Below, in pieces: positions 1-64,000 of a stretch of DNA of 64,000 bases. Positions within the stretch are counted from its first letter, which is position 1. Each line of letters begins with the position of its first letter. A program made the position numbers and the translations under genes. Origin of the DNA: a bacterium (lineage in GTDB: Bacteria > Myxococcota_A > Bradymonadia > UBA7976 > UBA1532); contig JAUHXC010000036.1 in assembly GCA_030427205.1 (NCBI GenBank), positions 16,185 to 80,184 on the forward strand. The letters run 5' to 3'. A model generated the notes under the pieces. That model did not search any database. It had not been told where the DNA came from and was given only the letters and a program-made list of their open reading frames with translations.

Positions 1-174
1 CTTCTTGCGCTCGGCGGCCCGCCGCTTGCGCTCGGCGGCCCGCTTCTTCTTCTTCTTCTCGGCGGCGGCCTCTTTGCGGGCTTCGGCGGTGTCGGGCTTG
101 TCGGCCCACGCCGCGACGGGCGCGGTCAGCAGGGCCAGGCTCAGGCAGGCGGGCAGGAGGTTTCGGGCGGCCAC
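1..174 (-). CDS. partial CDS (N-terminal ~58 codons; gene continues past window start): secreted Lys/Ala/Glu-rich protein
   Basis: Minus-strand frame open to position 1. GTG near 174 is preceded by GAGGAG. Encodes a signal-peptide-like LLPACLSLALLTAPVAAWA followed by KKKKKRAAERKRRAAERKK. Absent from ORF track because there is no stop inside the window. Confidence 0.4.
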   Translation of the reverse strand, partial: MAARNLLPACLSLALLTAPVAAWADKPDTAEARKEAAAEKKKKKRAAERKRRAAERKK

Positions 175-315
175 GGAAGCTCCTCGGCTGTTCGGGGGCC
201 GGCCCCCGACGACGCCGGGCGGCGCCTGTTCAGACGCCGCAAAGCAGGCCGATGATAGCGATCCGTGAGATGTCGGGCGAGCGTGGTCGACGGGGGCGGG
301 TCGAAGAGCCTGGGC

Positions 316-2121
316 TCAGCGGCGGCCGGGGCGGTCGTACATCGCGTCGCGGCGCAGCTGGATGTGGCGCCGCACGTCGAGCTCGTTGGGCGGCGCGTTG
401 TCGGCGTACCAGTCGGCGAGCTTGTCGAAGTTGGCCTTCATGGCCTTCTCGATGCGGTCGCGGGTGGGCTGGCACTTCTTGGCGTACTCCTTCGACTCCT
501 GCTTCTCGAGGCGCTCGAGGGTCTTGTTGGCCTCCTTGACCTCGTGCACGTACTTGGCCTTGTCCTTCTTCTTGTTGGCCTTGGCGAACTTGGGGCCGTA
601 CTTCGCCCGCAGCGTGGTCTTGCACTTGGCGAGCTTGCGCGCGTTCTTGTTCAGCGAGCTGTCCTCACCCCAGCACGAGCCCAGCCGGAAGGCCTGGCCG
701 AAGGCGCGGGCCTCGGGGGCGGTGCTGCTCAGCTCGCTCCACTGCGAGCGGCCGTTGCCGTGGGTGATGCTGCCGGTGGTGACCCAGGTGTCGTCGTCGC
801 CGTCGCGCAGGTAGGGCGCCTCGCCCTTGTAGACCATCGCGCCGGGGGCCGGGCGGGTCCAGACCTGGTAGACGTGCGCCGGGCTGCACGGATCGGGCTT
901 GCCGTAGTCGGTCGCCACCGCCAGCGCCATCGGGTAGGCGTCGCGCTTCCAGCTGAAGACGGCGTAGTCGAGGCCGTTCTTGCTGCCGGGGAACTCCAGC
1001 TTGCCGGCGTAGGTGGCCTTCAGCGGCCCGGTGGCGCAGAAGCCGCGCAGGGTCGGCAGCGCGGTGCCGTTGACCTGGATGTAGTGGGCGTGGGTGCCCT
1101 TGTCGTAGCTGAAGTCGAGGTCGCTGCGCACCGCGTTGGTGTGCTGCTTCCACTTGCGCACCACCGCGTAGCAGGTGTCGGCCTCGGCGGCGAAGCTGAT
1201 CTTGGCCTTCTTGCCCGTGGTCTCACCGGTGGTGACGACGGTGGCCCCGACGGTGGCGGCCAGCCCGGCCCAGTCGCCGGCGAGCCACTGGTTGTAGCCC
1301 CGGTGGTACATGAGCTGGTCGCCGTACCACGCTGGCGCGCTCGCCTTGAACTTCACCACCTCGGCCAGCACCGCCTCGAAGTCGGCCAGATCGGCGTCGG
1401 GCACGGCGGCCTCGCCCTTCTTGGTCAGCGCGCGCCACGCCTCGAGGTGCGCGTCGAGCTTGTCGAGCTGCTCGTTCTGCGCCTTGGCCTCGGCGGCGCT
1501 GGCGGCCTTGGCGGCCTTGAGCGCGCCGGCCTTCTCCAACTCGGCGTTCTTCGCGGGGGCCTCGGCGGCGAACTTGGCGAAGAACTCCGCCGAGCGCTTC
1601 GCGTCGTCGTTGGCGCCGGCGGTGAAGGCGTCGCTGGCGGCCTTCAGCGCGTCGAGCGCCGCCTGATCGACCACCTTGCCCCGCTTGTGGGCGTCGGCGA
1701 CGGGCTCGTAGGCCTGCAGCACCGGCAGCTGCAGCTTGCCCATCTGCACCTGGCTGTCGAAGCTGTCCCAGTAGCGCTGCACATTGCCCCAGCTCTTGTG
1801 GGACTTCAGGTCGTGCTGCTTGATGAGCGCGGTCAGCTCTTCGTGGATCTTCAGCGCCTCGGCGAAGTCGGCCGCCTTCTTCTCGGCGCCGCTGCGCCAG
1901 TTGCCGGGCACCTTGCGGGCGCCCTTCTGTGAGCGGCTGTTGACCTCGCCGAGCGCCTTGCGCTGCTCCTTGTCCTTCTTCTCGGTGAGCTTCTTGGCCG
2001 AGTCGCCGAGGCTGACCTTCTTGCCGCCGATCTTGACGCCGCCGAACTGCGCGGCGGCCGGCGCCGCGAGTGCGAGGCCGAGGGCGATGACGAGGGGGAC
2101 GAGGCGAGAGCGGGTATGCAC
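316..2121 (-). CDS. secreted hypothetical protein, Lys/Ala-rich N-terminal region plus globular C-terminal domain, very basic C-terminal tail
   Basis: ORF 316..2169. GTG at 2121 has GGAGGA 6 nt upstream. N-terminus LVPLVIALGLALAAPAAAQ is a signal peptide. Strong GC3 bias. The antisense 555-aa ORF is rejected. Confidence 0.8.
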   Translation of the reverse strand: MHTRSRLVPLVIALGLALAAPAAAQFGGVKIGGKKVSLGDSAKKLTEKKDKEQRKALGEVNSRSQKGARKVPGNWRSGAEKKAADFAEALKIHEELTALIKQHDLKSHKSWGNVQRYWDSFDSQVQMGKLQLPVLQAYEPVADAHKRGKVVDQAALDALKAASDAFTAGANDDAKRSAEFFAKFAAEAPAKNAELEKAGALKAAKAASAAEAKAQNEQLDKLDAHLEAWRALTKKGEAAVPDADLADFEAVLAEVVKFKASAPAWYGDQLMYHRGYNQWLAGDWAGLAATVGATVVTTGETTGKKAKISFAAEADTCYAVVRKWKQHTNAVRSDLDFSYDKGTHAHYIQVNGTALPTLRGFCATGPLKATYAGKLEFPGSKNGLDYAVFSWKRDAYPMALAVATDYGKPDPCSPAHVYQVWTRPAPGAMVYKGEAPYLRDGDDDTWVTTGSITHGNGRSQWSELSSTAPEARAFGQAFRLGSCWGEDSSLNKNARKLAKCKTTLRAKYGPKFAKANKKKDKAKYVHEVKEANKTLERLEKQESKEYAKKCQPTRDRIEKAMKANFDKLADWYADNAPPNELDVRRHIQLRRDAMYDRPGRR

Positions 2122-2387
2122 GTTGTTCCTCCGGGGTGTGCCGTGTGTCGATCGAGTGACATGGCTCATGAGCCCTCGGGCGGTCGAACGTCAACCGGGA
2201 AACGCTTTTTCTACGTGTTTTCAGGTATTTGTTCCATTTGGGGTGTGCCGCATGCGGGTCGATGGCGTTCGCGGGTCGCCCGAATCCGGCTCATGTGGGC
2301 CCGGCTTCAGATCTCGATGTATCGAACGGCCGTTCTGGCGCATCATGTTCGAGCGCGCCCGCAGCGGCGACGCCCCGGAGTCCCCCC

Positions 2388-3941
2388 ATGTCGGTCGAAT
2401 CGTCGATTCACACCCTGCGCCGCCGCGGCCGACGGGGCCGGTCCGCCGAGGGGCCGTCGGGTTCACCCGCCGGTCACCCCGACACCGCGCCGTCGAACCT
2501 GCTCATCGTCTCCGATCTGCACCTGGGCGGGCCGCTGCGGCCGGTGCCCACCGCCGACCCCGACGGGCCGGTGCGGGTGGGCTTCGGCGCGCTGAAGCAG
2601 GTGGTGCGGCTCGACCGGGCGCTGGCGCGCTTCATCGACCACCACCGCGAGAACGGGCCCCGCGGCGGCGGGGGGTGGACGCTGGTCTTCAACGGCGACA
2701 CCGTCGACTTCTTGCACATGGATCTGCGCCCCGACGGGGAGGACGCGCCGGCGCCCGACGGCGACGAGCAGCTCTACGGGCTGTCGTTCGCCGCCCACCG
2801 CGCGGTGTGGAAGATGAAGGTGATCGCCGCCTATCACCGGCATACCTTCCGGGCGCTGGCCCGGTTCGTCGAGGCCGGCCATCGGGTGGTGCTGGTGGTG
2901 GGCAATCACGACGTCGACCTGTGGTTCGGCGACGTGCGCGCGGCCTTCGTCGAGCAGGTGGCGGCCCACGCCGACGACGCCGAGGCGGCGCGCGCGGGGG
3001 TGCGCTTCGAGCCGTGGTTCTTCTACGAGCCGGGGCGGGCGTATATCGAGCACGGCCATCGCTTCGACCCGTTCGCGACTTTCCCCGACCCGCTGGCGCC
3101 GCTGGCCACCGACCGCGAGCGTTACCTGGCGCCCAACTTCGGCCACTTCGGGCTGCGCTACTTCGCCAACCGCATCCGCAGCTTCCCGATCCACGACCTC
3201 GACCAGCAGGGGCTCGGCGATCTGTGGCGCTGGATCAAGCGGCACTCGCCGCGCTACGTGGCCCGCGCCGCGTGGCAGGTCGTCGCCTTCTTGTGGCACT
3301 ACGGCCGGGCGACGGCCCGCGACCGCTTCAGCCGGCGACGGCGGGAGGCGGCGACCCGGGCCCGGCGGCGGGCGCGGCTGCGTAAGTTCGCCGCGCGCTA
3401 TGGCATGCCCCTGGGGCGCATATTGGCCCTCGACGGGCTGCGCCGGCCGCACATCGGGCAGAACGTCTTCCGGCTGGCCCACGGGCTGATGCTCGACCGG
3501 GCGCTGCTGCTCGCGGCGGTGCTGCTCGGGCTCGCGGCGGGCCTCTCGGCGGACGACGCCGAGACCGGCACCTGGGTCGTGCTCGGCGTGCTCGGCGGCA
3601 GCGCGCTGGCGTGGTGGCAGCTCGATCGGACCCGGCCCTCGGCGGACATCCACCCCCAGCTGGGGCGCATCGCCAAGCGGGTGGGCCGGCTGAGCGGCGC
3701 GCCGATCGTGGTCTTCGGCCATACCCATCGGCCGGTGCTGCGGCGGCTGGGGCGCACCCGCTGGCTCAACCCGGGCGCCTGGGAGCACGTGCCGCGCCAC
3801 CGCCCGCACCCGATCGACGCGCCCTGCGACTGCCCGGCGCGCTTCGGCATGATCGACGGCCCCGCCGAGCGCCCTCAGGCCCACCTGCAGCGCTGGTGCG
3901 TGCGCCGCGGCGCGCCCCACGAGGTGGAAGAGCAGGCCTGA
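2388..3941 (+). CDS. calcineurin-like metallophosphoesterase with two predicted TM helices inserted between catalytic motifs (possible class III cNMP phosphodiesterase-type enzyme)
   Basis: Motifs LLIVSDLHLG, FNGDTVDF, VVGNHDVD, IEHGHRFD and VVFGHTHRP. Hydrophobic segments ALLLAAVLLGLAAGL and WVVLGVLGGSALAWW sit between the last two motifs. ATG 2388 with GGAG 8 nt upstream. The first 53 codons of the track ORF are judged 5' overextension. Confidence 0.8.
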   Translation: MSVESSIHTLRRRGRRGRSAEGPSGSPAGHPDTAPSNLLIVSDLHLGGPLRPVPTADPDGPVRVGFGALKQVVRLDRALARFIDHHRENGPRGGGGWTLVFNGDTVDFLHMDLRPDGEDAPAPDGDEQLYGLSFAAHRAVWKMKVIAAYHRHTFRALARFVEAGHRVVLVVGNHDVDLWFGDVRAAFVEQVAAHADDAEAARAGVRFEPWFFYEPGRAYIEHGHRFDPFATFPDPLAPLATDRERYLAPNFGHFGLRYFANRIRSFPIHDLDQQGLGDLWRWIKRHSPRYVARAAWQVVAFLWHYGRATARDRFSRRRREAATRARRRARLRKFAARYGMPLGRILALDGLRRPHIGQNVFRLAHGLMLDRALLLAAVLLGLAAGLSADDAETGTWVVLGVLGGSALAWWQLDRTRPSADIHPQLGRIAKRVGRLSGAPIVVFGHTHRPVLRRLGRTRWLNPGAWEHVPRHRPHPIDAPCDCPARFGMIDGPAERPQAHLQRWCVRRGAPHEVEEQA

Positions 3942-3978
3942 GGGTCGTGGATCGGACAGCGCGGTCGGGTCGGCGCCG

Positions 3979-5034
3979 TCAGTCGCTGCGGCGCACGATC
4001 TCCAGGGCCTGCTCGAGCAGCGCCTGCATCTCGGCCCGCTGCAGCGCGCTGAACTGGGTCGGCGAGTAGGTCAGCGCCGCCAGTTCGAAGCCGCCGTCCT
4101 CGACGGTGCGCAGCATCGACGAGGGCTGCGAGCGGTCGACGAGGCGCAGCACGTCGTAGGTCTCGACGGCGTGGTGCACGCCTTTGACCTGCACCGGCCC
4201 GCGGTGGCTGCACTCGACGACGTCTTTGACCAGGTGGTAGGTCGAGCCGCTGAGGGTGATGCCGCCGGGCTCGGCGAGGCCTTCGAGGCGCGAGGCGACG
4301 TTCACCGGGCTGCCGACGATGGTGTAGTCCATGCGCGCGGCCGAGCCGAAGTTGCCCACGGTGCAGTGGCCGGTGTTGATGCCGATGCGGGTGCGCAGCG
4401 GGCGGTCGATGCCCAGCGCGCGCCACGTCCCGGCGAGCTCGACGCTCGCCGACTGCATCTCGAGGGCCATGCGCACGCAGCGCACCGCCTCTTCGGCGGG
4501 GTCGGAGTCGTCGCGGTCGCCGAAGAAGACCATCACCGCGTCGCCGATGAACTTGTCGATCGTGCCGCCCCAGCGGTCGGCGATCTGCGCCATGCGGTCG
4601 AGGTAGGTATTGAGCACGGCCGAGAGCGTCTCGGCCTCGACGGTATCGGTCAGCTCGGTGAAGCCCACCAGGTCGGAGAAGAAGACCGTCAGCCGCCGCC
4701 GGCGGGTCGCGGTGGTCGTCGCCTGGATGCCGCCGCCGACGATCAGGTCGAAGAGCTGCGCCGACAGGTAGCGCTTCATGTTGTCGAGCAGCCCGCTGAT
4801 GCGCTCGTTGCGGGCCGACAGCTCGTTCTCGATCTCGGTGCTGTGCTCGAGCACCGTCTGCGACAGCAGGCTGAGGTCGGTGAAGTCCTCGCGCAGCTTG
4901 TCGACGAGCGGCGTCAGCTCGGTGACGATGGCGGCCTGTTGTGGGGAGGCGGCGTCGGCGAGGGCGGCGAGCAGGGCCTCGATCCGGTCGAGATCGGCCG
5001 GTTCGAGGCCGCCGGAGGACAGCGAATCGAACAT
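3979..5034 (-). CDS. class III adenylate/guanylate cyclase (CHD domain) with N-terminal coiled-coil region
   Basis: LTVFFSDLVGFTELT, GDAVMVFFG and RIGINTGHCTVGNFG are hallmark cyclase-homology motifs. Start MFDSLSS at 5034 (aa 26 of the track ORF). Confidence 0.85.
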   Translation of the reverse strand: MFDSLSSGGLEPADLDRIEALLAALADAASPQQAAIVTELTPLVDKLREDFTDLSLLSQTVLEHSTEIENELSARNERISGLLDNMKRYLSAQLFDLIVGGGIQATTTATRRRRLTVFFSDLVGFTELTDTVEAETLSAVLNTYLDRMAQIADRWGGTIDKFIGDAVMVFFGDRDDSDPAEEAVRCVRMALEMQSASVELAGTWRALGIDRPLRTRIGINTGHCTVGNFGSAARMDYTIVGSPVNVASRLEGLAEPGGITLSGSTYHLVKDVVECSHRGPVQVKGVHHAVETYDVLRLVDRSQPSSMLRTVEDGGFELAALTYSPTQFSALQRAEMQALLEQALEIVRRSD

Positions 5035-5182
5035 GGCCCGAGCATCGTCGATCGCCGCGTGGTGGACAAGAACCGCCTGCACCGGCGCCCGCCGGACGCT
5101 GCATCCCACGGCGACCCGAGACTTCGCCGGATGTCACATTGCACGGTTCGTGGTAGATCGGAGTGCCGTTGGAGGAGGCCCC

Positions 5183-5701
5183 ATGCTGTCGGACCAGGCG
5201 CCGAGCGTCGGCGCGCGCATCATCACGCTGCGCTGTGATGCCGGGTTGCTCGTCAACCGCCACGCCCGCAGCCACAGCGCGGCGGAGTATCTGGCGGCGG
5301 TGGGCTCGACTGCCGGCCCCGACAGCGCCATGGCCGCCCGCGAGCTCTCCGCGGCGCTGTTCGAAGTCTTCGAGTGGGTCCATCATCGCGCGCCGACGGG
5401 CGCGGTCGTCGTCGGGCTGCGCGCGCTCGACGGGGGCGTGCGCATCGTGGTCGAGCTGCCCTGCGCGCCGGCCGCGGTGCCCGCCTGCCTGGCGTCGATC
5501 GCGCCGAGCGACGACGGCCGCGACCCGCTCGTCGACCCCGAGCCGGGGGATGGCCTGCGCGAGCTGGCGGCGGTGCACGGGGTGAAGCTCGGGGCGGCGG
5601 CGGTCGAGGGCGGCGTGCGGCTCGTCCTGCACGTGCCGCTCGGCGAGTCCGGCGAGCAGCGCGCGGACGGCGAGCGGGGGGAGGCCACCGGTGAGCGCTG
5701 A
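5183..5701 (+). CDS. GHKL/HATPase-like anti-sigma-factor-type protein with a degenerate N-box (kinase-like paralog)
   Basis: GGAGGAGG RBS 5 nt upstream of ATG 5183. Pattern AALFEVFEWVHHRAPTGAVVVGLRALDGGVRIVVELP parallels the NELVENAIKFG...VAVIVGL...LVMRVSN arrangement of the downstream kinase, but the conserved Asn is absent. Stop overlaps the next start. Confidence 0.6.
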   Translation: MLSDQAPSVGARIITLRCDAGLLVNRHARSHSAAEYLAAVGSTAGPDSAMAARELSAALFEVFEWVHHRAPTGAVVVGLRALDGGVRIVVELPCAPAAVPACLASIAPSDDGRDPLVDPEPGDGLRELAAVHGVKLGAAAVEGGVRLVLHVPLGESGEQRADGERGEATGER

Positions 5702-6872
5702 TTCCGGCCCGAAGGGCGGCTACACCGTCAGCTTCGACGAGAACGATCAGGTGGTCCGGCTGGCGGGGGTGCTGCGCCCGGCGCACGCCGCGGCGCTCGG
5801 GCCGCTCGTCGACTGCCTGACCGCCGCCGCCGACGCGGTGCGCGGGCGGCTCTACGTCAACCTCAAGCAGCTGCGGCACATGAGCTTCGCCGGGCACCGG
5901 GTCTTCACCGCGACGCTCGGCCGGCTGCTCGAGGCCCACCCGCGCATGGAGATCACGCTGGTGACCTCGTCGGTGATGCCCTGGGCCAACCGGCGCTTCG
6001 CCCCCTTCGCCGCGCGTTGGCCGCGGCTGACGGTCGAGCAGTACGACCGGGCGTTCTACCCGGGGCAGGGGGTCATCGAGAGCGACGGCCTGCTGCCGGT
6101 GCTGCGGGCCCAGACGAGCGTGATCTGGAAGCACGAGAAGCCGCTGCTCGAACGCCACGGGCTGCGGCCCGGCGCCCGGGTGGCCGACATCTGCTGCGGC
6201 ATCGGCGACTTCGCGATGCTGGTGTGGCGCAACTTCGCGCCCGAGCGGCTCGTCGCCGTCGACCACCATCGGCCGTTTCTCGACTATGCCCGCACGGTGG
6301 CCCGCGACTTCGGCGCCGACCAGATCGAGTATCAGGTGGGCGACGCCGCCTCGCTGCTGCTGCCCGACGCCGGCTTCGACTTCGTCACCTCGCGGCTGGC
6401 GCTGCAGATCTTCGATCGGCCGGCGGAGATCCTCGCCGAGCTCAAGCGCATCTGCCGCCCCGGCGGGCGGGTCTACGTGACCAACGAGATGATGGGTCAC
6501 ATCTACGCCTACCCCAAGGACGGGCCGGTGACCTGGGCCTATCGGCTCATCCCCGAGATGGCGGCGAGCCTGGGCATGGACGTCAACTTCGGGCCCAAGG
6601 CGCGGGCCTATCTCGAGGACGTCGGCTTCGTCGACGTGAAGGTCGACCGGCTCGAGGTCAATAACCTCAACTCCGACCTGAGCGACTTCGCCGCGGTGGC
6701 CGCGGGCTGGCGCGATTACGTCGTCGGCGAGGTGGCGACGGCCACCGGCCAGGCCCCCGAGACCATCGAGCGGCTGCGCTCGGCGCTGGAGGACTTCTTG
6801 TATGTCGTCGAGAACCGCCGCGGCTTCGCCACGTGGCCGATCTACGTGGCCTCGGGCACCCGCCCGAGCTGA
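5691..6872 (+). CDS. fusion protein: N-terminal STAS/anti-sigma-antagonist-like domain + class I SAM-dependent methyltransferase
   Basis: GTG 5691 overlaps upstream stop (5699-5701), with GGGGGAGG RBS. SAM motif I VADICCGIGDFAMLV and post-I LKRICRPGGRVYVT. The first ~100 aa are STAS-like (YTVSFDENDQVVRLAGVL...ITLVTSS). Confidence 0.8.
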   Translation: MSADSGPKGGYTVSFDENDQVVRLAGVLRPAHAAALGPLVDCLTAAADAVRGRLYVNLKQLRHMSFAGHRVFTATLGRLLEAHPRMEITLVTSSVMPWANRRFAPFAARWPRLTVEQYDRAFYPGQGVIESDGLLPVLRAQTSVIWKHEKPLLERHGLRPGARVADICCGIGDFAMLVWRNFAPERLVAVDHHRPFLDYARTVARDFGADQIEYQVGDAASLLLPDAGFDFVTSRLALQIFDRPAEILAELKRICRPGGRVYVTNEMMGHIYAYPKDGPVTWAYRLIPEMAASLGMDVNFGPKARAYLEDVGFVDVKVDRLEVNNLNSDLSDFAAVAAGWRDYVVGEVATATGQAPETIERLRSALEDFLYVVENRRGFATWPIYVASGTRPS

Positions 6873-6926
6873 CCGACCCTTCGAGGAACCGATGACCCGC
6901 GCCGCCCCCCACCCACCGAGTCGCCG

Positions 6927-9296
6927 ATGCTGAAGGCCACCCGCCGTTTTCGCACCAAGCTCTTTCTCGTCGCCGGGCTGGGCGTCGTCATCGGGCTGTC
7001 GGCCAGCACGTTCGTGGCCCGCTACGGGGTCAACGTGCTCAGCCACGACGCGACGACCGAGCTGGAGGAGGGCCTGGGGCGGGCCACCCGCGAGTATCTG
7101 ACCAACCACGTCGCCGACGCGGCCACCCGCACGGGCTACATGCTCGGGCGGGCCCAGACCGACCTGCAGATCGCCGCGGGCATCGCCCAGGGCATCATCG
7201 ACCGCGGCGACAGCCTCGACCCGGTGCACGACGCGATCTCGCGGCTGCCCGGCATCGAGGACCGCCTGCGCTACGACGCCGAGGGCAACTGGTACCAGAA
7301 CCCCGACGACGAGCCGATGGCGGTGGCGGTCTGGGGTTATCTGCTCGGCGAGAAGCCGGCCGACGGCGGCCCGCCGCCGGTGCGGCCCGAGGTGCTCGAG
7401 GCGGTGCGCGAGACGGCGATCTACGATCTGATCGTGCCGCCGTTTCAGCGGAAGGGCAGCAGCAACCTGCAGGTGTACTTCGTCGGGCCCGAGGAGGCGC
7501 CCTTCCTGCGCATCGCCCCCTGGGCGCCGGCGGCGGCGCAGGCCGACAAGAAGTACCCCGGCCACAATCAGAAGCCGTTCTGGTCGTTCTTCTTCCCGAC
7601 GCTGGTCGACAGCTGGATGCAGTGGGTCGAGGCCGAGGGCGGGCCCGACGCCCGCCAGAGCCAGGTGACGGTGCTGCCGCCCTACGAGGACGCCGGCGGC
7701 GGCGGGCTGGTGACGACGTTCTTCCACCCGCTGTGGAGCCCCGACCGCAAGACCTTCGCCGGCGCGGTGGGCATCGACCTGACGCTCAACCAGATCGTCG
7801 ACTACATCAAGGACCAGAAGCTCTACGACTCGGGCTTCGCCTTCCTCGCGCAGTCGAGCGGCAACGTGCTGGCGGTCAACGCCGACGGCGAGCGGCTGCT
7901 GGGGCTGCGCCAGGCCAAGGGCGCCATCGGCGGCGGGGTCGACGTGCTCAGCCGCAGCCTCAGCGCCAGCGCCCACCGCTCGGTCGCCGAGCTGCAGCTG
8001 CCCCAGAGGGACGGGGCGACCTACACCGAGATCGGGATCGACGGCCAGATCCACGTGGTGGTGCTGCAGCGTATGGCGCCCTTCGAGATCTGGCCCGGTC
8101 AGCTGGGCATCGGCCCCGAGCACTGGACCCTGGGGCTGGTGGTGCCCGCCCGCGAGATCTTCGAGTCGCTGACCAAGGCCCGGGCGGCGATCGACGAGAG
8201 CGTCACGAGCATCTTCGCCCAGCAGACGGTGATCACCCTGCTGACGCTGCTGTCGGTGCTGCTCGGCATCTCGGTGCTCAGCCGGCGCATGACCGTCTCG
8301 CTCGACGAGCTGTCCGACGCGGCGCGGGCGATGAAGGGCAAGAACTACGACGTCGAGGTGCAGGTGCGCACCGCGGACGAGATCGGCGAGCTGGCGTTCG
8401 CCTTCAACGCGATGGCCGCCGAGATCAGGACCTACACCAACAACCTCGAAGAGCTGGTGCGTCAGCGCACCGCCGAGCTGGAGCGGGCCAACAGCGAGAT
8501 CTCGCTGCTCAACGAGCGGCTCAAGGAAGAGAACCTGCGCATGGGCGCCGAGCTGGCCGTCGCCCGCCGCCTGCAGCTGATGGTGCTGCCGGCGGAGTCG
8601 GAGCTGGCGAGCATCGCCGGGCTCGACATCGCCGGCTACATGGAGCCCGCCGACGAGGTGGGCGGCGACTACTACGACGTCTTGCAGGGCACCGGCGGGG
8701 TCAAGATCGGCATCGGCGACGTCACCGGCCACGGCCTCGAGAGCGGGGTCTTGATGATCATGCTGCAGGCGGCGGTGCGCACCCTGGTGCTCGCCGAGGA
8801 GCGGGACCCCGAGCGCTTCATGTCGATCATCAACAAGGCGGTCTACCAGAACATCCAGCGCACGGCGATCGACCGCTCGCTGACGCTGAGCCTGATCGAC
8901 TACGACGACGGCGTGCTGCAGCTCGTCGGGCAGCACGAGGAGGCCATCGTCGTGCGGGCCTCGGGCGCGGTCGAGCGCATCGACACCATGGCCCTCGGGC
9001 TGCCGGTGGGGCTCGACTTCGAGATCGACGACTTCCTCGGGCGCCTCGAGCTGCCGTTGGCGCCGGGGGATACGGTGCTGCTGTATACCGACGGCATCAC
9101 CGAGGCGGAGAACCCCGACGGCGAGCAGTACGGCCTCGACCGGCTGTGCGAGGCCGCCCGGCGGCACCACGCCTCTCCGGCGGCCGCGATCAAGGACGCC
9201 GTGATCGGCGACGTGGAGCGGTTCATCAATTTCCAGAAGGTCTTCGACGACATCACCCTGGTGGTGATCAAGCGCGAAGCAGAGGAGGCGGCGTGA
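6927..9296 (+). CDS. membrane sensor phosphatase: TM - periplasmic sensor domain - TM - HAMP - PP2C (SiaA/RsbU-like)
   Basis: N-terminal TM LFLVAGLGVVIGLSAS and second TM ITLLTLLSVLLGISVL. HAMP (DEIGELAFAFNAMAAEI). PP2C motifs GGDYYDV, GIGDVTGHG and YTDGITEAENPDG. Confidence 0.85.
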   Translation: MLKATRRFRTKLFLVAGLGVVIGLSASTFVARYGVNVLSHDATTELEEGLGRATREYLTNHVADAATRTGYMLGRAQTDLQIAAGIAQGIIDRGDSLDPVHDAISRLPGIEDRLRYDAEGNWYQNPDDEPMAVAVWGYLLGEKPADGGPPPVRPEVLEAVRETAIYDLIVPPFQRKGSSNLQVYFVGPEEAPFLRIAPWAPAAAQADKKYPGHNQKPFWSFFFPTLVDSWMQWVEAEGGPDARQSQVTVLPPYEDAGGGGLVTTFFHPLWSPDRKTFAGAVGIDLTLNQIVDYIKDQKLYDSGFAFLAQSSGNVLAVNADGERLLGLRQAKGAIGGGVDVLSRSLSASAHRSVAELQLPQRDGATYTEIGIDGQIHVVVLQRMAPFEIWPGQLGIGPEHWTLGLVVPAREIFESLTKARAAIDESVTSIFAQQTVITLLTLLSVLLGISVLSRRMTVSLDELSDAARAMKGKNYDVEVQVRTADEIGELAFAFNAMAAEIRTYTNNLEELVRQRTAELERANSEISLLNERLKEENLRMGAELAVARRLQLMVLPAESELASIAGLDIAGYMEPADEVGGDYYDVLQGTGGVKIGIGDVTGHGLESGVLMIMLQAAVRTLVLAEERDPERFMSIINKAVYQNIQRTAIDRSLTLSLIDYDDGVLQLVGQHEEAIVVRASGAVERIDTMALGLPVGLDFEIDDFLGRLELPLAPGDTVLLYTDGITEAENPDGEQYGLDRLCEAARRHHASPAAAIKDAVIGDVERFINFQKVFDDITLVVIKREAEEAA

Positions 9297-9820
9297 ACAT
9301 CGTCATCGGTGATTATCTCGACGATCTGACCCTCGATACGCAGCTCGAGCTCAACTTCCACCCCGAAGAGTTCCCGGTGCACTGGCGGCGGGCCGCGCTG
9401 ACCGCCGACTTCGCCGCGAGCTGGTTCGGCAACGTCGGCGACGGGGTGGCCGACGCGATCAGCTACGCGCTCAACGAGCTGGTGGAGAACGCCATCAAGT
9501 TCGGCACCGCCGGCCGGGTGGCGGTGATCGTGGGCCTCGCCGGCGACGAGCTGGTGATGCGGGTCTCCAACCGGCTGCCGCACAAGGACGTGCCCGCCCT
9601 GCGCGCGCTGCTCGAAGAGATGGTCAGCGAGGATCCGTGGGAGCTCATCGTCAAGCGGGTGGAGGCCAACGCCGCCGATCCGGAGAGCAGCCGCTCGGGG
9701 CTGGGATTTCTGACGCTGCTGACCGACTATGACGCCCGGCTCGGCTGGCGCGTGGCCCACGACACCGAGACCCACGCGTGCCTGCACACCCTCGTACGCC
9801 TCAAGACGAATGAAGGATGA
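9293..9820 (+). CDS. SiaB/RsbW-like small GHKL serine kinase (anti-sigma-factor-type HATPase)
   Basis: GTG 9293 after GAGGAGG, overlapping the upstream stop. Canonical N-box ALNELVENAIKFG. 175 aa. Confidence 0.75.
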   Translation: MNIVIGDYLDDLTLDTQLELNFHPEEFPVHWRRAALTADFAASWFGNVGDGVADAISYALNELVENAIKFGTAGRVAVIVGLAGDELVMRVSNRLPHKDVPALRALLEEMVSEDPWELIVKRVEANAADPESSRSGLGFLTLLTDYDARLGWRVAHDTETHACLHTLVRLKTNEG

Positions 9821-10178
9821 CCCGATGAGCAGCCCCCTGGAGATCAAGGACGCCGGTTACCGGGTCTGGTACGACGCCGCCCAGCAGACCGTGTGGTTCG
9901 AGGGCACCCTGCGCCTCAGCACCGGCGAGTTCGCCCCGATCTCGGGCCTGCTCACGACGGTCATCGAGGCGGCCCCCGCCGCGCTGACCCTCGACATGCG
10001 CGGGCTGCGCTTCCTCAACAGCTCGGGCATCAACATGCTCTACAAGTTCGCGATCTCGCTGCGAAAGCGCGGCGACATCCAGCTCGTCGTGCGCGCCGCG
10101 AAGGACATCGGCTGGCAGACGAAGTCGCTGCCCAACCTCAAGCGCTTCCTGCCGCGGGTCGAGATCGAGGTCGGCTGA
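9810..10178 (+). CDS. SiaC-like (DUF1987/STAS-fold) small partner-switch target protein
   Basis: ATG 9810 overlaps the kinase stop (9818-9820); alternative ATG at 9825. About 120 aa with LRFLNSSGINMLYKF, which I recall as resembling the SiaC family. Strong GC3 bias. Confidence 0.6.
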   Translation: MKDDPMSSPLEIKDAGYRVWYDAAQQTVWFEGTLRLSTGEFAPISGLLTTVIEAAPAALTLDMRGLRFLNSSGINMLYKFAISLRKRGDIQLVVRAAKDIGWQTKSLPNLKRFLPRVEIEVG

Positions 10179-10229
10179 TCGCGGTCGGCCGATCGCGGTC
10201 GGCCGATCGAGGCCGCGCGGCCCCGGCGC
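10179..10229. terminator. intergenic direct repeat + GC palindrome between convergent genes (possible bidirectional terminator)
   Basis: gatcgcggtcggcc is repeated twice in tandem (10177-10204), followed by the perfect palindrome ggccgcgcggcc (10211-10222). No U-tract, so the call is weak. Confidence 0.25.
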
Positions 10230-13200
10230 TCAGTCGGGGCAGACGTCGGCGACGCCCGCCGGGCCCGGTGAGGCGGCCGCGCCGGCCAGGTTGCGCACGA
10301 ACTGGCCGATGACCGCCTCTTCGGCGGCGTCGGCGTAGCTGCCGCCGTTCATCAACAGCGTGCCGCCGCAGCGCGTCACCCGCAGCGTGCTGACGATCTC
10401 GCCGCCGACGGGGCTCTGGCTGGTGGTCACCACCCGCCCCGGCGGCTGCCCGTCGAAGCGCGGCCAGACGAAGTAGGCCGGGCCGCGCTGACCGACGATG
10501 GCCGCCGGCAGGCTGCGCACGATCGGATCACCCAGCCCGTCGGGCTGCACGTCGAAGCTCTGCAAGCCGTCGAGGCCGCCGCCGCCGACGGTCATCGGCA
10601 GCCAGCCCCAGGGGTCGGGCGCGCCGAGGCGCAGCGTGAAGTCGAGGTCGTAGCCGGTCGCGAGCAGCGCCGCGCCGTCGAACTCGGTGACCAGCGCGCC
10701 GCCGCCGCGCACGAACGCGTCGAGCGCCGGCTCGGCGTCGGCGGGCAGCGCGGCCCAGGCGTCCGACCAGCGGCCGAGGAAGATCACGTCGAAGCGGGCG
10801 AGGTCGCCGAGGTCGTCTGCGAGCAGCTCGACGGCGAAGCCGCTGTCGGCCAGCGGCGTCGCCAGCTGCGCCGGCCCCAGCAGGCCCACCCGGCCCAGCG
10901 GCGTCTGCCGCGGCGGCCGGACCCAGACCTGCCAGCCGGTCTCCTCGCCGACGGCGCCGGTGCCGCAGCGGGGCTCGCCGTCGAAGAGGCCCCACGCGGT
11001 CGGGCTGGCCGGCGCCTCGAGGCCGCGGCCGTCGAAGTCGACGGCGAAGTCGTCCATCGACCCGCAGGCGTCCTCGCCTTCGAGCCAGTCGCCGTCGGGG
11101 TGCAGCCGCCCCTGGCCCCGCGCCCGCACCGCGCCGGTGGACAGGTCGCGGCGGATGGCCGGCCGCTCGAGGGCGCCGGCCCCGTCGGCCTCGCTGAAGC
11201 AGCTGTCCCGGTCGGACCCGGCGGTGATCGTGCGGTACCAGGGCACGTCGTAGAAGACGATGTCCACCGCCGGGCCCTCGGCGTTCACCGCGCCGCAGGT
11301 GAAGCGGATGTCGTGGCGCAGCCCCAGCGGGCGCAGGCCCGGCCAGACGCCGCTGCGGGCCTCGGTGGGCAGCGGGCCCTGCAGATCGGTGTGCCACGCC
11401 GTGCGCTGGTCGGGCGGCGGCGCCCCGCGGCTGTTGGCCACCAGCGCCCAGCCGCCGCCGTCGGTGGCCATGTCGCACCACACGCTGTGCGGCGCGTCGT
11501 CGGGGTCCACCAACAGGTAGACGCCGGACTCGCCGCCCGCCCGCCGGGCGTCCTCGCAGCTGGGGTAGACCTCGCACGAGGCGACCTCGTCCACCGCGCC
11601 GTCGCAGTCGTTGTCGACGGCGTCGCACAGCTCGGCCGCCGGCGCGTCGGGCACGGCGTCGCAGCGCGCGCCGCCATTGTCGTCGCAGACCCACACCGCC
11701 TCGCGGGCGCAGCCGCCGACCCCGACGCTGCAGGGCTCGCCCAGCGGGAAGTCCTCGTCGGCGGCGCCGTCGCAGTCCTGGTCTTCGCCGTCGCAGAGCT
11801 CGTCGGTCGGCTGGCCGGGCTCGCCGACGCAGACCAGCGCGCCGCCGTCGCCGCAGGCCTGCCGGCCGTCCCGGGCGCAGAGCCCGATACCGATGGCGCA
11901 GCGCCGGCCGACGCCCTCGACCTCGTCGACGTCGCCGTCGCAGTCGTCATCGACGTCGTTGCACACCTCGACCTGCCGCTCGCCCGGCACGGCGCCGCAC
12001 GTCAGGCCGCCGTTGCCGTCGCAGACGAACTCGCCCCGGGCGCGGCAGGCGCCGACGCCCACCTCGCACGCCGCGCCGAGCGGAAACTCCTCGTCGACGG
12101 CCCCGTCGCAGTCGTTGTCGAGCATGTCGCAGCGCTCGTCCTGCGCCTCGCCGGCCACCGCGTCGCAGACCAGACGCTCGTCGGCGCAGACCCGCTGCCC
12201 CTCGGTCTGGCACTCGCCGATACCGGCCGAGCACGGGCTGCCCACCGCGAAGCCCTCGTCGGTGGTGCCGTCGCAGTCGTCGTCGATGCCGTTGCACACC
12301 TCCCGCACCGGCGCCCCCGGCTCGGCGGAGCAGACCGCCGGCCCGTCGTCGCCGCAGATGCCTTCGCCGACCCGCAGGCAGGCGCCGACGCCCACCTCGC
12401 ACGGGTCGCCGACCAGCAGCCCTTCGTCGGGCGCGCCGTCGCAGTCGTCGTCGACGCCGTTGCACACCTCGTCCCGCGGGTCGCCGGGCACCGCGCCGCA
12501 GACCACCGTGTCGCGCGGTCCGCAGACGGTCACCCCGTCGGTGCGGCAGGCGCCCTCGCCCTCTTCGCACGGCTCGCCGAGCGCGAAGCCCTCGTCGATC
12601 AGGCCGTCGCAGTCGTCGTCGCCGCCGTTGCACGCCTCGTCCTGCCGCGGCTGCTCGTCGAGCGCGCCGTCGCAGTCGTCGTCGAGCCCGTTGCAGACCT
12701 CGGCCGTGGGCGCGCCGGGGGTCGCGTCGCACGCCCCCACGCCGTCGATGCAGCGGATGGTGCCTTCGCGGGCGCAGCCGCCGTCGCCCGCGGTGCACAG
12801 CGCGCCGACGCCGAAGACCTCGTCGACCGCGCCATCGCAGTCGTCGTCGAGCCCGTTGCAGACCTCGTCGGTGGCCGGGGTATCCGGGGCGCAGACCGGC
12901 GCGCCGGCCTCGCAGATCCGACGCCCGGCCGCGCAGACCCCCGGCAGCCCGGTGCCGCACGCCCGCCCCACGTCGGTGGGCATCTCGTCCACCGGGCCGT
13001 CGCAGTCGTCGTCGACGCCGTTGCAGACCTCTTCGCCGGGCAGGCCCGCCTCGGCGCCGCACACCATGCGCCCGCCCTGGCACAGCGCCTGCCCGTCGGA
13101 GCGGCAGGCGCCGGCGCCCGCGACGCACGGGGTCGGCGCGATGTCTTCGTCGGTGGCCCCGTCGCAGTCGTCGTCGACGCCGTTGCACATCTCGGGGGGC

Positions 13201-13625
13201 ATCTCTCCGGCGATGGGCGTGCAGACCAGCCGCATCGTCGGGCCGTCGCAGCGGCGGATCCCGGGCGCCCGGCAGGTGCCGCGGATGAACTCGCACTCGT
13301 CGCCGACGCCCTCGACGTCTTCGTCGATGCGCCCGTCGCAGTCCTGGTCGGCGTCGTCGCAGACCTCCGGATCGGCCGCGCACGGTTCGAAGACGCCGTC
13401 GACGCACCGCTGGCTGCCGGTGCAGCCGTCTTCGACGACGCACGGCCGGCTCTGCCCCGCGCGGCACGGCGGATCACCCATCGCGTCGGGTCCTTCGTCG
13501 ACGACCGGCGCGCCGCCGTCGGCCGCGGGGCCCTGATCGGGCTCGCAGGCGACGAGCGCCACGCCCAGTATCAAGGCGATTCGGAGCGGATGGTCCACGC
13601 CTCGAAGATGGATCGGTTCGTACAT
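10230..13625 (-). CDS. giant lipoprotein: about 17 MopE-type putative metal-binding Cys repeats (CNGxDDDCDGxxDE) + fibrinogen-related domain + C-terminal domain
   Basis: Lipobox ALVAC after the n-region. The repeat ...C.G.G.C...G...C...P....P..EVCNGVDDDCDG.(V/P)DE recurs about 17 times. GVYLLVDPDDAPHSVWCDMATDGGGWALV is the fibrinogen-C signature. Start ATG 13625 or GTG 13646. Confidence 0.85.
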   Translation of the reverse strand: MYEPIHLRGVDHPLRIALILGVALVACEPDQGPAADGGAPVVDEGPDAMGDPPCRAGQSRPCVVEDGCTGSQRCVDGVFEPCAADPEVCDDADQDCDGRIDEDVEGVGDECEFIRGTCRAPGIRRCDGPTMRLVCTPIAGEMPPEMCNGVDDDCDGATDEDIAPTPCVAGAGACRSDGQALCQGGRMVCGAEAGLPGEEVCNGVDDDCDGPVDEMPTDVGRACGTGLPGVCAAGRRICEAGAPVCAPDTPATDEVCNGLDDDCDGAVDEVFGVGALCTAGDGGCAREGTIRCIDGVGACDATPGAPTAEVCNGLDDDCDGALDEQPRQDEACNGGDDDCDGLIDEGFALGEPCEEGEGACRTDGVTVCGPRDTVVCGAVPGDPRDEVCNGVDDDCDGAPDEGLLVGDPCEVGVGACLRVGEGICGDDGPAVCSAEPGAPVREVCNGIDDDCDGTTDEGFAVGSPCSAGIGECQTEGQRVCADERLVCDAVAGEAQDERCDMLDNDCDGAVDEEFPLGAACEVGVGACRARGEFVCDGNGGLTCGAVPGERQVEVCNDVDDDCDGDVDEVEGVGRRCAIGIGLCARDGRQACGDGGALVCVGEPGQPTDELCDGEDQDCDGAADEDFPLGEPCSVGVGGCAREAVWVCDDNGGARCDAVPDAPAAELCDAVDNDCDGAVDEVASCEVYPSCEDARRAGGESGVYLLVDPDDAPHSVWCDMATDGGGWALVANSRGAPPPDQRTAWHTDLQGPLPTEARSGVWPGLRPLGLRHDIRFTCGAVNAEGPAVDIVFYDVPWYRTITAGSDRDSCFSEADGAGALERPAIRRDLSTGAVRARGQGRLHPDGDWLEGEDACGSMDDFAVDFDGRGLEAPASPTAWGLFDGEPRCGTGAVGEETGWQVWVRPPRQTPLGRVGLLGPAQLATPLADSGFAVELLADDLGDLARFDVIFLGRWSDAWAALPADAEPALDAFVRGGGALVTEFDGAALLATGYDLDFTLRLGAPDPWGWLPMTVGGGGLDGLQSFDVQPDGLGDPIVRSLPAAIVGQRGPAYFVWPRFDGQPPGRVVTTSQSPVGGEIVSTLRVTRCGGTLLMNGGSYADAAEEAVIGQFVRNLAGAAASPGPAGVADVCPD

Positions 13626-13717
13626 TTCGGTCAAAGAATTACACACATGGTGACATTGTCGGGGGTGTCAGGGTGCGCCATGGGCCGCCCGCCGCTGCCC
13701 GCCTGCGTCCGCAGTCG

Positions 13718-16700
13718 TCACGAACGCGCCCGCCTGCGCGCACCTCGTCCCGCATAGAACCACAGCCCGAAGCGGCGGTCGACCATGGCGCTCGCCTCCC
13801 GATCGTCGGGCACCGGCAGGCTGTCGGGGTCGCGCACCGGGCCGAAGCGGTCGGCGGTGCGATCCCGCGGCGGCCACCACAGGCGGGCCTCGGGGTTGCG
13901 GCTGCGGTCGTCGCGCCAGCGCATCACCGCCTCGATGGGCAGGCGGTAGTCGTGGCGCGCGTCGAGCAGCTCGGCGACCACCGTGGTCAGCCACTCCAGC
14001 GCGACCCGGGTCGGCGGCACGAAGTAGAAGCGCTCGAGCCGCGGCGCGGGCGCGCGGGCCCGGCCGGTGACCACCACCCGCACGATCTCGCCCGGCGGCA
14101 TGCCCACCGCCGCCAGCGCCACCGCGCCGAGGAAGCCGGGCAGGAAGTGCTTCTCGTCGGGCATCGCCGCCTCGAGGCAGCGCAGGGTCGTGCGCCGATC
14201 GGGGGCGAGGTGGGGCAGGGTGCCGTGCAGCTCGACCGCCCGCCGCCGCCCGCCGGCCAGCGGCACGTCGAGGCGAATGGGCGGCAGCGCGTCGTCGATG
14301 TCGACGAACTCACCGCCCCGCCCCAGGCGCACGACGCGCCAGGTCTGCAGCGGCGGCAGCTCGAGCGGCTCGAGGTTGGCCCGCCAGGTCTCGAGCACCT
14401 CCAGGTCGCGGGCCCGGCGCACGTCGGCGAACAAGCCCACCGGGGCCTGCCCGGCCAGCGCCCGCCGGTGGAAGCCCTCGGCGTAGGCCGCCGCCACCGC
14501 GTCGGCGTCGCCCGCGCCGCGCCAGAACGCCGTCTGCAGGAGGTCGCTGCGCGCCCGGCGGTCCATGGCCAGCGGCTCGTCGGGGGCCTCTTCGAAGTCG
14601 GGGGTCGGGTTCTCGGCGAGGCCGAGCACGAAGCGGGCCCAGGCCTGCAGCGGCGACTCGAGGAAGCGCTGCACCGCGTACAGCGGCAGCCGCAGGGCGT
14701 CTTCGGCGTCGTCTTCGGCGCCGTCGGCCACCGCGAGCACCTGCGAGAGCGCGTGGTCGGTCTGCGGGTCGAGGGAGGCCCGCAGCGCGCTCAGGCCGGG
14801 CAGGGTGCCGCCGGTGTGCTGCTGCAGGTGCGCCCGCAGCTCGCGGATGCGCGCCGCCCGCCGCGCCTCGATGCCGATCGGGGCCAGCGGCTCGCTGGTG
14901 ATGTCGCTGTCGAGCGCCGCCGCCGAGGGGTCGTAATCGGCCAGCGGATAGTGCTTGGTCATGGCGCCCAGCGCCGCCGGCCCCACGTAGCCCCGCAGGA
15001 TGTACTGCAGCTCGCGCACGACGGGCGAGGGCTCGAGCGGCTCGCCGGTGGCCCCGTCGCGGGCCACGTACGACAGGAAGAGGTGCTGCCGCGCCGCCAG
15101 CAGCGTCTCGAGGAAGAGGTAGCGGTCGCGCTCCGGCGGGCTGACGTCGCCCGCCCGTCGGCGGGCGCGGCGCAGGTCGAGCGGGTTCTGCCGCTCGGGC
15201 GCGGGGAACTGCCCCTCGCCGAGCCCCAGCACGACGACCACCTCGAACGGGATCGCGCGCATCGGCAGCAGCGACGAGACCACCACCCCGTCGGCCTGAT
15301 GCTGCCCGCGCCAGCCCTCCAGCGCGCGCAGCTGCAGCCGGGCCATCTCCCGGGCGACCGCGAAGCCGACCACCTGCCCCTCGAGGTCGGCGGCGCGCAG
15401 CGTCTCGAACGCGCGCAGGCAGGCCCCGAGCGCGACCTCGTCGCCGACGCCGTCGGCGTGCACGTAGGTGGTCACCAGCCGATGCAGGTAGATCGCCCAG
15501 TCGGTCAGGCTCATCTCGGCGTGCGCGCTCGCCCGGGCGTCGGCCACCAGCCGCCGCACCAGGGCCGTCAGCCGCGCCACGTCGCCCAGGCCGTCGGCCG
15601 GGGTCTCCAGCGGCAGCCACGAGCCGCCGGCGGCCTCGAAGATGCGGTCGTCGCCGCTGCGCTCGCCGGTGCAGAACGCGCCCAGCACCAGCCGCCGCAG
15701 CGCTTGATCCCAGTTGTAGACGTCCTCTTCGATGTAGGTCTCGGCCAGATCGGTGCGGTCGGCGCCGAAGACGATACCCAGCCGCTCGCACCAGCCGCGC
15801 CAGCGCTGCACGTCCTCGGCGACCGCGCCGCCGATGGCCGGGTGGGTCAGGACCCCCATCACCTCGTCGAAGCCGAACTCGCCCAGCGGCAGGTCGAGCA
15901 GGCGCTCGATGGCCTCGACCACCCGGCTCTGGCCGGCGAGGCTGCGGTCGATGATGTTGAACGGCAGGCGGTGCCGCTCGCGGAAGATGCTCTCGATGTG
16001 GGTCAGGTAGGCCTCGCGGTCCTTGTCGGTGACCATGACCGCGATCTGGTGGAAGCGCAGCGGCGCGGCCGGGTCGCCGGTCTGCGCGTCGCGGTTGACG
16101 AGCTGCCAGATCAGATCGGCGCAGATCTCGACCTCGCGGCGCAGGTTGGGCGCGGCGATGAAGCGCAGGCTCTCGTCGGCCGCGCCGTCGCTCGACCGCT
16201 CGCGCTCGGGGGCCCGCACCAGGATGTCGCGCTGCACCCGCTGCAGGAGCGTACGCTCGGGCCCCGGCGCCGGGTCGACGAAGCCGGCGGCGAACTCGCA
16301 CTTCGCCAGCTCGTTGAGCAGCCGGATGAACGCCCGCCCCGGCCGGCCCCACAGCCGCAGCGCGGGGGTATCGCCGCTGCGGTCGAGCCCGAACGGGTCG
16401 GGCGCGTCGAGCGCGGTCTGCCGGGCGGCGTCGGCGCTGTCGGTATCACTCTCAGCGTCGCTCTCGGCGTCGGTCAGCCGCTCGCCGCGCCGGGCCCAGC
16501 CGCCGCGCCCGCTCTCGGCGGCCAGGGTGCGCAGGCCGGTGGCGTCGATGTCCTCCCAGAACTCGAGGCAGGGGTTGATGGCGTAGACGCACAGGTCGGT
16601 GCGCTCGGCGAGCAGGCCGAAGACCTCGGCGAAGGCCGGGGCGACGTACGACAGCCCGAAGACGTGCAGCTGCCCCGGCAGGCTGAGGCGGTGCTGCAGC

Positions 16701-17368
16701 GAGAAGACCGCGTCGATGAGCATCATCCAGCGGGTGGCCCGCGGCGGCGCGGCGAAGAGCGACATCTGGCCCGGATCGGCCAGGCCCGGATCGGCCGGCG
16801 CGACGGGCGCCACCCGGGCCCGGGCCCGCTCGTCGAACAGCGCCCACCACAGCCGCCGCTGCCAGTGCTCGGCGCGGGCGTAGTCGGTGGATGCCAGCGC
16901 CGGTCCGTCGCGCCAGCGGCGCAGCATCGGGCGTCGGGAGAAGCTGTACTCCTCGAACAGTCGGGCCACCTCGCCGCCGAGCTGCAGCGCGCGCAGGTCG
17001 TGCTCCACCTCGTCGTGGGCCACCTCGAGGTAGCTCTGCACCGCGTCGAGCCGCTCTTCGGCGACGAAGGCCGGGTCGCGCAGCCGCTTGAAGAGCAGCA
17101 GGTGCAGCGCCTCGCGGTCGAGGATACGCACCCGCGGGTCGGCGGCCATGCAGCGCTGCGCGAGGAACCCGCGCAGCAGCGAGAAGCGCAGGTTGGCCGC
17201 GACGCCCAGCTGCTCCGCGATGCGGAAGCGCACGAACTGTTCGACCGCCCGGTTGGGCACCACCAGCTCGATGGGGGTCAGCGGGTCGGCGTCCTGCGCG
17301 GCTTCGATGCGCGCGGCGAGCGGGGCGACCAGCACGTCGAGCCGGTTGGAGTAGGTCAGGTGCAGCAC
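13718..17368 (-). CDS. recC: exodeoxyribonuclease V gamma subunit RecC
   Basis: N-terminus MLHLTYSNRLDVLVAPLAARI...QLGVAANLRFSLL is collinear with E. coli RecC MLRVYHSNRLDVLEAL...KFGIAANIDFPLP. 1216 aa. Confidence 0.8.
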   Translation of the reverse strand: MLHLTYSNRLDVLVAPLAARIEAAQDADPLTPIELVVPNRAVEQFVRFRIAEQLGVAANLRFSLLRGFLAQRCMAADPRVRILDREALHLLLFKRLRDPAFVAEERLDAVQSYLEVAHDEVEHDLRALQLGGEVARLFEEYSFSRRPMLRRWRDGPALASTDYARAEHWQRRLWWALFDERARARVAPVAPADPGLADPGQMSLFAAPPRATRWMMLIDAVFSLQHRLSLPGQLHVFGLSYVAPAFAEVFGLLAERTDLCVYAINPCLEFWEDIDATGLRTLAAESGRGGWARRGERLTDAESDAESDTDSADAARQTALDAPDPFGLDRSGDTPALRLWGRPGRAFIRLLNELAKCEFAAGFVDPAPGPERTLLQRVQRDILVRAPERERSSDGAADESLRFIAAPNLRREVEICADLIWQLVNRDAQTGDPAAPLRFHQIAVMVTDKDREAYLTHIESIFRERHRLPFNIIDRSLAGQSRVVEAIERLLDLPLGEFGFDEVMGVLTHPAIGGAVAEDVQRWRGWCERLGIVFGADRTDLAETYIEEDVYNWDQALRRLVLGAFCTGERSGDDRIFEAAGGSWLPLETPADGLGDVARLTALVRRLVADARASAHAEMSLTDWAIYLHRLVTTYVHADGVGDEVALGACLRAFETLRAADLEGQVVGFAVAREMARLQLRALEGWRGQHQADGVVVSSLLPMRAIPFEVVVVLGLGEGQFPAPERQNPLDLRRARRRAGDVSPPERDRYLFLETLLAARQHLFLSYVARDGATGEPLEPSPVVRELQYILRGYVGPAALGAMTKHYPLADYDPSAAALDSDITSEPLAPIGIEARRAARIRELRAHLQQHTGGTLPGLSALRASLDPQTDHALSQVLAVADGAEDDAEDALRLPLYAVQRFLESPLQAWARFVLGLAENPTPDFEEAPDEPLAMDRRARSDLLQTAFWRGAGDADAVAAAYAEGFHRRALAGQAPVGLFADVRRARDLEVLETWRANLEPLELPPLQTWRVVRLGRGGEFVDIDDALPPIRLDVPLAGGRRRAVELHGTLPHLAPDRRTTLRCLEAAMPDEKHFLPGFLGAVALAAVGMPPGEIVRVVVTGRARAPAPRLERFYFVPPTRVALEWLTTVVAELLDARHDYRLPIEAVMRWRDDRSRNPEARLWWPPRDRTADRFGPVRDPDSLPVPDDREASAMVDRRFGLWFYAGRGARRRARS

Positions 17369-17475
17369 CGCATCGGTTTCACATACCGCCGCGGTCCAGA
17401 CAAGGGCGCTGCGGACGCCGCAGACGACGGCAGCGCCGCGGTGACACCTGTCGCCCCCGTGGTATCTGTCGGGGT

Positions 17476-17943
17476 ATGCGTTTGAACTGCCTGCTCGTAC
17501 TCGCCCTCGTCGTACCGCTCGCCGGCTGCGGCCGCACCGCCCTGGTCACGACCCGCGACATGCGGGTGCACGAGGGTGTGCTCGTCGACGGCAGCGGCGA
17601 CGCGCTGCGGATCGACCCGGTCGGCGCGCCGGCTCATGACATCCCGCGGGCCGACATCGTCGAGATCGACCACCCGGGCAACGTGGCGCTCACCTTCGGC
17701 CTCGGCGCCAGCGCAGTCGGTGGCGGTCTGATGGTCCTGGGCGCCGTCGCCGCGACCTCCTCTGACGGGCTGGGTTTTCTCGGCGGCCTGGGGGGTCTCG
17801 CCGTCGGCGCCGGCTGGCTGGGGCTGGGCCTGCCGCTCGCGATCGGGGGCTACGAGCGCTGGACGACTTCGACGGGCGTCGTGCAGCAGCGGGCGCGGGT
17901 CTCGGTCGAGCTGGTCCCCACCGGACTTCGGGGGCGGTTCTGA
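17476..17943 (+). CDS. small lipoprotein with Gly-rich C-terminal membrane-like segment
   Basis: MRLNCLLVLALVVPLAGC lipobox. Codon bias consistent with coding. Divergent from recC. Confidence 0.6.
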   Translation: MRLNCLLVLALVVPLAGCGRTALVTTRDMRVHEGVLVDGSGDALRIDPVGAPAHDIPRADIVEIDHPGNVALTFGLGASAVGGGLMVLGAVAATSSDGLGFLGGLGGLAVGAGWLGLGLPLAIGGYERWTTSTGVVQQRARVSVELVPTGLRGRF

Positions 17944-17960
17944 GCCGGAGCGCCTGAGCC

Positions 17961-19382
17961 CTACGCGCTCGGCGCGGGCACCGGGTGGTGCACCTCCGCC
18001 GGGTTGGGCTTGGCGCCGGCGTCCAGCTCGGCCTCGGTGACGCCCAGGATCTTGAACAGGAAGCCATAGGCCACCAGCCCCGCGAGCACGTTGCCCAGCG
18101 CCAGCCCGCCGAAGATGCCTTCGAGGCCGTAGAGCGACTCGCCGATCAGCGCCAGGGGCAGGGCCAGCACGAAGAGCCGGATCACCACGATCGCCGCCGA
18201 GCGCAGCGGCAGGTTGAGCGCGTTGAACGTGGTATTGGCGACGATCGCCGCGCCCATGCCGGCGTAGCCCAGCGGCACCCAGAGCAGGTAGCGGGCGGTC
18301 ACCTCGACCACCGCCGCCTCGTCGGAGAACCAGCCGCCGATGGTGGCCCCGCCGAGCGCCAGCAGCGCCGCCATTCCGACGCCCCAGGCGAGCACGAAGC
18401 GCACCGACAGCTTCACCGCCTGCCGGATGCGGCCGCAGTGCCGCGCCCCGAAGTTCTGCCCGACGAAGGGCGCCATGCCGGTGGCGATGGCGTAGACGGC
18501 GACCATCGCCAGCGCCTCGACCCGTCCGCCGACCCCGTAGCCGGCCACCGCCTCGGGGCCGTGATCGGCGACGAACCGGGTCAAGATGCCGTTGGCCACC
18601 GGCACCAGCAGGAAGGTCGCCGCCGCCGGCAGCCCCACGTACAGGATGGCGCGCCACGACGCCCAGACCGCGGCCGGCCGGGGCAGCTCGACGGCCAGCA
18701 TGCGCTCGCGGCGGTGCAGCAGGTACAGCGCGGCGACGAAGGTCAGCCCCCACGAGATCACCGTCGCCAGGGCGCCGCCGAAGAGCTCCAGCCGCGGGAA
18801 GGGCCCCCAGCCGAAGATCAGCAGCGGGTCGAGCACCAGGTTGACCCCGCCGGCCACCATCATGATCACGCTGGGGGTCTTGGTATCGCCGGTGGCCCGG
18901 ATCGCCGAGTTGCCGATCATCGGCACCACCAGGAAGCCCAGGCCGAAGTAGATCGGGCGCATGTACTGCTCGATGAGCGGCATCATGCCCGCCTCGGCGC
19001 CCAGCGCGGTGAACAGCGGCTCGATGGTCAGCAGGCCGATCCCGGAGACGGCGGTCACCAGCGCCACGCCGAGGAAGAGCGCGTGGGTCGTCAGCCGCCG
19101 CACCCGCTCGGGGTGCGCTTCGCCGATGGCCCGCGAGATGACCGCCGAGGCGCCGACGCCGATGCCCATGGTCATGCTGGTCACCACGAAGGTCACCGGG
19201 AAGGTGAACGCCATCGCGGCCAGCGGCTCGGCGCCGAGCTGGCCGATGAACCAGGTGTCGACGATGTTGAAGAGGTTGATGACGAGGATGCCGGCCACCA
19301 TCGGCAGGGCGAGGCGCCACAGCGAAGGGCCCACCGGGTCGTTTACCAGGTCGGGGCCGGATCTCGCCCGGGTTTCGCTCAC
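17961..19382 (-). CDS. MATE family efflux transporter
   Basis: 12-TM profile. N-terminus PSLWRLALPMVAGILVINLFNIVDTWFIGQLG is typical of MATE. GTG 19382 with GGAGGTGG RBS. Upstream portion of track ORF rejected. Confidence 0.85.
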   Translation of the reverse strand: MSETRARSGPDLVNDPVGPSLWRLALPMVAGILVINLFNIVDTWFIGQLGAEPLAAMAFTFPVTFVVTSMTMGIGVGASAVISRAIGEAHPERVRRLTTHALFLGVALVTAVSGIGLLTIEPLFTALGAEAGMMPLIEQYMRPIYFGLGFLVVPMIGNSAIRATGDTKTPSVIMMVAGGVNLVLDPLLIFGWGPFPRLELFGGALATVISWGLTFVAALYLLHRRERMLAVELPRPAAVWASWRAILYVGLPAAATFLLVPVANGILTRFVADHGPEAVAGYGVGGRVEALAMVAVYAIATGMAPFVGQNFGARHCGRIRQAVKLSVRFVLAWGVGMAALLALGGATIGGWFSDEAAVVEVTARYLLWVPLGYAGMGAAIVANTTFNALNLPLRSAAIVVIRLFVLALPLALIGESLYGLEGIFGGLALGNVLAGLVAYGFLFKILGVTEAELDAGAKPNPAEVHHPVPAPSA

Positions 19383-19513
19383 GCCACCTCCATCGCGGTG
19401 ATTCGGACATCCAGAGAGATGCGCGTGGCCCGGATCCGATTCCCGACTTGATCGCCGCGCGTTCACCGGTATCATGCGCCGCCTTCTGCCAGGGATCAGC
19501 CAGGGAGCCGACG

Positions 19514-20368
19514 GTGAAGCACGACGACGCGGGACAGAGCCCGGATCACTCCATCGAGATCAACCGCTGGATCGAGCAGGCCCGCGCCGCCTTCGGCCGG
19601 GACGAGGGCGACGACGGGCAGGGCTGGGGGGCCTACGACGAAGCGATCGGCGCGCTGCACGTACTCGGCGATCGGGCGACGTTCGACGCGGCCCGCGCGC
19701 TGCTCGGGGCGGAGAGCGCCCGCGATCGCACCATCGGCGCCCAGGTGCTGGGGCAGCTCGGGGTGCCCGAGCGCACGTTCCCCGGGCTGTGCTTCGAGGC
19801 CCTCGCCGGCCAGGTGAAGCGCGAGACCGACCCGGCGGTGCTCTCGGCGCTCGGCGACAGCCTCGCCCACCTCGACCTGCCGGGCGTCGTCGACGCGGCC
19901 CTGCCGCTCGTCGAGCACGCCGACCCGCGGGCCCGCTTCGGCGCGGTGCTCGCGCTCAGCCGCCAGGACGACCCGCGGGCGATCGCCGGGCTGGTGAAGC
20001 TCAGCGCCGACGCCGACCCCGAGGTCCGCAACTGGGCCACCTTCGGCCTGGGGGTGCAGACCGAGGCCGATACCCCCGCGCTGCGGGCGGCGCTCAAGGC
20101 GCGGCTCGACGATCCGGAGCTGGACGGCGAGATCCGCGGCGAGGCCCTCGTCGGGCTGGCCGAGCGCGGTGAGCCCGGCCTGACCGGCTATGTGGCCGAG
20201 GCGCTGGCGGAGCTCGATCCGCTTGCGGTGCGGGCGGCGTCGATCATCGGCGATCCGGCGCTGCACGGCCCGCTGCTCGCGCTGCGCGACCACCCCCAGA
20301 TGACCGCCTACTTCCGCGAGACCCTCGACGAGGCCATCGCCCGCTGCGATCCGGCCGCCGAGGTCTGA
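19514..20368 (+). CDS. HEAT/PBS-lyase-like repeat protein
   Basis: Repeated DPxVRxxAxxALG motifs (DPRARFGAVLAL, DPEVRNWATFGLG). GTG 19514 after GGGAG. Confidence 0.7.
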   Translation: MKHDDAGQSPDHSIEINRWIEQARAAFGRDEGDDGQGWGAYDEAIGALHVLGDRATFDAARALLGAESARDRTIGAQVLGQLGVPERTFPGLCFEALAGQVKRETDPAVLSALGDSLAHLDLPGVVDAALPLVEHADPRARFGAVLALSRQDDPRAIAGLVKLSADADPEVRNWATFGLGVQTEADTPALRAALKARLDDPELDGEIRGEALVGLAERGEPGLTGYVAEALAELDPLAVRAASIIGDPALHGPLLALRDHPQMTAYFRETLDEAIARCDPAAEV

Positions 20369-20381
20369 TCGCTCGCCGCCG

Positions 20382-21701
20382 CTATCCGCGCGGCGTCAGC
20401 TTCAGCCGCACGCCGCCCCGCGGGCGGTTGATCGGCACCACCGTCCAGCGCGGCGGCGCGTCGGTCAGCGGCGTCCACTCGAAGCGACGCAAGAGCTCGC
20501 CGACGTGCACCCGGGCGATCATCGCCGCGTGGCGCGCGCCGAGGCAGGTGTGCGGGCCGCTGCCGTACGGGATCCACGAGAACCGCGGCCGCGGCGGCGC
20601 GTCGGGGCCGAAGCGCGCCGGGTCGAAGCGGTCGGGATCGGGCCAGACGTCCGGGTCGCGATGGGTGGCGACGATGTTGACGAAGACCGGGGTGCCCGCG
20701 GGCATGTCGTAGCCGCCGAGGGTCGTCGCTTTCAGCGCGACGCGGGGGATGGAGCCCACCGGCGACTGCAGCCGCAGGGCCTCCTTGAACGCCTGATCGA
20801 CCAGCGGGATGCCCGCCAGGGCCGGGTCTTCGCCGCGGGCCCCGTCGGCGTCGGCCACCGCGTCGCGCAGCCGCGCCTGCCACCCGGGCTGACGGGCGAG
20901 GTGGTCGCACAGCGCGCTGAAGGCGGTGGTGAGCGTATCGTGGGCCGCCAGCCACATGAACGCGATGTGGTTGACGACCTCGTCGTCGGTGAAGCGGTCG
21001 CCGTCTTCGTCACGGGCGCCCACCAGCAGCCCCAGCAGGTCGTCTCCCGGGTCGTCGGCGGCCCGGCGGGCGGCGATCATCGGCCGCAGCACCGCGCGCA
21101 CCTGCCGCCGGCCCACCTGCCCCCGGCGCATGCGGGTGAACGGCAGCGGCCGGCGGATCACGCCCGCCGTCGAGGCGACCATGTGCACCAGGGCCCGTGA
21201 GATGCGCGCGCGGTCGGGGTGATCGTCGAGGCCGAGGAAGATCTGGTCGGCCAGGGTCAAGGTGAGCGCGCGGTGGGCCCGGTAGACGTCCATCTCGCCG
21301 CCCCAGTCGGCGATGCCGGCGGCCAGGGCGCGCTTCACCCGCGGCAGATAGCGCCGCAGCGCGGGCAGCCCGAACGCGGCCTGCATGATCCGTCGGTGGC
21401 GGCGGTGCACCGCGCCGTCGAGCACCATCAGCGTCTCGGGGAAGATCTCGGCGAAGAACGGCCCCAGCCCCTGCTCTGCCGACCAGACATCGCCCCGGTC
21501 GCCGAGGACGGCGGCGGCCGCTTCGTGACCCACCGCCACCACCTGATCGCCGAACATGCCCCGGCAGCGATAGACCGGCCCGTAGGTCTCGACCATGCGC
21601 CGGGTGAAGCCGAAGTTGTCTTTGATCAGCGCGGGCAGGTGGCCGATCAGCGGCCAGCCGCGCTCGCCGGGGATGTGGTGCAGCTCGGGGCGACTCTGCA
21701 T
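20382..21701 (-). CDS. cytochrome P450
   Basis: Haem-binding loop FSWIPYGSGPHTCLGARHA (FxxGxxxCxG). 439 aa. Confidence 0.85.
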   Translation of the reverse strand: MQSRPELHHIPGERGWPLIGHLPALIKDNFGFTRRMVETYGPVYRCRGMFGDQVVAVGHEAAAAVLGDRGDVWSAEQGLGPFFAEIFPETLMVLDGAVHRRHRRIMQAAFGLPALRRYLPRVKRALAAGIADWGGEMDVYRAHRALTLTLADQIFLGLDDHPDRARISRALVHMVASTAGVIRRPLPFTRMRRGQVGRRQVRAVLRPMIAARRAADDPGDDLLGLLVGARDEDGDRFTDDEVVNHIAFMWLAAHDTLTTAFSALCDHLARQPGWQARLRDAVADADGARGEDPALAGIPLVDQAFKEALRLQSPVGSIPRVALKATTLGGYDMPAGTPVFVNIVATHRDPDVWPDPDRFDPARFGPDAPPRPRFSWIPYGSGPHTCLGARHAAMIARVHVGELLRRFEWTPLTDAPPRWTVVPINRPRGGVRLKLTPRG

Positions 21702-21778
21702 GGGTGGGCTCGCTCGCGCGCCCGCCGCGGACCCGCCTCGGCGATGGTCTCAGCCGGGATACGTCAGGGCAAGCCGGG

Positions 21779-23314
21779 CTATCGCACCACCCGGCAGACC
21801 CCGCCGCGGCGCGCGTCGCCGGCGCCGTCGAGGGCGCCGTCGGCCGCCATGCGCGCGGTGTGCACCCCGCCGAAGAACAGGTGCGGCGCGGCGAACTCGA
21901 CGACCTCCCGGGCCAGCCCCGCCAGCGGCGGGTGCCCCTCGAAGACCTCCAGGCTCAGCGTACCGCCTTCGAAGTGCATGCGCGGCGCGTCGATCGCCGC
22001 GCGCACGTCGTCGTCGAAGCCGGCCAGCCGCACGACGGCCTGCAAGAGCGCCGTGCGGATGCGGTTGGCGCCGCCCGTGCCCAGGGCCACCAGCCCGCCG
22101 CCCGGCCCCTGCATCAGCGTCGGCGACATCATCGTCGCCAGCCGCTCGCCGACCGGCGCCTTGCCGAAGCCCTCGGGGTGCAGGTCCTCCTCGCCGAGCA
22201 GGTTGTTCATCACGATGCCGCTCTCGCCGATGAGCCGCCCGTTGCTCTCGCCGTGGCTGAACGTGATCGCGCAGGCGTTGCCCGCCCCGTCGATGGCGCT
22301 GACGTGGGTCGTCGACGGTGGCCCGCCGCCCATGCGCGGCGCGCCCAATGGCGCCTTGCCGGCCACCAGCCCGTTGAATCGCCGGCGCAGCGCCTCACGG
22401 GCGTCGGGCCCCAGCGCCGCGTCCCGCCGCGCCCCGTCGGCGACGGCCATCGCCGCCGCCAGCCGGCGCAGCCCGTGCGCGCTGCGCACATCCGGCGGCG
22501 GGCCGTCGCTGAGGAGATCGAGCATCAGCCCGATCATGCCGCCGCCCACCGCCGGCGGCGGCATCAGGTGCAGCGTATGCCCGCGCCACTTCACCGTCAG
22601 CGGATCGCGCAGCTCGACCCGGTAGCCGGCGCAGGCCTCGGCGGTGAACAGGCCGCCCGCCGCCGGCCCGAAGTCGCGGGCCATCGCCGGGCACAGCTCG
22701 GCGTCGTACCACGCCCGCCCGCCGCCGGCGGCCAGCGCCTCCAGCGTCTCGGCCAGGGCCGGGTTGACGAAGCGATGCCCCGCGGCCAGGTAGCGCCCGC
22801 CCGGCGCGAAGATCGCCCGGGTGGCCGCCTCGCGCACCAGGATCGGCTCGAGCAGCCGCGCCAGCCGGGCCTGGGCCGGCCCGATGATCGCGCCTTCGCG
22901 CAGCATGCGACACGCCGGCGCCACCAGATCGGACAGCGGCAGCGAGCCCCAGCGCTCGGCCGCGTCGAGCAGCCCGGGCAGGATGCCGGGCACCGCCGCC
23001 GAGCCGGCGCCGATGTGGAAGACCTGCTTGACCGGGCCGTAGTCCAACTCGATGGCGTCGAAGTCGTAGCCCTCGACCTCTTCGGCGCGCAGCGGCGGCG
23101 CGTCGGCGAAGCAGTCGACCACCGTCACCGCGCCGGTGGCCCCGTCGCGGTGCATCATCACCCCGCCGGCGGCGAGGCTGGTCAGCGTCGGCTCGCCGGC
23201 GTTGACCGCGAAGCAGGCCGCCACCGCGGCGTCGACCGCGTTGCCGCCGGCGGCGAGCACCGCCGCGCCGGCCTCGGCGGTCGGGATCGAACCGGCGGCG
23301 ATCACGCCCGGCAT
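21779..23314 (-). CDS. ggt: gamma-glutamyltransferase
   Basis: Catalytic Thr region TTHVSAIDGAGNACAITFSHGESNG. GAGGAG RBS before ATG 23314. The upstream 26 codons of the track ORF are not used. Confidence 0.85.
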   Translation of the reverse strand: MPGVIAAGSIPTAEAGAAVLAAGGNAVDAAVAACFAVNAGEPTLTSLAAGGVMMHRDGATGAVTVVDCFADAPPLRAEEVEGYDFDAIELDYGPVKQVFHIGAGSAAVPGILPGLLDAAERWGSLPLSDLVAPACRMLREGAIIGPAQARLARLLEPILVREAATRAIFAPGGRYLAAGHRFVNPALAETLEALAAGGGRAWYDAELCPAMARDFGPAAGGLFTAEACAGYRVELRDPLTVKWRGHTLHLMPPPAVGGGMIGLMLDLLSDGPPPDVRSAHGLRRLAAAMAVADGARRDAALGPDAREALRRRFNGLVAGKAPLGAPRMGGGPPSTTHVSAIDGAGNACAITFSHGESNGRLIGESGIVMNNLLGEEDLHPEGFGKAPVGERLATMMSPTLMQGPGGGLVALGTGGANRIRTALLQAVVRLAGFDDDVRAAIDAPRMHFEGGTLSLEVFEGHPPLAGLAREVVEFAAPHLFFGGVHTARMAADGALDGAGDARRGGVCRVVR

Positions 23315-23482
23315 CGGCAACTCCTCGTGCTCGGTTGGCAGGTCGGTCGGACGATCGGGGCAAAGACGCCCCGGCAGCCGCGCCGGTCGCACATGGCGGG
23401 CGGCGGTCGAAAGTTGTCAGGAGACTGACACATGCTGCCGCCCATCGACGGTAGTGCGGGCGCTCTGCCGATCAACGAGCGA

Positions 23483-24082
23483 TCAGCACCGCCGCTGGTG
23501 ACAGGCCTCGCCGTCGGCCAGGCTCAGTCGGTCGGCGATGTGCCCGACGACCCGGTCGACCTGCTCGGCGAGCCCATAGGCCGCCGGCCCGTCGATCTCC
23601 TGCCAGGCGAAGCGGTCGTCGTCGCCGCAGCCCGACCACAGGCTGTATCCCCAGCGGCTCTGGGCGCCGGGCGGGCTGCGCCAGAAGTCGACGTAGAGGT
23701 GTCGGCGGTCGCAGAAGACGTGGTTGCCCGGGTCGAGCAGGCCCGGCTCGTGCACCACGTCGGTCATCACCGCGGGGTGGGTCCGGCGCAGGGCGAGCGC
23801 GAAGCCCTCGGCCATCAGCTCGTCGGTCTGCAGCTCGGGGTCGGGCAGCGGGCGGCTGACGTCTTTGAAGGTGACCACGTCGAAGTAGCGGTGCCCGTCG
23901 AGCCGGATGGCGAAAGGCGAGTAGCGATGGGTGGGCGCGTCGGCGGCGGCCGCGGCGCCGGCCTCGTGGGCCGAGGCGCCGGGCGCGTCCGCCGTCGCGA
24001 CCGTCGTCGACGCCCGCTCCCCGTCGGAGCGGCTGCAGCCGGCGAGGGCCAGGGCGGCGACGAACAATGGGATGAATCGCAT
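23483..24082 (-). CDS. lipoprotein, hypothetical
   Basis: MRFIPLFVAALALAGCS lipobox at aa 13 of the track ORF. GC3 bias. Confidence 0.6.
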   Translation of the reverse strand: MRFIPLFVAALALAGCSRSDGERASTTVATADAPGASAHEAGAAAAADAPTHRYSPFAIRLDGHRYFDVVTFKDVSRPLPDPELQTDELMAEGFALALRRTHPAVMTDVVHEPGLLDPGNHVFCDRRHLYVDFWRSPPGAQSRWGYSLWSGCGDDDRFAWQEIDGPAAYGLAEQVDRVVGHIADRLSLADGEACHQRRC

Positions 24083-24291
24083 GGGCCGATGGTCTCCACA
24101 GACGGCCGTTCGAGTCAACGTCGCGCTGCGCGTCGCTGTTCCGAAAACGCCCTACGTACCCGGCGCCGCCGCGCTCCAAAAAAAGTGCATCCGGCCGATC
24201 TCTCCTGCCACAAGGGCGTCAGGAGGGGTGCGCTAAAATCATCCTCGTCAACTGGAAGAACGCCGCACGTCGGCCACACGAGGAGGTCCCC

Positions 24292-25104
24292 ATGGAGCGC
24301 TCGACCCGCCTGTCCCGCCTGCTGCAGATCCTGCACGCCCGGCCCATGACCCCGGTCGAAGAGCTCGCCGCCCGCCTGGGGGTGAGTGACCGCACCATCT
24401 ACCGCGACCTGGAGAGCCTGCGCAACGACGGGGTGCAGGTCGCCCGCAAGGCGCGCTTCGGCTACGCGGTGGGCGAAGACGATCCCAACGCGCTCGATCT
24501 GGGCCGCGACGAGCTCGACGCGCTCGCGCTCGGGGTGCAGATGGTCAACGCCTGGGGCGACCCGGCGCTGGCCGCCGCCGCGGTGCGCATGGTCGACAAG
24601 ATCGCCGGCGCGCTGTCCCGCGACGCCCAGAGCGCGCTCGACCGCACCCCGCTCGGCGCCTCGCGGGCGCGGCACAAGTTCAAGCGCGTCGCCGGCCTCG
24701 GCAAGCTGCGCCAGGCACTCACCGAGAAGCGCAAGCTCTACTTCCGCTACAGCGACCACGAGGGCCACAAGAGCGAGCGTGTCGTGCAGCCGCGCAGCCT
24801 GGTCTTCCGCGGCGATCACTGGTCGCTGCTGGCGTGGTGCGAGATGCGCGAGGAGTACCGCAGCTTCCGCCCCGAGCGCATGGCCGACGTCTGCGTGATG
24901 GCCGAGCGCTTCCAGCCCTTCGACGCGCCGCGCCGCCCCGGCGCCCGCAGCCCGAGCCAGGACCGCCGCGCCGCCGAAGCGGCCGGGCTCTACGACGCCG
25001 CCGCGGCCCACGACGCCGCGCTCGAGGCGGCGGCGCTCGACGCCGAGCTCGGCGCCGCGCTCGACGAAGCCGACGCCCTCGACCCGGTCAAGCGCTCCGC
25101 CTGA
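24292..25104 (+). CDS. HTH + WYL-domain transcriptional regulator (YafY/BrxR/CapW-like)
   Basis: N-terminal HTH (LSRLLQILHARPMTPVEELAARLGVSDRTIYRDLESL). WYL region YFRYSDHEGHKSERVVQPRSLVFRGDHWSLLAWCEMREEYRSFRPERM. Confidence 0.8.
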   Translation: MERSTRLSRLLQILHARPMTPVEELAARLGVSDRTIYRDLESLRNDGVQVARKARFGYAVGEDDPNALDLGRDELDALALGVQMVNAWGDPALAAAAVRMVDKIAGALSRDAQSALDRTPLGASRARHKFKRVAGLGKLRQALTEKRKLYFRYSDHEGHKSERVVQPRSLVFRGDHWSLLAWCEMREEYRSFRPERMADVCVMAERFQPFDAPRRPGARSPSQDRRAAEAAGLYDAAAAHDAALEAAALDAELGAALDEADALDPVKRSA

Positions 25105-25212
25105 GCCTGCATCCGCGGGGCGTTTGGCATGCTGTTCCTTCGTGATTTTTGAGTCTGTTTGGTATATTCGGGTATCAAACTGCATGAGCGGTACATTTTA
25201 TGCGGGGCGCAC

Positions 25213-26529
25213 ATGTTGCTTGAGTTCCGAGTCGCCAACTTTCGCTCATTCGCGGAGGAGCAGGTGTTCTCGTTCGTGGCTGACAAGGACGACACACATC
25301 TGCGGAACACCATGCGATGTGAGCAGTCGCCAACTGGACGGGTGATCCGCTTGGCGGTGTTGTATGGACCGAACGGAGGCGGCAAGAGTGCGCTGGCTCG
25401 TGCGTTGGCAGTCACCCGCGCGATCGTCGTGAATTCTGCTCGCTGGCAAGACGGGGATCCTCTGGGCTTGGAGCCCTTCAAGCTTGACCCCGCACTGCAG
25501 TTGGCGCCGAGCCGATTCGAGTTGACCTTCGTTACCGATTGGACGGATCCCGAAGACCCGACGACGACGCGTCCGATCCGATATCAATACGGCTTCGCTG
25601 CTGATGCACGAAGAGTCCACGAGGAGTGGCTGCTGGCTTACCCCCACGGGCAACCGCAGACCTGGTTCGAACGAAGCACGGATGGGGTTGAGTTCGGCCG
25701 GCACTTGAAGGGTGAGAAGAAGCGAATTGCTGATGCGACGCGAAGCAATGCGCTCTTCTTGTCGGTGGCAGCACAGCAGAACCAATCCCAGCTGCTCCCG
25801 GTGTTTCGATGGATAAGAACTCGCGCTCGGGCGATCGGCGTCGTTGGTGAGCATTTCCTGGGTGAGTCGGTGACACGCCGAATGCCACTGGCGTCGGGTC
25901 GCACGAGCGAGGTGCTACAGCAGGGCACTGATGAGACCCGAGCGTACATCCTCGACTATCTCCGCGAGGCAGATGTTGGCATTCACGACGTCCGCCTCGA
26001 ACGGAGTCGCTTCGATGCGGCTGCATTGCCACCCGACTTCCCGGCTGAACTGAGAAGCCTCGTACTCGAGCAGGAGCGTGATGTCGTCGAAGTTCGTACT
26101 CTGCACCAAGCGCGAGATGGTCGAACCATCGAGTGGAGCCTAGCTGACGAGTCCGAAGGTACCCAGAACCTATACTGCTTGTTGGGGCCGTGGTTGGATA
26201 CCCTCCACTTGGAGCAGTCAGTCTTCTTCGACGAGTTGTTCAGTGATCTCCACGCTGTGCTCGCACGGCGGTTGTTGGAGCGCTACTTCGAGGAAGCCGC
26301 ACACAAGGGAAGTACGGGCCAGATCCTGCTCACCACCCATGACACGAATCTGCTCGATTCGCGGTTGCTCCGCCGCGACCAGATCTGGTTCGTGGAGAAG
26401 AACCGCGACGGCGCGTCGCGTTTGTACTCGTTGCTCGAATATCGCCCCCGAAAAGGCGAGAACTTCGAGAAGGGCTATCTGTCGGGCCGATACGGCGCAT
26501 TGCCCTTCATCGGCGAGGTCAACTTCTGA
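25213..26529 (+). CDS. AAA_21/ABC-type ATPase, AbiLi/OLD-family-like (abortive-infection ATPase component)
   Basis: N-terminus MLLEFRVANFRSF. Walker A LYGPNGGGKSALARAL, Walker B SVFFDELFSDLH, H-loop ILLTTHDTNLLD. The first ATG of the track ORF (which starts at TTG 25159). Confidence 0.85.
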   Translation: MLLEFRVANFRSFAEEQVFSFVADKDDTHLRNTMRCEQSPTGRVIRLAVLYGPNGGGKSALARALAVTRAIVVNSARWQDGDPLGLEPFKLDPALQLAPSRFELTFVTDWTDPEDPTTTRPIRYQYGFAADARRVHEEWLLAYPHGQPQTWFERSTDGVEFGRHLKGEKKRIADATRSNALFLSVAAQQNQSQLLPVFRWIRTRARAIGVVGEHFLGESVTRRMPLASGRTSEVLQQGTDETRAYILDYLREADVGIHDVRLERSRFDAAALPPDFPAELRSLVLEQERDVVEVRTLHQARDGRTIEWSLADESEGTQNLYCLLGPWLDTLHLEQSVFFDELFSDLHAVLARRLLERYFEEAAHKGSTGQILLTTHDTNLLDSRLLRRDQIWFVEKNRDGASRLYSLLEYRPRKGENFEKGYLSGRYGALPFIGEVNF

Positions 26530-27143
26530 TGCCGAGGGCGCGCAGCAAGCGAAGTCTCGGGCGGCGCAAAGACAGTCGAAGTGGTCGGCGCATACTCATC
26601 GTCTGCGAGGGCCAGGAGACCGAGCCTCGCTACTTCCGGGCCCTTCGGAGCGAGCTGAAGCTGGGCGCAGTTGATGTTCAGGTCGAGGGTGAGGATTGCG
26701 GTAGTGCGCCGATCTCGGTCGTCGACTTCGCGCTACGGCTCAAGAAGCGACCCCCGCGCGGGGTGAGCTACGATGCGGTCTGGTGTGTCATCGACCGTGA
26801 CGGGCACCAGAGCTTCGACAAGGCCATCGACAAGGCCCAAGCTCATGGCATCCGAATGGCGGTGTCGGTGCGTCAGTTCGAACTGTGGCTCCTGCTGCAC
26901 TTTGCCTACACCACCCGCGTTTGGACCGACGGCGATAGCTTGCTGAAAGCACTGGCTGCCCACTTGCCAGAGTACGGCAAGGGCACGGATGTGGCTGCGG
27001 CCCTGCGCCCGCTACGGCCCGCCGCATTAACCAATGCCGAGCGGCTGCGCGTGCACAACGCCGCGGTCAGCGACCAGCCCTATCCCAACCCGATGACCGA
27101 CGTCGACTTGTTGGTGCTCTTCCTCATCGGCCTCAAGCCCTGA
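26529..27143 (+). CDS. RloB-like protein (AbiLii-like; predicted nuclease partner)
   Basis: Hallmark RILIVCEGQETEPRYF near the N-terminus. ATG overlaps the ATPase stop (TGATG). Confidence 0.8.
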   Translation: MPRARSKRSLGRRKDSRSGRRILIVCEGQETEPRYFRALRSELKLGAVDVQVEGEDCGSAPISVVDFALRLKKRPPRGVSYDAVWCVIDRDGHQSFDKAIDKAQAHGIRMAVSVRQFELWLLLHFAYTTRVWTDGDSLLKALAAHLPEYGKGTDVAAALRPLRPAALTNAERLRVHNAAVSDQPYPNPMTDVDLLVLFLIGLKP

Positions 27144-27149
27144 AACCGC

Positions 27150-28931
27150 TCACCACACCCGCTGCCCGCGGCCGTCCCACGGCGCGCCGTCGTTGCCTTC
27201 GATGGGTACGCCGTCGGGGTCGGTGACGAAGTTGCCCAGGTCGCCGAAGGCCCGCTCGCGGTTGACCGACTCACCGGCCTGACGCATCGGCGCGCGCGCG
27301 CCGCCGCGCTCGATCTCGATCACGTCGTGGGGCCCGGGGCGCAGGTCGACCAGCGCGCCCTTGCGCTTGGGGTTGAGCAGCTGCTCCTCGTTGCCGATGG
27401 GGTCGGCGACGGTCTTGGCCTTGAGCGTCCAGACCAGCAGCGACGTCGGATCGCGATCGGGGAAGCTGCCGGCGAGCAGGTCGGCGTAGCCGTAGTACTG
27501 CTTGCCGACGTCGTTCTGGTTGACTGGCCCGGCCATCAGGCAGATACCCGCCAGCAGATCGCAGTCCTCGGGCAGGTTCACCACGCCCATCAGCTCGGCG
27601 ACCAGCGCGCCGCGGGCGGCGGCGGCGCCGAACGCGCGGATGGCGGCGTGCCAGTCGAGGCCGTTGTCGGCCATCTCGTTCTTGCAGAGCCCGCCGATGT
27701 AGATCCGCTGGCCGACGAGCGCGAAGGCCTTGCGCCCGCGCTCGGCGTTGCGGCTGAAGGCGCGGCCGGTGGGCAGGTCGGCCCACAGGGGCATGTCGGC
27801 GACGACCCGATCGGTGATCGCGTTGAGCTCGCCGCGGATGGCCCGCAGCCGGGCCTTGCCGCCGTCGGTGAGCACGTCGACCCGGTCGAGCATCAGCAGC
27901 CGGCGGGCCAGCTCGCGGTCGAGGCCGGTCCAGTGCTCGAAGGCGTTGTAGGCCGCCCGGCCGGCCATCTCGACCAGCGCCGGGGGCACGTCCATCTCCT
28001 GGCGCAGCTGGTAGGGCGCCGGCGCGGCCTCCTCCTGGTTGACGCCCGGCTGGATGCGCTCGCTGCGGAACGCGAGCAGGTTGGCGCCCAGCTTGCGCGC
28101 GGTGGTCTCGTCGAGCGCGATGCGCTCGGCGGGCAGCGCCTCGCCGACCTGGGTCACCAGCGCCAGCCGCCAGCCCGCCAGCCGCTCGCGGCGGGTGAGG
28201 CCGCACAGGGCCTCCAGCTTGCGGATGGTCGCCTTGTTGCGCCGCGCCGCCTCGCCGACGAAGGGCCGCATGAACGCCTGGGCCCGCCGCCGCCCGGCCG
28301 AGGCGATGACCGCCGCCCGCTCCATGGCGTCGGCCAGGATGCCCACGTGCAGGTGCGGCAGGTAGCCGATGGTCGGGATGTCGTCGATGAACTGCGTGCG
28401 CTTGCGGACCGCCCGCAGCGCCACCGTCGCCAGGCTGCGGATCGGCTTGTGGCCCACCAGGGTCAACAGCATCGTGAACGGGTTGCGATAGGGCACGCCC
28501 ACGACGAGGTGGGCATAGCCCGCGCCGTCGAGCGGCGGGGCCTCGATGCCGTCGAGCTGGCGCAAGAGGCCGGCGAGCGCGCTCTGTCGCTCGGGGCCGA
28601 GGGTCACCTGGCGGAAGCCGCGGTAGTTGGTCGACTGCCGCGCGCTGAGCACGCCGAGCGCGCACTCCTCGAACAGCTCGCCCTCGGTGACGGGCTGGGG
28701 CTCGGCGAAGCCGGTGGGCCGCGGCATCGACAGCAGCACCAGCCCCTGGCGGGCTTCGTCTTCGGTCATCGGGACCCGCGTGCGGTAGCCCACCGGCGAG
28801 GCGGAGTCGAGGCCGCCGGGCAGGGTGTAGCGGGTCTTGCGCTCGCCGGGGGCGGCGAAGCGGGCCTCGCGCCGGGGCCGAGGGCTCGGCGGCGGGTCGA
28901 TCGGGGTGACCTGGAGGGGCTTGTGGGGCAT
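27150..28931 (-). CDS. conserved hypothetical protein (about 590 aa), function not recognised
   Basis: Long ORF with strong GC3 bias. ATG at 28931 (aa 21) or 28991. No motifs I can name with confidence. Confidence 0.55.
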   Translation of the reverse strand: MPHKPLQVTPIDPPPSPRPRREARFAAPGERKTRYTLPGGLDSASPVGYRTRVPMTEDEARQGLVLLSMPRPTGFAEPQPVTEGELFEECALGVLSARQSTNYRGFRQVTLGPERQSALAGLLRQLDGIEAPPLDGAGYAHLVVGVPYRNPFTMLLTLVGHKPIRSLATVALRAVRKRTQFIDDIPTIGYLPHLHVGILADAMERAAVIASAGRRRAQAFMRPFVGEAARRNKATIRKLEALCGLTRRERLAGWRLALVTQVGEALPAERIALDETTARKLGANLLAFRSERIQPGVNQEEAAPAPYQLRQEMDVPPALVEMAGRAAYNAFEHWTGLDRELARRLLMLDRVDVLTDGGKARLRAIRGELNAITDRVVADMPLWADLPTGRAFSRNAERGRKAFALVGQRIYIGGLCKNEMADNGLDWHAAIRAFGAAAARGALVAELMGVVNLPEDCDLLAGICLMAGPVNQNDVGKQYYGYADLLAGSFPDRDPTSLLVWTLKAKTVADPIGNEEQLLNPKRKGALVDLRPGPHDVIEIERGGARAPMRQAGESVNRERAFGDLGNFVTDPDGVPIEGNDGAPWDGRGQRVW

Positions 28932-29007
28932 GGGGCGTCTCGTCTGGCCGTGGCGGCGCACGCTGTAGGCCAGCGGGGGGGCCGCGGTCAAGCCCCGTGA
29001 GCGGGTA

Positions 29008-30270
29008 TCACTGGCTCGCGGTGCCCACGGTGAGGGTCAGCGCGCGGTGCTCGACGCCGCGGATGAGCTTCAACGGGACCGCCGTGCCCGGTCGGGTGGC
29101 GGCCACCAGCCAGGGCAGGGCCTCGGGATCGTCGACGGCGTGCTCGCCGTAGGACAGCAGCAGATCGCCGGGTTCGAGGCCGGCGGCGTGGGCCGGGCCG
29201 CCTTCGACGACGCCGCGCACCCGCACGCCGCGGCGGCGCTTGAGGCCGGCGGCGCGGGCCATCTTGGTGGTGACCCGGCCGGTGTAGAGGCCGGCGAAGC
29301 CGCGGGCGAAGGTGCCGTCGGCGATGAGCCGCTCGGCGACGGTGCGCACCATGTCGATGCGGATGGAGAAGGTGAGCTTGCCGTCGACCACTGCGGTATT
29401 GAGCCCGACCACCCGGCCGCGGGTATCCACCAGCGGGCCGCCCGAGCTGCCCGCGGCCACCGCCACGTCGCTCTGGATGAACTCGGCCAGCTTCGGCGCG
29501 CCGGGCGGCAGCGAGCGCCGGCCCACCGCGCTGACGACGCCGACGGTGATCGAGTGGGCCATGCCCTGAGGGTTGCCCACCGCCGCGACCCAGGCCCCCG
29601 GGCGGACCTCGTCCACCGGCGCGAGGGCGACCGGCGGCAGGCCAAGCGCGCCGGGGTCGATCACCGCCAGATCGGTCGCCGCGTCGAGCCCCACCAGCCG
29701 GGCCCGGGTGACCCGGCCCTCCTGGGTGCGCACCCGGATGCGCGGCGCGTCGCCGATGAGGTGGGCGTTGGTGACGATGTGCCCGTCGCTGTCCCAGGCG
29801 AAGCCGGTGCCGGTGCGATCGGCCTGGAAGCGGCCGTCGATGAGCTGCCCCGCGACCACCCCGACCACCGAGGGGGCGACCGCGTCGAAGACGGCGGCGA
29901 AGTCGGGGCCGCCGACCGTCTCGGTCTTGAGCGGCGCGCGTGGCCGAACGCCGCCGCTGCGCACCCGCTTGCGCGGTCGGGCCTCGGCCTTCGGCGGGGG
30001 CGGGGGCGGCGAGGCCGCGGGCGCGTCGTCTTCGGTGTTCTGCGGTGCAGGCGGGGTGTCGATCGGGGGCGGCGCGGCCGGCGCGCTCGGCGGCTCGGGC
30101 GCGGCGGAGGGCGGCGGCGCGGCGGTCGGCGGTGCGGAAGAGGGCGGCGCATCGGGCGCGCAGCCGAGCGGCGCCGTGAGCGACAGCGCCGTGAGCGACA
30201 GCGCCGTGAGCAGCGGCGCCGTGAGCCGCAGCGCCGTGAGCCGCAGCGCCCGGGGCAGGCCCCGGTTCAC
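29008..30270 (-). CDS. HtrA/DegP-family trypsin-like serine protease with C-terminal PDZ domain; lipoprotein-type signal
   Basis: Catalytic triad context TNAHLIG, DLAVI and GSSGGPLVD. PDZ motif GVRVRGVVEGGPAHAAGLEPGDLL. Signal peptide ends APLGC. Confidence 0.85.
   Translation of the reverse strand: MNRGLPRALRLTALRLTAPLLTALSLTALSLTAPLGCAPDAPPSSAPPTAAPPPSAAPEPPSAPAAPPPIDTPPAPQNTEDDAPAASPPPPPPKAEARPRKRVRSGGVRPRAPLKTETVGGPDFAAVFDAVAPSVVGVVAGQLIDGRFQADRTGTGFAWDSDGHIVTNAHLIGDAPRIRVRTQEGRVTRARLVGLDAATDLAVIDPGALGLPPVALAPVDEVRPGAWVAAVGNPQGMAHSITVGVVSAVGRRSLPPGAPKLAEFIQSDVAVAAGSSGGPLVDTRGRVVGLNTAVVDGKLTFSIRIDMVRTVAERLIADGTFARGFAGLYTGRVTTKMARAAGLKRRRGVRVRGVVEGGPAHAAGLEPGDLLLSYGEHAVDDPEALPWLVAATRPGTAVPLKLIRGVEHRALTLTVGTASQ
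30173..30250. repeat. 15-bp tandem repeat (gccgtgagcgacagc x5, imperfect) inside the HtrA signal-peptide coding region
   Basis: Encodes LTALRLTAPLLTALSLTALSLTAPL on the minus strand. Confidence 0.7.
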
Positions 30271-30605
30271 CGGCCGCCGGCGTGACGCAGGAACTTCATC
30301 CGCAGGTCGTAGAGCACGCTGCCGAGCAGCTGCTCCTCTTCGAGGGTCAGGTTGCCGGCGGTCTTCTCTTTGAGCACGACCAGCGTATCGATGGTGTGGC
30401 GGGCGGCGTCGAGGTCGCGCTCGTCGTCGGGCACCCCGTCCATCTCGCCGAGGTGCATCAGCGCCATGGCGTTGAGCGAGATGATGTGCGTCGAGAACGT
30501 CATCTCGCGCAGGGTGCGGCTCTTGAGCGCTTCGGGCCCCCCGTCGGTCTCGGGGGTGTCGACGATGCGGCCGGTGCGGTCCTTGTCGGTCATCGGCGGC
30601 TCCAT
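30267..30605 (-). CDS. DUF1844-like small protein
   Basis: FSTHIISLNAMALMHLGE resembles the DUF1844 family common in Myxococcota. Alternative ATG at 30593. Confidence 0.55.
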   Translation of the reverse strand: MEPPMTDKDRTGRIVDTPETDGGPEALKSRTLREMTFSTHIISLNAMALMHLGEMDGVPDDERDLDAARHTIDTLVVLKEKTAGNLTLEEEQLLGSVLYDLRMKFLRHAGGR

Positions 30606-30641
30606 CGAAGGGGCGGGCGCCCCGTGGGGTTCAGCGGTGGA

Positions 30642-30842
30642 TCACTCGTTCTCGCCGGTGTCCTTGGCCTTGACGTCGGCCAGGCCCACCGAGGCGACCT
30701 CGATCTCGACCTTCGCCGCGCGGCTGCTGATGTCGGGCAGGTCGGCGAGCGACTTGTCGAAAGCGGCCTGTTCGACCAGGCCGCGCTCAATGTGGCGGCG
30801 CACCAGGCGCTTGTCGAGCAGCTTGTCTTCGGGCACGTTCAT
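30642..30842 (-). CDS. small hypothetical protein (66 aa)
   Basis: Strong GC3 codon bias over 201 nt. The rest of the 235-aa track ORF overlaps the moxR gene and is rejected. Confidence 0.5.
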   Translation of the reverse strand: MNVPEDKLLDKRLVRRHIERGLVEQAAFDKSLADLPDISSRAAKVEIEVASVGLADVKAKDTGENE

Positions 30843-31074
30843 CGGGACCTCGCTGGTCTGGGTGAGCAAGCGCCGAATGATGGGGTCCGAAGCGGTCTGC
30901 GTCAAGCGCTCGCCGATCGTTCGCGTGCGTTCGCCGTCGAGCGGCCGATCCGGGCGCCGGGGAATGCGCCGGGTACGATCGTGGGTTGACAGCGGCCGCG
31001 ACGTGTTTAAGAAGCGGCCCGCCGGCATGATCGCGCCAGCGTCAGATCGTCTTCGAGATTTTGGGAGGTCCCGC

Positions 31075-32070
<996 letters not shown>

Positions 32071-32077
32071 CCGCATC

Positions 32078-32958
<881 letters not shown>

Positions 32959-32962
<4 letters not shown>

Positions 32963-34164
32963 TGCGGCAGCTCTCCTGGTCGATCGCGCTGGCGGCGCTG
33001 CTGCTCGGGCCCGCGCTGGCCCAGACGCCCGATACGCCGGCCATGCCCAAGACGCCGCCGGTCGCGGCGCCCACCCCGGACGCCGAAGATACGCCCGAGG
33101 CGCCCGCCGAGCCCGCCGGCCCGCCGCCGGCCAAGGGCCCACCGCCCGCCATCAAGATGCAGTGCGCGCCGAACCCCGTGCGCATCGGCGAGCGGCTGGT
33201 CTGCACCCTCACCGCCGTGCACCGCGCCGACGTGAGCATCGAGGTCACCGCGCCCGAGCGCTTCGAGGTGGGCGAGCCGACGCCGGCGAAGACCCGGGAC
33301 GACGGCCTGCTCGAGACCGTGCGCGCGCTCACCGTGCGCCCCGACTCGATGCGCAAGGTGCGGGTGCGCGGGCTGCAGGTGGTCTACACCGAGGCCAGCG
33401 GCGGCCAGGGCACCATGGCGGTGCCCGACCAGATCGTGCCCACCAGGAGCGTGATCGCCGGCACCGACCAGCCGACGTTCCGCACCTTCGAGACCCCCGG
33501 CGGCGGCGTCGAGGGCCAGGACGGCCCCAATGTGGCCGACGGCTACTTCGCCCGCCACGGGCCGCTGCCCTATCGGGTCTTCAACTGGCCGCTGTTCATC
33601 GCGCTGTGCGTGCTCGGCGGCGTCGGCCTCGGTATCGGCGTCGGGGTGCTCGTCAAGCGCTACCTCGACGCCCGGCGCATCGACCCCGGCCCGCCGGTGG
33701 ACCCGCGGCCGGCCCACGTCATCGCGTATGCCGAGCTCGAGGCGCTGCTCGCCTTGAACCTGCCCGCCGACGGCCGGGTGGGCGAGTTCTACGTGCGCCT
33801 GTCGGAGATCGTGCGCCGCTATCTCGGCCGCCGCTTCGGCATCGACGCCCCCGAGATGACCAGCGACCAGATCCGGGCCTGGGCCACCCTGCAGGGCGAG
33901 CGCTTCGGCGCGGAGGTGCGGCTGGGGCTCGACGACTTCCTGGCCGAGACCGACCTGGTCAAGTTCGCCGACTTCAGCCCGACCGAGTCCGAGATCAGCA
34001 CCGTGACCCGCCAGGCCCGCGGCCTCATCTCGCTGACCCGGGTGCCCGACGCCGGCGGCGAGCCGAGCGCGCCGGCCCCGTCCGCGCCCGCCGCCGAGCC
34101 GCCGGCCAGCAAGCACGCGCCCGCCGAGCCGCCGGTCTCCCTCGAAAAGGGGGACGACGCATGA
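32959..34164 (+). CDS. secreted/membrane protein of Bat-like operon (hypothetical)
   Basis: Signal peptide, Pro-rich linker, internal TM LFIALCVLGGVGLGIGVGVLV. ATG overlaps DUF58 stop. Confidence 0.7.
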
Positions 34165-35219
34165 TCTGGCCGGAGTACGAGCTGGCGACGCGGGTCGCCT
34201 TCTGGGTGCTCGTCGCCCTGACGCTGCTCGGCGCGGTGCACGGCTGGCGCAAGCGCTGGGCCCACGCGCCCGGCCTGCGCTTCCCGGCCCGCGAGCGGGT
34301 GAAGAGCGTGCGCCGCGGCTGGCGCGCCCGGCTGGCCCACGCCCCGCTGCTGCTGCGCTTCGCCGCGCTGGGGCTGATGCTGGCCGCGCTCACCCGACCC
34401 CAGCTGCCCGAGAACGAGACCGCCGAGGTCGAGGGCATCGACATCGTCATCGCGTTCGACATGTCGGGCTCGATGCGCTCGATCGACATCAGCGACGACG
34501 ACCTCGTGAAGCTGCGCAACGCCGGCGAAGAGCCCCGCGACCGCTTCACCTCCGGGGTCAAGGTGCTGCGCGACTTCATCTCGAGCCGGCAGTACGACCG
34601 GGTGAGCCTGGTGGTCTTCGGCAAAGAGGCCTACCTGCAGTTCCCGCTGACCCTCGACTACGGGGTGATGCTCGACATCCTCGACCGCATGGCGCTCGGC
34701 GACATCGACGGCTCGGGCACCGCCATCGGCAACGCCCTGGCCATGAGCCTCGCCCGCCTGCGCGAGAGCGAGGCCAAGACCCGGCTGGTCATCCTGATCA
34801 CCGACGGCGAAGACAACGGCAGCCAGGTCAGCCCGCTGGAGATGGCGGTCGAGGCCCAGGAGCGCGGGGTCAAGGTCTTCACGATATTGGTGGGCTCGGA
34901 GGATCAGACCCGTCAGCCCAGCGACGCGGTCGACCTGTTCTCGGGTCAGCGCATCTACCGCAAGGTGGACAACGACGTGAACCCGGCGCTCTTGCAGCAG
35001 ATCGCCGAGAAGGGCGGCGGGCGCTTCTATCGCTCGGAGAACGAGCAGGAGCTGGCCCAGGACTTCCACGACATCCTCGACGAGTTCGAGAAGTCGCGGC
35101 TGGTGGACTACGCCGCGGCCGACAAGGAGGAGAAGTACCTCAGCTTCCTCCTGCCGGCCCTGGCGCTGTTGATGCTGGAGATCTTCCTCTCGCAGACCAT
35201 CCTCAGGAGGTTTCCGTGA
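34161..35219 (+). CDS. VWA domain membrane protein, BatA-like
   Basis: N-terminal TM pair. MIDAS motif DIVIAFDMSGSM with ...TDGEDN. ATGA overlap with the upstream gene. Confidence 0.85.
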   Translation: MIWPEYELATRVAFWVLVALTLLGAVHGWRKRWAHAPGLRFPARERVKSVRRGWRARLAHAPLLLRFAALGLMLAALTRPQLPENETAEVEGIDIVIAFDMSGSMRSIDISDDDLVKLRNAGEEPRDRFTSGVKVLRDFISSRQYDRVSLVVFGKEAYLQFPLTLDYGVMLDILDRMALGDIDGSGTAIGNALAMSLARLRESEAKTRLVILITDGEDNGSQVSPLEMAVEAQERGVKVFTILVGSEDQTRQPSDAVDLFSGQRIYRKVDNDVNPALLQQIAEKGGGRFYRSENEQELAQDFHDILDEFEKSRLVDYAAADKEEKYLSFLLPALALLMLEIFLSQTILRRFP

Positions 35220-36283
35220 GGTGGGGACAGCCCGAGATGTGGTGGCTGGTCGCGCTGCCGCTGGTGGCCATCGCGCTGTGGGTCTACGGCCACCTGATCC
35301 GGCGGCATCTGGCCCGAAAGGCGGGCGAACACCCGCTGGTGCTGCGCCTGCTGGCGACCTTCAGCCCCGAGCGGCGGCTGTTCAAGCAGCTCGTCGTCGG
35401 CCTCGCGCTGACGCTGGCGGTCATCGCCGCGATTCGCCCGCAGTACGGCCGCCGGCCCGAGGCGCTGCGGCAGACGGGCATCGACGTCGCCGTGGCCTTC
35501 GACGTCTCGAAGTCGATGCTCGCCCGGGACGTGCAACCGTCGCGCATCGACGCGGCGCGCATGCAGCTGCGCACGCTGCTGGCCCAGGTGGTGGGCGACC
35601 GGGTGGCGCTGGTGCCGTTCGCCGGCGTCGCCTGGGTGCAGTCGCCGCTGACCGCCGACCAGAGCGCGATCAAGCTCTACCTCGACAGCCTCGACCCGAT
35701 GCAGATGCCCGTCGGCGGCACCAACCTCGCGATGGCCATCGACCGCGGCGTGCAGCTGCTGACCGGCACCGAAGACCGCGGCGAGCGGTCGAGCCGCAGC
35801 CGGGTGCTCTTGCTGATCACCGACGGCGAAGACGTGGCCGGCGACGACGGCGAGGCGGCCAAGGAGGCCGCGCGCAAGGCCGCCGAGGCCGGGGTGAAGC
35901 TCTTCGCGGTGGCCGTCGGCACCCGGCTGGGCGAGCCGATCCCCATCGTCGCCGAGGACGGCAGCCACCAGGGCTACCAGAAAGACCGCCAGGGCAAGCC
36001 GATCTACTCCAAGCTCGACGTGCAGCTGCTCGAAGAGCTGGCCCGGCTGGCCGATCCCGAGGCGACCGACCGCGGGCGGGTCTTCCAATACGACGGGGGC
36101 GACATCTCGACGGTGCTGGCCGCCGAGCTGGATACACTGCAGAAGTCGGCGATGGAGTCGGCGATGCGCCACCGCTACGGGGAGAAGTTCCAGTACGTGC
36201 TCTTCCCGGCCATCCTGCTGTTGCTGCTCGATCTGCTGATCGGTGAGCGGCGTCGGCGGGCGCGGCGGGAGGAGGCCGCATGA
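35216..36283 (+). CDS. VWA domain membrane protein, BatB-like
   Basis: DVAVAFDVSKSM MIDAS motif, ITDGED, C-terminal TM. GTG after AGGAGG. Confidence 0.85.
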   Translation: MRWGQPEMWWLVALPLVAIALWVYGHLIRRHLARKAGEHPLVLRLLATFSPERRLFKQLVVGLALTLAVIAAIRPQYGRRPEALRQTGIDVAVAFDVSKSMLARDVQPSRIDAARMQLRTLLAQVVGDRVALVPFAGVAWVQSPLTADQSAIKLYLDSLDPMQMPVGGTNLAMAIDRGVQLLTGTEDRGERSSRSRVLLLITDGEDVAGDDGEAAKEAARKAAEAGVKLFAVAVGTRLGEPIPIVAEDGSHQGYQKDRQGKPIYSKLDVQLLEELARLADPEATDRGRVFQYDGGDISTVLAAELDTLQKSAMESAMRHRYGEKFQYVLFPAILLLLLDLLIGERRRRARREEAA

Positions 36284-37824
36284 GGGTCAAGCTGCTGTTG
36301 CTGTGCCTGGGGCTCGTCGGCTTCGGCCCGATGATGTGCGACCAGCCCGACGTGGAGACCGCGCGCCAGCAGCTGCGCAACGCCGAGGCCGAGCCGGCCC
36401 TGTCGACCCTGGCCGAGGTGGGCGCCGACGCGCCCGAGGTGCACCTGGCCCGGGCGCATGCGCACATCGCGCTGAAGCGGTGGGACGAGGCCTCGAGCAG
36501 CCTCGATCAGGCCATGCGCGGCATCGCCGAGCGCGACGCGAAGCTTTCCGCCGAACGCCAGATCGACGACCTGCCGCCGCTGCCGCTGCCCGAGCGGCCC
36601 AGCGCCGAGCTGCGGGCGCGTACGCTCTTCGCCCGGGGGCTGGTCACCGTCGGCCGGGCCGAGGCCGAAGAAGACCCCGAGGCGGCCAAGACCTACTGGG
36701 AAGGCGCCGTCATCGACTTCGGCAAGGTGCTCGGCCTGCGCCCCGACGACGAGGACGCCCGCTGGAACATGGAGTTGGCGTGGCACATGGCCAACCCGAT
36801 CTGCGTCAAGCGCGACGACGATCGGGAGCAGGACGATACCCGCGCCGAGGCGAAGCCCATCGATCTGCAGCAGGCCCCCGAGGTCACCGAGCGCAAGCTC
36901 TGCCCGTCCGACGAGGACTGGTACGTCGTCGAGGGCAAGCGCGACGCGATCCTCTTCGTGACGCTGACCGGCGAGCTGAAGCCCTTCGAAGAGGAGGAGA
37001 CCCGCGAGGTGCGGTTGGCGCTGTTCGGGCCCGATGACGACCGCCCGCTGCGCGAGGCGCCGATGGTCGACGGCAAGGCGCTGGTTGGGGTGACCGGGCT
37101 GGCGCTGGACGGGCAGTACGCGATCCAGGTGTCGGGGCCGGGCGCCGCCGAGGTGGACTACTCGATCAAGGTCGACATCGTGCCGCCGTGCCCCGTCGAC
37201 GATCAGCTCGAAGAGAACGACAGCCCCGAGGCGGCGACCGCGCTGAAGGACGGCCAGACCCCCGGCTTGAAGGCGTGCCCCGGCGACGCCGACTGGTACA
37301 CGATGACCGTGCCCGCCGGCGAGAAGCGCCAGCTCAAGGTGGGCTTCGACGCCGACCGGGCGCCGCTGGCGGTCGAGCGCTTCGACGCGCTGGGTCAGGT
37401 CGCCGAGCAGGTGGGCCGGGCGGGCCAGGGCGGCATGGGCCTCGACCTGCCCGGCGACGAGGAGAAGGACGTCACCTCGCTGGTGCGCATCATCCCGGTG
37501 GGCGACCGCGAGAATACCTACAGCCTCGAGCTGGCGCCGCCGGAGGACAACAGCGGCGGCCAGGACCAGCAGGACCAGCAGGACCAGCAGGACCAGCAGG
37601 ACCAGCAGGACCAGCAGGATCAGGAAGACGAGCAGGACGAGCAGGACCAGCAAGACGAGCAGGATCAGCAGGACCAGCAGGACCAGCAGCCGCCCGAGCC
37701 GCAGCCGCAGGAGGCCATCGACCTCGACAAGCTGATCGACGCCATCGACGCCCACGAGCGCAACCCGCAGCTCGAGAAGGCCCTCAAGGAGCTGCAGGTC
37801 GTGCCGCGCATGGAGGACTACTGA
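36280..37824 (+). CDS. BatC-like TPR protein carrying PPC-like (DWY) modules and an acidic QDQ-repeat tract
   Basis: Lipoprotein-like N-terminus. TPR-like helices. LCPSDEDWYVVEG and CPGDADWYTMTV are pre-peptidase C-terminal-type motifs. The protein carries a (QDQ)n tract. Confidence 0.8.
   Translation: MRVKLLLLCLGLVGFGPMMCDQPDVETARQQLRNAEAEPALSTLAEVGADAPEVHLARAHAHIALKRWDEASSSLDQAMRGIAERDAKLSAERQIDDLPPLPLPERPSAELRARTLFARGLVTVGRAEAEEDPEAAKTYWEGAVIDFGKVLGLRPDDEDARWNMELAWHMANPICVKRDDDREQDDTRAEAKPIDLQQAPEVTERKLCPSDEDWYVVEGKRDAILFVTLTGELKPFEEEETREVRLALFGPDDDRPLREAPMVDGKALVGVTGLALDGQYAIQVSGPGAAEVDYSIKVDIVPPCPVDDQLEENDSPEAATALKDGQTPGLKACPGDADWYTMTVPAGEKRQLKVGFDADRAPLAVERFDALGQVAEQVGRAGQGGMGLDLPGDEEKDVTSLVRIIPVGDRENTYSLELAPPEDNSGGQDQQDQQDQQDQQDQQDQQDQEDEQDEQDQQDEQDQQDQQDQQPPEPQPQEAIDLDKLIDAIDAHERNPQLEKALKELQVVPRMEDY
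37561..37689. repeat. caggaccag nonamer/hexamer microsatellite-like tandem repeat, about 14 units, imperfect
   Basis: Encodes QDQQDQQDQQDQQDQQDQEDEQDEQDQQDEQDQQDQQDQQ. Confidence 0.8.
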
Positions 37825-39710
37825 TGGCGCGCTCTCGGGCCGCTGGCGGCCGCTGGGCGGCCTCTGGGGGCATTCTGCCCGCGCGCCGGCGTCGCTTCGG
37901 CCCGATCCCGGCCCGCTCGACACTGCGCGGGCTGCCGCTGCGCGGGCTGATGCTGAGCGGGCTGATGCTGCTGGGGCTGCTGTTGCCGGCCGTCGCAGCG
38001 GCCGAGGGCACGCTGCGGGTGCGGGCCGACCAGACCGAGATCGAGCTCGGCGAGACCGTCACGCTCAAGATCCGCGCCGGCACCGACAGCGGCGCCCGCG
38101 GGCAGCTCGAGCTGGCGGCGCCGTCGCTGGACGACTGGAATCTGGTCGGCCAGTCGGAGTCGACCCGGGTCGATGGGTTTCGCGGCACCCGGACGACGAC
38201 CATCACCCTGCGGCTGCAGCCCAAGAAGGCCGGCACGCTGCGCATCGACCCCTTCACCCTCGAGCTGCCCACCGGGCCCATCCGCTCGGAAGCGATCAGC
38301 GTCACCGTGCGCGACGGCGGGGTCGCATCGCCCGACGCGCCGGCCACCCCCGGCCAGTCGCCGGCGACGCCCGGTACGCCGCCCTCCGAGGGGCCGCCCG
38401 ACGAGGTGGTCTTCCTGCGCTGGGAGGTCGACCGCGACAGCGTCTGGCTCGGCCAGCAGATCGACGCCCGGCTGTACATCTACGTGCGCGAGGGCATCGG
38501 CATCCGCGACTTCAAGCCGGGGGAGATCGACCTCGCCGGCTTCTGGAACGAGCAGCACCAGCAGAGCCGTCGCGCGCGGGCCCGACGGCTGGTGGTCGGC
38601 GGGCTGCGCTTCGAGCGGCAGGAGGTCGCCCACTACACGCTCTTCCCGCTGCGGGCCGGTGAGCGCGCGCTGCCCGAGGTGGGCGCGGAGATGATCGTGC
38701 GCCAGATGCGGGCCTTCGGCGGGCCGCGCAGCCTGATCAATCGGGTGGCGGCGCCGCTGAAGATCACCGTGCGGCCGCTGCCCGACGGCGCGCCCAAGGG
38801 CTTCGCCGGGCCGGCTGTCGGGCGGGCGCGGCTTTCGGCGGCGGTCGATCAGCGGCGCATCGACGCCAGCCAGGGGGTGCAGCTGACGCTGGTCACCCGC
38901 ATCGACGGGCTCATCCAGAACGTGCCGCCCGTCGAGCTGCCGGCGCTGGCTGACTTCAAGGTCTTCCCGGCGGGGGACGAGGCCCGCACCGAGCGCCGCT
39001 CGGGCAAGACCCGCGGGGTGCGCACCCAGAGCTGGCTGCTGCGGCCCAACCGCGGCGGCCGGCTGAAGATCCCCGCGCTGCAGCTGCCCTATTTCGACCC
39101 GGGGGCCGGGGCCTATCGCACCGCGCGCACCGCGCCGATCACGATCCAGGTGACCGGCGAGCCGGGGGTCGAGCAGGCGGAGGATACGCCGGCGGAGCGC
39201 GGGCCGGCCCTGCGCGACATCCACCCCGAGATCGACCCGCAGGCGACCGCCGAGGCCGAGCTGGGGGCGTGGTTCTGGGCCGCGTTGTTCGGCGCGCCGC
39301 TGCTGTTCTTGCTGGCCTGGGGCGGTGAGCGGCTGCGCGATCGACGGGACGCGACCGCCGGCAGCCGGGCGGCGCGCACCGCGGCCCGCGACGCCCGGCT
39401 GACGCTGGAGCGCATCGGCGAGAAGGGCGGCGAGGCCCGCGCCGGCTACAGCGCCGTCGCCCGGGCGATCATCGACTACCTCGAGACCCGCTTCGCGACG
39501 CCGTTCAACGGGCTCACCCGCGACGCCATGGCCGACGCGCTCACCGCCCGCGGGGCCGGGCGGGAGACGATCGACCGCCTGCTCGAAGAGCTCGACGCCT
39601 GCGACTTCGCCCGCTTCGCGCCGGCGGCCGACGCGGCGAGCGGGCTGGCGACGGCGGCCGGCCGGGCGGCGGACGCCATCGACGCGCTCGAGCGGGAGGT
39701 GAGCCGATGA
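37824..39710 (+). CDS. BatD-like protein (oxygen-tolerance family), secreted with C-terminal TM
   Basis: ATG overlaps the upstream stop. Signal peptide LMLLGLLLPAVAAAEG. C-terminal TM AWFWAALFGAPLLFLLAW. 628 aa. Confidence 0.75.
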   Translation: MARSRAAGGRWAASGGILPARRRRFGPIPARSTLRGLPLRGLMLSGLMLLGLLLPAVAAAEGTLRVRADQTEIELGETVTLKIRAGTDSGARGQLELAAPSLDDWNLVGQSESTRVDGFRGTRTTTITLRLQPKKAGTLRIDPFTLELPTGPIRSEAISVTVRDGGVASPDAPATPGQSPATPGTPPSEGPPDEVVFLRWEVDRDSVWLGQQIDARLYIYVREGIGIRDFKPGEIDLAGFWNEQHQQSRRARARRLVVGGLRFERQEVAHYTLFPLRAGERALPEVGAEMIVRQMRAFGGPRSLINRVAAPLKITVRPLPDGAPKGFAGPAVGRARLSAAVDQRRIDASQGVQLTLVTRIDGLIQNVPPVELPALADFKVFPAGDEARTERRSGKTRGVRTQSWLLRPNRGGRLKIPALQLPYFDPGAGAYRTARTAPITIQVTGEPGVEQAEDTPAERGPALRDIHPEIDPQATAEAELGAWFWAALFGAPLLFLLAWGGERLRDRRDATAGSRAARTAARDARLTLERIGEKGGEARAGYSAVARAIIDYLETRFATPFNGLTRDAMADALTARGAGRETIDRLLEELDACDFARFAPAADAASGLATAAGRAADAIDALEREVSR

Positions 39711-40528
39711 AGGCCCTGCTCGCGAGGTGCCTGCTCGGGCTGCTGATCACGGCGCTGCCCGCCGCGGCGCAGGAGACCGCGGCGCCGGAAGCCGCGGCGC
39801 CGGACGGCGTGGCCGCGGCGGTCTCCGCAGGCAAAGAGGCCTTCTGGAAGGGCGACTTCACCGCCGCCGAGCAGGCCTACGCCCGCGCCGTCGAGCAGGC
39901 GCCCACCGTGCCCGACCTCTGGTACAACCGCGGCACCGCCGCCGCCCGGGCCGAGCGCCCGGGTCCGGCGATGCACGCCTTCGAGCAGGCGCTGCTGCTC
40001 GCGCCGGGGCACGCCGACGCGGCGCACAACCTCGGCGTGGTCCGCCAGCAGGTCGTCGAGGCGGCCCTCGCCGGGCGCGCGTCGGACAAGCGCAGCATCC
40101 TGCCCGGCGAAGACGACGCCGGCACCGGCCTGCTGACCGCGCTCTCGCCGCGCAGCCTGGGCATCCTCTTCGCCATCGGTTGGATCCTGCTCTTCGCCGG
40201 CCTGCACGTGGGCCGGCGCACTCGCACGGCGTCGGTGCGCACCGCCGCCAGCTTCGCCGCGGTCGTCTTCGGCCTCGTCGCGCTCGGCGCCGGCGCGCTG
40301 CTCTACGGGCGGCAGTCGGTGGTCGGCGATCGGCTCTACGGCGTCGTCGCCAACGAGGGCCCGGCCCGCCAGGGCCCGGGCGAGCAGTATCCGGTCGTGG
40401 CCGGCGTCCTGCCCGGGGTCAAGGTGCGCCTCGGCGGCGAAGAGGGCGCCTGGCGCCAGGTCATCCTGCCCGACGGCGGCGGCGCCTGGATGCCCGCCGA
40501 GCAGGTCCTGCCGTTGCTGCGGCCCTGA
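39707..40528 (+). CDS. BatE-like TPR + SH3-like domain protein
   Basis: Signal peptide. TPR helices. Internal TM segments. C-terminal RLYGVVANEGPARQGPGEQYPVVAGVLPGVKVRLGGEEGAWRQVILPDGGGAWMPAEQV fits SH3b. Confidence 0.7.
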   Translation: MKALLARCLLGLLITALPAAAQETAAPEAAAPDGVAAAVSAGKEAFWKGDFTAAEQAYARAVEQAPTVPDLWYNRGTAAARAERPGPAMHAFEQALLLAPGHADAAHNLGVVRQQVVEAALAGRASDKRSILPGEDDAGTGLLTALSPRSLGILFAIGWILLFAGLHVGRRTRTASVRTAASFAAVVFGLVALGAGALLYGRQSVVGDRLYGVVANEGPARQGPGEQYPVVAGVLPGVKVRLGGEEGAWRQVILPDGGGAWMPAEQVLPLLRP

Positions 40529-40650
40529 CCCGAGTCGGCCGAAGCCCCACCTCAGGCGGGGCGTTGCCGCGCCGGGCCATCCTGTGAGATACGGCAGCAC
40601 GGTCGCCGGGCACGCGCGCGCGGGCCGCACCCTACCCGAGAGGTCCACCC

Positions 40651-42396
40651 ATGCACGTCGTCCGTTCTGCCCGTTCACTCGCCCTGGCGCTCATCGTCGC
40701 GTTGGGCGGCGCCTGCGACTCGGGGGACCCCGCCGAGCAGCCCCCGCTCGACATGGCGCCTGCGCCCGATATGTCGCTCGCGCTCGACATGAGCCCCGAC
40801 ATGCCGCCGGCGCCCGACGCGGGTCCCGATATGGCGCCCGCGCCCGACATGAGCCCCGACATGGCGCCCGACCCCCCGCCGGCGCGCTTCGAGCAGCTCG
40901 ACCGCTGCCTCGAAGACGTCATCGCCGGCAGCCCGGCCAGCGGCGCGGCGGTGGTCGTCGTCGAGCGCGGCGCGCTGGCCCACGCCGCGGGCCTCGGGCA
41001 TCGCAACGACCCCGACGCCACCCCCGTCGAGCCGAGCACCCTGTTCCGCTTCGCTTCGATCCTCAAGGGCATGACCGCGCTGGCCCTCTTCACCGAGGTC
41101 GAAGCGGGCAACCTCGACGTGCAGACGCCCGTCGCCGAGCTGCTGCCGGCCCTCGCCGAACACGCCGACCCGCGCTGGCAGACGCTCACCGTGCACCACT
41201 TGCTGACCCATCAGGGCGGCTTCGCCGACTACGGCGGGGTGCAGGCGCCGGGCGAGCCCGACAGCGTGCTCGGCGAGGTGGTCGAGAGCGCCGCGTTCGC
41301 CGAGGCGGCCTACTTCATGGTCGATCCGGGCACCTTCTACAACTACGCCAACCCCAACTACATGCTCGCCGGGCGGGTGCTCGAGGTGCTGACCGGCCAG
41401 AGCTATCGCGAGGCGATGCAGGCGCGGGTCTTCGCGCCGCTGGGTATGCAGCGGGCCATGTTCCGCCCGGTCGACGTCATCGCCGATGGCGACTACGCCC
41501 GCGGCTCGAGCGTGGACCCCGAGTCGGGCAGCGCGGTGCCGGTGCCCGCCGACGCCTATGACAGCGTATGGGGCCGCCCGGCGGGCATGGGCTGGGCCTC
41601 GGCGCTCGACCTCGCCCGCTACGTACAGTTCGTCATCGACGGGGGCCACCTCGGGGATGACCTCGACCCCGAGCCCTGGCTGCCGCCCGTCGGCCCCGAG
41701 ACCTGGCAGGCGTGGCGCGCCGAGCAGATCGAGGCCGAGTCGCACCTCATCCGCTACGGCGCGGCCCACGGCCTGATCATCGGCCAGGGGTTCTACATCG
41801 AGCGGCAGTACCACCCCATCACCACCGTGGGCCACGACGGCAACCTGCAGGGCTATACCAGCGTGATGCTCACCGCGCCCGAGCTGGACCTCGGCGCGCT
41901 GGTGCTGATCAACAGCGACTTCCTCAACGGCCCGTTGCACGGTTGCCTGAATACGCTGCTCACCACGAGCGAAGCCGCGCCCGGACCCGCCGAGCCACCC
42001 GTTCGCTGGCCCGACCCGCAGACCTTGGGCGACTACGTCGGCACCTTCGACGGCGGCCCCTGGCTGGGCACGATCATCATCAGCCTCGACGAGGCGGCCG
42101 GTCTGGTGCTCGACCTGCCCGACGCCGCAGCCGAGGGCATCCCCTTCGAGACGACCGTGCTGCCCTTCGCGCGGGACGTCTTCGTCGTCGACATCTACGA
42201 CTACCAACGCTTCGTCACCGGCATCCGCCTCGCGCCCGACGAGCCGGTGCACTACCTGCGCAGCCGGTATTTCGTCGGCCACCGCGTCGACGAGGCACCC
42301 CAGCAGAAGCGCCGGCGCGCCCTCGATGTCGAGCCGCTGCGCCGCCCCCGCCTGCTCTCCGAGCCCCTGCCGCCGGCCGCCGATCCGCGTCGCTGA
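40651..42396 (+). CDS. beta-lactamase-family serine hydrolase lipoprotein with N-terminal (PAPDM)n linker
   Basis: Lipobox LGGAC. SxxK motif FRFASILKGMTA. 581 aa. Confidence 0.85.
   Translation: MHVVRSARSLALALIVALGGACDSGDPAEQPPLDMAPAPDMSLALDMSPDMPPAPDAGPDMAPAPDMSPDMAPDPPPARFEQLDRCLEDVIAGSPASGAAVVVVERGALAHAAGLGHRNDPDATPVEPSTLFRFASILKGMTALALFTEVEAGNLDVQTPVAELLPALAEHADPRWQTLTVHHLLTHQGGFADYGGVQAPGEPDSVLGEVVESAAFAEAAYFMVDPGTFYNYANPNYMLAGRVLEVLTGQSYREAMQARVFAPLGMQRAMFRPVDVIADGDYARGSSVDPESGSAVPVPADAYDSVWGRPAGMGWASALDLARYVQFVIDGGHLGDDLDPEPWLPPVGPETWQAWRAEQIEAESHLIRYGAAHGLIIGQGFYIERQYHPITTVGHDGNLQGYTSVMLTAPELDLGALVLINSDFLNGPLHGCLNTLLTTSEAAPGPAEPPVRWPDPQTLGDYVGTFDGGPWLGTIIISLDEAAGLVLDLPDAAAEGIPFETTVLPFARDVFVVDIYDYQRFVTGIRLAPDEPVHYLRSRYFVGHRVDEAPQQKRRRALDVEPLRRPRLLSEPLPPAADPRR
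40748..40880. repeat. imperfect 12-15 bp tandem repeats (gcccgacatg...) encoding MAPAPDMSLALDMSPDMPPAPDAGPDMAPAPDMSPDMAPDPPP
   Basis: Read directly from the sequence. Confidence 0.6.
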
Positions 42397-42443
42397 CGAC
42401 GATCACCGGTCGATCCGCGCTCCCGAATACGCTATTTTTACAT

Positions 42444-42472
42444 TTGGCGATATTTTTCACTCTTGCTGTATA
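42444..42472 (+). promoter_or_regulatory. putative sigma70-type promoter in an AT-rich patch (TTGGCG-N17-TGTATA) upstream of the tail-fibre-like gene
   Basis: The only strongly AT-rich stretch for kilobases (gctatttttacatttggcgatatttttcactcttgctgtataggg). RBS GAAGGAG just before ATG 42490. Confidence 0.25.
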
Positions 42473-42489
42473 GGGTGAAGGAGCCGGAC

Positions 42490-44949
42490 ATGCGCATCTC
42501 CTCCCTTCGGACTCTCGTGGTCCTGGCCGCGCTCGGCGCGCTGCTCGCGCCCGCGGCGGCGTGGGCCCTGCCCGATCACATCTTGCAGGAGGGCCTGCTG
42601 CTCGACGCGGACGAGCTGCCGCTCGAGGGTCAGCACCGGCTGCGGGTGCGCCTGTACCCGACCGCGGCCGGCGGCGCGCCGATCTTCGAGGAGGTCCACC
42701 CGGCGGTGGTGGTCTTCCAGGGCTACTACGCCATCGCGATCGGCAGCGAGCAGGCGCTGCCACCGGGGCTCTTCGGTCAGCCGGAGCTGTACCTCGGGTT
42801 GTCGATCGACGGCGGGGCCGAGCTGACGCCGCGCACCGCGCTGAGCAAGGTGCCGGCGGCGTTTCATGCCGATGTCGCCGTCGACGCGGTGGGGGACATC
42901 CACCCGACGTCGGTCAGCATCGGCGAGCGGCAGGTGATCGACGGCAACGGCCGCTGGGTGGGTGATCCGACCGGGCTGCGCGGGCCGCAGGGACCGCGGG
43001 GGCCGGCGGGCGCCGAAGGGCCGCAGGGGCCGGAGGGCCCGCGGGGCGCGGCGGGCGGTGACGGCTCGCCGGATACCCCGCAGCAGGTGCGCGACAAGCT
43101 CGTGCAGGCCGACGGGGCCGGCTCGGGGATCGACGCCGACCTCTTCGACGGGCTCAACAGCAACCAGTTCGTGCGCACCGCGGCGCAGGTGCGCGATCTG
43201 CTGCGCACGGTGGACGGGGCCGGCTCGGGGGTGGACGCCGATCGCTTCGACGGGCTCGACAGCAGCCAGTTCGTGCGCACGGCGGCGCAGGTGCGTGATC
43301 TGCTGCGCACGGTGGACGGGGCCGGCTCGGGGGTGGACGCGGATCGGCTCGACGGCGTGGACAGCAGCCAGTTCGTGCGCACCGCCAATCAGGTGCGCGA
43401 CCTGCTGCGTACGGTGGACGGGGCCGGCTCGGGGGTCGACGCCGACCGCCTCGACGGGCTGGACAGCAGCCAGTTCTTGCGCGCGGACGGCAACGTCACC
43501 ATCAACGGCAACCTGACCGTCAACGGCACGATCAGCAGCCCGCAGCCCACGAGCCTGAAGGTCTTCAGCGGCAACAACCCGCCGGCGGCCTGCAACGGCG
43601 GCAACCGCGGCATGCTGTACTACGACACCAACGACGGGGTCTTCATGGGCTGCAACGGCGCGGCGTGGATCCCGCTGAGCGGCGCGGGCCAGGACAGCCT
43701 CGGCCGGGGCAACGTGCAGGTCAGCGGGCACTTCGGCGATACCCGCTCGACGCCCAACGGCTGGAGCAACCTGCCCGGGCGCGACGTGACGTTCAACAAG
43801 CGGCGGGCCGACACCGTGCTGCGGGTGACGTGGCAGGACGTGCTCGGCTACCACATGGTGGGCCACGGCTGGGGCTGCCGCTGGCGCTTGACCATCGACG
43901 GCGCGGTGCACGATCGGGCGGTCAACAGCCACACCAGCACCGCCCGCGGCTGGCGCATCCAGCCGATTCAGCAGGAGTGGATCGTGCAGGGTCTGGGCGC
44001 GGGCAACCACCGCTACCGGATCCAGCTCTATCGGCCCGACAGCAATACTTCGAGCGAGTGCCTGGCCGGCTGGCCCAACGGCGACACCCACAACTTCATC
44101 GCCGTCGAAGAGGTCGAGCCGGGCAACATCGCCGTCGCCCGCCACTTCGGCGATACCCGCTCGTCGCCCGGCGGCTGGGGCGACCTGCCCGGGCGGGCGA
44201 TCACCATCACCAAGGACCGCGACGATACCTACCTGCAGATCAGCTACCAGGACGTGCTGGGCTATCACATGGTGGGCCACAGCTGGGGCTGCCGCTATCG
44301 GCTGACGATGAACGGGCAGGCCGTCGATCGCACGTTCAGCCAGCACACCGGCAGCACCCGCGGCTGGCGCATCGACCCGCGCAACCTGACCTGGGTCATC
44401 GACGGGGTCAACCGCGGGCAATATACCTTCCGCATCCAGAACTACAGACCCAACGCCGGCTCGACCAGCGAGTGCCTGGCGGGTTGGCCCAACGGCGATA
44501 CGGCCAACCACCTCAGCGTGCGCGAGCTCGACCGGGATACGATCTCGATCCGGCGGCATATGTCCGATCGGCGCGATACGCCCAACGGCTGGAGCTATCT
44601 GCCCGAGCGCGACGTCAGCCACGTCAAGCAGGCCGGCGGCACCCGGATCCGGGTCACCTACATGGACACCCTGGGCTATCACATGGTGGGCCACGGCTGG
44701 GGCTGCCGCTGGCGGCTGGTGGTCGACAACAACGCCTACGGGCGGCCGATCAATACCCACACCAGCACCGGCCGTGGCTGGCGCATCGACCCGACCCGGC
44801 TCGAGTGGATCGTGCCCAACCTGGGGGCGGGCAATCACCGCTATCGCATCCAGCTCTATCGCCCGTCGGCTAATACGTCGAGCGAGTGCCTGGCCGGCTG
44901 GCCCAACGGCGAGACCGGCAACTTCTTGATGGTGCAGGAGGTCGACTGA
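42490..44949 (+). CDS. secreted collagen-like / phage-tail-fibre-repeat protein with three 138-aa C-terminal beta-rich repeat domains
   Basis: Signal peptide LVVLAALGALLAPAAAWA. Ten Gly-X-Y triplets (GLRGPQGPRGPAGAEGPQGPEGPRGAAGGDG). Four copies of the 35-aa repeat DGAGSGVDADRLDGLDSSQFVRTAAQVRDLLRTV, a phage tail-fibre-type motif. Three repeats of HFGDTRS.PNGW..LPGR...GYHMVGHGWGCRWRL...NHRYRIQLYRP...SECLAGWPNGDT. Confidence 0.85.
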   Translation: MRISSLRTLVVLAALGALLAPAAAWALPDHILQEGLLLDADELPLEGQHRLRVRLYPTAAGGAPIFEEVHPAVVVFQGYYAIAIGSEQALPPGLFGQPELYLGLSIDGGAELTPRTALSKVPAAFHADVAVDAVGDIHPTSVSIGERQVIDGNGRWVGDPTGLRGPQGPRGPAGAEGPQGPEGPRGAAGGDGSPDTPQQVRDKLVQADGAGSGIDADLFDGLNSNQFVRTAAQVRDLLRTVDGAGSGVDADRFDGLDSSQFVRTAAQVRDLLRTVDGAGSGVDADRLDGVDSSQFVRTANQVRDLLRTVDGAGSGVDADRLDGLDSSQFLRADGNVTINGNLTVNGTISSPQPTSLKVFSGNNPPAACNGGNRGMLYYDTNDGVFMGCNGAAWIPLSGAGQDSLGRGNVQVSGHFGDTRSTPNGWSNLPGRDVTFNKRRADTVLRVTWQDVLGYHMVGHGWGCRWRLTIDGAVHDRAVNSHTSTARGWRIQPIQQEWIVQGLGAGNHRYRIQLYRPDSNTSSECLAGWPNGDTHNFIAVEEVEPGNIAVARHFGDTRSSPGGWGDLPGRAITITKDRDDTYLQISYQDVLGYHMVGHSWGCRYRLTMNGQAVDRTFSQHTGSTRGWRIDPRNLTWVIDGVNRGQYTFRIQNYRPNAGSTSECLAGWPNGDTANHLSVRELDRDTISIRRHMSDRRDTPNGWSYLPERDVSHVKQAGGTRIRVTYMDTLGYHMVGHGWGCRWRLVVDNNAYGRPINTHTSTGRGWRIDPTRLEWIVPNLGAGNHRYRIQLYRPSANTSSECLAGWPNGETGNFLMVQEVD
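43111..43485. repeat. near-identical 105-bp tandem repeats x3.5 (35-aa tail-fibre-type units)
   Basis: DNA copies differ at only a few positions. Confidence 0.8.
43729..44946. repeat. three diverged 414-bp (138-aa) tandem domain repeats
   Basis: Repeat boundaries at aa 414, 552 and 690 of the protein. Confidence 0.75.
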
Positions 44950-44950
44950 C

Positions 44951-47900
44951 GTGCAGGCCTCGCGGGGAGGAGGCGCGCTGCTCGTATTGCTGGGCTGCGC
45001 GATGGGCTTTTGGGGCTGTGACGGCGACGGGGGCGACCCGGCCGCCGACATGATGCAGGCGACGGCCGACGGTTCGGGCGGCAGCGGCGGCGCGGGCGGC
45101 ATGATGGCCGAAGACGTCGGCCCCGATATCGACGCCGGCTGTCCGTGCCCCGGGCAGCAGACGTGCGACGCCGCTGGAGCCTGCGTCGAGCCCGAGGTCT
45201 GCGCCGACGACGTCGACTGCCTCGCCGGGCGGCTGTGCCTCGAGGGCGCGTGTCGTCAGGCGTGCCTCGGCGACGGCGAGTGCGGCGACGGCGAGCGCTG
45301 TGATCCCGAGGCGGCGGTCTGCGTGCCCGACATGCGCTGCATGGACGACGGCGACTGCCCCGACGGGGCGTGCGACGACGGCGAGTGCGTCGCCCCCTGC
45401 GTCGACGGTATGTGCCCCGGGCAGCAGACCTGCGATCCGGCCACCGGCGACTGCGTCGAGCCGGCGGTCTGCGCCGAGGACGTCGACTGCCTCGACGGGC
45501 GCATCTGCCTCGACGGGGCCTGCGCGACGCCGTGCGGCGAGGCGGCCGACTGCCCGGGGGCCCAGCAATGCGCGATGGGCCGCTGCGCCGAGCCGGACGT
45601 CTGCACCGCCGACCTGGACTGCGTCGCCGATCGGCTGTGCGTGGCCGACGCCTGCGCCGATCCGTGCGGGCGGGCGGGCTGCCCGGGCGGGCTGGTCTGC
45701 GACGGCGGCAGCGGGCGCTGCGACGAGGCCGACCCCTGCGCCGACGACGGCGGCTGCTTCGCCGGCCGCCGCTGCGCCGAGGGGCTGTGCGTCGACCCGT
45801 GCGTCGAAGACGCCGAGTGCGTCGGGGCCGAGGTCTGCCGCGAGGGCCTGTGCATCATGCCGGTGGACTGCGACTTCGACGCGGCGTGCGGGCCCGGGCG
45901 GGTCTGCGTCGAGGGCGCCTGCCAGGACGGCTGCCCGGCGATGCCCTGCCCCGAGGGCGCGATCTGCGACAACGCGAGCGGGCGCTGCGTGGTGCCCGGC
46001 GGCTGCGTCGAGGCGGCGGATTGCCAGGGGGCGCAGACCTGCGAGGGTGGATTCTGCGTCGAGCCGGCGTTCTGCAACGGCGACGTCGACTGCCTCGAAG
46101 GCCGCGTCTGCCGCGACGGCGCCTGCGTGGGGCTGTGCGAGCGGGACGTCGACTGCGCCGGCAGCCAGCTCTGCGAGGGCGGTCAATGTGTCGAAGGGCC
46201 CCGCTGCGGTGACGATGACGACTGCCTCGGCGGGCGGCGCTGCGCCCCCGATCTGGCGGCGTGTATCGATCCGTGCCCCGACGGGTTCTGCCCGGGCGGC
46301 CTGGCCTGCGTCGACGGCCTCTGCACCGAGCCGCCGGCCTGCAACGACGACGTCGACTGCGCCGGGACCCGCTTCTGCCGGCTGAACGCCTGCTTCTCGG
46401 CGGGCCTCGACGGCCCCTGTGAGGGCCGAGACGCGTGCCCCGAGGCCTGCGTCGACTTCGACTGCGCCGACGCGGTGCCCGGGGCCTGCGATTGCCCCGA
46501 GGGCTGGGGCTGTATCGACGATGGCTGCGTCGCGCCGGGCCCGTGCGGGCGCTGCCCCGACGGCTGGCAGTGCGCCGACGACGGCCGCTGCCTGCGCTGC
46601 GTCGCCGACGGCGACTGCCCCGGCGGCGGGGTGTGCGACCGCGGCGCGTGCGTCGATCCGCCGGCCTGCGAAGACGACGCGGACTGCCTGCCGGGCCATC
46701 GCTGCCCGTTCGGGCGCTGCGAGATCGATTTCGCCGCGTGCCAGGACGATCCGATCGCCGGCGCGGGGCCCGATCTGGCGACGCTGCTGCCGCCGCTGGC
46801 CCTCACCCGGCTGACCGCCTGCGACGGCGTCTCCGACTGGTTCCGGGTGGGCGACGCCGATGACGCGCTGCGGGTGACGGTGCGCTTCGCCGCCGACGTC
46901 GCGCCGCCGCGGGTGCGGCTGTACCCGGTGCTCGATCCGGGTACGCCGCTGGCCGAGGCCGAGCCGCAGCCCGGCGAGGCCCGGGTGTCCGCGGGTCCGG
47001 GCGACTATCTGATCGAAGTCCGGGCGGCGCCCGGCGCGTCGATCGACTATGGCGTCGAGTTCGAGCAGGGCGTCGAGTGCGCCGCCGATCGCTTCGAGCG
47101 CCCGTGGGCCAATGACGACCGCGAGCGGGCGCGCACGGTGCCGCCGGGTGTCATCGCGGGCACGCTGTGCGCCGGCGACGAGGACTGGTTCCGCATCGAC
47201 GTGCCGCGGCGCATGCAGGTCAGCATCGAGGGGGCGACCGCCGAGGTGGACGGCCGGCGGGCCCCGTTGGCCACCGAAGGCCCGCTCACCGTTCGGGTCT
47301 CGGCCCTCGGTCGCGCCGACTACACCCTCAGCGTGCTGCCGGTGGCCGACCCCGAAGCGGCCTGTGAGCAGGCCGGGCCGCTGGCGTTCGGGGTCGACGA
47401 AGACGCCACCGTCGAAGCCGGCGGCGACGACTTCGCGCCCGCTTGCGGGGCGGCGGGCGGCGCCGAGCGGGTCTTTGCGCTCGATGTGCCGCGCGCCGGG
47501 CGACTGACCGCCGATCTGAACGGCGTCGGCGGGGCGCTTTACCTCTATGGTGACTGCGCCGACGCGCCGCTGGCCTGCTCGGCGGCCGCGGGCGGCATCG
47601 ACACCGAGGTCGAGGAGGGCAGCTACCGCCTCGTCGTCGACGGGCCGTTCGAGGGCACCGTGCGCGTCGATCTGGAGGCGGTGTCGATCCTGTGCGACGA
47701 CCCGCCGCCGCTCGAGCCCGGGCAGACCGAGATCCCGCTGCCCGTCGGCCCGGCCGACATCGGCGGGGGCTGCACCGACCCCGAGCTGGGGGCGGTCGTG
47801 CGCCGCATCGAGGTGGCCGAGCCGTCCATCGCCCGCCTCGCGCTGCAGGGCGGCGGCCCCGAGGCGCTGGTCTCGATCCGCGACGACTGCGCGGCGGTCG

Positions 47901-48400
47901 AGCCCCTGGCCTGCGGGCTGGCGCCGGACGCGTCTGTCGCGCCCCGCCTCGCGCCGGGCACCTACTTCGCGGTCGTTCAAGGCGCCGGCGCGGTCACCGC
48001 CGATCTGATCCTCGAGCCCGTGGGCGACGTCGGCGGCTTCGTCGACGCCTGCGACGGCGCGCCGCTGGCGGTCGGGCCGGGCACCGACCTGCCGCTGCAG
48101 GGTGACCTGACCGGAGCCGGCGACAGCGTCGACCTGGCTTTGTGCGCCGGGCTGCCGGCGAGCCCCGACGCGGTCTTCCGCTTCACGCTCGACGCCCGGG
48201 CGACGGTGGTGGCCTTCATCGAAGACGCCGCCTTCGGGGCGCGACTGGCGGTGGTCAACGAAGACTGCGGCGTCGCCGAGTGCGGCAGCCCGATGACCGG
48301 TGATGTCTTCGCCGATCTCGCGCCGGGCACCTACGGGCTGGTCATGGAGGCCGACGGGTTGGGCGGCGGCCCGTTCCGGGTGCGGCTGCAGGTGCAGTAG
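44951..48400 (+). CDS. 1149-aa Cys-rich-repeat lipoprotein (myxobacterial disulfide-repeat type) with C-terminal PPC-like domains
   Basis: GTG 2 nt after upstream stop. Lipobox LLVLLGCAMGFWGC. About 20 repeats of C..G.C...C.DD.DC..G..C..G.C. DWFRV and DEDWFRIDVP are PPC-type motifs. Confidence 0.8.
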   Translation: MQASRGGGALLVLLGCAMGFWGCDGDGGDPAADMMQATADGSGGSGGAGGMMAEDVGPDIDAGCPCPGQQTCDAAGACVEPEVCADDVDCLAGRLCLEGACRQACLGDGECGDGERCDPEAAVCVPDMRCMDDGDCPDGACDDGECVAPCVDGMCPGQQTCDPATGDCVEPAVCAEDVDCLDGRICLDGACATPCGEAADCPGAQQCAMGRCAEPDVCTADLDCVADRLCVADACADPCGRAGCPGGLVCDGGSGRCDEADPCADDGGCFAGRRCAEGLCVDPCVEDAECVGAEVCREGLCIMPVDCDFDAACGPGRVCVEGACQDGCPAMPCPEGAICDNASGRCVVPGGCVEAADCQGAQTCEGGFCVEPAFCNGDVDCLEGRVCRDGACVGLCERDVDCAGSQLCEGGQCVEGPRCGDDDDCLGGRRCAPDLAACIDPCPDGFCPGGLACVDGLCTEPPACNDDVDCAGTRFCRLNACFSAGLDGPCEGRDACPEACVDFDCADAVPGACDCPEGWGCIDDGCVAPGPCGRCPDGWQCADDGRCLRCVADGDCPGGGVCDRGACVDPPACEDDADCLPGHRCPFGRCEIDFAACQDDPIAGAGPDLATLLPPLALTRLTACDGVSDWFRVGDADDALRVTVRFAADVAPPRVRLYPVLDPGTPLAEAEPQPGEARVSAGPGDYLIEVRAAPGASIDYGVEFEQGVECAADRFERPWANDDRERARTVPPGVIAGTLCAGDEDWFRIDVPRRMQVSIEGATAEVDGRRAPLATEGPLTVRVSALGRADYTLSVLPVADPEAACEQAGPLAFGVDEDATVEAGGDDFAPACGAAGGAERVFALDVPRAGRLTADLNGVGGALYLYGDCADAPLACSAAAGGIDTEVEEGSYRLVVDGPFEGTVRVDLEAVSILCDDPPPLEPGQTEIPLPVGPADIGGGCTDPELGAVVRRIEVAEPSIARLALQGGGPEALVSIRDDCAAVEPLACGLAPDASVAPRLAPGTYFAVVQGAGAVTADLILEPVGDVGGFVDACDGAPLAVGPGTDLPLQGDLTGAGDSVDLALCAGLPASPDAVFRFTLDARATVVAFIEDAAFGARLAVVNEDCGVAECGSPMTGDVFADLAPGTYGLVMEADGLGGGPFRVRLQVQ

Positions 48401-48423
48401 ACCGCGCAGCCCTCAGCCAACCC

Positions 48424-49566
48424 TCAGGGCGGCGGCGCGCAGTCCCGGCGACCGGCTTCGCGCGGAGACAGCCGACGGGACTCGCCCAGGCGGGCCAGGA
48501 TGATCGCCTGGGCTTCGGGGTCGGCCGCCGGATCGAGCGGCTGCGTCACGTAGCGCCCGCTCTGCGGGTCGAGCCGGGTATGCAGCGGCACATAGCCCAG
48601 CCCGCCGATGCGCAGCCGACCGTCGGCGCCCGGCGCGAGCCCGACGAAGGCCATCGCCGTCGCCCGCCGCGCCGGCTTCTGCTGATGGCTGACGAAGTTG
48701 CCCATCGAGTACAGCACCCACGCCCGCCGACCGCCGCCCTCGACCTCATCCCACGGCTGCAGCACATGCGGGTGATTGCCGACGATCAGATCGACCCCCG
48801 CGGCCACCGCCTCCCGGGCCAGCACGGTCTGCTTCGCGCGCGGCTGGGGTCGATACTGGCGGCCCCAATGGGGCGTGAAGACGATGAAGTGCACGTCTTC
48901 GCGGGCCCGCAGCCGGCGGATGTCGGCGAGCAACCGGCTTCGCTCGGCGGGCACGTTGCATTCGAGCACCTGATCGGCGGCGTCGCGGTTGCGGTTGAGC
49001 CAGCTCGCGCAGGCGACCCAGGCCACCCGCCACGGGCCGACGGTCGTCTCGGTCACCCACGAGCCCCCAGTGCCGCCGCGCCGGGTGCCGACGAAGGGCA
49101 GCCGCGCCGCTTCGAGCGCGTCGATCGTCAGGTCGAGCCCGCGCGGGCCGCGATCGAGCGCGTGGTTGTTGGCCGTCGAGACGATGTCGAAGCCGCTCAT
49201 TCGCAGGTCGGCTGCCAGCCGCGGGTGATAGTTGAAGCGGCGATAGCCGGAGTAGACGACGCCGTCGTAGGCCTCACCCGGGTCGGGGGCCGGGCGCCAC
49301 CGGGCGTCGAGGCCCGGCGCCAGCGGGCCTTCCAGGTTGGCGTAGGCCAGATCGGCCCGGGCGATCAGCGCGCGGGTCGGGGCCCACAAGCCGGCGAAGC
49401 GCCGGGGCTCGGTCCAGGCCTGGGCCTGCAGCTCGCGGTGGATCAAGACATCGCCCACCGCCGACAGCGTCAGCGCGGCGCCGGGCAGGCACGGGGGCAG
49501 GGGGTCGGCCGCCGCGGCCCCCGCGGAGAAACACAGCCACGCCAGCAGGGCGAACAGACGACGCAT
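48424..49566 (-). CDS. CapA-family metallophosphatase (poly-gamma-glutamate capsule biosynthesis-like)
   Basis: AVGDVLIH, ANNHALDRG and VGNHPHV motifs. Signal peptide. Start MRRLF at aa 7 of the track ORF. Confidence 0.85.
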   Translation of the reverse strand: MRRLFALLAWLCFSAGAAAADPLPPCLPGAALTLSAVGDVLIHRELQAQAWTEPRRFAGLWAPTRALIARADLAYANLEGPLAPGLDARWRPAPDPGEAYDGVVYSGYRRFNYHPRLAADLRMSGFDIVSTANNHALDRGPRGLDLTIDALEAARLPFVGTRRGGTGGSWVTETTVGPWRVAWVACASWLNRNRDAADQVLECNVPAERSRLLADIRRLRAREDVHFIVFTPHWGRQYRPQPRAKQTVLAREAVAAGVDLIVGNHPHVLQPWDEVEGGGRRAWVLYSMGNFVSHQQKPARRATAMAFVGLAPGADGRLRIGGLGYVPLHTRLDPQSGRYVTQPLDPAADPEAQAIILARLGESRRLSPREAGRRDCAPPP

Positions 49567-49629
49567 CGGCGCACGATACAGCAATCGGACGGGCAGGGGA
49601 GCCGGATCGCGCGGGCTCGAAACGACCGC

Positions 49630-51813
<2,184 letters not shown>

Positions 51814-52029
51814 GGTCGACTCCCGCAAACAGTCGAAGCGTCGGCGTCCGCCGGGACTTCGGGCCCCCGTGGTACCCGCTCCTGCCAGCGGATTGCAACC
51901 GCGGCCCGACCGGCAGGTCGGCGCAGCCCGCCGCCGGGCGAGGATTTCTGCGGCGGGGTCGATTCGAGAAAGCAATGGGGGCCCGCGGCCGGTTGCGGTA
52001 GGCTGACGCGATTTCGACGGAGGGCGCCG

Positions 52030-53253
52030 ATGAGCCAGGACGACGACAAGATCCGCGACGTGTTTCGCAAGAAGACCGACCCCCCCGGCCAGCCGACGGT
52101 GCTCGAAGACGGTGAGCCCGGGCTGGTCTACTTCCCCGAGATCAGCTGCCGCGCGTGGGAGCACCCCGCCGATCGGGCGGCGCTGACGACGATGCGCAAG
52201 GTGCCCGGCTTCGACCTGCTCTTGCGCCGCATGTCGAGCATCGTCACCGAGCCGGCCCTGCGCTCGCTCTACCTCGGCAACGCGGTGCGGGTCTCCGAGA
52301 AGCAGTTCCCCGACCTGAACGCCGCGTGGATCCGCACGTGCAAGCAGTTCGACGCCGACCGTGTGCCCGAGCTCTTCGTCACCGCTCAGGGCGGGGTCAA
52401 CGCGGCGGCGGTCGGCTGGGACCGACCGTTCGTATACATCACCGCCGGTGCGCTCAAGTCGTTGAAGGGCGAAGAGATCCGCTTCGTGCTGGCCCACGAG
52501 TTGAGCCATGTGCTGTCCGGGCACGCGCTGTACCGGACGATGATGGACATCATCGTCCGGTACATCCGTCCGCGGTTGGTCTTCATGCCCGCCGCCTGGC
52601 TGGTCGTGGCGGGCATCGAACTCGCCCTCAAGGAGTGGAGCCGCAAGTCCGAGCTGTCGTGCGACCGGGCCGGGTTGTTGGCCGTGCAGGACATCGAGCT
52701 GGCTCAGCGGATCCACATGAAGATGGCCGGCGGCGGCGACCTCGAGAAGATGAACGTCGACGCGTTCCGCGAGCAGGCGGCCGAGTACGAAGAAGACGGC
52801 GATCTGCGCGAGCAGATCCTGCGCCTGCTGATGCTCACTTCGGTCACCCACCCGTTCCCGGTCTTGCGGCTGGCGGAGCTGAGCCGCTGGGCGGAGTCCG
52901 GCGAGTATCAGCGCATCCTCGACGGGCACTACCCTCGGCGAAGCGAAGACGATCACGCCGGTGTCCGGGAAGACATCGCCCGCACCGCCGAGACCTACAA
53001 GGAGCGCTGGTCGGAGCGAGAGGACGCGCTCGGCAAGCTGGTGCAGGACCTCGGCGGGCTGGTCAGCGGGCGCAGCGAGACGTTGTGGGAAGGCCTCAAG
53101 AGCGTCTTCCGCAACCAGGGCTTCGGCGGCTCCAGCTCGGGCAGGGGCGACGACGCGGGCGGCGCTGACGACGGCGCGGTCTACGACACCGACGTCGACG
53201 CGGGCGACGACGCCGGCGACGACGACCCGACCCCCGGCGGGAAGACCCTCTGA
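52030..53253 (+). CDS. M48-family zinc metallopeptidase
   Basis: HELSH zinc site (FVLAHELSHVLSGH) and downstream ELSCDRAG. 407 aa. Only the last 1224 nt of the 1557-aa track ORF are coding in this frame. Confidence 0.85.
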   Translation: MSQDDDKIRDVFRKKTDPPGQPTVLEDGEPGLVYFPEISCRAWEHPADRAALTTMRKVPGFDLLLRRMSSIVTEPALRSLYLGNAVRVSEKQFPDLNAAWIRTCKQFDADRVPELFVTAQGGVNAAAVGWDRPFVYITAGALKSLKGEEIRFVLAHELSHVLSGHALYRTMMDIIVRYIRPRLVFMPAAWLVVAGIELALKEWSRKSELSCDRAGLLAVQDIELAQRIHMKMAGGGDLEKMNVDAFREQAAEYEEDGDLREQILRLLMLTSVTHPFPVLRLAELSRWAESGEYQRILDGHYPRRSEDDHAGVREDIARTAETYKERWSEREDALGKLVQDLGGLVSGRSETLWEGLKSVFRNQGFGGSSSGRGDDAGGADDGAVYDTDVDAGDDAGDDDPTPGGKTL

Positions 53254-53318
53254 GCCGCCCGCGGACCCGTGCCGGGCTGACCGCGCTCGCCGCGCTCGCC
53301 GCGCTCACCTGGGCCGCC

Positions 53319-54617
53319 ATGGCCCCGGCGGCGCCGCTCGACGACTGGCTCGCCGCCGCCGTCGACCACGAGACGATCGTCGTCGCCCCGCGCATGAAGA
53401 CGGTCAGCGCGCCCCTCGCCCGGGCCATCGAGCGCGCGCGGCAGAACCCCACCGTACGCGACGTCAGCGACCCCACGCTCGACGACCTGAAGCGCGGCCT
53501 GGGCTTCGACCTCTTCACCCGCGGCGCGCTCGCCGAGGCCGGCTTCGACGTCGACGGGCCGCTGCTGCTGGCCAACAGCCGCGACAGCGGGCTGACCGCC
53601 GTCGCCGTGGCCGACGGGGCGCGGGTCGGCGCCTGGCTCGAGCAGGTGACCGGCATGACGCCGGGCACCGTCGGCGGGCAGGCCGGCTGGCGCGGCCCGG
53701 ATGGGGTCGCGCTGATCGCCGACGGCGTGCTCTACGCCGCCGCCAGCGAAGCCGCGTTGACCGCCCTGCGCGCCGCGCGGGCCGACGACGGCCGCGACCC
53801 GGTGGCCGGCTGCCCGCGGGCCCGCGGCGCCGCCGATCTCTACGTCTGGCTGCGCCGCGACATCGGCCGCACCTGCTTGACGGTGCGTATCGACCCGGGC
53901 CGGATCCGCCTCGACGCCCGGGTGCACGCGACCGACATGAAACCCGCCGACTGGCTGAAGCCCGCAGGCGACCTGCCCGGGCTGCGGCCCGATCCGGCGA
54001 TGGCCCTGGGCATCAACCCGGGCCCGGCGCTCTCGGCGACGCTCAGCGCGGCGCTCGACCCGGCCCGCGCGCCGTTCGTCGGGCCGCTGGCGCTCAACCT
54101 GGGCCCCGGCGCGCTCGACGTGCTCTTCGCCCTGCAGCCGGCCGACGCCTCCCTGCTCGATCGCTTCGTAGAGGCCGCCAGGGGCCGCCCGGATGTCATC
54201 CTCGACCCCGCCCGTGGGGGGCTGCGGCGCATCGCCGTCAAGCCCGTGCAGGGGCAGCCGGCGCCGCCGGTGAGCCAGATCTGGCTCGGCACGGCCCACG
54301 GACGCACCTGGATCGGCACCGATCGAGCCCCCATCGACCGCGGCCCTGGTGCGGCGCCGACCACCGGCCTGTCGGCCGATCTCTTCCCCGGCGCCGGGTT
54401 GACGCTCTATCTGCGGCCGGGCGGGCTGCCCCATGACGGCGGCCCCTGGGCCGACGCCGTGGCGCCGCAGCTGACGAAGCTGGGGCTGGACATCCGCGGC
54501 TTGCAGGACTTCGCCGGCGCCTTCGCGTGGCTGTGGGCGCACGTGGGCGAGCTGGGGCTGGCGGTGCGGCCCGACGGCGCGCGCTGGCGCATCTCGATCG
54601 AGGCGGTGACGTTGTGA
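53319..54617 (+). CDS. hypothetical protein (432 aa)
   Basis: GC3 bias. Frame is open upstream to the M48 stop, so the true start may be a non-ATG codon encoding the signal-like LTALAALAALTWAA. Confidence 0.6.
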   Translation: MAPAAPLDDWLAAAVDHETIVVAPRMKTVSAPLARAIERARQNPTVRDVSDPTLDDLKRGLGFDLFTRGALAEAGFDVDGPLLLANSRDSGLTAVAVADGARVGAWLEQVTGMTPGTVGGQAGWRGPDGVALIADGVLYAAASEAALTALRAARADDGRDPVAGCPRARGAADLYVWLRRDIGRTCLTVRIDPGRIRLDARVHATDMKPADWLKPAGDLPGLRPDPAMALGINPGPALSATLSAALDPARAPFVGPLALNLGPGALDVLFALQPADASLLDRFVEAARGRPDVILDPARGGLRRIAVKPVQGQPAPPVSQIWLGTAHGRTWIGTDRAPIDRGPGAAPTTGLSADLFPGAGLTLYLRPGGLPHDGGPWADAVAPQLTKLGLDIRGLQDFAGAFAWLWAHVGELGLAVRPDGARWRISIEAVTL

Positions 54618-55093
54618 GGCGGTTGATCGCGCTGAGTCTGGCCCTGGCGCTCACCGCGCCCGGCTGCAGCGGCTGTGGAGAAGAGCCCGCCGAGCCGGCG
54701 ACGGTCGAGAAGGCTGCCGCGGTCTCGGCCGAAGCCGCGGAGCCCGAGGCGCAGGTCACGCCGAACGCGGCGCCGAAAGAAGAGGCGGCGCCGCACCCGC
54801 TGGCCGCCGGCTGGCGCCGCGCCGTGCCGGCCGAGCCGCACCCCGAGGCCCGTGGCCTCTACCGTCGGGCGATCGAGCGGATCCACGCCGGCGCGCCGGA
54901 CGACGCCGCGCCGCTCTTCGCGCGATTGCGGGCCGACTTCGCCGAGACCCGCTTCGCCGCGCGCTTGAAGGGCGGCGGCGACCCGGCGGCGACCGCGGCG
55001 CTGCTGGGCCTGGCGGCCACCGTCGGCGCGGCGACCTTCATCGGCGCCGCCCGCAGCCTGAGCCGCCCGCGCGCGGCGCCTCCCACGCCCTGA
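54614..55093 (+). CDS. small lipoprotein
   Basis: GTG overlapping the upstream stop. LALALTAPGCSGC lipobox. Confidence 0.55.
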   Translation: MRRLIALSLALALTAPGCSGCGEEPAEPATVEKAAAVSAEAAEPEAQVTPNAAPKEEAAPHPLAAGWRRAVPAEPHPEARGLYRRAIERIHAGAPDDAAPLFARLRADFAETRFAARLKGGGDPAATAALLGLAATVGAATFIGAARSLSRPRAAPPTP

Positions 55094-55109
55094 GAGACCG
55101 GCGCCGGCC

Positions 55110-56543
55110 TCAGCCCACCCAGCGGGCGACGTCGGCGAGCTGGAAGGGGAAGTACGCGTCCTCGGTGACGCAGCGCTTGCGGTCGAAGTCCTCGCCCGCC
55201 GCCACGCAGCGATCGGGGGCCCACGTCGGCTCGTCGATGATGCTCGGCGTGCAGTGGCGCAGCATGGCCCCGAAGACCTCCAGCAGAATCGCCGAGCCGG
55301 TGGGCCCCAGCCGCTGCCCGCTCTCGAGCAGCTCGGCCTCGCGCAGCACGTAGTAGAACAGCGGCGTGGCCGCGTTGAGCCCCTCGAGCCCGTCGCCGGT
55401 GAGCTGCGGGTCGAAGTTCGGATCGACCGCCGTGTACTTCGCCGCCAGCGCCTTGGCCACCGCCTGCCCCGACGGCAGGCTCAGCGCGTTGCCCCGCAGC
55501 AGGTTGCGGAACGCCAGGGCCCGATCGAGCGGGTTGTTGCTGCCGACCACCGGCAGGTTCTGCAGCTCGTCGGCGAGCAGCGGGTCGACCGCTTTGCACA
55601 GCCGCGGCTGAACGCAGGCGTCGACCGGCAGCAGGTAGCGCCAGTCGACCGCGAGCGCCGGCGGCACCTCGCCGAAGCCGCGCAGGTCGAAGCGCGGGTC
55701 GAAGAGCGCCACGTCGAGGTTGTTGGCGTTCACCGCGTAGCGCGAGCGCACCAGCGTATGGCCCACCCGATAGGCGGCCACCGAGAACTCCACCGGCATG
55801 GCCAGCGCGCCGTCGGCGTCGGGCTTCAGGAAGTACGGGAACGCCAGATCGCCGCCGATGAGCGCCTCGACGGCCTGCGTGTAGACCTTGCGATCGCACA
55901 GCCGCTTGAGCAGGTCGAAGAGCACCAGCCACTGATAGTGGAACCGGGTCTCGCGCTGGGCCTCTTCGAAGCGCTGCTCGGCGTTGCCGCCGTCCAGCCG
56001 CACCCGCTCGGCGTACAGCCGATTGTGGAAGCGATGGAAGAGCAGCTGCATCTGGGCGACGAAGATGTTCTCGTCGTTGCGCGGATCACCGATCAGCGCG
56101 ACGCCGCCCGGCGAGCGGGCGAGGTCGACGCCATTGGCGCCGACCGCCAGCAGACCGGGCCGCCCGGGGTCGTAGATGTGCGGGCTGGCCTCCGGCCCGA
56201 AGCCATAGACGCAGTCCAGATCGAGGCTCGGCGAGCGCACGTTGGGCAGCGCGGCGATCGCCTTGTCGCTGAGCGGAGAGCCGCGCAGCTTCGACTCGGT
56301 GTCCAGGGTGATGTCGTGGTCGATGAACTGCGCGAAGAAGATGTAGCCGGCCGGGATGTCACAGTTGGCCGACTCGCCGTCGAAGTCGTGCATGAGACCG
56401 CCGGGGCCGCCGAGCAGGGCGGCCTGCTCTTCGCTGACGGGCAGCCCGGGCAGGGTGAAGAGGCGGCCGAAGCGGGAGACCGCGCTGTGCGGGCAACCGC
56501 GGGCCTTGCTGACGCCGTGATGGCAGATGGTGCGAGACTGCAT
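55110..56543 (-). CDS. animal-haem-peroxidase-family protein (bacterial peroxidase/cyclooxygenase-like)
   Basis: FFAQFIDHDITL distal-His motif. HRFHNRLY. 477 aa. AGGAG RBS. Confidence 0.85.
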   Translation of the reverse strand: MQSRTICHHGVSKARGCPHSAVSRFGRLFTLPGLPVSEEQAALLGGPGGLMHDFDGESANCDIPAGYIFFAQFIDHDITLDTESKLRGSPLSDKAIAALPNVRSPSLDLDCVYGFGPEASPHIYDPGRPGLLAVGANGVDLARSPGGVALIGDPRNDENIFVAQMQLLFHRFHNRLYAERVRLDGGNAEQRFEEAQRETRFHYQWLVLFDLLKRLCDRKVYTQAVEALIGGDLAFPYFLKPDADGALAMPVEFSVAAYRVGHTLVRSRYAVNANNLDVALFDPRFDLRGFGEVPPALAVDWRYLLPVDACVQPRLCKAVDPLLADELQNLPVVGSNNPLDRALAFRNLLRGNALSLPSGQAVAKALAAKYTAVDPNFDPQLTGDGLEGLNAATPLFYYVLREAELLESGQRLGPTGSAILLEVFGAMLRHCTPSIIDEPTWAPDRCVAAGEDFDRKRCVTEDAYFPFQLADVARWVG

Positions 56544-56556
56544 GAGTCACTCCTGA

Positions 56557-56590
56557 GGTGTCATGGGTGTCATCATCACAGATGACACCC
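56557..56590. promoter_or_regulatory. candidate operator: GGTGTCAT half-site followed by perfect 10-6-10 inverted repeat GGGTGTCATC-ATCACA-GATGACACCC, 14-47 nt upstream of the peroxidase start
   Basis: Read directly from the sequence. Three copies of the GGTGTCAT half-site. Confidence 0.4.
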
Positions 56591-56882
56591 GAAGTCGGGC
56601 GGGGCCCGGCACGGCGCACGTCGAGCGCTACAGACGCCGTGTCTGTCGTGCTGGCTCCCGGGATGTATTGCCGAAGCCCCGTCAGTCTCGCGATCTGGGT
56701 TATAAGGGTCAAGCCATATAGGCTTCCATCGCATTTCACTTCATTTCGGGCATCTCGCGCGCTGCGGGCTTGTTCGGCGCTGATTCCCGGGTATGGTGCG
56801 TGGCGCAACGGCGCGGGAGGCCGACCTCGGTGCAGCAGCGGTCAGCGAGCGGAAGGCGGGATGTCGGGCGGCCGGCGGGCGA

Positions 56883-57344
56883 TCAGCCGGGGTATGTGTC
56901 GCGCACCACCAGCACCGGGCACGGCGCCGCCCGCAGCACCTTCTCGGCCACGCTGCCCATGAGCAGGTGCGAGAGCCCGCTGCGGCCGTGGGTGCCCATC
57001 ACGATCAGCTCGGCGCCGATGGCTTTGGCCCGCTCGACGATCGAGACATGGGCCACGCCGCCTTTGACCACCTCGTGGTGCGGCGCGTTGGCCAGGTCGT
57101 CGACGCTCTCGACCATCTCGTCGAGCAGCCGCCGCGACTCCTCGCCGAGGAAGGCGTCCATGGTCACTTCGCGCCCGTCCGGGGTGCGCACGAGCACCGC
57201 GCCCGCCGTGAAGGGCACCTCGTGCACGTGCAGCAGCTCGAGCTCGGCTTCGAATGTCTGCGCCATGGTCAGCGCCGCCGCCACCGCCGCCCGGGAGCAG
57301 TCGGAGAAGTCCACCGGCACCAGGATCTTCGAGATCGCCTTCAT
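56883..57344 (-). CDS. universal stress protein UspA
   Basis: ILVPVDFS...LHV...GAELIVMGTHGRSGLSHLLMGSVAEKVLRAAPCPVLVV. GGAGGA RBS. 153 aa. Confidence 0.85.
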   Translation of the reverse strand: MKAISKILVPVDFSDCSRAAVAAALTMAQTFEAELELLHVHEVPFTAGAVLVRTPDGREVTMDAFLGEESRRLLDEMVESVDDLANAPHHEVVKGGVAHVSIVERAKAIGAELIVMGTHGRSGLSHLLMGSVAEKVLRAAPCPVLVVRDTYPG

Positions 57345-57495
57345 CGCGTCCTCCGTCGCGTCGAATATCGCGCTGGGCCCCGCCAGCCGCCGCGCGCGTC
57401 GGCGGCCCAGGCCCCGCTCGCCCGACGGTATATCCGGGGGCCGGCGAGATGTCCATCGGCGCGGGCCGGGGCGGTTCCTACGGCTGCTGGCCGTC

Positions 57496-58572
57496 ATGAT
57501 CGGGCTGCTCCTCGGCCCGCTGCTGGCCCCGCCGGCCAGCGCCCACGACGCCGGCCTGGCCCGGATCGCGGTGACCGCCGCCGACCAGCCCGCCGTCGGG
57601 CTGCAGCTCGACGGGCGCATCGCCGACATCGTGCAGATCCTGGGCTTGCCCGAGAAGGTGCCGTTGCCGCCGCGGGTCTTCGAGGCGGCGCTGCCCGGCG
57701 CGCTGCCCACATGGCTGGCGGTCGAGGCCGACGGCGCGCCCTGCCCGTTGACGCTCGACAGCTGGGGGCGCCTCGACGCCCTGGCGTTGCGGTTGCAGGT
57801 CACCGCCGCGTGTCCCGCGATCCCCCGCGATCTCACCGTGCGCTGGCCCGCGGCGGGTCACCCGGGGCTGCGCTGGGCGGCGCTCGTCGTGATCGACGGG
57901 CAGGAGACCGCGGTGCCGCTGGTGCTCGACCGCGGCCTCGAAGACGTGACCGTGCGGGTCGGCGACCCGCCGCCGATCGGCGAGACGCTGTGGACCTTCG
58001 GGCTGCTCGGCGCCGAACACATCGCGATCGGTTGGGATCATCTCGCCTTTCTATTGGCGCTGGTGCTCGGCTGCGGGCGATTGCGCCGGCTGCTGGCGGT
58101 GGTCACGTCGTTCACCGTGGCCCACAGCCTGACGCTGGCCCTGGGGGCCACCGGCCTCGTCGAGCTGCCGCCGCTGCTCGTCGAGCCGGTGATCGCGCTC
58201 TCGATCGCCGTCGCGGCGGCTCTGGCGCTGTACCGGCTGCGCGCGGGCACGTTGGATCACCCGGGGCGGCCCGACGCCGCCGTCGACGGCGGCCCGTGGG
58301 CCCTGATCGCGATCTGCTTCGGCTTCGGGCTCATCCACGGGTTCGGCTTCGCCGGCCTGCTCGCCGACATGCTGCCGGCGGGCGGCGATCGGCTGTGGCC
58401 GCTGCTGGGCTTCAACCTGGGGGTCGAGGTCGGTCAGGTGGCGCTGGTGGCGCTCGCTTTTCCGGCGCTGGTGGCCATCGGCCGGCGCGGCGCGGCGCGG
58501 CGGGTCTTCGGCGCGTTGTTGGCCGGGTTGGTGGCGCTGGGTCTGGCGGTCACGGTGCTGCGGGTGATCTGA
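57496..58572 (+). CDS. HupE/UreJ-family membrane protein with N-terminal periplasmic domain
   Basis: GAEHIAIGWDHLAFLLALVLG and FGLIHGFGFAG motifs. Six TM segments in the C-terminal half. Confidence 0.7.
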   Translation: MIGLLLGPLLAPPASAHDAGLARIAVTAADQPAVGLQLDGRIADIVQILGLPEKVPLPPRVFEAALPGALPTWLAVEADGAPCPLTLDSWGRLDALALRLQVTAACPAIPRDLTVRWPAAGHPGLRWAALVVIDGQETAVPLVLDRGLEDVTVRVGDPPPIGETLWTFGLLGAEHIAIGWDHLAFLLALVLGCGRLRRLLAVVTSFTVAHSLTLALGATGLVELPPLLVEPVIALSIAVAAALALYRLRAGTLDHPGRPDAAVDGGPWALIAICFGFGLIHGFGFAGLLADMLPAGGDRLWPLLGFNLGVEVGQVALVALAFPALVAIGRRGAARRVFGALLAGLVALGLAVTVLRVI

Positions 58573-59089
58573 CCTGCTCGGCGCCGGCCGACGCCGAGAG
58601 CGCCGCCGCGATGCGCCGTACGTCGTGGGCGGCCGACCCGTCGAGCACCGCGCGGACCACGCCCGCCCGATCGGCGACCACCACCCGGGGCAGCGTCATG
58701 GTGCGCTTGCCCGCGCCGCGCTGCTCGACGCCCAGGTCGCGGGCGATGGTGCCGAAGCGATCGTAGATCACCCGCGCGTCGCCCCAACCGCGGGCGGCCA
58801 GCCACGGCTGCACCACGTCCGGCGACTCACCGCAGGCCACCAGCGTCACGTCAGCGCCTTTCAACAGGCCGCCGCGGGCCCCGCGCATCGCCGCCAGACC
58901 CTTCTCGCAGGGCGCGCACCACGTCGCGAAGAGCACCACGACCCGGCCGTCGGCGGGCTCTTGCAGCACCATGGTCCGGTTGATGACCCGGTCTTCGGCG
59001 TCCCAGCCGGCGAACCACGGCAGCGGCGTACCGACCGCCGGACCGGCGAGCAGGGCGGCGACGAGCAGGGTGGGCAGCAGGCCGGTCAT
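58550..59089 (-). CDS. TlpA-like thioredoxin-fold redoxin (periplasmic)
   Basis: VVLFATWCAPCEK CxxC motif. Signal peptide. ATGA overlap with the upstream gene. Confidence 0.75.
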   Translation of the reverse strand: MTGLLPTLLVAALLAGPAVGTPLPWFAGWDAEDRVINRTMVLQEPADGRVVVLFATWCAPCEKGLAAMRGARGGLLKGADVTLVACGESPDVVQPWLAARGWGDARVIYDRFGTIARDLGVEQRGAGKRTMTLPRVVVADRAGVVRAVLDGSAAHDVRRIAAALSASAGAEQVRSPAAP

Positions 59090-60117
59090 CGGGCCGCCGC
59101 GTCGACGCGGGCGATCGGCAGGACGCCGCTCAGGCTGCCGGCGAGCAGCGGCGCCAGCTTCGCGCCGTCGATCTCGCCGGCGAGCCGGGTGCGGGCCCGC
59201 GACTCGTCCCGCGGATCGACCGCCGCGATGCCCGGCAGCTCGAGGGTCACCAGCTCGGCGCCCGCGCAGCGCTCGAGCCTCACCCGCAGCGTCAGCCGGC
59301 AGGTCGGTCCGAGGCCGCCTCGACGGCAGACGACCTCGCCGCTCGGGCGCGCGAGCAGGCCGCGACACGCACCGCGGTGGGGCGCGACCCCCAGCCGTGA
59401 GAAGCCGTCGATCAGGCCGTCCTCGACCCGCGCGGCCCAGGGCCCGTCGAAGCCGAGCGCCGGGGCGACGCCGATCATCAGCCCCGCCGCGCGCCGGGCG
59501 GCCTCGCCCTGCAGCGCCCGGTAGAGGGCGCGGTCTTCGGCGAAGTCAGCCGGCACGCCGCCCACGATCGCCGCGCGCTGCCAGCCCGCGCGGGCCAGCT
59601 CGGCGAAGTGGAACTCGGCGGTGCGCAGCGCCGTGGTGAACGGGATCCAGCGCTCGGCGCCGAGAGACAGCGCCGGGCCGGCCGCCGCGCGGAAGCGGGC
59701 CGACGGCTCGGCCGCCGCGTCGCGCAGGGCCCCGCCGGCCTCGGCCCGATCGAGCACCGCGACCGCCGTACAGCCGTCGGGGGCCGCAGGCCGCGGGCAG
59801 CGCTGCAGCGCCCGCGGCGTGCGGATGAGCTCCGCCCGGTCGAAGGTGGTCTCGGTGATGATCTGCTGCTCGGAGCGCTCGACCGATCCGGCGCTCGACT
59901 GCTGCGTCTCGACCGTCAGCCGCGCGGTGATGCGGGCCCGGATCTGGGCCGACAGCCGCACCCGGGCGTCATCGGCCGCCGCCAGCGCGGTCGGCCCCTG
60001 GCCCTCGGCGACGATGAATCGGGATTCGGGATACGGGGCGAGCGGGTCGGGCGGGGCATCGGGCGTGCCCCCGCAGCCGAGCAGGCACGCGGTCACGCAC
60101 AGGGCGGCCCACCTCAC
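59086..60117 (-). CDS. lipoprotein, hypothetical
   Basis: CVTACLLGCGG lipobox. GC3 bias. Confidence 0.6.
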   Translation of the reverse strand: MRWAALCVTACLLGCGGTPDAPPDPLAPYPESRFIVAEGQGPTALAAADDARVRLSAQIRARITARLTVETQQSSAGSVERSEQQIITETTFDRAELIRTPRALQRCPRPAAPDGCTAVAVLDRAEAGGALRDAAAEPSARFRAAAGPALSLGAERWIPFTTALRTAEFHFAELARAGWQRAAIVGGVPADFAEDRALYRALQGEAARRAAGLMIGVAPALGFDGPWAARVEDGLIDGFSRLGVAPHRGACRGLLARPSGEVVCRRGGLGPTCRLTLRVRLERCAGAELVTLELPGIAAVDPRDESRARTRLAGEIDGAKLAPLLAGSLSGVLPIARVDAAAR

Positions 60118-61022
60118 TGGGGCCAGGCCACGGCCGCCCAGTGCCCCCGCGCGTCGCGGGCCAGCCGATGCCCGTGCCCCGGCAGCCGGGCGGGGTCGAT
60201 CGGCCGCGGGCTCCGGCAGACGACCACCGCGTCGACCACCTCCGCCTCGCGGGCGCTCGCGTGGTCGAACGCGACGTGCAGCTCGAGCACATAGCCCACG
60301 CCCTCGACGGGATCGGCCCGGCGCTGGCGCAGCAGCAGCTGACCGCCGCCGGCCTGGGTGCCGGCCACCGGCAGGCGGGCCGGGTCGATGCCCACCGCCT
60401 TCTGATGGGCCGCGACCACTGGATCGGCGGCTTTGATCAACGGCTCACCGGCGGCGCTGAACAGCTTCTGCTGCGCCGCGCAGCGCACATCGGCGCCGGC
60501 GTCGAAGCGGATGATCTGGCGGGTGCTGCCCACCGTATCGTCGACCGGCCCCGCGCTGCGCACCATGCCCCGGTTCACCCCGGGGCCTTTGTGGTGCAGA
60601 TCGGCGATCGCCATCAGCAGCGCCGCTTCGGCCGGGGCGCCCACCGGCAGGCTGCTCTCGCCGCACACCGCGGCGGGGCAGGTCGGGCTCGGGCCGGTCT
60701 CTTCGCGATCGAGGCGGCGCGGGTCGTGCTCGCTGCGGGCGTCGGCGGCGAGCAGGAAGGCCCGCGGCCCGCTCAGCGAGACGAGCACCTCGTACAGCCG
60801 CGGATCGTCGGGGTCGTCGATGGCGCGCAAGGGGTCGCGGCTGCCGGCCAGCCGGCGCATCGACGCGGAGGGGGGCGGGATGCCCAGCGCCGCCAGCGGC
60901 AGCGACGGGCTCACCCGCTGCCCGCCGGGGCCCGGATCGGGCAGATCGTCGGGGGCCACGGCGCCGCACGCGGCGAGGCCGGTGGCCAGCGCGGCGCACA
61001 GCAGGAGGGGCAGGGGGCGCAC
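60114..61022 (-). CDS. lipoprotein, hypothetical
   Basis: LLLCAALATGLAACG lipobox. ATGA overlap with the previous gene. Confidence 0.6.
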   Translation of the reverse strand: MRPLPLLLCAALATGLAACGAVAPDDLPDPGPGGQRVSPSLPLAALGIPPPSASMRRLAGSRDPLRAIDDPDDPRLYEVLVSLSGPRAFLLAADARSEHDPRRLDREETGPSPTCPAAVCGESSLPVGAPAEAALLMAIADLHHKGPGVNRGMVRSAGPVDDTVGSTRQIIRFDAGADVRCAAQQKLFSAAGEPLIKAADPVVAAHQKAVGIDPARLPVAGTQAGGGQLLLRQRRADPVEGVGYVLELHVAFDHASAREAEVVDAVVVCRSPRPIDPARLPGHGHRLARDARGHWAAVAWPQ

Positions 61023-61029
61023 CGGAAGG

Positions 61030-61578
61030 TTACTGGTTCTGCAGGCGGTCGAGCTGCATGTCGAGGTCCTTGAACTCGGCCTCGGAGCGCGCCTTGAGAG
61101 CGGCCCGCTGCTTCTGGCTGAGCTCGTTCATCCGGTCGAAGGCGCCGGCGAAGGACTCGGGGTCGAGGCAGACGAGCGCGTAGTACTGCTTGTCGTCGCC
61201 TTCGCTGACGTGGGCGATGCGGGTGCGTGTGCCGACCAGGGTCTGATCGACGATCTGGCGGCTGACCTGGGTGGTGAGCTCTTCGGTGAAGTCCTTGCCG
61301 TCGGTCTCGCCGGACTGCTGGTAGTCCTTGATCATGCCCTCGACCTTGGTGGCCAGCTCACGGGCGAGCGCGTCGCGGCCCCGGGCCTCGGCGGTGGTCT
61401 TTGCCATGCCCAGGTTGCCGCGGTGCTTGGCGATGCCGACGCCGCAGGCGTCGGGCGGGGTGAGGGCCCACTTGGGCGTATTCTCGGGCACGCCCTCGCT
61501 CTTGACCTGATCGCCGCCGCAGCCGAAGCAGAGCATGGCGCCGAGGGAGGCGCCGATCAACGCGTGGAGAGTCTTCAT
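61030..61578 (-). CDS. LPP20-like lipoprotein
   Basis: [22 protein letters not shown]. Architecture and size (182 aa) match the LPP20 family. The 5' part of the track ORF (GSGSG-rich) is antisense to the next gene and rejected. Confidence 0.65.
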
Positions 61579-61792
61579 TCGGGGGATCCTTTCGGTGTTC
61601 GGCGCGCCGCTTCCGGGCGCGCGTATTGGGTATCGTATGAGCCGTGAGCGGCCGCCCGACAGCGCCATCGGCGGTATATTCATGCAATCGGCCGATCGAT
61701 GGCATTTTTTTCGACACGTCGGGGCGCGCTCGACGTACATCCCACTCGCATGCTCTAATCTGCGCCGCAACCCGCCGATCGAGGACAACTCC

Positions 61793-63016
61793 ATGACGCA
61801 GCGTCTCACCGGCCGACTGGCTTTCCTGGGCCTCGCCGCCCTCACCCTGACCGTCTTCATGCCCGGCTGTACGCCGGACGATGGCGGCGGCAGCGATCCG
61901 GATCCGGTCGTCATCCCCCAGCTGCCCGAGCCCGAGGCGGAGCCCGAGCCCGCCGAGGAGCCGGAGCCGCAGCCCGAGCCCGAGCCCGTCGAAGAGCCCG
62001 AGCCGCAGCCGGAGCCCGAGCCGCAGCCCGAGCCCGAGCCCGAGCCGGCCAAGGACTGCACCGTCGAGAACGACTTCGCCGGCGCGGCCTACGAGCGGCT
62101 GCGCACCGAGGACGACGCGGTGCGCTACCTGTCGTTCTCCAGCACCGAGCCGCCCACCCGGGCGATGATCCTCGAGTTCCCCAACGGCCGCGGCGGCCCC
62201 GTGCCGGGCACCTACGATCTGGCCGAGATGGACCTCAACGAGTGCCAGGCGTGCCTCTTCGCCATCGAAGGCCTCGACCTGCAGACCGGCGATCGGGTCG
62301 GCACGCTGCTGCCCACCAGCGGCACCCTCGAGATCACCCAGGTCGGCGAGGTGGGCGAGACCTTCGTCGCCGAGCTGCGCGGGGTGACCTTCGAGCAGCA
62401 CGACATCCGCGAGGCGCCGCTCGGCGGCGGGGTCAACGCGACCAAGGTCGAAGACGGCGTGACCCTGTGCGCCGCCGAGCAGCGCATCGAGCAGACCGTG
62501 CTGCCCAGCCCGGCCCGGGTCGGCGAGTCGGTGCACGACTTCCAGCTGCAGAACTGCGAGACCGAGGAGTTCGTCTCGATGCACGAGATGACCGCCTCGA
62601 CCCCGCTCTTGTGGATCGTCGCCAGCGCCGGTTGGTGCAGCGCGTGCCGGCAGTACCTGCCGGGGGTCTTCAACCTGATGTCCGAGGTGCTGCACGAGCA
62701 GGCGCGGCTGATGATCGTCGTCGGCGAGAACGCCGCGTTCGACGCGCCGAGCCTCTCGTACTGCCGGCGCTACGCCAGCCACTACGGCCTCGAAGACGCC
62801 AGCCTGTTCTACATCGATCACGACGGCTTCGCGTCGTTCGCCACGATGTTCGGCCACATGAACGTCTACACCGACCAGAACGGCGCCTTCGGCCTGCCGT
62901 GGAACGCGCTGCTCACCGGCGAGGTGGGCGAGGTGACCTACACCTACTCCGACCGCTCGGGGCAGCCCGAGACCCTCGTCGACTACCTGCAGGGCGCCGG
63001 GCTCGACGTCGAGTAA
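61793..63016 (+). CDS. thioredoxin-like lipoprotein with (PEPEPQ)n linker
   Basis: Lipobox VFMPGC. PE-rich tract. [18 protein letters not shown] CxxC thioredoxin-fold motif. Confidence 0.75.
61925..62050. repeat. hexanucleotide (gagccc/gagccg) tandem repeats encoding [12 protein letters not shown]
   Basis: Read directly from the sequence. Confidence 0.7.
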
Positions 63017-63033
63017 CCCGCGCCCCGGCCGCC

Positions 63034-63615
63034 TCAGGCCGCCTCCCGGGGCTGCGCCTCGGACCCCACCACCTCCTCGAGCATGACCGGATGGGCGAAG
63101 CGGCAGCCGTGCCGCTCCACCAGCCCGTTGGCCAGCGTCAGCGGGTCGACCGGCGCCTGCCGGGCGTCCGCCCGCAGCACGTAGCCCCGGTCGAGGAACC
63201 GGATCGGACGCTCGACCGCCCAGCCGTCGGCGCGGATGGCGTGCGCCGCCGTCGCCGCCGAGGTGCCCGCCGGAAACTGGGCCACCACCGCGCCGGTGGG
63301 GCACAGCAGCAGCGCCTTGCGCACGAGCACCGGCGTCGCGTCGGGCAGGGGCGGGTCGCCGACGTCGTCCGGGGCGAGCAGCGGCGCGCGGGCGTCGGCG
63401 CGGATCCAGCGCAGGATCGTGCGCCGATCGGGCTCGGGCCGCCCGATCCGATCGAGCAGTGAGCGGCGCACGAGCAAGGCGTGGCGCCGGGCGAGCGGCA
63501 CCACCGCCCACGCCGGGGCGGGCTGCAGCGCCTCGGGGGCGCGGGGCACGACGAAGGCGCACGACGATACGTACACCGGCACCCGCCGACCGGCGCGGTG
63601 AAAATAGGACTCCAT
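63034..63615 (-). CDS. hypothetical protein (193 aa)
   Basis: Strong GC3 bias. No confident domain. Confidence 0.55.
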   Translation of the reverse strand: MESYFHRAGRRVPVYVSSCAFVVPRAPEALQPAPAWAVVPLARRHALLVRRSLLDRIGRPEPDRRTILRWIRADARAPLLAPDDVGDPPLPDATPVLVRKALLLCPTGAVVAQFPAGTSAATAAHAIRADGWAVERPIRFLDRGYVLRADARQAPVDPLTLANGLVERHGCRFAHPVMLEEVVGSEAQPREAA

Positions 63616-63852
63616 GGTGCTGTCTCCTGGTCCGGGGTGAGCCCCCAGCGTTCCAGGACACTCTAGCGGACCCCTGTTGCCACCCCTCCGTCAGCAGAGA
63701 TCGCGGGCGGCCCGGTTTTCCCCTGGTCTACGGTCCCGCGGGCGTGCCGACCGGGCGACAGATCGCCAGCGGCCGCACGTCACATGCAATCAGCGCCACA
63801 GCCCCGCGCACCGAGCCGCGGCTGCTGGTACACTCGTGCACCTCAACACCGG

Positions 63853-64000
63853 GATGCCTGCCTCGATGTCGAACCTCTCCCGCGCGCTGATCGGGCTGCT
63901 CGCCGCGCTCGCCGGGCCGGCGCTGGCCCAGACGCCAGCCGCCCCAGCGCCCGCCGAGCCCGCCCCTGCGCCCGCCGAGCCCGCCCCTGCGCCCGCCGAG
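63853..64000 (+). CDS. partial CDS (5' end): secreted protein with (AEPAPAP)n repeats, continues past window end
   Basis: ATG about 63853 (or about 63865). Signal peptide LIGLLAALAGPALAQ. 21-bp tandem repeat gcccgccgagcccgcccctgc from about 63940. Confidence 0.45.

Follow-up and report, generated by a model that had tools for sequence, protein, structure and literature searches.

A putative six-gene signalling unit around a duplicated slr1658/slr1659-type partner-switching module with a STAS-like/methyltransferase fusion

Described partner switches and layout of the locus

Partner switches have sigma factors as known outputs, to which diguanylate cyclases have been added more recently. In the SiaABCD system of Pseudomonas aeruginosa, the GGDEF protein SiaD, encoded in the Sia operon, is activated by unphosphorylated SiaC; this system and HsbR-HsbA-HsbD are examples of a nucleotide cyclase controlled by a STAS-like phosphoprotein (PMC7647112; PMC8457831). 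In the HptB-HsbR-HsbA-HsbD pathway of P. aeruginosa, the phosphorylation state of the STAS antagonist controls the cyclic-nucleotide-forming enzyme through direct binding (PMC6482189; PMC7647112). The pathway receives its input by a phosphorelay to a fusion of response regulator, PP2C and kinase, and neither a methyltransferase nor a duplicated dead pair is present (PMC6482189).

The RsbU-RsbV-RsbW and SpoIIE-SpoIIAA-SpoIIAB switches combine a PP2C phosphatase, a GHKL kinase and a STAS antagonist. In the mycobacterial SigF network, RsfA is non-phosphorylatable, RsfB is phosphorylatable and the anti-sigma factor is kinase-inactive. RsfA and RsfB are among the components that one account of this network names (PMC10950880). 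In Synechocystis sp. PCC 6803, the slr1658/slr1659 pair adjoins the gene for Slr1657, a GGDEF protein. Disruption of slr1658 is reported in the literature to give a regulatory phenotype, genetic in nature only, in recovery from iron starvation and de-repression of pgr5; its transcriptional character hints that the targets are perhaps not encoded nearby.

The locus considered here lies in a 64,000-nt stretch of bacterial DNA, hereafter the window. Its features are the following.

3979-5109, minus strand: class III nucleotidyl cyclase (PF00211, 101.2 bits; minus-strand GC3 frame)
5110-5182, no strand: divergent intergenic region between the cyclase gene and g1, presumed shared promoter region
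5183-5701, plus strand: g1, degenerate GHKL-fold protein of 172 aa; paralog of g4 (slr1658-like) in which the ATP-binding motifs are missing
5691-6872, plus strand: g2, 393-aa STAS-like/methyltransferase fusion
5718-6041, plus strand: g2 N-domain (aa 10-117), slr1659-like/STAS-like, without the phospho-Ser
6042-6068, plus strand: g2 linker (aa 118-126), invariant YDxxFYPGQ
6090-6869, plus strand: g2 class I SAM methyltransferase domain (aa 134-393), PF08241
6927-9296, plus strand: g3, 789-aa membrane sensor phosphatase, TM-dCache-TM-HAMP-PP2C
g3 aa 12-30, plus strand: TM1, by hydropathy
g3 between TM1 and TM2, plus strand: periplasmic dCache-like domain of ~400 aa, weak dCache_1 match
g3 aa 433-453, plus strand: TM2, by hydropathy
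8274-8429, plus strand: g3 HAMP domain (aa 450-501), PF00672, 47.8 bits
8694-9275, plus strand: g3 SpoIIE/PP2C domain (aa 590-783), PF07228, 135.9 bits
9293-9820, plus strand: g4, 175-aa slr1658-superfamily GHKL-like protein, predicted Ser kinase for g5
9810-10178, plus strand: g5, 122-aa (117 aa from ATG 9825) slr1659-superfamily STAS-like protein
10020-10022, plus strand: predicted phospho-acceptor Ser71 of g5

Five co-directional genes over 5183-10178 had been proposed from the sequence alone. The GC3 frame plot agrees: third-position G+C is 0.90-1.00 in exactly five plus-strand frames, with the coordinates of g1 to g5. Ribosome-binding sites precede g1, g2, g4 and g5, and stops and starts overlap, so that these are real, translationally coupled genes. 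The GTG of g2 (5691) overlaps the g1 stop (5699-5701) by 11 nt, with GGAGG 6 nt upstream, and the GTG of g4 (9293) overlaps the g3 stop (9294-9296) in GTGA, preceded by GAGGAGG. The third overlap claimed earlier, of the g5 ATG (9810) with the g4 stop (9818-9820), is less certain. Because an alternative ATG at 9825 has the better Shine-Dalgarno sequence (GAAGGA, 9812-9817) and agrees with the N-termini of the orthologs, g5 may begin 4 nt past the g4 stop. In the cyclase/g1 intergenic region the Shine-Dalgarno sequence GGAGGAGG precedes the g1 ATG (5183); no match to the sigma-70 consensus, which is uninformative for the host organism, was found in 5110-5182.

We read the locus as a six-gene signalling unit (3979-10178) organised around an in-operon duplicated slr1658/slr1659-type partner-switching module, and put the probability of this reading at roughly 0.55. 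The anatomy of a partner switch is present, with a PP2C sensor, a predicted GHKL-like kinase and a predicted STAS-like phospho-target. The earlier description of the operon as SiaABC-like is apt as an analogy: as in SiaABCD, a HAMP-PP2C phosphatase in the membrane is combined with a small predicted kinase and a predicted STAS-like phosphoprotein, and the likely output is a neighbouring nucleotide cyclase. The resemblance stops short of family membership, since g3 (110 versus 700 bits), g4 (18.6 versus 85 bits) and g5 (no PF09345 match) do not reach the NCBIfam or Pfam models for SiaA, SiaB and SiaC, respectively. In addition, the window encodes, on the strand opposite to the operon, a class III adenylate cyclase where Sia has the GGDEF protein SiaD, and the dead kinase-like protein and the STAS-like/methyltransferase fusion are absent from Sia.

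Candidates for all three roles of the RsbU and SpoIIE switches are present in the cassette g1-g5. The differences are the absence of a sigma factor gene in or near the cassette, STAS, HATPase_c and HATPase_c_2 scores just under the Pfam thresholds, and an Asn at the G1-box Asp position of g4. The SigF network is a precedent for phosphorylatable and non-phosphorylatable STAS proteins acting with a kinase-inactive GHKL-fold binder; its output is a sigma factor, however, no enzyme is fused to its non-phosphorylatable antagonist and its sequence relation to the window proteins is at the level of fold only. By profile score, g4 is a member of the slr1658 superfamily (122 bits) and g5 of the slr1659 superfamily (128 bits; both cut-offs 100), and neither falls in SiaB or SiaC. 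As in Synechocystis, the pair adjoins a nucleotide-cyclase gene (Slr1657, GGDEF, there; class III here). In contrast, g4 remains under the cyanobacterial equivalog cut-off (105 versus 200), and the Synechocystis locus is not known from the literature to have a dead paralog, a methyltransferase fusion or a dCache-HAMP-PP2C sensor.

The sensor phosphatase and the two GHKL-like/STAS-like pairs

The PP2C catalytic motifs of g3 are intact (GGD579, GHG601, TDG721, DDIT774), and its dCache_1 match, below threshold in the window at 34 bits, is called in orthologs. The two TM segments, the HAMP domain and the PP2C domain agree with the SiaA/RsbU-like architecture ascribed to g3 before; the SiaA equivalog model NF038263 scores only 110.6 bits, over the HAMP-PP2C half, against a cut-off of 700.

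Kinases of the RsbW/SpoIIAB type are recognised by an N-box Asn, a G1 box DxGxG, a G2 box and a HATPase_c_2 score of at least 27.4 bits. For g4, the slr1658-superfamily model NF047703 gave 122.3 bits over aa 7-168 (cut-off 100), the cyanobacterial equivalog NF052618 105.1 bits (cut-off 200) and the SiaB-family kinase model NF038262 18.6 bits (cut-off 85). The HATPase_c (24.2 versus 26.4) and HATPase_c_2 (19.6 versus 27.4) scores are below threshold, and a search of PDB sequences with the g4-family profile returned no SiaB chain at E ≤ 1. Weak HATPase_c matches occur in 30 of 31 orthologs and DUF6272 matches in 27. The N-box Y58..N61-E62..E65-N66-A..K69-F (ENAxKF) and S135-G-L-G138 are invariant in 79 orthologs, as is N93, which stands at the position of the adenine-contacting Asp of the GHKL G1 box. 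Because an invariant Asn replaces this Asp, the kinase activity of g4 is predicted and not assured, and the label of a canonical GHKL kinase given to it by the sequence-only reading does not fit.

STAS antagonists are recognised by a STAS fold, a Ser/Thr at the start of helix a2 that can be phosphorylated, and a PF01740 score of at least 22.6 bits. The g5 protein scores 128.1 bits with the slr1659-superfamily model NF047705 (cut-off 100) and 21.6 bits with PF01740, which is matched weakly in all 31 orthologs. It had been taken for a DUF1987/SiaC-like protein; PF09345 does not match the window protein at E ≤ 0.1 and finds 18 of the 31 orthologs weakly (best E 1e-3), and we abandon this assignment. 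The motif FLNSSGIN, which includes Ser71 (FLN-S71-SG), is invariant among 78 orthologs. In alignment with the phospho-site regions of RsfB and SpoIIAA, Ser71 corresponds to S58 of SpoIIAA. It also aligns with T68 of SiaC; the predicted acceptor of g5 (LN-S71-SG) and that of SiaC (LN-T68-SS) both lie at the N-terminus of helix a2. The g5 motif resembles the SiaC phospho-peptide LLYLN-T68-SSIK (PMC7647112).

The g1 protein matches nothing in Pfam or NCBIfam. Its family aligns with that of g4 in hhalign at 98.0% (E = 2e-13, 126 columns), with cross-controls for the paralog pairings at 0.4% and 3.7%, and a g4 query finds the ORF in the g1 position of one locus (L028). The AlphaFold2 model (pLDDT 84, pTM 0.78) matches only GHKL domains in Foldseek, the best by size being SpoIIAB (1th8_A, TM 0.67), to which it is closest in size and fold. 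The N-box Asn (the Mg ligand) and the Gly box are missing in a motif comparison of about 80 orthologs per family. The window protein is unusually divergent, having lost W-x-H-C and SSALNE, which more than 90% of the family keep. On these profiles and models, g1 is a degenerate g4 paralog, proposed to be a pseudokinase or binding partner. A second kinase-like paralog in the operon, as suggested earlier, is thereby supported, and the term HATPase-like is valid for g1 at the profile and fold level only, the ATP/Mg motifs being gone. At least 335 homologs exist, and g1 precedes g2 in essentially every locus.

The STAS-like/methyltransferase fusion, likewise expected from the first reading, is real, ancient and conserved, with more than 570 full-length homologs of g2. 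The class I methyltransferase domain is intact: it scores 62.1 bits with PF08241 (cut-off 21.2), and its SAM motifs D166, G170, G172, D191 and D218 show no variation among 84 homologs. The predicted STAS-like fold of the N-terminal part was found as well: the N-domain family aligns with the g5 family at 98.3% (hhalign, E = 1.8e-14), searches with g5 recover the N-terminal part of g2 in many loci (E = 1e-4 to 1e-7), and the confident two-domain AlphaFold2 model (pLDDT 90.7) has a STAS-like N-terminal topology, b-b-a-b-a-b-a-b. Close homologs carry PF13466, and one is labelled "MlaB component" by JGI. With 30.9 bits in NF047705 (aa 10-113, E = 2.6e-7), under the cut-off of 100, the N-domain is a divergent relative of slr1659 and not a member by threshold. 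The serines of g5 are missing; the consensus of the fusion family is LN-N/H-x-A/G-F, with MSFAG in the window. Because the invariant Ser of g5 is replaced across the family, the N-domain is not a plausible phosphorylation target at the canonical site, contrary to what had been suggested.

The top Foldseek matches of g2 are small-molecule methyltransferases, namely 3mgg (E = 7e-20, TM 0.80), LahSB, RoqN/OxaG, GtmA/TmtA and RebM, and the substrate is most likely a small molecule; it could alternatively be a protein of the pathway. On the latter assumption, g2 might be a CheR-like feedback or adaptation enzyme acting on g3, g4, g5 or the cyclase, with the STAS-like domain and g1 serving only to dock it. 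The operon does encode a HAMP-bearing transmembrane sensor, LahSB methylates a peptide carboxyl group, and fusion to a paralog of the phospho-protein would steer g2 to the kinase or phosphatase. We nevertheless consider this explanation quite unlikely: most structural neighbours act on small molecules, g3 shows only dCache, HAMP and PP2C in Pfam and has no MCP-type methylation helices, and the cassette lacks a CheB-like demethylase. Identity as a UbiE/MenG quinone methyltransferase was rejected for g2 (TIGR01934, 54.9 versus 158; NF001244, 52.4 versus 216). Where g2, and above all g1, carries the label "UbiE", this is an error of annotation; the g1 family should be annotated as a putative GHKL-fold pseudokinase and the N-terminus of the g2 family as a STAS-like regulatory domain.

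Distribution of the cassette and its cyclic-nucleotide neighbours

Of the ~186,000 species genomes scanned, 413 encode a relative of g2; gene order was studied in 80 loci sampled from these. The order g1-g2-g3-g4-g5 recurs in nearly all of them across two phyla, Myxococcota and Alphaproteobacteria, and is not a product of chance. Carriers include Mesorhizobium, Rhizobium and Sinorhizobium meliloti (pSymB), which makes the widespread cassette accessible to genetic tests of the model. Three loci (L013, L020, L021) have lost g3 and keep g1-g2-g4-g5 together. All components co-evolve tightly in a mirror-tree analysis (r = 0.82-0.97), which does not discriminate between the possible pairings of GHKL-like proteins and STAS-like domains.

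Pairwise BLAST between the paralogs (g1 with g4, the g2 N-domain with g5) is not significant, and the duplication is therefore ancient. This age, and the loss of the regulatory motifs from g1 and the g2 N-domain, would suit a very unlikely arrangement in which g1/g2 and g3/g4/g5 are independent modules sharing an operon, where g1 serves a metabolic methyltransferase as its chaperone or accessory subunit and the likeness of the two pairs is an evolutionary relic without cross-talk. The strict gene order across phyla, the intact g1-g2-g4-g5 blocks of the g3-less loci and the tight co-evolution all speak against it. Moreover, although g1 and the g2 N-domain evolve fast, no locus lacks them, implying that selection maintains a role in binding.

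The cyclase gene of the window lies on the opposite strand and is transcribed divergently from the operon; the distance of 150 bp given before depends on the start, the gap to g1 being 73 nt from GTG 5109 and ~148 nt from Met26 (~5034). All the elements that define class III are present: the PF00211 match, two metal-binding Asp (in FFSDLVGF and IGDAVM), the transition-state Asn and Arg (in VNVASR), and Lys plus Asp/Thr, here Lys in DKFIGD and Thr in DYTIVG. The Lys/Thr pair presumably makes it a class IIIb adenylate cyclase in the scheme of Linder and Schultz. Orthologs with 62-72% identity take the same divergent position in three loci (L004, L005, L007), and a more distant copy (45% identity) lies beside the cassette of an Acetobacteraceae MAG (L051). 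None of the other neighbours of the cassette in the window is conserved.

A GGDEF-EAL gene lies directly upstream on the same strand in 30 of 77 loci, and a class III cyclase directly flanks the cassette in at least 13; one or the other is directly beside it in about 43 of the 77. The link is frequent and not universal, roughly a third of the loci having no cyclic-nucleotide enzyme adjoining the cassette. No GGDEF gene was found in the 64,000-nt window, which has the opposite-strand class III cyclase instead. The earlier phrase "lacking a diguanylate cyclase" is thus correct here but misleading for the family, which is usually flanked by GGDEF-EAL or class III cyclase genes. Because of the synteny in close relatives, the L051 copy, the frequent cyclic-nucleotide neighbours and the example of Slr1657, the class IIIb adenylate cyclase (3979-5109) is, by analogy, probably the Sia-like output and the likeliest one. 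The methyltransferase pair, g1/g2, is probably an additional, phosphorylation-independent arm.

One could instead regard the methyltransferase as the sole dedicated output, gated by the g3/g4/g5 phospho-switch, with the cyclase or GGDEF-EAL neighbours independent. No enzyme other than g2 and the phosphatase is found in every one of the ~80 loci, about a third of which have no adjacent cyclic-nucleotide gene, and a single operon with translational coupling holds both g1/g2 and g3/g4/g5. We judge this unlikely, however. The g2 N-domain has no phospho-acceptor and is therefore not a direct kinase target, and three types of cyclic-nucleotide enzyme flanking the cassette in distant lineages are hard to ascribe to chance. 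Synechocystis slr1658/9 is also so flanked, and a methyltransferase fusion is not evident there by locus-tag order.

Proposed circuit

The preferred duplicated-switch model starts from two paralogous GHKL-like/STAS-like pairs, g4/g5 with all catalytic and acceptor motifs (N93 of g4 being as described above) and g1/g2 N-domain without them. In this model, g4 would phosphorylate g5 at Ser71, and a ligand sensed by the periplasmic dCache domain would cause g3 to remove the phosphate. Unphosphorylated g5 would be the active species, binding and modulating the adjacent nucleotide cyclase as SiaC does SiaD; its target would be the class IIIb adenylate cyclase here and GGDEF-EAL or GGDEF proteins in other lineages. 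The dead pair would form a second arm, in which g1 binds without phosphorylating, holds the STAS-like domain of g2 and sets methyltransferase activity. Because g5 and the g2 N-domain are paralogous, unphosphorylated g5 may compete for g1, and the g2 N-domain may act on g4 as a pseudo-substrate that cannot be phosphorylated. The methyltransferase would thus respond to the phosphorylation state of g5 through partner exchange, without phosphorylation of g2. As a whole this model, whose interactions and their direction we infer from motifs and from analogy with described switches, seems to us slightly better than an even bet.

A more specific form is possible and is offered tentatively: a two-by-two partner switch in which g5 is read out through exchange between the active kinase g4 and the dead kinase fold g1, and a non-phosphorylatable decoy of g5 is fused to a small-molecule methyltransferase. 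If true, one periplasmic signal would govern cyclic-nucleotide synthesis and, at the same time, the SAM-dependent methylation of a metabolite. It would be the first demonstrated case of a methyltransferase gated by a partner switch, occurring in hundreds of species including rhizobial symbionts; no paper on such a switch was found in the literature, in keeping with the initial view that this wiring is undescribed. A methyltransferase tethered to a decoy antagonist, with a pseudokinase, would be added to the known classes of output, and an active and a dead pair within one operon to the known circuit designs. The Slr1658 phenotype likewise gains a mechanistic frame, that of a Sia-like kinase/STAS pair beside the GGDEF protein Slr1657.

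Gene layout and conservation of the cassette

The G+C content of the window is about 70–77%, which produces long spurious ORFs everywhere, and the real frames were picked using a codon-position G+C plot. Third-position G+C (GC3) is 0.90–1.00 in the frames of five plus-strand ORFs between 5250 and 10200, designated g1 to g5. A sixth gene lies upstream in a divergent orientation.

Genes of the cassette and its surroundings (g1–g5 delimited by the GC3 frame plot)
316–2169: 617-aa protein
2229–3941, + strand: calcineurin-like metallophosphoesterase, its gene convergent to that of the adenylate cyclase
3979–5109, − strand: class III cyclase, the sixth gene
5183–5701, + strand: g1, degenerate GHKL-like protein
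5691–6872, + strand: g2, STAS-like domain fused to a methyltransferase
6927–9296, + strand: g3, sensor PP2C phosphatase
9293–9820, + strand: g4, GHKL-like protein
9810–10178, + strand: g5, STAS-like protein
10230–13646, − strand: 1138-aa MopE-repeat protein, with 12 cysteine repeats of the MopE type (PF11617) plus a fibrinogen-like domain (YCDxxxxGGGW)

The GC3 plot and the junction sequences bear out the five genes and the overlaps described in the sequence-only reading, with a refinement at the start of g5. The GTG of g2 (5691) is located 8 nt ahead of the stop codon of g1 and has a GGAGG 6 nt before it; g3 and g4 meet in a GTGA, the g4 GTG (9293) overlapping the g3 stop; and ATG 9810 precedes the g4 stop at 9818–9820. 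An alternative g5 start, ATG 9825, features a well-spaced GAAGGA at 9812–9817, and the orthologs start near the same position; hence, g5 may begin 4 nt past the g4 stop, without overlap. Whichever start is used, g1–g5 are packed as an operon, in which translational coupling joins g1 to g2 and g3 to g4 and g5, with a spacing of 54 nt between g2 and g3. A scan for promoter and terminator consensus found no sites, and is uninformative at 70% G+C. The 14-nt tandem repeat GATCGCGGTCGGCC (10163–10209, 3.4 copies, 93% matches) begins in the final g5 codons and occupies most of the 51-nt gap before the convergent gene at 10230. Within it are two palindromic cores, CGGCCG and CGATCG; it may act as a terminator for both directions or as a site of protein binding.

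Full-length homologs of the g2 fusion number more than 570, and 413 of the scanned species genomes encode it. Its carriers include Nannocystis and relatives among Myxococcota and many Alphaproteobacteria (Mesorhizobium, Rhizobium, Sinorhizobium, Devosia, Aestuariivirga, Parvibaculum, Inquilinus); in S. meliloti, the gene resides on pSymB (80 plasmid records), where the cassette of strain 1021 lies at ~460.6–466 kb. The order g1-g2-g3-g4-g5 is kept in nearly all of the 80 related loci fetched. Three Nannocystis MAGs (loci L013, L020 and L021) have g1-g2-g4-g5-cyclase and carry a PP2C gene at another place, on the opposite strand; in Inquilinus limosus (L056), the g3 match spans a short stretch only, and g3 may lack its large sensor portion there. 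The cassette is widespread, and it is misannotated and experimentally tractable. NCBI/PGAP names the g1 family (~170 aa) ‘ubiquinone biosynthesis methyltransferase UbiE’ (e.g., 7058–7576 in the S. meliloti locus L085), despite the lack of a methyltransferase domain; the label is a propagated misannotation, probably taken over from the adjoining g2. A literature search on the S. meliloti locus tags of the cassette gave nothing relevant.

The phosphatase, the GHKL-like protein and the STAS-like protein

Protein g3 has two hydrophobic segments (aa 12–30 and 433–453) flanking a dCache-like domain of ~400 aa. Towards the C-terminus come a HAMP domain (47.8 bits) and a SpoIIE/PP2C domain (135.9 bits), and none of the metal-binding motifs (GGD, GHG, TDG, DDIT) is missing.

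By curated NCBIfam cut-offs, g4 is an ‘slr1658 superfamily regulator’ (122.3 vs. 100) and g5 is an ‘slr1659 superfamily regulator’ (128.1 vs. 100). The scores against the SiaA model (110.6, cut-off 700) and the SiaB model (18.6, cut-off 85) were far lower than required, and the g5 of the window has no match to PF09345, the DUF1987/SiaC domain expected for the last gene. The proposed membership in the Sia family of partner switches was, therefore, abandoned in favour of the slr1658/slr1659 families. In a Pfam scan of 31 members, the g5 family gave weak STAS matches in all 31 and SiaC matches in 18 (best E = 1e-3), which places it, as far as sequence models can tell, between STAS and SiaC. The g4 family is weakly GHKL (HATPase_c in 30/31, DUF6272 in 27/31). 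Single-sequence and profile searches of the PDB with g4 and g5 returned nothing significant, neither SiaB nor SiaC.

Across ~80 orthologs of g4, the N-box (Y58, N61, E62, E65, N66, K69, F70) is invariant, and so are S135-G-L-G138 and N93, the last at the place of the G1 Asp of GHKL kinases. In g5, F-L-N70-S71-S72-G73-I-N75 is invariant; Ser71 is aligned with Ser58 of SpoIIAA and with the RsfB site, and its surroundings resemble LN-T68-SS of SiaC. It is probable that g3, g4 and g5 constitute a phospho-switch, in which g4 would phosphorylate Ser71 of g5 and the ligand-regulated g3 would take the phosphate off.

The founding Synechocystis genes slr1658 and slr1659 are not known to be biochemically characterised. 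Disruption of slr1658 is reported to impair recovery from iron starvation and to de-repress pgr5 ~1000-fold, with ‘no details known’ of the signalling chain.

The fusion protein and the second GHKL-like/STAS-like pair

The class I methyltransferase domain of g2 is recognised by PF08241 (62 bits), and a match to slr1659 below the cut-off covers the first 113 residues (30.9 bits, E = 2.6e-7). The AlphaFold2 model (pLDDT 90.7) features an N-terminal β-β-α-β-α-β-α-β STAS-like domain; PF13466 is present in close homologs, one of which is labelled ‘MlaB component’ by JGI. An exhaustive HMMER search using the N-domain alone yielded 31 matches and no other fusion architectures; most were g2 orthologs or fragments, joined by long multi-stretch proteins resembling compositional noise. 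The mean pairwise distance is 0.53 for the N-domain vs. 0.31 for the catalytic domain; the regulatory part evolves much faster.

All of 84 homologs share the SAM-binding residues D166, G170, G172, D191 and D218. Among solved structures, the nearest are methyltransferases acting on small molecules and natural products (3mgg, LahSB, RoqN/OxaG, AtmM, GtmA/TmtA, RebM, PMT); a rival reading takes the enzyme as a CheR-like feedback methyltransferase. Assignment to UbiE/MenG was rejected, the scores being far under the equivalog cut-offs. SAM motif I (aa 166–176, 6186–6218) reads D-I-C-C-G-I-G-D-F in the window, and two adjacent cysteines sit in what is usually DxGxGxG in class I methyltransferases. 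C168 is invariant among homologs and C169 is kept in more than 90%; the paired cysteines may make cofactor binding redox-sensitive. The linker YDxxFYPGQ (aa 118–126, 6042–6068) is the most conserved stretch, above both flanking domains (among the 84 homologs, D119, F122, Y123 and Q126 are invariant and Y118, P124 and G125 occur in at least 90%), and may be a lid or docking element.

Pairwise BLASTP detected no significant paralogy (g1 vs. g4, E = 0.47; g2 N-domain vs. g5, no alignment). Single sequences were too divergent, and hence family alignments were built from the 80 related loci.

Profile–profile comparison of the families (probability, E-value, number of columns)
g1 vs. g4: 98.0%, E = 2e-13, 126 columns
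g2 N-domain vs. g5: 98.3%, E = 1.8e-14, 107 columns
g1 vs. g5 (control): 0.4%
g2 N-domain vs. g4 (control): 3.7%

In addition, phmmer with g5 picks up the N-terminal part of g2 in many loci (E = 1e-4 to 1e-7), and phmmer with g4 matches the ORF at the g1 position in one locus (L028). The topology and the profile paralogy with g5 support a STAS-like assignment of the g2 N-terminus, and the fusion itself is real and conserved.

The family-wide Pfam scan gave no match for the g1 family. For the AlphaFold2 model of g1 (pLDDT 84, pTM 0.78), all PDB matches are GHKL domains, the best of similar size being SpoIIAB (1th8_A, TM 0.67). Across ~80 orthologs, g1 keeps the helix residues S56, N60, E61 and E64, lacks the Mg-ligand Asn and the Gly box and has a shorter lid region. 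The second kinase-like paralog of the sequence-only reading is, therefore, a genuine paralog of g4, but one that appears to be dead. A decaying pseudogene was ruled out by in-frame GC3 of 0.95–0.98 and by the size of the family (at least 335 members). In the g2 N-domain, N/H-x-A/G-F comes after N65 (~80 orthologs; MSFAG in the window), with no acceptor at the position equivalent to Ser71 of g5. It is thus not a canonical phospho-target, contrary to the initial suggestion, and judging by these motifs would be a non-phosphorylatable decoy. By motif status, g4/g5 would be the live pair and g1 with the g2 N-domain the dead one.

Cyclic-nucleotide enzymes and the proposed partner exchange

In a census of 77 loci, g1 is directly preceded by a same-strand gene for a PAS-like-GGDEF(AGDEF)-EAL protein in 30 loci, by a gene for a small PP2C in 13 and by one for a class III cyclase in 5; a class III cyclase lies directly downstream of g5 in at least 8. 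Orthologs of the window cyclase (62–72% identity) occupy the same divergent position in three loci (L004, L005, L007), and a 45%-identical copy adjoins the cassette in an Acetobacteraceae MAG. None of the related loci contains a homolog of the other window neighbours. Since the cyclase recurs beside the cassette and they do not, the conserved unit is 3979–10178. A wider neighbourhood was rejected, as the metallophosphoesterase, the 617-aa protein and the MopE-repeat protein are those lacking homologs. The metallophosphoesterase might conceivably act as a cNMP phosphodiesterase, although it is not kept beside the cassette in related loci; the MopE-repeat protein appears unrelated to the cassette. 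On inspection of its sequence, the cyclase has both metal Asp residues, the Asn/Arg pair and the Lys/Thr substrate pair, the last of which we take to be the signature of a class IIIb adenylate cyclase.

A c-di-GMP review lists Slr1657, the neighbour of slr1658, as ‘XXX-GGDEF’. Together with the census, this means that slr1658/9-type pairs adjoin nucleotide cyclases in cyanobacteria, rhizobia and myxobacteria. The arrangement resembles that of SiaABCD, whose cyclase SiaD is bound and activated by SiaC in its unphosphorylated form (PMC7647112; PMC8457831). The adjoining cyclase is likely to be part of the system, and the chances are about even that it is an output, as the target of unphosphorylated g5. 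A rival reading takes the methyltransferase as the sole output. No description of a partner switch gating a methyltransferase came up in the literature searched.

In the model we prefer, g1, a GHKL fold able only to bind, would hold the decoy STAS-like domain of g2, with which g5 would compete, so that the phosphorylation state of g5 would be relayed to the methyltransferase via partner exchange. This coupling of g1/g2 to the switch is tentative. A rival reading has two independent modules. In the mirror-tree analysis of the GHKL-like/STAS-like pairing, the correlations were 0.82–0.97 for all pairs, and partial correlations do not discriminate. The parts list, paralogy, motif status, gene-order conservation and association with cyclic-nucleotide enzymes are established, and we give the composite model a probability of roughly 55%. 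Of the operon as initially read, the partner-switch-like character, the fusion and the second kinase-like paralog stand, but the system is not Sia, the fused domain is a putative decoy and g1 is apparently dead.

L001 (3012–4714), L028 (6335–7327), L036 (6461–7465) and ~10 other alphaproteobacterial loci encode a second, small soluble PP2C shortly ahead of the cassette, on the strand opposite to it. In L001 (Aestuariivirga), it is accompanied by a canonical STAS and HATPase_c_2 pair, which hints at cross-talk between two partner switches. In Nannocystis pusilla (L002, 11514–14324), the class III cyclase gene immediately past g5 is followed by an opposite-strand gene for a Ser/Thr protein kinase that carries a cNMP-binding domain and could read out the cyclase product.

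Follow-up and report, generated by a model that had tools for sequence, protein, structure and literature searches.

We found a two-gene cassette of about 2 kb in a 64-kb window (the window is the whole stretch of 64,000 nucleotides that was analysed) of a high-GC chromosome. Its best overall explanation, at a probability of roughly three in four, is a horizontally acquired AbiL-type anti-phage cassette with a mechanism resembling those of PARIS and OLD; the identity of the pair and its insertion carry the most weight in this estimate. The pair is almost certainly an AbiL-family (RloA/RloB-type) two-gene system, and it was very probably inserted recently at this site. As such, the locus is a divergent AbiL pair from a family that is already catalogued, both in PADLOC and in the literature, and is very common. 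The initial annotation had read the locus as an AbiL module inserted in a high-GC chromosome, and this reading is supported here except on how far GC falls and on the relevance implied for a neighbouring WYL regulator.

Location, composition and identity of the gene pair

Two open reading frames lie on the plus strand of the window, one at 25213-26529 encoding a protein of 438 aa (gene 1; abiLi, an rloA-like ABC ATPase of the AAA_21 family) and one at 26529-27143 encoding a protein of 204 aa (gene 2; abiLii or rloB, a Toprim-like putative nuclease). The coordinates and the one-base overlap first described for these same-strand genes are borne out by the sequence, in which the stop/start overlap TGATG is seen directly at 26527-26531 (plus strand). 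The same overlap is present in three related copies (L082, L251 and L252), and we infer that translation of the two genes is coupled through it. The stop codon of gene 1 is at 26527-26529, and thus the ATPase and the Toprim protein are separate open reading frames.

The GC content of 25105-27149 is 60.6% compared to 72.6% for the whole window, and this is the lowest-GC 2-kb stretch in the 64 kb, approximately 4.3 SD low relative to sliding windows of 2,045 bp (mean 72.7%, SD 2.8%). The low-GC islet that had been noticed is therefore real, but the 52-55% GC given for it was wrong, since the genes have 59.6% (25213-26529) and 64.2% (26529-27143) and the sole part near 52% is the 108-bp spacer at 25105-25212 (51.9%). 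Base-level comparison with an empty site places the foreign DNA at about 25118 to 27146, slightly inside the coordinates 25105-27149 first given. GC3 is 70.6% in gene 1 and 78.5% in gene 2 compared to 92-97% in every neighbour, including 95.9% in the WYL gene on the left flank and 97.1% in the gene for a 593-aa protein on the right flank. The host-rare codons mentioned in the initial annotation are also present: codons used fewer than 2 times per 1000 in the host make up 15.6% of gene 1 and 13.3% of gene 2, whereas 34 host genes average 2.2% and none of them exceeds 7.0%.

The gene 1 product matched the AbiLi model of PADLOC (PDLC02335; E = 3.1e-85, 284 bits, residues 1-436), and the gene 2 product matched AbiLii (PDLC02337; E = 1.8e-25) and no other PADLOC family. 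Profile searches with Pfam, which had been proposed as a check, were significant for both proteins and above the gathering cut-offs: gene 1 matched AAA_21 (PF13304) with 84.3 bits (E = 2.1e-23, profile positions 1-304 of 304; cut-off 27 bits), and gene 2 matched RloB (PF13707) with 135.7 bits (E = 3e-39, profile positions 1-192 of 195; cut-off 31.5 bits) as its sole Pfam family. With the two genes adjacent on the same strand and the ATPase first, these matches give the complete AbiL arrangement of PADLOC, and the AbiLi/AbiLii architecture recognized earlier is confirmed by both models.

The ATPase and the RloB protein

In an alignment of 35 homologues, the Walker A residues G52, N54, G57 and K58, the Walker B residue D340 and the H-loop residue H376 are invariant in the gene 1 family, as is a signature-like motif, E313-S314-x-G316-T317. 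The C-terminal tail of AbiLi (residues 412-438) is likewise invariant and might tether the nuclease. The motifs reported for gene 1 before this analysis (MLLEFRVANFRSF, GPNGGGKS, VFFDE and TTHD) were all found in the translation, and the ATG start at 25213 is backed both by an invariant M1-L2 in the 35 homologues and by an independent gene call. When an AF2 model of the gene 1 product (pLDDT 86.7) was searched with Foldseek, the best matches were PtuA, Rad50, SMC heads and OLD (probability 1.00, E = 6e-10 to 5e-8) at TM-scores of only 0.35-0.47, and the predicted fold is that of a Rad50/SMC-type ABC head. Searches of PDB sequences with the ATPase, by single sequence and by profile, gave only weak matches to the P-loop and the signature. 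Taken together, these results show that gene 1 encodes what is, judged by its sequence, an AAA_21-family ABC ATPase with all nucleotide-binding motifs intact.

The hallmark claimed for RloB, ILIVCEGQETEPRYF, was located in the translation of gene 2. Across 56 aligned RloB homologues, the glutamate of the CEG motif (E27) is nearly invariant, D89 is invariant, position 91 is D or E, and the block F117-E118-x-W120...H124 is invariant. In the structural model of gene 2, E27 is placed after a strand at residues 21-26 and D89-R-D91 ends a strand at residues 83-90, which corresponds to the Toprim arrangement of a glutamate after beta1 and a DxD/E motif ending beta3. A sequence-profile match to a solved Toprim protein was not obtained: the RloB profile gave nothing meaningful against PDB sequences (best E = 0.03, a de novo designed protein), and a single-sequence search of PDB sequences gave no match. 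These results show that gene 2 encodes an RloB protein with a Toprim-type acidic site (E27, D89-x-D91 and E118) and a putative nuclease role.

Between the window and the L082 copy of the pair, dN/dS is 0.087 for gene 1, for which dS is near saturation, and 0.20 for gene 2. These low ratios show that both genes are under purifying selection and hence are maintained.

Proposed mechanism and relation to known systems

Among the systems that combine an ABC ATPase with a TOPRIM protein, AbiL is grouped with PARIS, OLD, Gabija and MADS (PMC11464382; PMC12409363). The AbiL prototype comes from the Lactococcus lactis plasmid pND861 (Deng et al. 1999, as cited in PMC13064643); phage resistance that needs both genes is reported only for this prototype, according to the account in that review, in which the lactococcal AbiL proteins are also predicted to be a Rad50-type ATPase and a Toprim protein like that of OLD (PMC13064643). 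The pair in the window resembles lactococcal AbiL in having two overlapping genes in the same order, an AAA_21 ATPase followed by an RloB/Toprim protein, and in matching both PADLOC models. It differs in that its ATPase and the product of a lactococcal prophage gene with the annotation 'abortive phage resistance protein' are only about 27% identical (99% of the protein aligned), in that it is chromosomal, in a 73% GC genome of the myxobacterial type rather than on a low-GC plasmid, and in that it is known here from its sequence alone.

RloA and RloB are cited as components of type I restriction-modification loci in Campylobacter jejuni (Miller et al. 2005, as cited in PMC13064643 and PMC10440598). 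Gene 2 belongs to the same Pfam family (RloB), and the ATPase partner is annotated RloA in one plasmid match; however, the cassette lies outside an hsd locus, and the surrounding genes are housekeeping genes rather than restriction-modification genes. No hsd family was present among the Pfam families listed for the window proteins (25 of 44 families in one listing), and an RloAB system within a type I restriction-modification locus was rejected on this ground.

PARIS is the best-understood mechanistic template, with a sensor hexamer and a released tRNase: a hexamer of AriA keeps AriB sequestered until it senses a phage protein, and the AriB then set free cleaves tRNA (PMC11464382; PMC12409363). 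[quoted passage not shown] However, gene 2 is an RloB protein that matches only AbiLii in PADLOC and RloB in Pfam, and not a DUF4435-type AriB, which excludes membership of PARIS; AbiLii is also described as superposing poorly on AriB (PMC13064643). In OLD and GajA proteins (P2 Old, Thermus scotoductus OLD and class 2 OLD) the ATPase and the Toprim domain are fused, whereas here they are separate proteins, and the single-chain OLD classes 1 and 2 are ruled out by the two open reading frames and the stop codon that ends the first. Gabija is likewise excluded, since no UvrD-like GajB helicase is adjacent and the flanking genes are those for the WYL and 593-aa proteins.

By analogy with PARIS (AriA/AriB) and P2 OLD, an oligomer of the ATPase would bind the nuclease, hold it inactive and serve as the infection sensor. 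A phage-derived cue, together with ATP binding or hydrolysis, would then free or activate the Toprim nuclease, which would cut host or phage nucleic acid, and the infected cell would stop growing before phage release. Such abortive infection, with the PARIS-like logic of a sensor and a sequestered nuclease, is reasonably probable for this pair on the strength of its relatives; a 2026 review states that a PARIS-like working of AbiL and RloAB remains to be determined (PMC13064643).

Recent results on PARIS and OLD make tRNA somewhat likelier than DNA as the target of the nuclease, and by this analogy we slightly, and only tentatively, favour tRNA. P2 OLD has been reported as a tRNase, and Gabija acts on DNA. 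The effector of AbiL might instead work like Gabija or a class 1 OLD and nick or degrade phage (or host) DNA rather than RNA, in which case no release from a storage complex would be needed. The best structural matches of the gene 2 model include the DNA-cutting nucleases GajA and class 2 OLD, a Vibrio class 1 OLD is described in one report as a DNA nickase (PMC12392090), and the N-terminal tail of AbiLii (residues 1-21), which is basic and rich in R and K, would suit nucleic-acid binding of either kind. However, PARIS AriB and P2 OLD, the best-studied relatives with a determined cellular target, cut tRNA and leave DNA intact, and the locus has no UvrD-type helicase partner; an effector of this DNA-cutting kind is possible but rather unlikely. 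The pair in the window adds a divergent high-GC member toward this question of whether the RloB Toprim protein cuts tRNA or DNA.

Related copies and family context

In the closest genome in the collection, GCA_030426085.1 (L082), whose orthologue of the 593-aa gene shows 84% identity, an AbiL pair with 77% identity lies about 32 kb from that orthologue on the same contig, with different neighbours and no WYL gene. The homology found by blastn between the window and this copy covers window positions 25200-27143 only, and direct alignment extends it through a leader of about 75 bp. These alignments delimit what the two copies have in common, namely the leader and both genes as far as the stop codon of gene 2. 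The leader (25135-25212, plus strand) is AT-rich and was carried with the cassette; relative to the L082 leader it has the conserved blocks TTCGYGATT, ATATTCGG and AAACTGCATGA, a 16-nt indel and a mean column identity of 76%. It also contains a -10-like TATATT at 25163-25168, and we infer that it is a putative promoter and ribosome-binding region. In two further high-GC contigs (L251 and L252), pairs with the same TGATG overlap encode ATPases that are 63% and 50% identical to that of gene 1 and again have different neighbours; GC3 of these pairs is 75-82% compared to 93-95% in their flanks.

At a threshold of E <= 1e-10, at least 1,905 homologues of the ATPase were found (8,000 candidates scored), and confirmed relatives lie in 457 metagenome and 299 viral or prophage stretches. 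Relatives also occur in 180 plasmid records (one of them with the RloA annotation) and in 10 phage records, one of which is the lactococcal prophage gene mentioned above. An RloB gene is directly downstream on the same strand in 136 of 162 AbiLi-family loci, and most of the loci without it belong to the most distant family members. The commonest neighbours of the pair across the family are phage integrases (11/105) and P2-type terminase, portal and replication genes, and the AbiL family therefore usually travels on integrative elements. The copy in the window, unlike this usual context, has no integrative-element genes beside it. Since AbiL/RloAB pairs occur in thousands of genomes, plasmids and prophages, one more pair has little consequence for defence-system biology.

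The pair could also be mainly a selfish type II toxin-antitoxin (addiction) module, with the Toprim protein as toxin, the ATPase as antitoxin and no meaningful anti-phage role here; it would then persist because cells that lose it die. Toprim toxins are neutralised by their AAA partners in toxicity assays, and pairs of AAA and TOPRIM_OLD proteins have been validated in this way (PMC10440598); in addition, the cassette stands alone among housekeeping genes rather than in a defence island, and the bare two-gene unit spreads to different sites. However, the founding AbiL, PARIS and OLD all confer phage resistance, and members of the family are over-represented on prophages and integrative elements, where they sit at positions typical of defence cargo; a mainly addictive function is improbable. 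The toxin-antitoxin and anti-phage roles are not mutually exclusive.

Insertion site and the WYL regulator

The cassette lies between the gene for an HTH-WYL (YafY-family) regulator (24292-25104, plus strand) and the conserved gene for the 593-aa protein (27150-28931, minus strand), which is 60-84% identical in 80 Myxococcota/Bradymonadia genomes. The initial annotation had asked whether these two flanking genes are directly adjacent in relatives, and they are: in five contigs without the AbiL pair, L244 and L245 (WYL 89% identical in both) and L247, L249 and L250 (WYL 80% in all three), the convergent gene for a protein of 593-607 aa directly follows the WYL gene. These contigs, which come from near relatives, were reached through WYL homologues at 80-92% identity, as look-ups of exact copies of the WYL protein and of the 593/613-aa protein had given no match. 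The longest run in window order is in L244, with a 196-aa gene, the WYL gene, the 593-aa gene, an HtrA-like protease, DUF1844 and a MoxR/VWA operon, and L245 additionally has a gamma-glutamyltranspeptidase gene upstream. In a scan of the 80 genomes with the 593-aa gene, no empty site was found, and the sole window neighbour beside that gene was one HtrA match at 35% identity.

The alignment with L244 defines the insert to the base. Window positions 22413-25117 align with L244 positions 46-2713 and window positions 27147-34000 with L244 positions 2712-9483, at 83-86% nucleotide identity, and L244 holds no counterpart of 25118-27146. In L244 only 12 bp separate the stop codons of the convergent WYL and 593-aa genes; the window therefore carries approximately 2,029 extra bases (25118-27146), comprising the leader and the two plus-strand genes, inside that spacer. 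Deviant composition and an empty site in relatives, the two marks of horizontal acquisition, are thus both present. The outcomes that the initial annotation had set against its own reading were a lack of profile matches, or a host-like pair kept at this position in all relatives; instead, relatives have the same flanks without the pair, and its composition is not host-like.

The marks of a classical genomic island or integrative element were absent. A tRNA search of the whole 64-kb window found none, no integrase was found among the flanking genes with Pfam profiles, and a repeat search gave only the short or imperfect matches expected in GC-rich DNA, none of which marks the borders of the insert and none of which exceeds 4 bp there. 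The earlier statement that integrase, tRNA and direct repeats are missing at the flanks therefore holds, the borders sharing only the 4-bp CCGC at 25113-25116 (left) and 27146-27149 (right). CCGC occurs once in the 12-bp spacer of L244 and may hint at a short target duplication or a microhomology junction, and four bases in 73% GC DNA could match by chance. Since the cassette has no mobility gene, it was probably integrated as a DNA fragment without a recombinase, through illegitimate or microhomology recombination. Such a recombinase-free, precise insertion is neat and unsurprising, and it provides a well-documented case of the gain of a defence pair without mobility genes at a base-precise empty site, which is useful for studies of how small cassettes spread.

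The pair was correctly described as lying immediately 3' of the WYL regulator, but that position does not make the regulator part of the module. One could regard the WYL gene and the AbiL pair as a single three-gene, WYL-controlled defence unit of the BrxR or CapW type, since the WYL gene directly precedes the pair in the same orientation, no strong terminator separates them, and the WYL product matches the WYL model of PADLOC (5.9e-46). However, the composition of the WYL gene is that of the host (GC3 95.9%), orthologues of it stand at this position in the five AbiL-free contigs, and the genes upstream of the cassette in L082, L251 and L252 are unrelated. A single weak WYL match turned up across the 162 AbiLi-family loci, and WYL was not among the 25 most frequent of the 99 families that neighbour these loci. 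A conserved WYL-regulated defence operon was rejected, as WYL is not kept beside AbiL pairs, and a three-gene unit at this locus is very improbable. From its host composition, its presence at AbiL-free sites and its lack of linkage to AbiL pairs elsewhere, the WYL gene is a native neighbour separate from the module, and the adjacency is not to be read as regulation. A consensus promoter scan between the WYL gene and the pair gave no site above threshold, and terminator-like sites were weak or inside genes; with no convincing terminator or promoter there, read-through from the WYL gene into the pair is possible. The presence of a WYL gene beside a defence module may thus be a coincidence, which calls for caution in annotation through guilt by association.

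Least probable of all is that the pair is ancestral at this site and that the relatives have lost it. Only a handful of relatives were examined at the site and all belong to other species (nucleotide identity 78-86%). However, the GC3 and codon use of the pair are far from those of the host, and the related copy in the closest genome sits elsewhere on its contig. The empty sites of two separate lineages also have spacers of different length (12 bp and 159 bp), and it is unlikely that base-precise deletions happened twice independently.

The one base-precise empty site, the three other copies at unrelated sites and the shared leader raise the speculative possibility, which we regard as rather doubtful, that an AbiL sub-family circulates in high-GC Myxococcota as a self-contained 2-kb mini-cassette made up of two coupled genes and a leader or promoter of its own, entering tiny spacers between convergent genes by recombinase-free illegitimate recombination at the level of microhomology. 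If true, defence genes could move in a minimal way that differs from carriage on islands, prophages or transposons.

Within about 5 kb of the cassette are housekeeping genes, namely those for a P450, a gamma-glutamyltranspeptidase, an HtrA-like protease and DUF1844 and a MoxR/VWA operon. The cassette is not in a defence island, as the other PADLOC matches in the window are single proteins with generic domains. A RecQ-type helicase about 23 kb away is taken to account for the matches to DpdF and PsyrT, and a nucleotide cyclase for those to PycC.

Conserved tail of AbiLi and leader of the AbiL cassette

Across the family, few regions vary as little as the C-terminal tail of AbiLi, the ABC ATPase of the AbiL pair (residues 412-438, PRK...GYLSGRYGALPF; positions 26446-26526), in which P412, R413, Y422, G425, R426, Y427, G428 and P431 are all invariant. 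In the monomer model, disorder is predicted for this tail, with pLDDT below 50. The tail is a candidate docking peptide, either for the RloB partner or for an adjacent protomer.

In the leader of the cassette, comparison with the 77%-identical copy on L082, the contig of a relative that carries AbiL at another site, revealed a 16-nt AT-rich insertion in the window copy (CGGTACATTTTATGCG, 25189-25204), which lies directly upstream of the ribosome-binding region. A weak stem-loop at 25179-25192 overlaps this insertion.

Insertion site and flanking genes

In relatives with 80% identity, the counterpart of the insertion site is a spacer of 159 bp between the WYL regulator gene and the 607-aa gene (8772-8930 of L247, a contig lacking the AbiL pair), in which an AGTCAT(C) motif occurs about six times. 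In contrast, the counterpart of this spacer in L244, another contig without the pair, is only 12 bp, which shows that the insertion site is variable among relatives even where AbiL is absent.

On the left flank, the C-terminus of the WYL protein is a low-complexity tail rich in Ala, Asp, Glu and Leu (residues about 215-270, 24940-25104); in the DNA that encodes it, short and imperfect repeats lie in tandem (24999-25064). Several WYL orthologues are shorter (225-256 aa), and the matches span only 80-84% of the protein in the window.

On the right flank, the 593-aa gene (27150-28931, minus strand) returned no match when Pfam, NCBIfam and PADLOC were searched. Its homologues, with 60-84% identity, are encoded by 80 Myxococcota/Bradymonadia genomes, and in the close relatives examined it adjoins an HtrA-like protease gene and a DUF1844 gene. 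It looks like a conserved, clade-specific gene without an assigned function.

Other genes of the window

Pfam gave no match at E <= 1e-5 for two long ORFs of host composition, at 316-2169 (minus strand, 617 aa) and 42463-44949 (plus strand, 828 aa). A RecQ helicase of 1,108 aa (49630-52956, minus strand) contains DEAD, Helicase_C, RecQ_Zn_bind, RQC and HRDC domains, preceded by an N-terminal extension of about 420 aa without a Pfam match. This helicase is probably the source of the window's strong PADLOC matches to the DpdF (1e-174) and PsyrT (3e-102) models, for which the output gives no protein name; no partner genes were seen for it. At 0.85, its GC3 is lower than that of any other host gene.

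What the first reader, a model, noticed from the sequence alone, without database searches (positions are those of the whole stretch)
42490..44949. Orphan phage-tail-fibre-like secreted protein with collagen triple-helix segment and a triplicated 138-aa C-terminal domain
A signal peptide is followed by 10 Gly-X-Y triplets, then four 35-aa DGAGSGVDADRLDGLDSSQF repeats characteristic of phage tail fibres/receptor-binding proteins, then three copies of a Cys-containing beta-rich module (GYHMVGHGWGCRWRL ... NHRYRIQLYRP ... SECLAGWPNGDT) with no family I can name. No other phage genes are nearby, and it is preceded by the only AT-rich promoter-like patch in the region. Candidate domesticated receptor-binding protein, adhesin or lectin.
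Basis: partly seen in the sequence, partly recalled or inferred. Interest (0 to 1): 0.6.

Follow-up and report, generated by a model that had tools for sequence, protein, structure and literature searches.

The report
Bacterial fibre with covalent C1q-like head
This gene from a probable myxobacterium encodes a secreted fibre whose three tandem C-terminal modules are distant relatives of the animal CTHRC1 C-terminal domain. The three modules are predicted to fold together into one "single-chain" C1q/TNF-like head, and the gene is always followed by a large cysteine-rich lipoprotein gene.

Summary
Window 42490-44949 (+) encodes an 819-aa secreted protein. It has a signal peptide, a conserved N-terminal domain, 11 Gly-X-Y triplets, four 34-aa phage-tail-fibre-type repeats, a Cys-knot neck and three 138-aa modules.

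The "unnameable" module is a divergent CTHRC1 C-terminal domain (Pfam PF25815 superfamily, C1q/TNF-like jelly roll). Pfam's own model misses it. Profiles built without its close relatives link it firmly to vertebrate CTHRC1.

AlphaFold2 models the three modules as one compact body (pLDDT 93.8, pTM 0.93). The best PDB match is the engineered single-chain C1q head, over the whole length. Giant paralogues carry 15 and 21 modules in strict triplets, which independently supports the triplet as the structural unit.

The protein is not an orphan: 289 clusters match the module, in bacteria and dinoflagellates. Only the stalk repeats resemble phage fibres. The head has no sequence relative in the phage collections searched.

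In five loci the gene is tightly followed by a ~1150-aa DUF7107 cysteine-rich lipoprotein gene.

Most likely it is a trimeric surface or secreted adhesin/lectin fibre, similar in design to Bdellovibrio MAT fibres. I rate it a new variant of a known kind, of moderate interest.

The parts
42421..42480 (+). AT-rich upstream patch (38% GC). It contains a motif shared with the orthologous locus L001 (GCGCTATTTT...TGGYGATATTTTTCAC). It is a putative promoter or regulatory region.
   Evidence: No sigma-70 consensus was called, so function is inferred only.
42477..42483 (+). Shine-Dalgarno-like GAAGGAG, 6 nt before the ATG
   Evidence: Read directly from the sequence.
42490..44949 (+). CDS of the 819-aa fibre protein, stop codon included
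   Evidence: GC3 0.92. Orthologues P0004/L001 are 78% identical and L003 is 50% identical.
42490..42567 (+). Signal peptide, aa 1-26 (MRISSLRTLVVLAALGALLAPAAAWA|LP)
   Evidence: By inspection. No predictor was run. Orthologues have equivalent N-termini.
42568..42972 (+). Conserved N-terminal domain, aa 27-161. It is shared by the triple-head, giant and many single-head fibres. Putative anchor or adaptor domain.
   Evidence: Alignment A4: 11 proteins, 27-71% identical to the target. Family N-termini are shown. No Pfam hit.
42973..43071 (+). Collagen-like segment, 11 uninterrupted Gly-X-Y triplets (aa 162-194)
   Evidence: Pfam Collagen scores 18.6 bits, below its 27.2-bit cut-off.
43072..43494 (+). 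Four 34-aa phage-tail-fibre-type repeats (aa 195-335). The DNA tandem array is at 43111-43482.
43495..43701 (+). Neck, aa 336-404. It has short GN(V/L)T(I/V)NG repeats and a two-Cys knot (C368, C388; motif ACNGGNRGMLYYDTNDGVFMGCNGAAWIPL) that recurs in relatives just before the head.
43702..44115 (+). Head module 1 (aa 405-542), divergent CTHRC1_C / C1q-TNF-like jelly roll; Cys463/Cys524
   Evidence: 47.4 bits to the canonical CTHRC1_C profile.
44116..44529 (+). Head module 2 (aa 543-680); Cys601/Cys662
   Evidence: 33.7 bits.
44530..44946 (+). Head module 3 (aa 681-819); Cys739/Cys800
   Evidence: 31.7 bits.
44951..48400 (+). Conserved downstream partner gene. It encodes a 1149-aa predicted lipoprotein with about 8 DUF7107 Cys-rich repeats and a C-terminal half with weak PPC-like beta domains. 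It starts 1 nt after the fibre gene's stop codon.

Best explanation
The gene encodes a secreted fibre built like a phage fibre, a collectin or C1q. An N-terminal domain is inferred to dock the fibre at the cell surface. The stalk is made of elements that fold as trimers elsewhere: a short collagen triple helix and T4-gp34-type repeats. The C-terminal head does the binding.

The head is unusual. Instead of three chains each giving one C1q/TNF-like jelly roll, each chain carries three divergent CTHRC1_C jelly rolls joined by linkers of 0-5 residues. These pack around a pseudo-threefold axis into a covalent 'single-chain' gC1q-like head. If the stalk trimerises, the fibre would display three such heads.

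By analogy with TNF-like bacterial lectins and with the TNF-like tips of Bdellovibrio MAT fibres, the head most likely binds a surface glycan or protein ligand at its three non-equivalent inter-module grooves. This would give adhesion to prey, kin or matrix.

The translationally coupled downstream DUF7107 lipoprotein is proposed to be the fibre's surface anchor or binding partner.

What is shown: domain anatomy, family membership, predicted fold and packing, triplet periodicity, gene pairing and purifying selection. What is inferred: trimerisation, surface location, ligand binding and the partner interaction.
For: Family:
- A profile of 167 modules with no vertebrate sequences scores all 120 vertebrate CTHRC1 proteins at a median of 26.7 bits (maximum 31.4). 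The maximum for 2520 shuffled or reversed controls is 4.5 bits.
- A profile of six Pfam-passing modules plus six vertebrate CTHRC1 sequences hits the target's three modules at 47.4, 33.7 and 31.7 bits. The control maximum is 6.0 bits.
- Architectural sibling P0133 has the same N-domain and stalk repeats. Its triple head scores 220 bits to PF25815.

Fold:
- The single-module model has pLDDT 80.5. It matches C1QL1, EDA, 4-1BBL, TRAIL and the TNF-like lectins BC2L-C and PLTL.

Pseudo-trimer:
- The three-module model has pLDDT 93.8 and pTM 0.93.
- Its top PDB matches are the single-chain recombinant C1q head 5hzf/5hkj (E 1e-14, TM 0.61-0.64 over about 400 residues) and a single-chain APRIL-BAFF-BAFF trimer (TM 0.52).
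- gC1q termini emerge at the trimer base, so 3-residue linkers are enough to join the modules (PMC4774423).

Triplet as the unit:
- At least 27 of the 150 best hits have exactly three modules.
- Giant paralogues have 15 and 21 modules, with the linker pattern ~0, ~0, ~12-16 aa repeating.

Extracellular location:
- The two Cys of each module covary: both present in 131, both absent in 33, one alone in 3 of 167 modules.

Pairing:
- The DUF7107 lipoprotein gene lies directly downstream in the window, L001, L003, L004/5 and L008/9 (39-72% identity). The stop and start codons are 1-2 nt apart in four of these and overlap in L003.

Functional analogy:
- MAT fibres have TNF-like tips that bind GlcNAc and LPS (PMC10769870).

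Selection:
- dN/dS is 0.14-0.24 in the heads.
Against: - There is no experimental data on any family member.
- The packing comes from a single-chain AlphaFold2 run, which cannot sample inter-chain alternatives.
- Pfam's CTHRC1_C model does not detect the target and gives only 17 bits for its orthologue.
- Position-specific orthology of modules 1, 2 and 3 across the family is weak.
- The heads are more conserved than the N-domain. This is the opposite of the tip variability expected for prey or host-range receptors.
- Homology of the N-domain to the Bdellovibrio MAT anchor domain could not be tested.
- A trimeric stalk that ends in three separate heads has no solved precedent that I know of.
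Confidence: 0.6

Rival explanations
1. It is a domesticated phage or tailocin receptor-binding fibre. On this view the protein is, or recently was, the tail fibre of a prophage or contractile injection system and targets that particle to cells.
For: - The stalk repeats match phage tail-fibre PHROGs and T4 gp34.
- Whole-length structural analogues of the triple head exist among predicted proteins of uncultured Caudovirales and giant viruses (TM 0.61-0.71).
- One related locus (L004/L005) has tube, LysM-tube and gpD-like CIS genes 2.6-9 kb upstream.
Against: - There are no phage or tail genes around the gene in the window, L001 or L003.
- The head has no sequence match in 50,697 phage genomes or in IMG/VR.
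- Codon usage is native.
- In L004 an EF-G gene separates the cassette from the CIS genes, and no baseplate genes are seen.
- The viral analogues are only about 10% identical.
Confidence: 0.1
2. It is an extracellular-matrix or cohesion component rather than a prey or foreign-surface adhesin. On this view the heads bind a conserved self ligand, for example the Cys-rich repeats of the co-encoded lipoprotein or the cell's own exopolysaccharide. The fibres would then cross-link cells or matrix, much as CTHRC1 and C1q-family proteins act in animal matrix.
For: - The heads are under the strongest purifying selection (dN/dS 0.14-0.24, against 0.54 for the N-domain).
- The pairing with a giant Cys-rich lipoprotein is strict.
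- Giant paralogues with 5-7 heads per chain suggest multivalent cross-linking.
- In L006 a giant DUF4215/PPC protein is also adjacent.
Against: There is no direct evidence for any ligand. The selection comparison rests on a single orthologue pair. This reading overlaps with the best explanation and differs from it only in the ligand.
Confidence: 0.2
3. The three modules do not form an intrachain pseudo-trimer. Instead each module trimerises with its equivalents on the two other chains, giving three stacked homotrimeric knobs along the fibre axis.
For: - The stalk elements imply a homotrimer.
- Stacked knob domains occur in some phage fibres (general knowledge).
- The AlphaFold2 run used one chain only.
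Against: [quoted passage not shown] Linkers of 0-5 residues therefore cannot span a stacked arrangement.
- pTM is 0.93, and the match to single-chain C1q covers the whole length.
- The triplet linker periodicity in the 15- and 21-module proteins is unexplained by stacking.
Confidence: 0.08

Closest known systems
[quoted passage not shown]
   Same: - The order is the same: signal peptide, short collagen run (11 versus 12 Gly-X-Y) and a C-terminal domain of about 137 aa.
- Profile homology is significant.
- The C1q-like fold is predicted here and in the literature (PMC7058181).
- That paper already noted bacterial metagenome proteins with this domain plus collagen, and Symbiodinium proteins with up to three copies.
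   Different: - The target falls below Pfam's threshold.
- It carries three covalently linked domains instead of one.
- It has an extra N-terminal domain, phage-type stalk repeats and a Cys-knot neck.
- It is bacterial and paired with a DUF7107 lipoprotein gene.
- CTHRC1's Wnt/TGF-beta signalling roles cannot be transferred to it.
C1q globular head and its engineered single-chain form (PDB 5hzf/5hkj)
   Same: The three-module model superposes on it over its whole length (TM 0.61-0.64). It has three non-identical jelly rolls around a pseudo-threefold axis, short linkers at the base, and sits on a collagen stalk.
   Different: - In C1q the three modules come from three chains, and the single chain is man-made. 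Here the fusion is natural.
- Sequence identity is about 10%.
- There is no Pfam C1q signature.
Bdellovibrio MAT (mosaic adhesive trimer) fibres with TNF-like tips (Bd2439, Bd2734; PMC10769870)
   Same: Both are surface fibres of a predatory-type bacterium with a conserved N-terminal domain, a trimeric phage-like stalk and a swappable C-terminal tip. TNF-like tips of MAT fibres bind GlcNAc and LPS. Myxococcales members are listed in that paper.
   Different: - MAT tips are one domain per chain.
- MAT stalks are beta-prisms or beta-helices rather than collagen plus gp34-type repeats.
- N-domain homology was not tested here.
- No DUF7107 partner is reported for MAT fibres.
TNF-like bacterial lectins (BC2L-C N-terminal domain 2wq4; PLTL 9ib7) and chlamydial Pgp3
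   Same: They are among the best single-module structural matches (TM up to 0.64-0.69). They are trimeric jelly rolls, and the lectins bind sugars at protomer interfaces.
   Different: They are homotrimers of separate chains. No sequence similarity was detected to any solved structure, these included. No sugar-binding residues could be mapped onto the target.
T4 gp34 long-tail-fibre proximal subunit and phage tail-fibre PHROGs
   Same: The 34-aa DADxLDGxDSSQF repeats align to them.
   Different: The similarity is confined to the stalk. The head and N-domain are unrelated, and the gene is not in a phage context.

Membership tests
Pfam PF25815 CTHRC1_C | Score at or above Pfam's gathering threshold (27 bits) against the curated model | tested here: not met
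   The target has no PF25815 hit at E<=1. Orthologue P0004 scores 17.1 bits, E 0.007. The model is in the library: human CTHRC1 scores 225.6 bits.
Pfam PF25815 CTHRC1_C | Significant, near full-length profile similarity to bona fide CTHRC1_C domains | tested here: met
   A profile of six Pfam-passing modules plus six vertebrate CTHRC1 sequences scores the target's modules at 47.4, 33.7 and 31.7 bits over positions 17-131, with controls at or below 6.0 bits. The family profile scores 120 vertebrate CTHRC1 at a median of 26.7 bits, with controls at or below 4.5 bits. Family members P0133, P0071, P0077, P0088, P0094, P0109, P0136, P0050, P0032 and P0003 pass PF25815.
C1q/TNF superfamily | Compact jelly-roll beta-sandwich of about 130-140 residues | tested here: met
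   The AlphaFold2 module has 8 strands and pLDDT 80.5. Foldseek matches it to C1QL1/3, EDA-A1, 4-1BBL, TRAIL, TNF-alpha and C1q (E about 1e-3, TM 0.39-0.64). This rests on a predicted structure.
C1q/TNF superfamily | Three jelly rolls packed around a (pseudo-)threefold axis with termini at the base | tested here: met
   The three-module model has pTM 0.93. It superposes over its whole length on single-chain C1q (TM 0.61-0.64) and on single-chain APRIL-BAFF-BAFF. This rests on a predicted structure. Independent support comes from the triplet linker periodicity.
C1q/TNF superfamily | Sequence signature of Pfam C1q (PF00386) or TNF (PF00229) | tested here: not met
   Neither family was reported for the target at E<=1.
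Phage tail fibre / receptor-binding protein | Stalk repeats homologous to phage fibres | tested here: met
   PHROG tail-fibre families hit with E from 2e-16 to 1e-9. T4 gp34 hits at E 0.01. tblastn hits 38 phage records over the repeats only.
Phage tail fibre / receptor-binding protein | Encoded within a prophage, tailocin or CIS gene cluster | tested here: not met
   The window neighbours are VWA/BatD/TPR genes, a beta-lactamase-family gene, DUF7107, PGA_cap and an M48 peptidase. L001 has imuA/imuB/dnaE2 upstream. Only L004/5 has partial CIS genes nearby, and these are separated from the cassette by an EF-G gene.
Phage tail fibre / receptor-binding protein | Distal binding domain related to phage receptor-binding tips | tested here: inconclusive
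   There is no sequence match in phage genomes or IMG/VR. However, BFVD holds whole-length fold analogues in uncultured Caudovirales and giant viruses at about 10% identity.
MAT fibre superfamily (Caulton et al. 2024) | The invariant MAT N-terminal domain | not testable with these tools
   No MAT N-terminal sequence or structure was reachable. A profile search with the target-type N-domain (A4) returned only 26 short proteins, of which four carried a source label (three 'hypothetical protein', one 'trimeric autotransporter adhesin') and none a Bdellovibrio or MAT name. The N-domain is conserved across this family.
MAT fibre superfamily (Caulton et al. 2024) | Trimeric fibre with a variable adhesive C-terminal tip | not tested
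   Trimerisation is inferred from the collagen and gp34-type repeats. Relatives swap stalk types (collagen, coiled coil, Ala-rich repeats) while keeping the head.
Collagen triple helix (PF01391) | Uninterrupted Gly-X-Y run long enough to score as collagen | tested here: inconclusive
   There are 11 uninterrupted triplets, but they score 18.6 bits against a 27.2-bit cut-off. CTHRC1 trimerises with 12 triplets, as cited in PMC7058181.

The most novel reading that the evidence does not exclude
The locus may be a bacterial two-component recognition module. One part is a trimeric fibre that displays natural single-chain C1q-like heads: three per fibre here, and up to 21 modules (7 heads) per chain in paralogues. 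The other part is a dedicated Cys-rich lipoprotein that the fibre docks to or recognises. On this reading it is a prokaryotic counterpart of C1q/CTHRC1-type ligand-receptor matrix systems. It could also represent the pool from which dinoflagellate, choanoflagellate and animal CTHRC1 domains were drawn or exchanged. Covalent triplication would then be a general route to asymmetric, hetero-specific TNF/C1q heads, also used by phages and giant viruses.
Probability: 0.15. Interest if true: 0.75.

Novelty: new variant of a known kind. Interest (0 to 1): 0.55.

Why it matters
It gives the poorly understood CTHRC1 C-terminal domain a concrete bacterial setting and a testable structural rule: three modules make one head, whether they come from three chains or from one.

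It describes a natural version of the single-chain C1q/TNF designs that protein engineers build by hand. In such a head the three interfaces can diverge, allowing asymmetric recognition.

It extends the 'mix-and-match' fibre design of predatory bacteria to a new tip type in Myxococcota.

It also flags a conserved candidate partner (the DUF7107 lipoprotein) for a question the MAT-fibre paper left open (PMC10769870): what anchors such fibres to the cell. None of this overturns current views, and the function remains untested.

Tried and rejected
- Pfam, NCBIfam and PDB sequence searches with the module found nothing usable.
- hhalign against a remembered human CTHRC1 sequence (E 0.076) and against a vertebrate-only alignment (51% probability, 42 columns) was weak. 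The link became solid only with HMMER profiles and bridging family members. The remembered sequence was verified as human CTHRC1.
- The word-indexed homology search found a single relative, P0001.
- The exact-sequence look-up of the target found nothing.
- Alignments A2 and A3 were too divergent for locus scans.
- The N-domain profile search gave only unnamed fragments, so MAT membership stays open.
- The test for position-specific orthology of modules 1, 2 and 3 gave only a weak signal for positions 2 and 3 and none for position 1. I therefore make no claim of a single ancient triplication.
- The sigma-70 promoter and terminator scan was empty. I considered and dropped a sigma-54 reading of the conserved upstream motif because the -12 GC is missing.
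- The upstream beta-lactamase-family protein hits a PHROG 'minor tail protein with lysin activity'. I rejected this as a phage signal because it is a generic serine-hydrolase fold and is absent from the orthologous loci.
- The long antisense ORF at 42457-45102 is not among the frames with coding-type codon-position GC and is treated as a high-GC artefact.
Full report
**Observation.**
The ORF listed at 42463-44949 (+) most likely starts at the ATG at 42490. A GAAGGAG sits 6 nt upstream, and the start matches the N-terminus of the closest orthologue. Its third-position GC is 0.92, like the surrounding genes. Against the orthologue in L001, every region except the signal peptide has dN/dS below 1. 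It is therefore a real, native, selected gene.

- There are 11 Gly-X-Y triplets (aa 162-194), not 10.
- The stalk repeat period is 34 aa (DGAGSG motifs at aa 208/242/276/310), not 35.
- At the DNA level the stalk repeat is a 102-bp tandem array with 89% matches.
- The three C-terminal modules (aa 405-542, 543-680, 681-819) are 55% and 64% identical to the first, with 56 invariant columns.
- The AT-rich patch at 42421-42480 (38% GC against 72.6% overall) is the second most AT-rich 60-mer in the window.
- Part of that patch is conserved upstream of the orthologue in L001. No sigma-70 consensus was found there.

**What the module is.**
Pfam, NCBIfam and PDB sequence searches gave nothing for the module. 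The word-indexed search found a single relative, P0001, a fragment with a coiled coil followed by three modules.

An exhaustive HMM search with the six modules found 289 clusters at E<=1e-3 and 144 at E<=1e-10. The module always sits at the C-terminus. At least 27 of the best 150 hits have exactly three modules. Many others have one module, and about 17 of those sit directly after a collagen run.

The pattern recalled CTHRC1. I tested this in four steps.
- I confirmed that my remembered sequence really is human CTHRC1: it is 100% identical to P0187.
- That search also showed that Pfam now has a CTHRC1_C family, PF25815, of 137 positions.
- A 167-module profile that contains no vertebrate sequence scores all 120 retrieved vertebrate CTHRC1 proteins at a median of 26.7 bits. 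The best of 2520 shuffled or reversed controls scores 4.5 bits.
- In the other direction, I built a profile from six modules of Pfam-passing proteins plus six vertebrate CTHRC1 sequences. It hits the target's three modules at 47.4, 33.7 and 31.7 bits, against a control maximum of 6.0 bits.

P0133 has the same N-domain and stalk repeats as the target. Its triple head scores 220 bits to PF25815. Pfam's own model nevertheless misses the target and gives only 17 bits to its orthologue. The target is therefore a divergent branch of the CTHRC1_C superfamily, not a formal Pfam member.

Leclère et al. 2020 (PMC7058181) had already reported this domain in a few bacterial metagenome proteins, some with collagen. 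They also reported up to three copies in Symbiodinium proteins and modelled the domain as C1q-like. One triple-module cluster found here includes a Cladocopium (dinoflagellate) sequence.

**Fold and packing.**
An AlphaFold2 model of one module (pLDDT 80.5) is an 8-stranded sandwich. It matches C1QL1/3, EDA-A1, 4-1BBL, TRAIL, the TNF-like lectins BC2L-C and PLTL, and chlamydial Pgp3.

A model of aa 400-819, built with a 20-sequence alignment of triple heads, has pLDDT 93.8 and pTM 0.93. Its best PDB matches are engineered single-chain trimers:
- the single-chain C1q globular head 5hzf/5hkj (E 1e-14, TM 0.61-0.64 over about 400 residues);
- a single-chain APRIL-BAFF-BAFF trimer (TM 0.52).

Single-domain hits reach only TMq of about 0.25. 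The three modules are therefore predicted to surround a pseudo-threefold axis. [quoted passage not shown] The natural linkers here are 0-5 residues.

Sequence evidence supports this independently of AlphaFold2.
- Giant paralogues carry 15 modules (P0003) and 21 modules (P0274).
- Their linkers follow a repeating pattern of ~0, ~0, ~12-16 residues, that is 5 and 7 triplets.
- The two cysteines of each module covary almost perfectly across 167 modules: both present in 131, both absent in 33, one alone in 3. This fits a disulfide in an extracellular domain.

Position-specific orthology of modules 1, 2 and 3 is weak, so I make no claim about a single ancient triplication.

**The rest of the protein.**
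The domain at aa 27-161 is shared by triple-head, giant and many single-head relatives. The stalk between that domain and the head varies among relatives: collagen, gp34-type repeats, coiled coil or Ala-rich repeats. A Cys-knot motif recurs just before the head. This is the layout of a modular fibre.

Only the 34-aa repeats resemble phage proteins. They match PHROG tail-fibre families, T4 gp34 and 38 phage records, and the matches cover the repeats only.

**Context.**
Upstream lie VWA, BatD and TPR/SH3 genes and a beta-lactamase-family gene. Downstream lie the DUF7107 gene, PGA_cap and an M48 peptidase gene. No phage structural genes are present.

The fibre's stop codon is followed after 1 nt by a 1149-aa protein. 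That protein has a lipobox, about 8 DUF7107 Cys-rich repeats and a C-terminal half with weak PPC-like domains.

The same pair occurs in four other loci:
- L001 (MAG 3_bin.88): fibre 78% identical, partner 72%;
- L003 (Myxococcota MAG): fibre 50%, partner 44%, with stop and start codons overlapping;
- L004/5 and L008/9: two loci of a lower-GC organism, partner 39% identical over its full length, where a giant multi-triplet gene follows as a third gene.

The upstream genes differ between loci. The pair is therefore the conserved unit. In L006 three triple-head paralogues sit next to a 2514-aa DUF4215/PPC/LTD protein.

**Phage link.**
The head has no tblastn match in 50,697 phage genomes. The canonical CTHRC1_C triple head of P0133 has none either, and a pattern scan of IMG/VR found nothing.

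Structurally, however, BFVD holds viral proteins of about 400 aa that match the whole triple model at TM 0.61-0.71 and about 10% identity. They come from uncultured Caudovirales (one is named 'C1q domain-containing') and from giant viruses. Covalent triple C1q-like heads are therefore not unique to this family.

One related locus has partial CIS genes a few kb upstream, separated from the cassette by an EF-G gene.

**Mechanism.**
The best-supported reading is a secreted, probably trimeric fibre whose chains each end in a covalent C1q-like head that binds a ligand at its three non-equivalent grooves. The closest functional model is the Bdellovibrio MAT fibre family. MAT fibres have an invariant N-terminal domain, a trimeric stalk and swappable tips, including TNF-like tips that bind GlcNAc and LPS. 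Their cell-surface anchor is still unknown (PMC10769870).

I propose that the translationally coupled lipoprotein is the anchor or partner. Trimerisation, surface display, ligand binding and the partner interaction are all inferences.

One observation cuts against a prey-receptor arms race. Between the two closest genomes the heads are the most constrained region (dN/dS 0.14-0.24, against 0.54 for the N-domain). This favours a conserved or self ligand, as in the matrix/cohesion rival.

**Verdict.**
Three features are new as far as I could find: the natural single-chain head, the triplet rule in giant paralogues, and the conserved DUF7107 partner.

**Limits.**
All structural claims rest on predictions. 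Two fold libraries were unavailable. MAT membership could not be tested.

Noticed in passing
L004:15955-22349 and L009:10001-17356 (proteins P0274, 3301 aa; P0003, 2451 aa): These giant fibre paralogues have the same N-domain, collagen and stalk as the target, but 21 and 15 CTHRC1_C-like modules arranged as 7 and 5 triplets. They are encoded as the third gene after a triple-head fibre gene and its DUF7107 partner.
   Followed up: partly
L004:786-7349 (also L005:2-3542): Contractile-injection-system genes (T4 gp19-like tube, a 1448-aa protein, CIS_tube/LysM, gpD-like) lie 2.6-9 kb upstream of the fibre cassette, with an EF-G paralogue in between. No baseplate genes are visible. This is the only related locus with such genes.
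   Followed up: partly
L006:5248-12454: Three consecutive triple-head fibre paralogues (775, 809 and 817 aa) with abutting or overlapping coding regions sit beside a divergently transcribed 2514-aa DUF4215/PPC/LTD protein.
   Followed up: partly
window 42421-42480 versus L001 upstream of 10001: The AT-rich patch contains a motif conserved between the two orthologous loci (GCGCTATTTT-N-TGGYGATATTTTTCAC). It is not a sigma-70 consensus and lacks the -12 GC of sigma-54 promoters. It may be a regulator site.
   Followed up: partly
window 33162-40525: A Bat-like cluster lies upstream: two VWA-domain proteins, a BatD-domain protein and a TPR+SH3 protein.
   Followed up: no
window 40651-42396: The upstream 581-aa beta-lactamase/PBP-family protein has a Pro/Asp/Met-rich N-terminal repeat. 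It hits PHROG 382 ('minor tail protein with lysin activity', E 7e-32). It is not conserved next to the orthologues, so this is probably just a shared hydrolase fold.
   Followed up: partly
window 55110-56543 (-): This ORF has a match to the animal haem peroxidase family (PF03098, E 6e-12), which is uncommon in bacteria.
   Followed up: no
window 25143-25202: This is the most AT-rich 60-mer of the window (37% GC), at an intergenic position. It may be another strong promoter or regulatory region.
   Followed up: no
window 48424-49584 (-) and 48580-53250 (+): A PGA_cap capsule-synthesis gene on the minus strand overlaps the 5' part of a 1557-aa plus-strand ORF. The only domain in that ORF is an M48 peptidase near its C-terminus, so its true start is probably much later.
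   Followed up: no
BFVD entries A0A6J5RA88, A0A6J5LW36, A0A3G5A5N8, A0A3G4ZPZ6, A0A3G5A5X5: These uncharacterised proteins of about 400 aa, from uncultured tailed phages and giant viruses, are predicted to have the same covalent triple C1q-like head (TM 0.61-0.71 to the model). This suggests that the design arose repeatedly or is very old.
   Followed up: no
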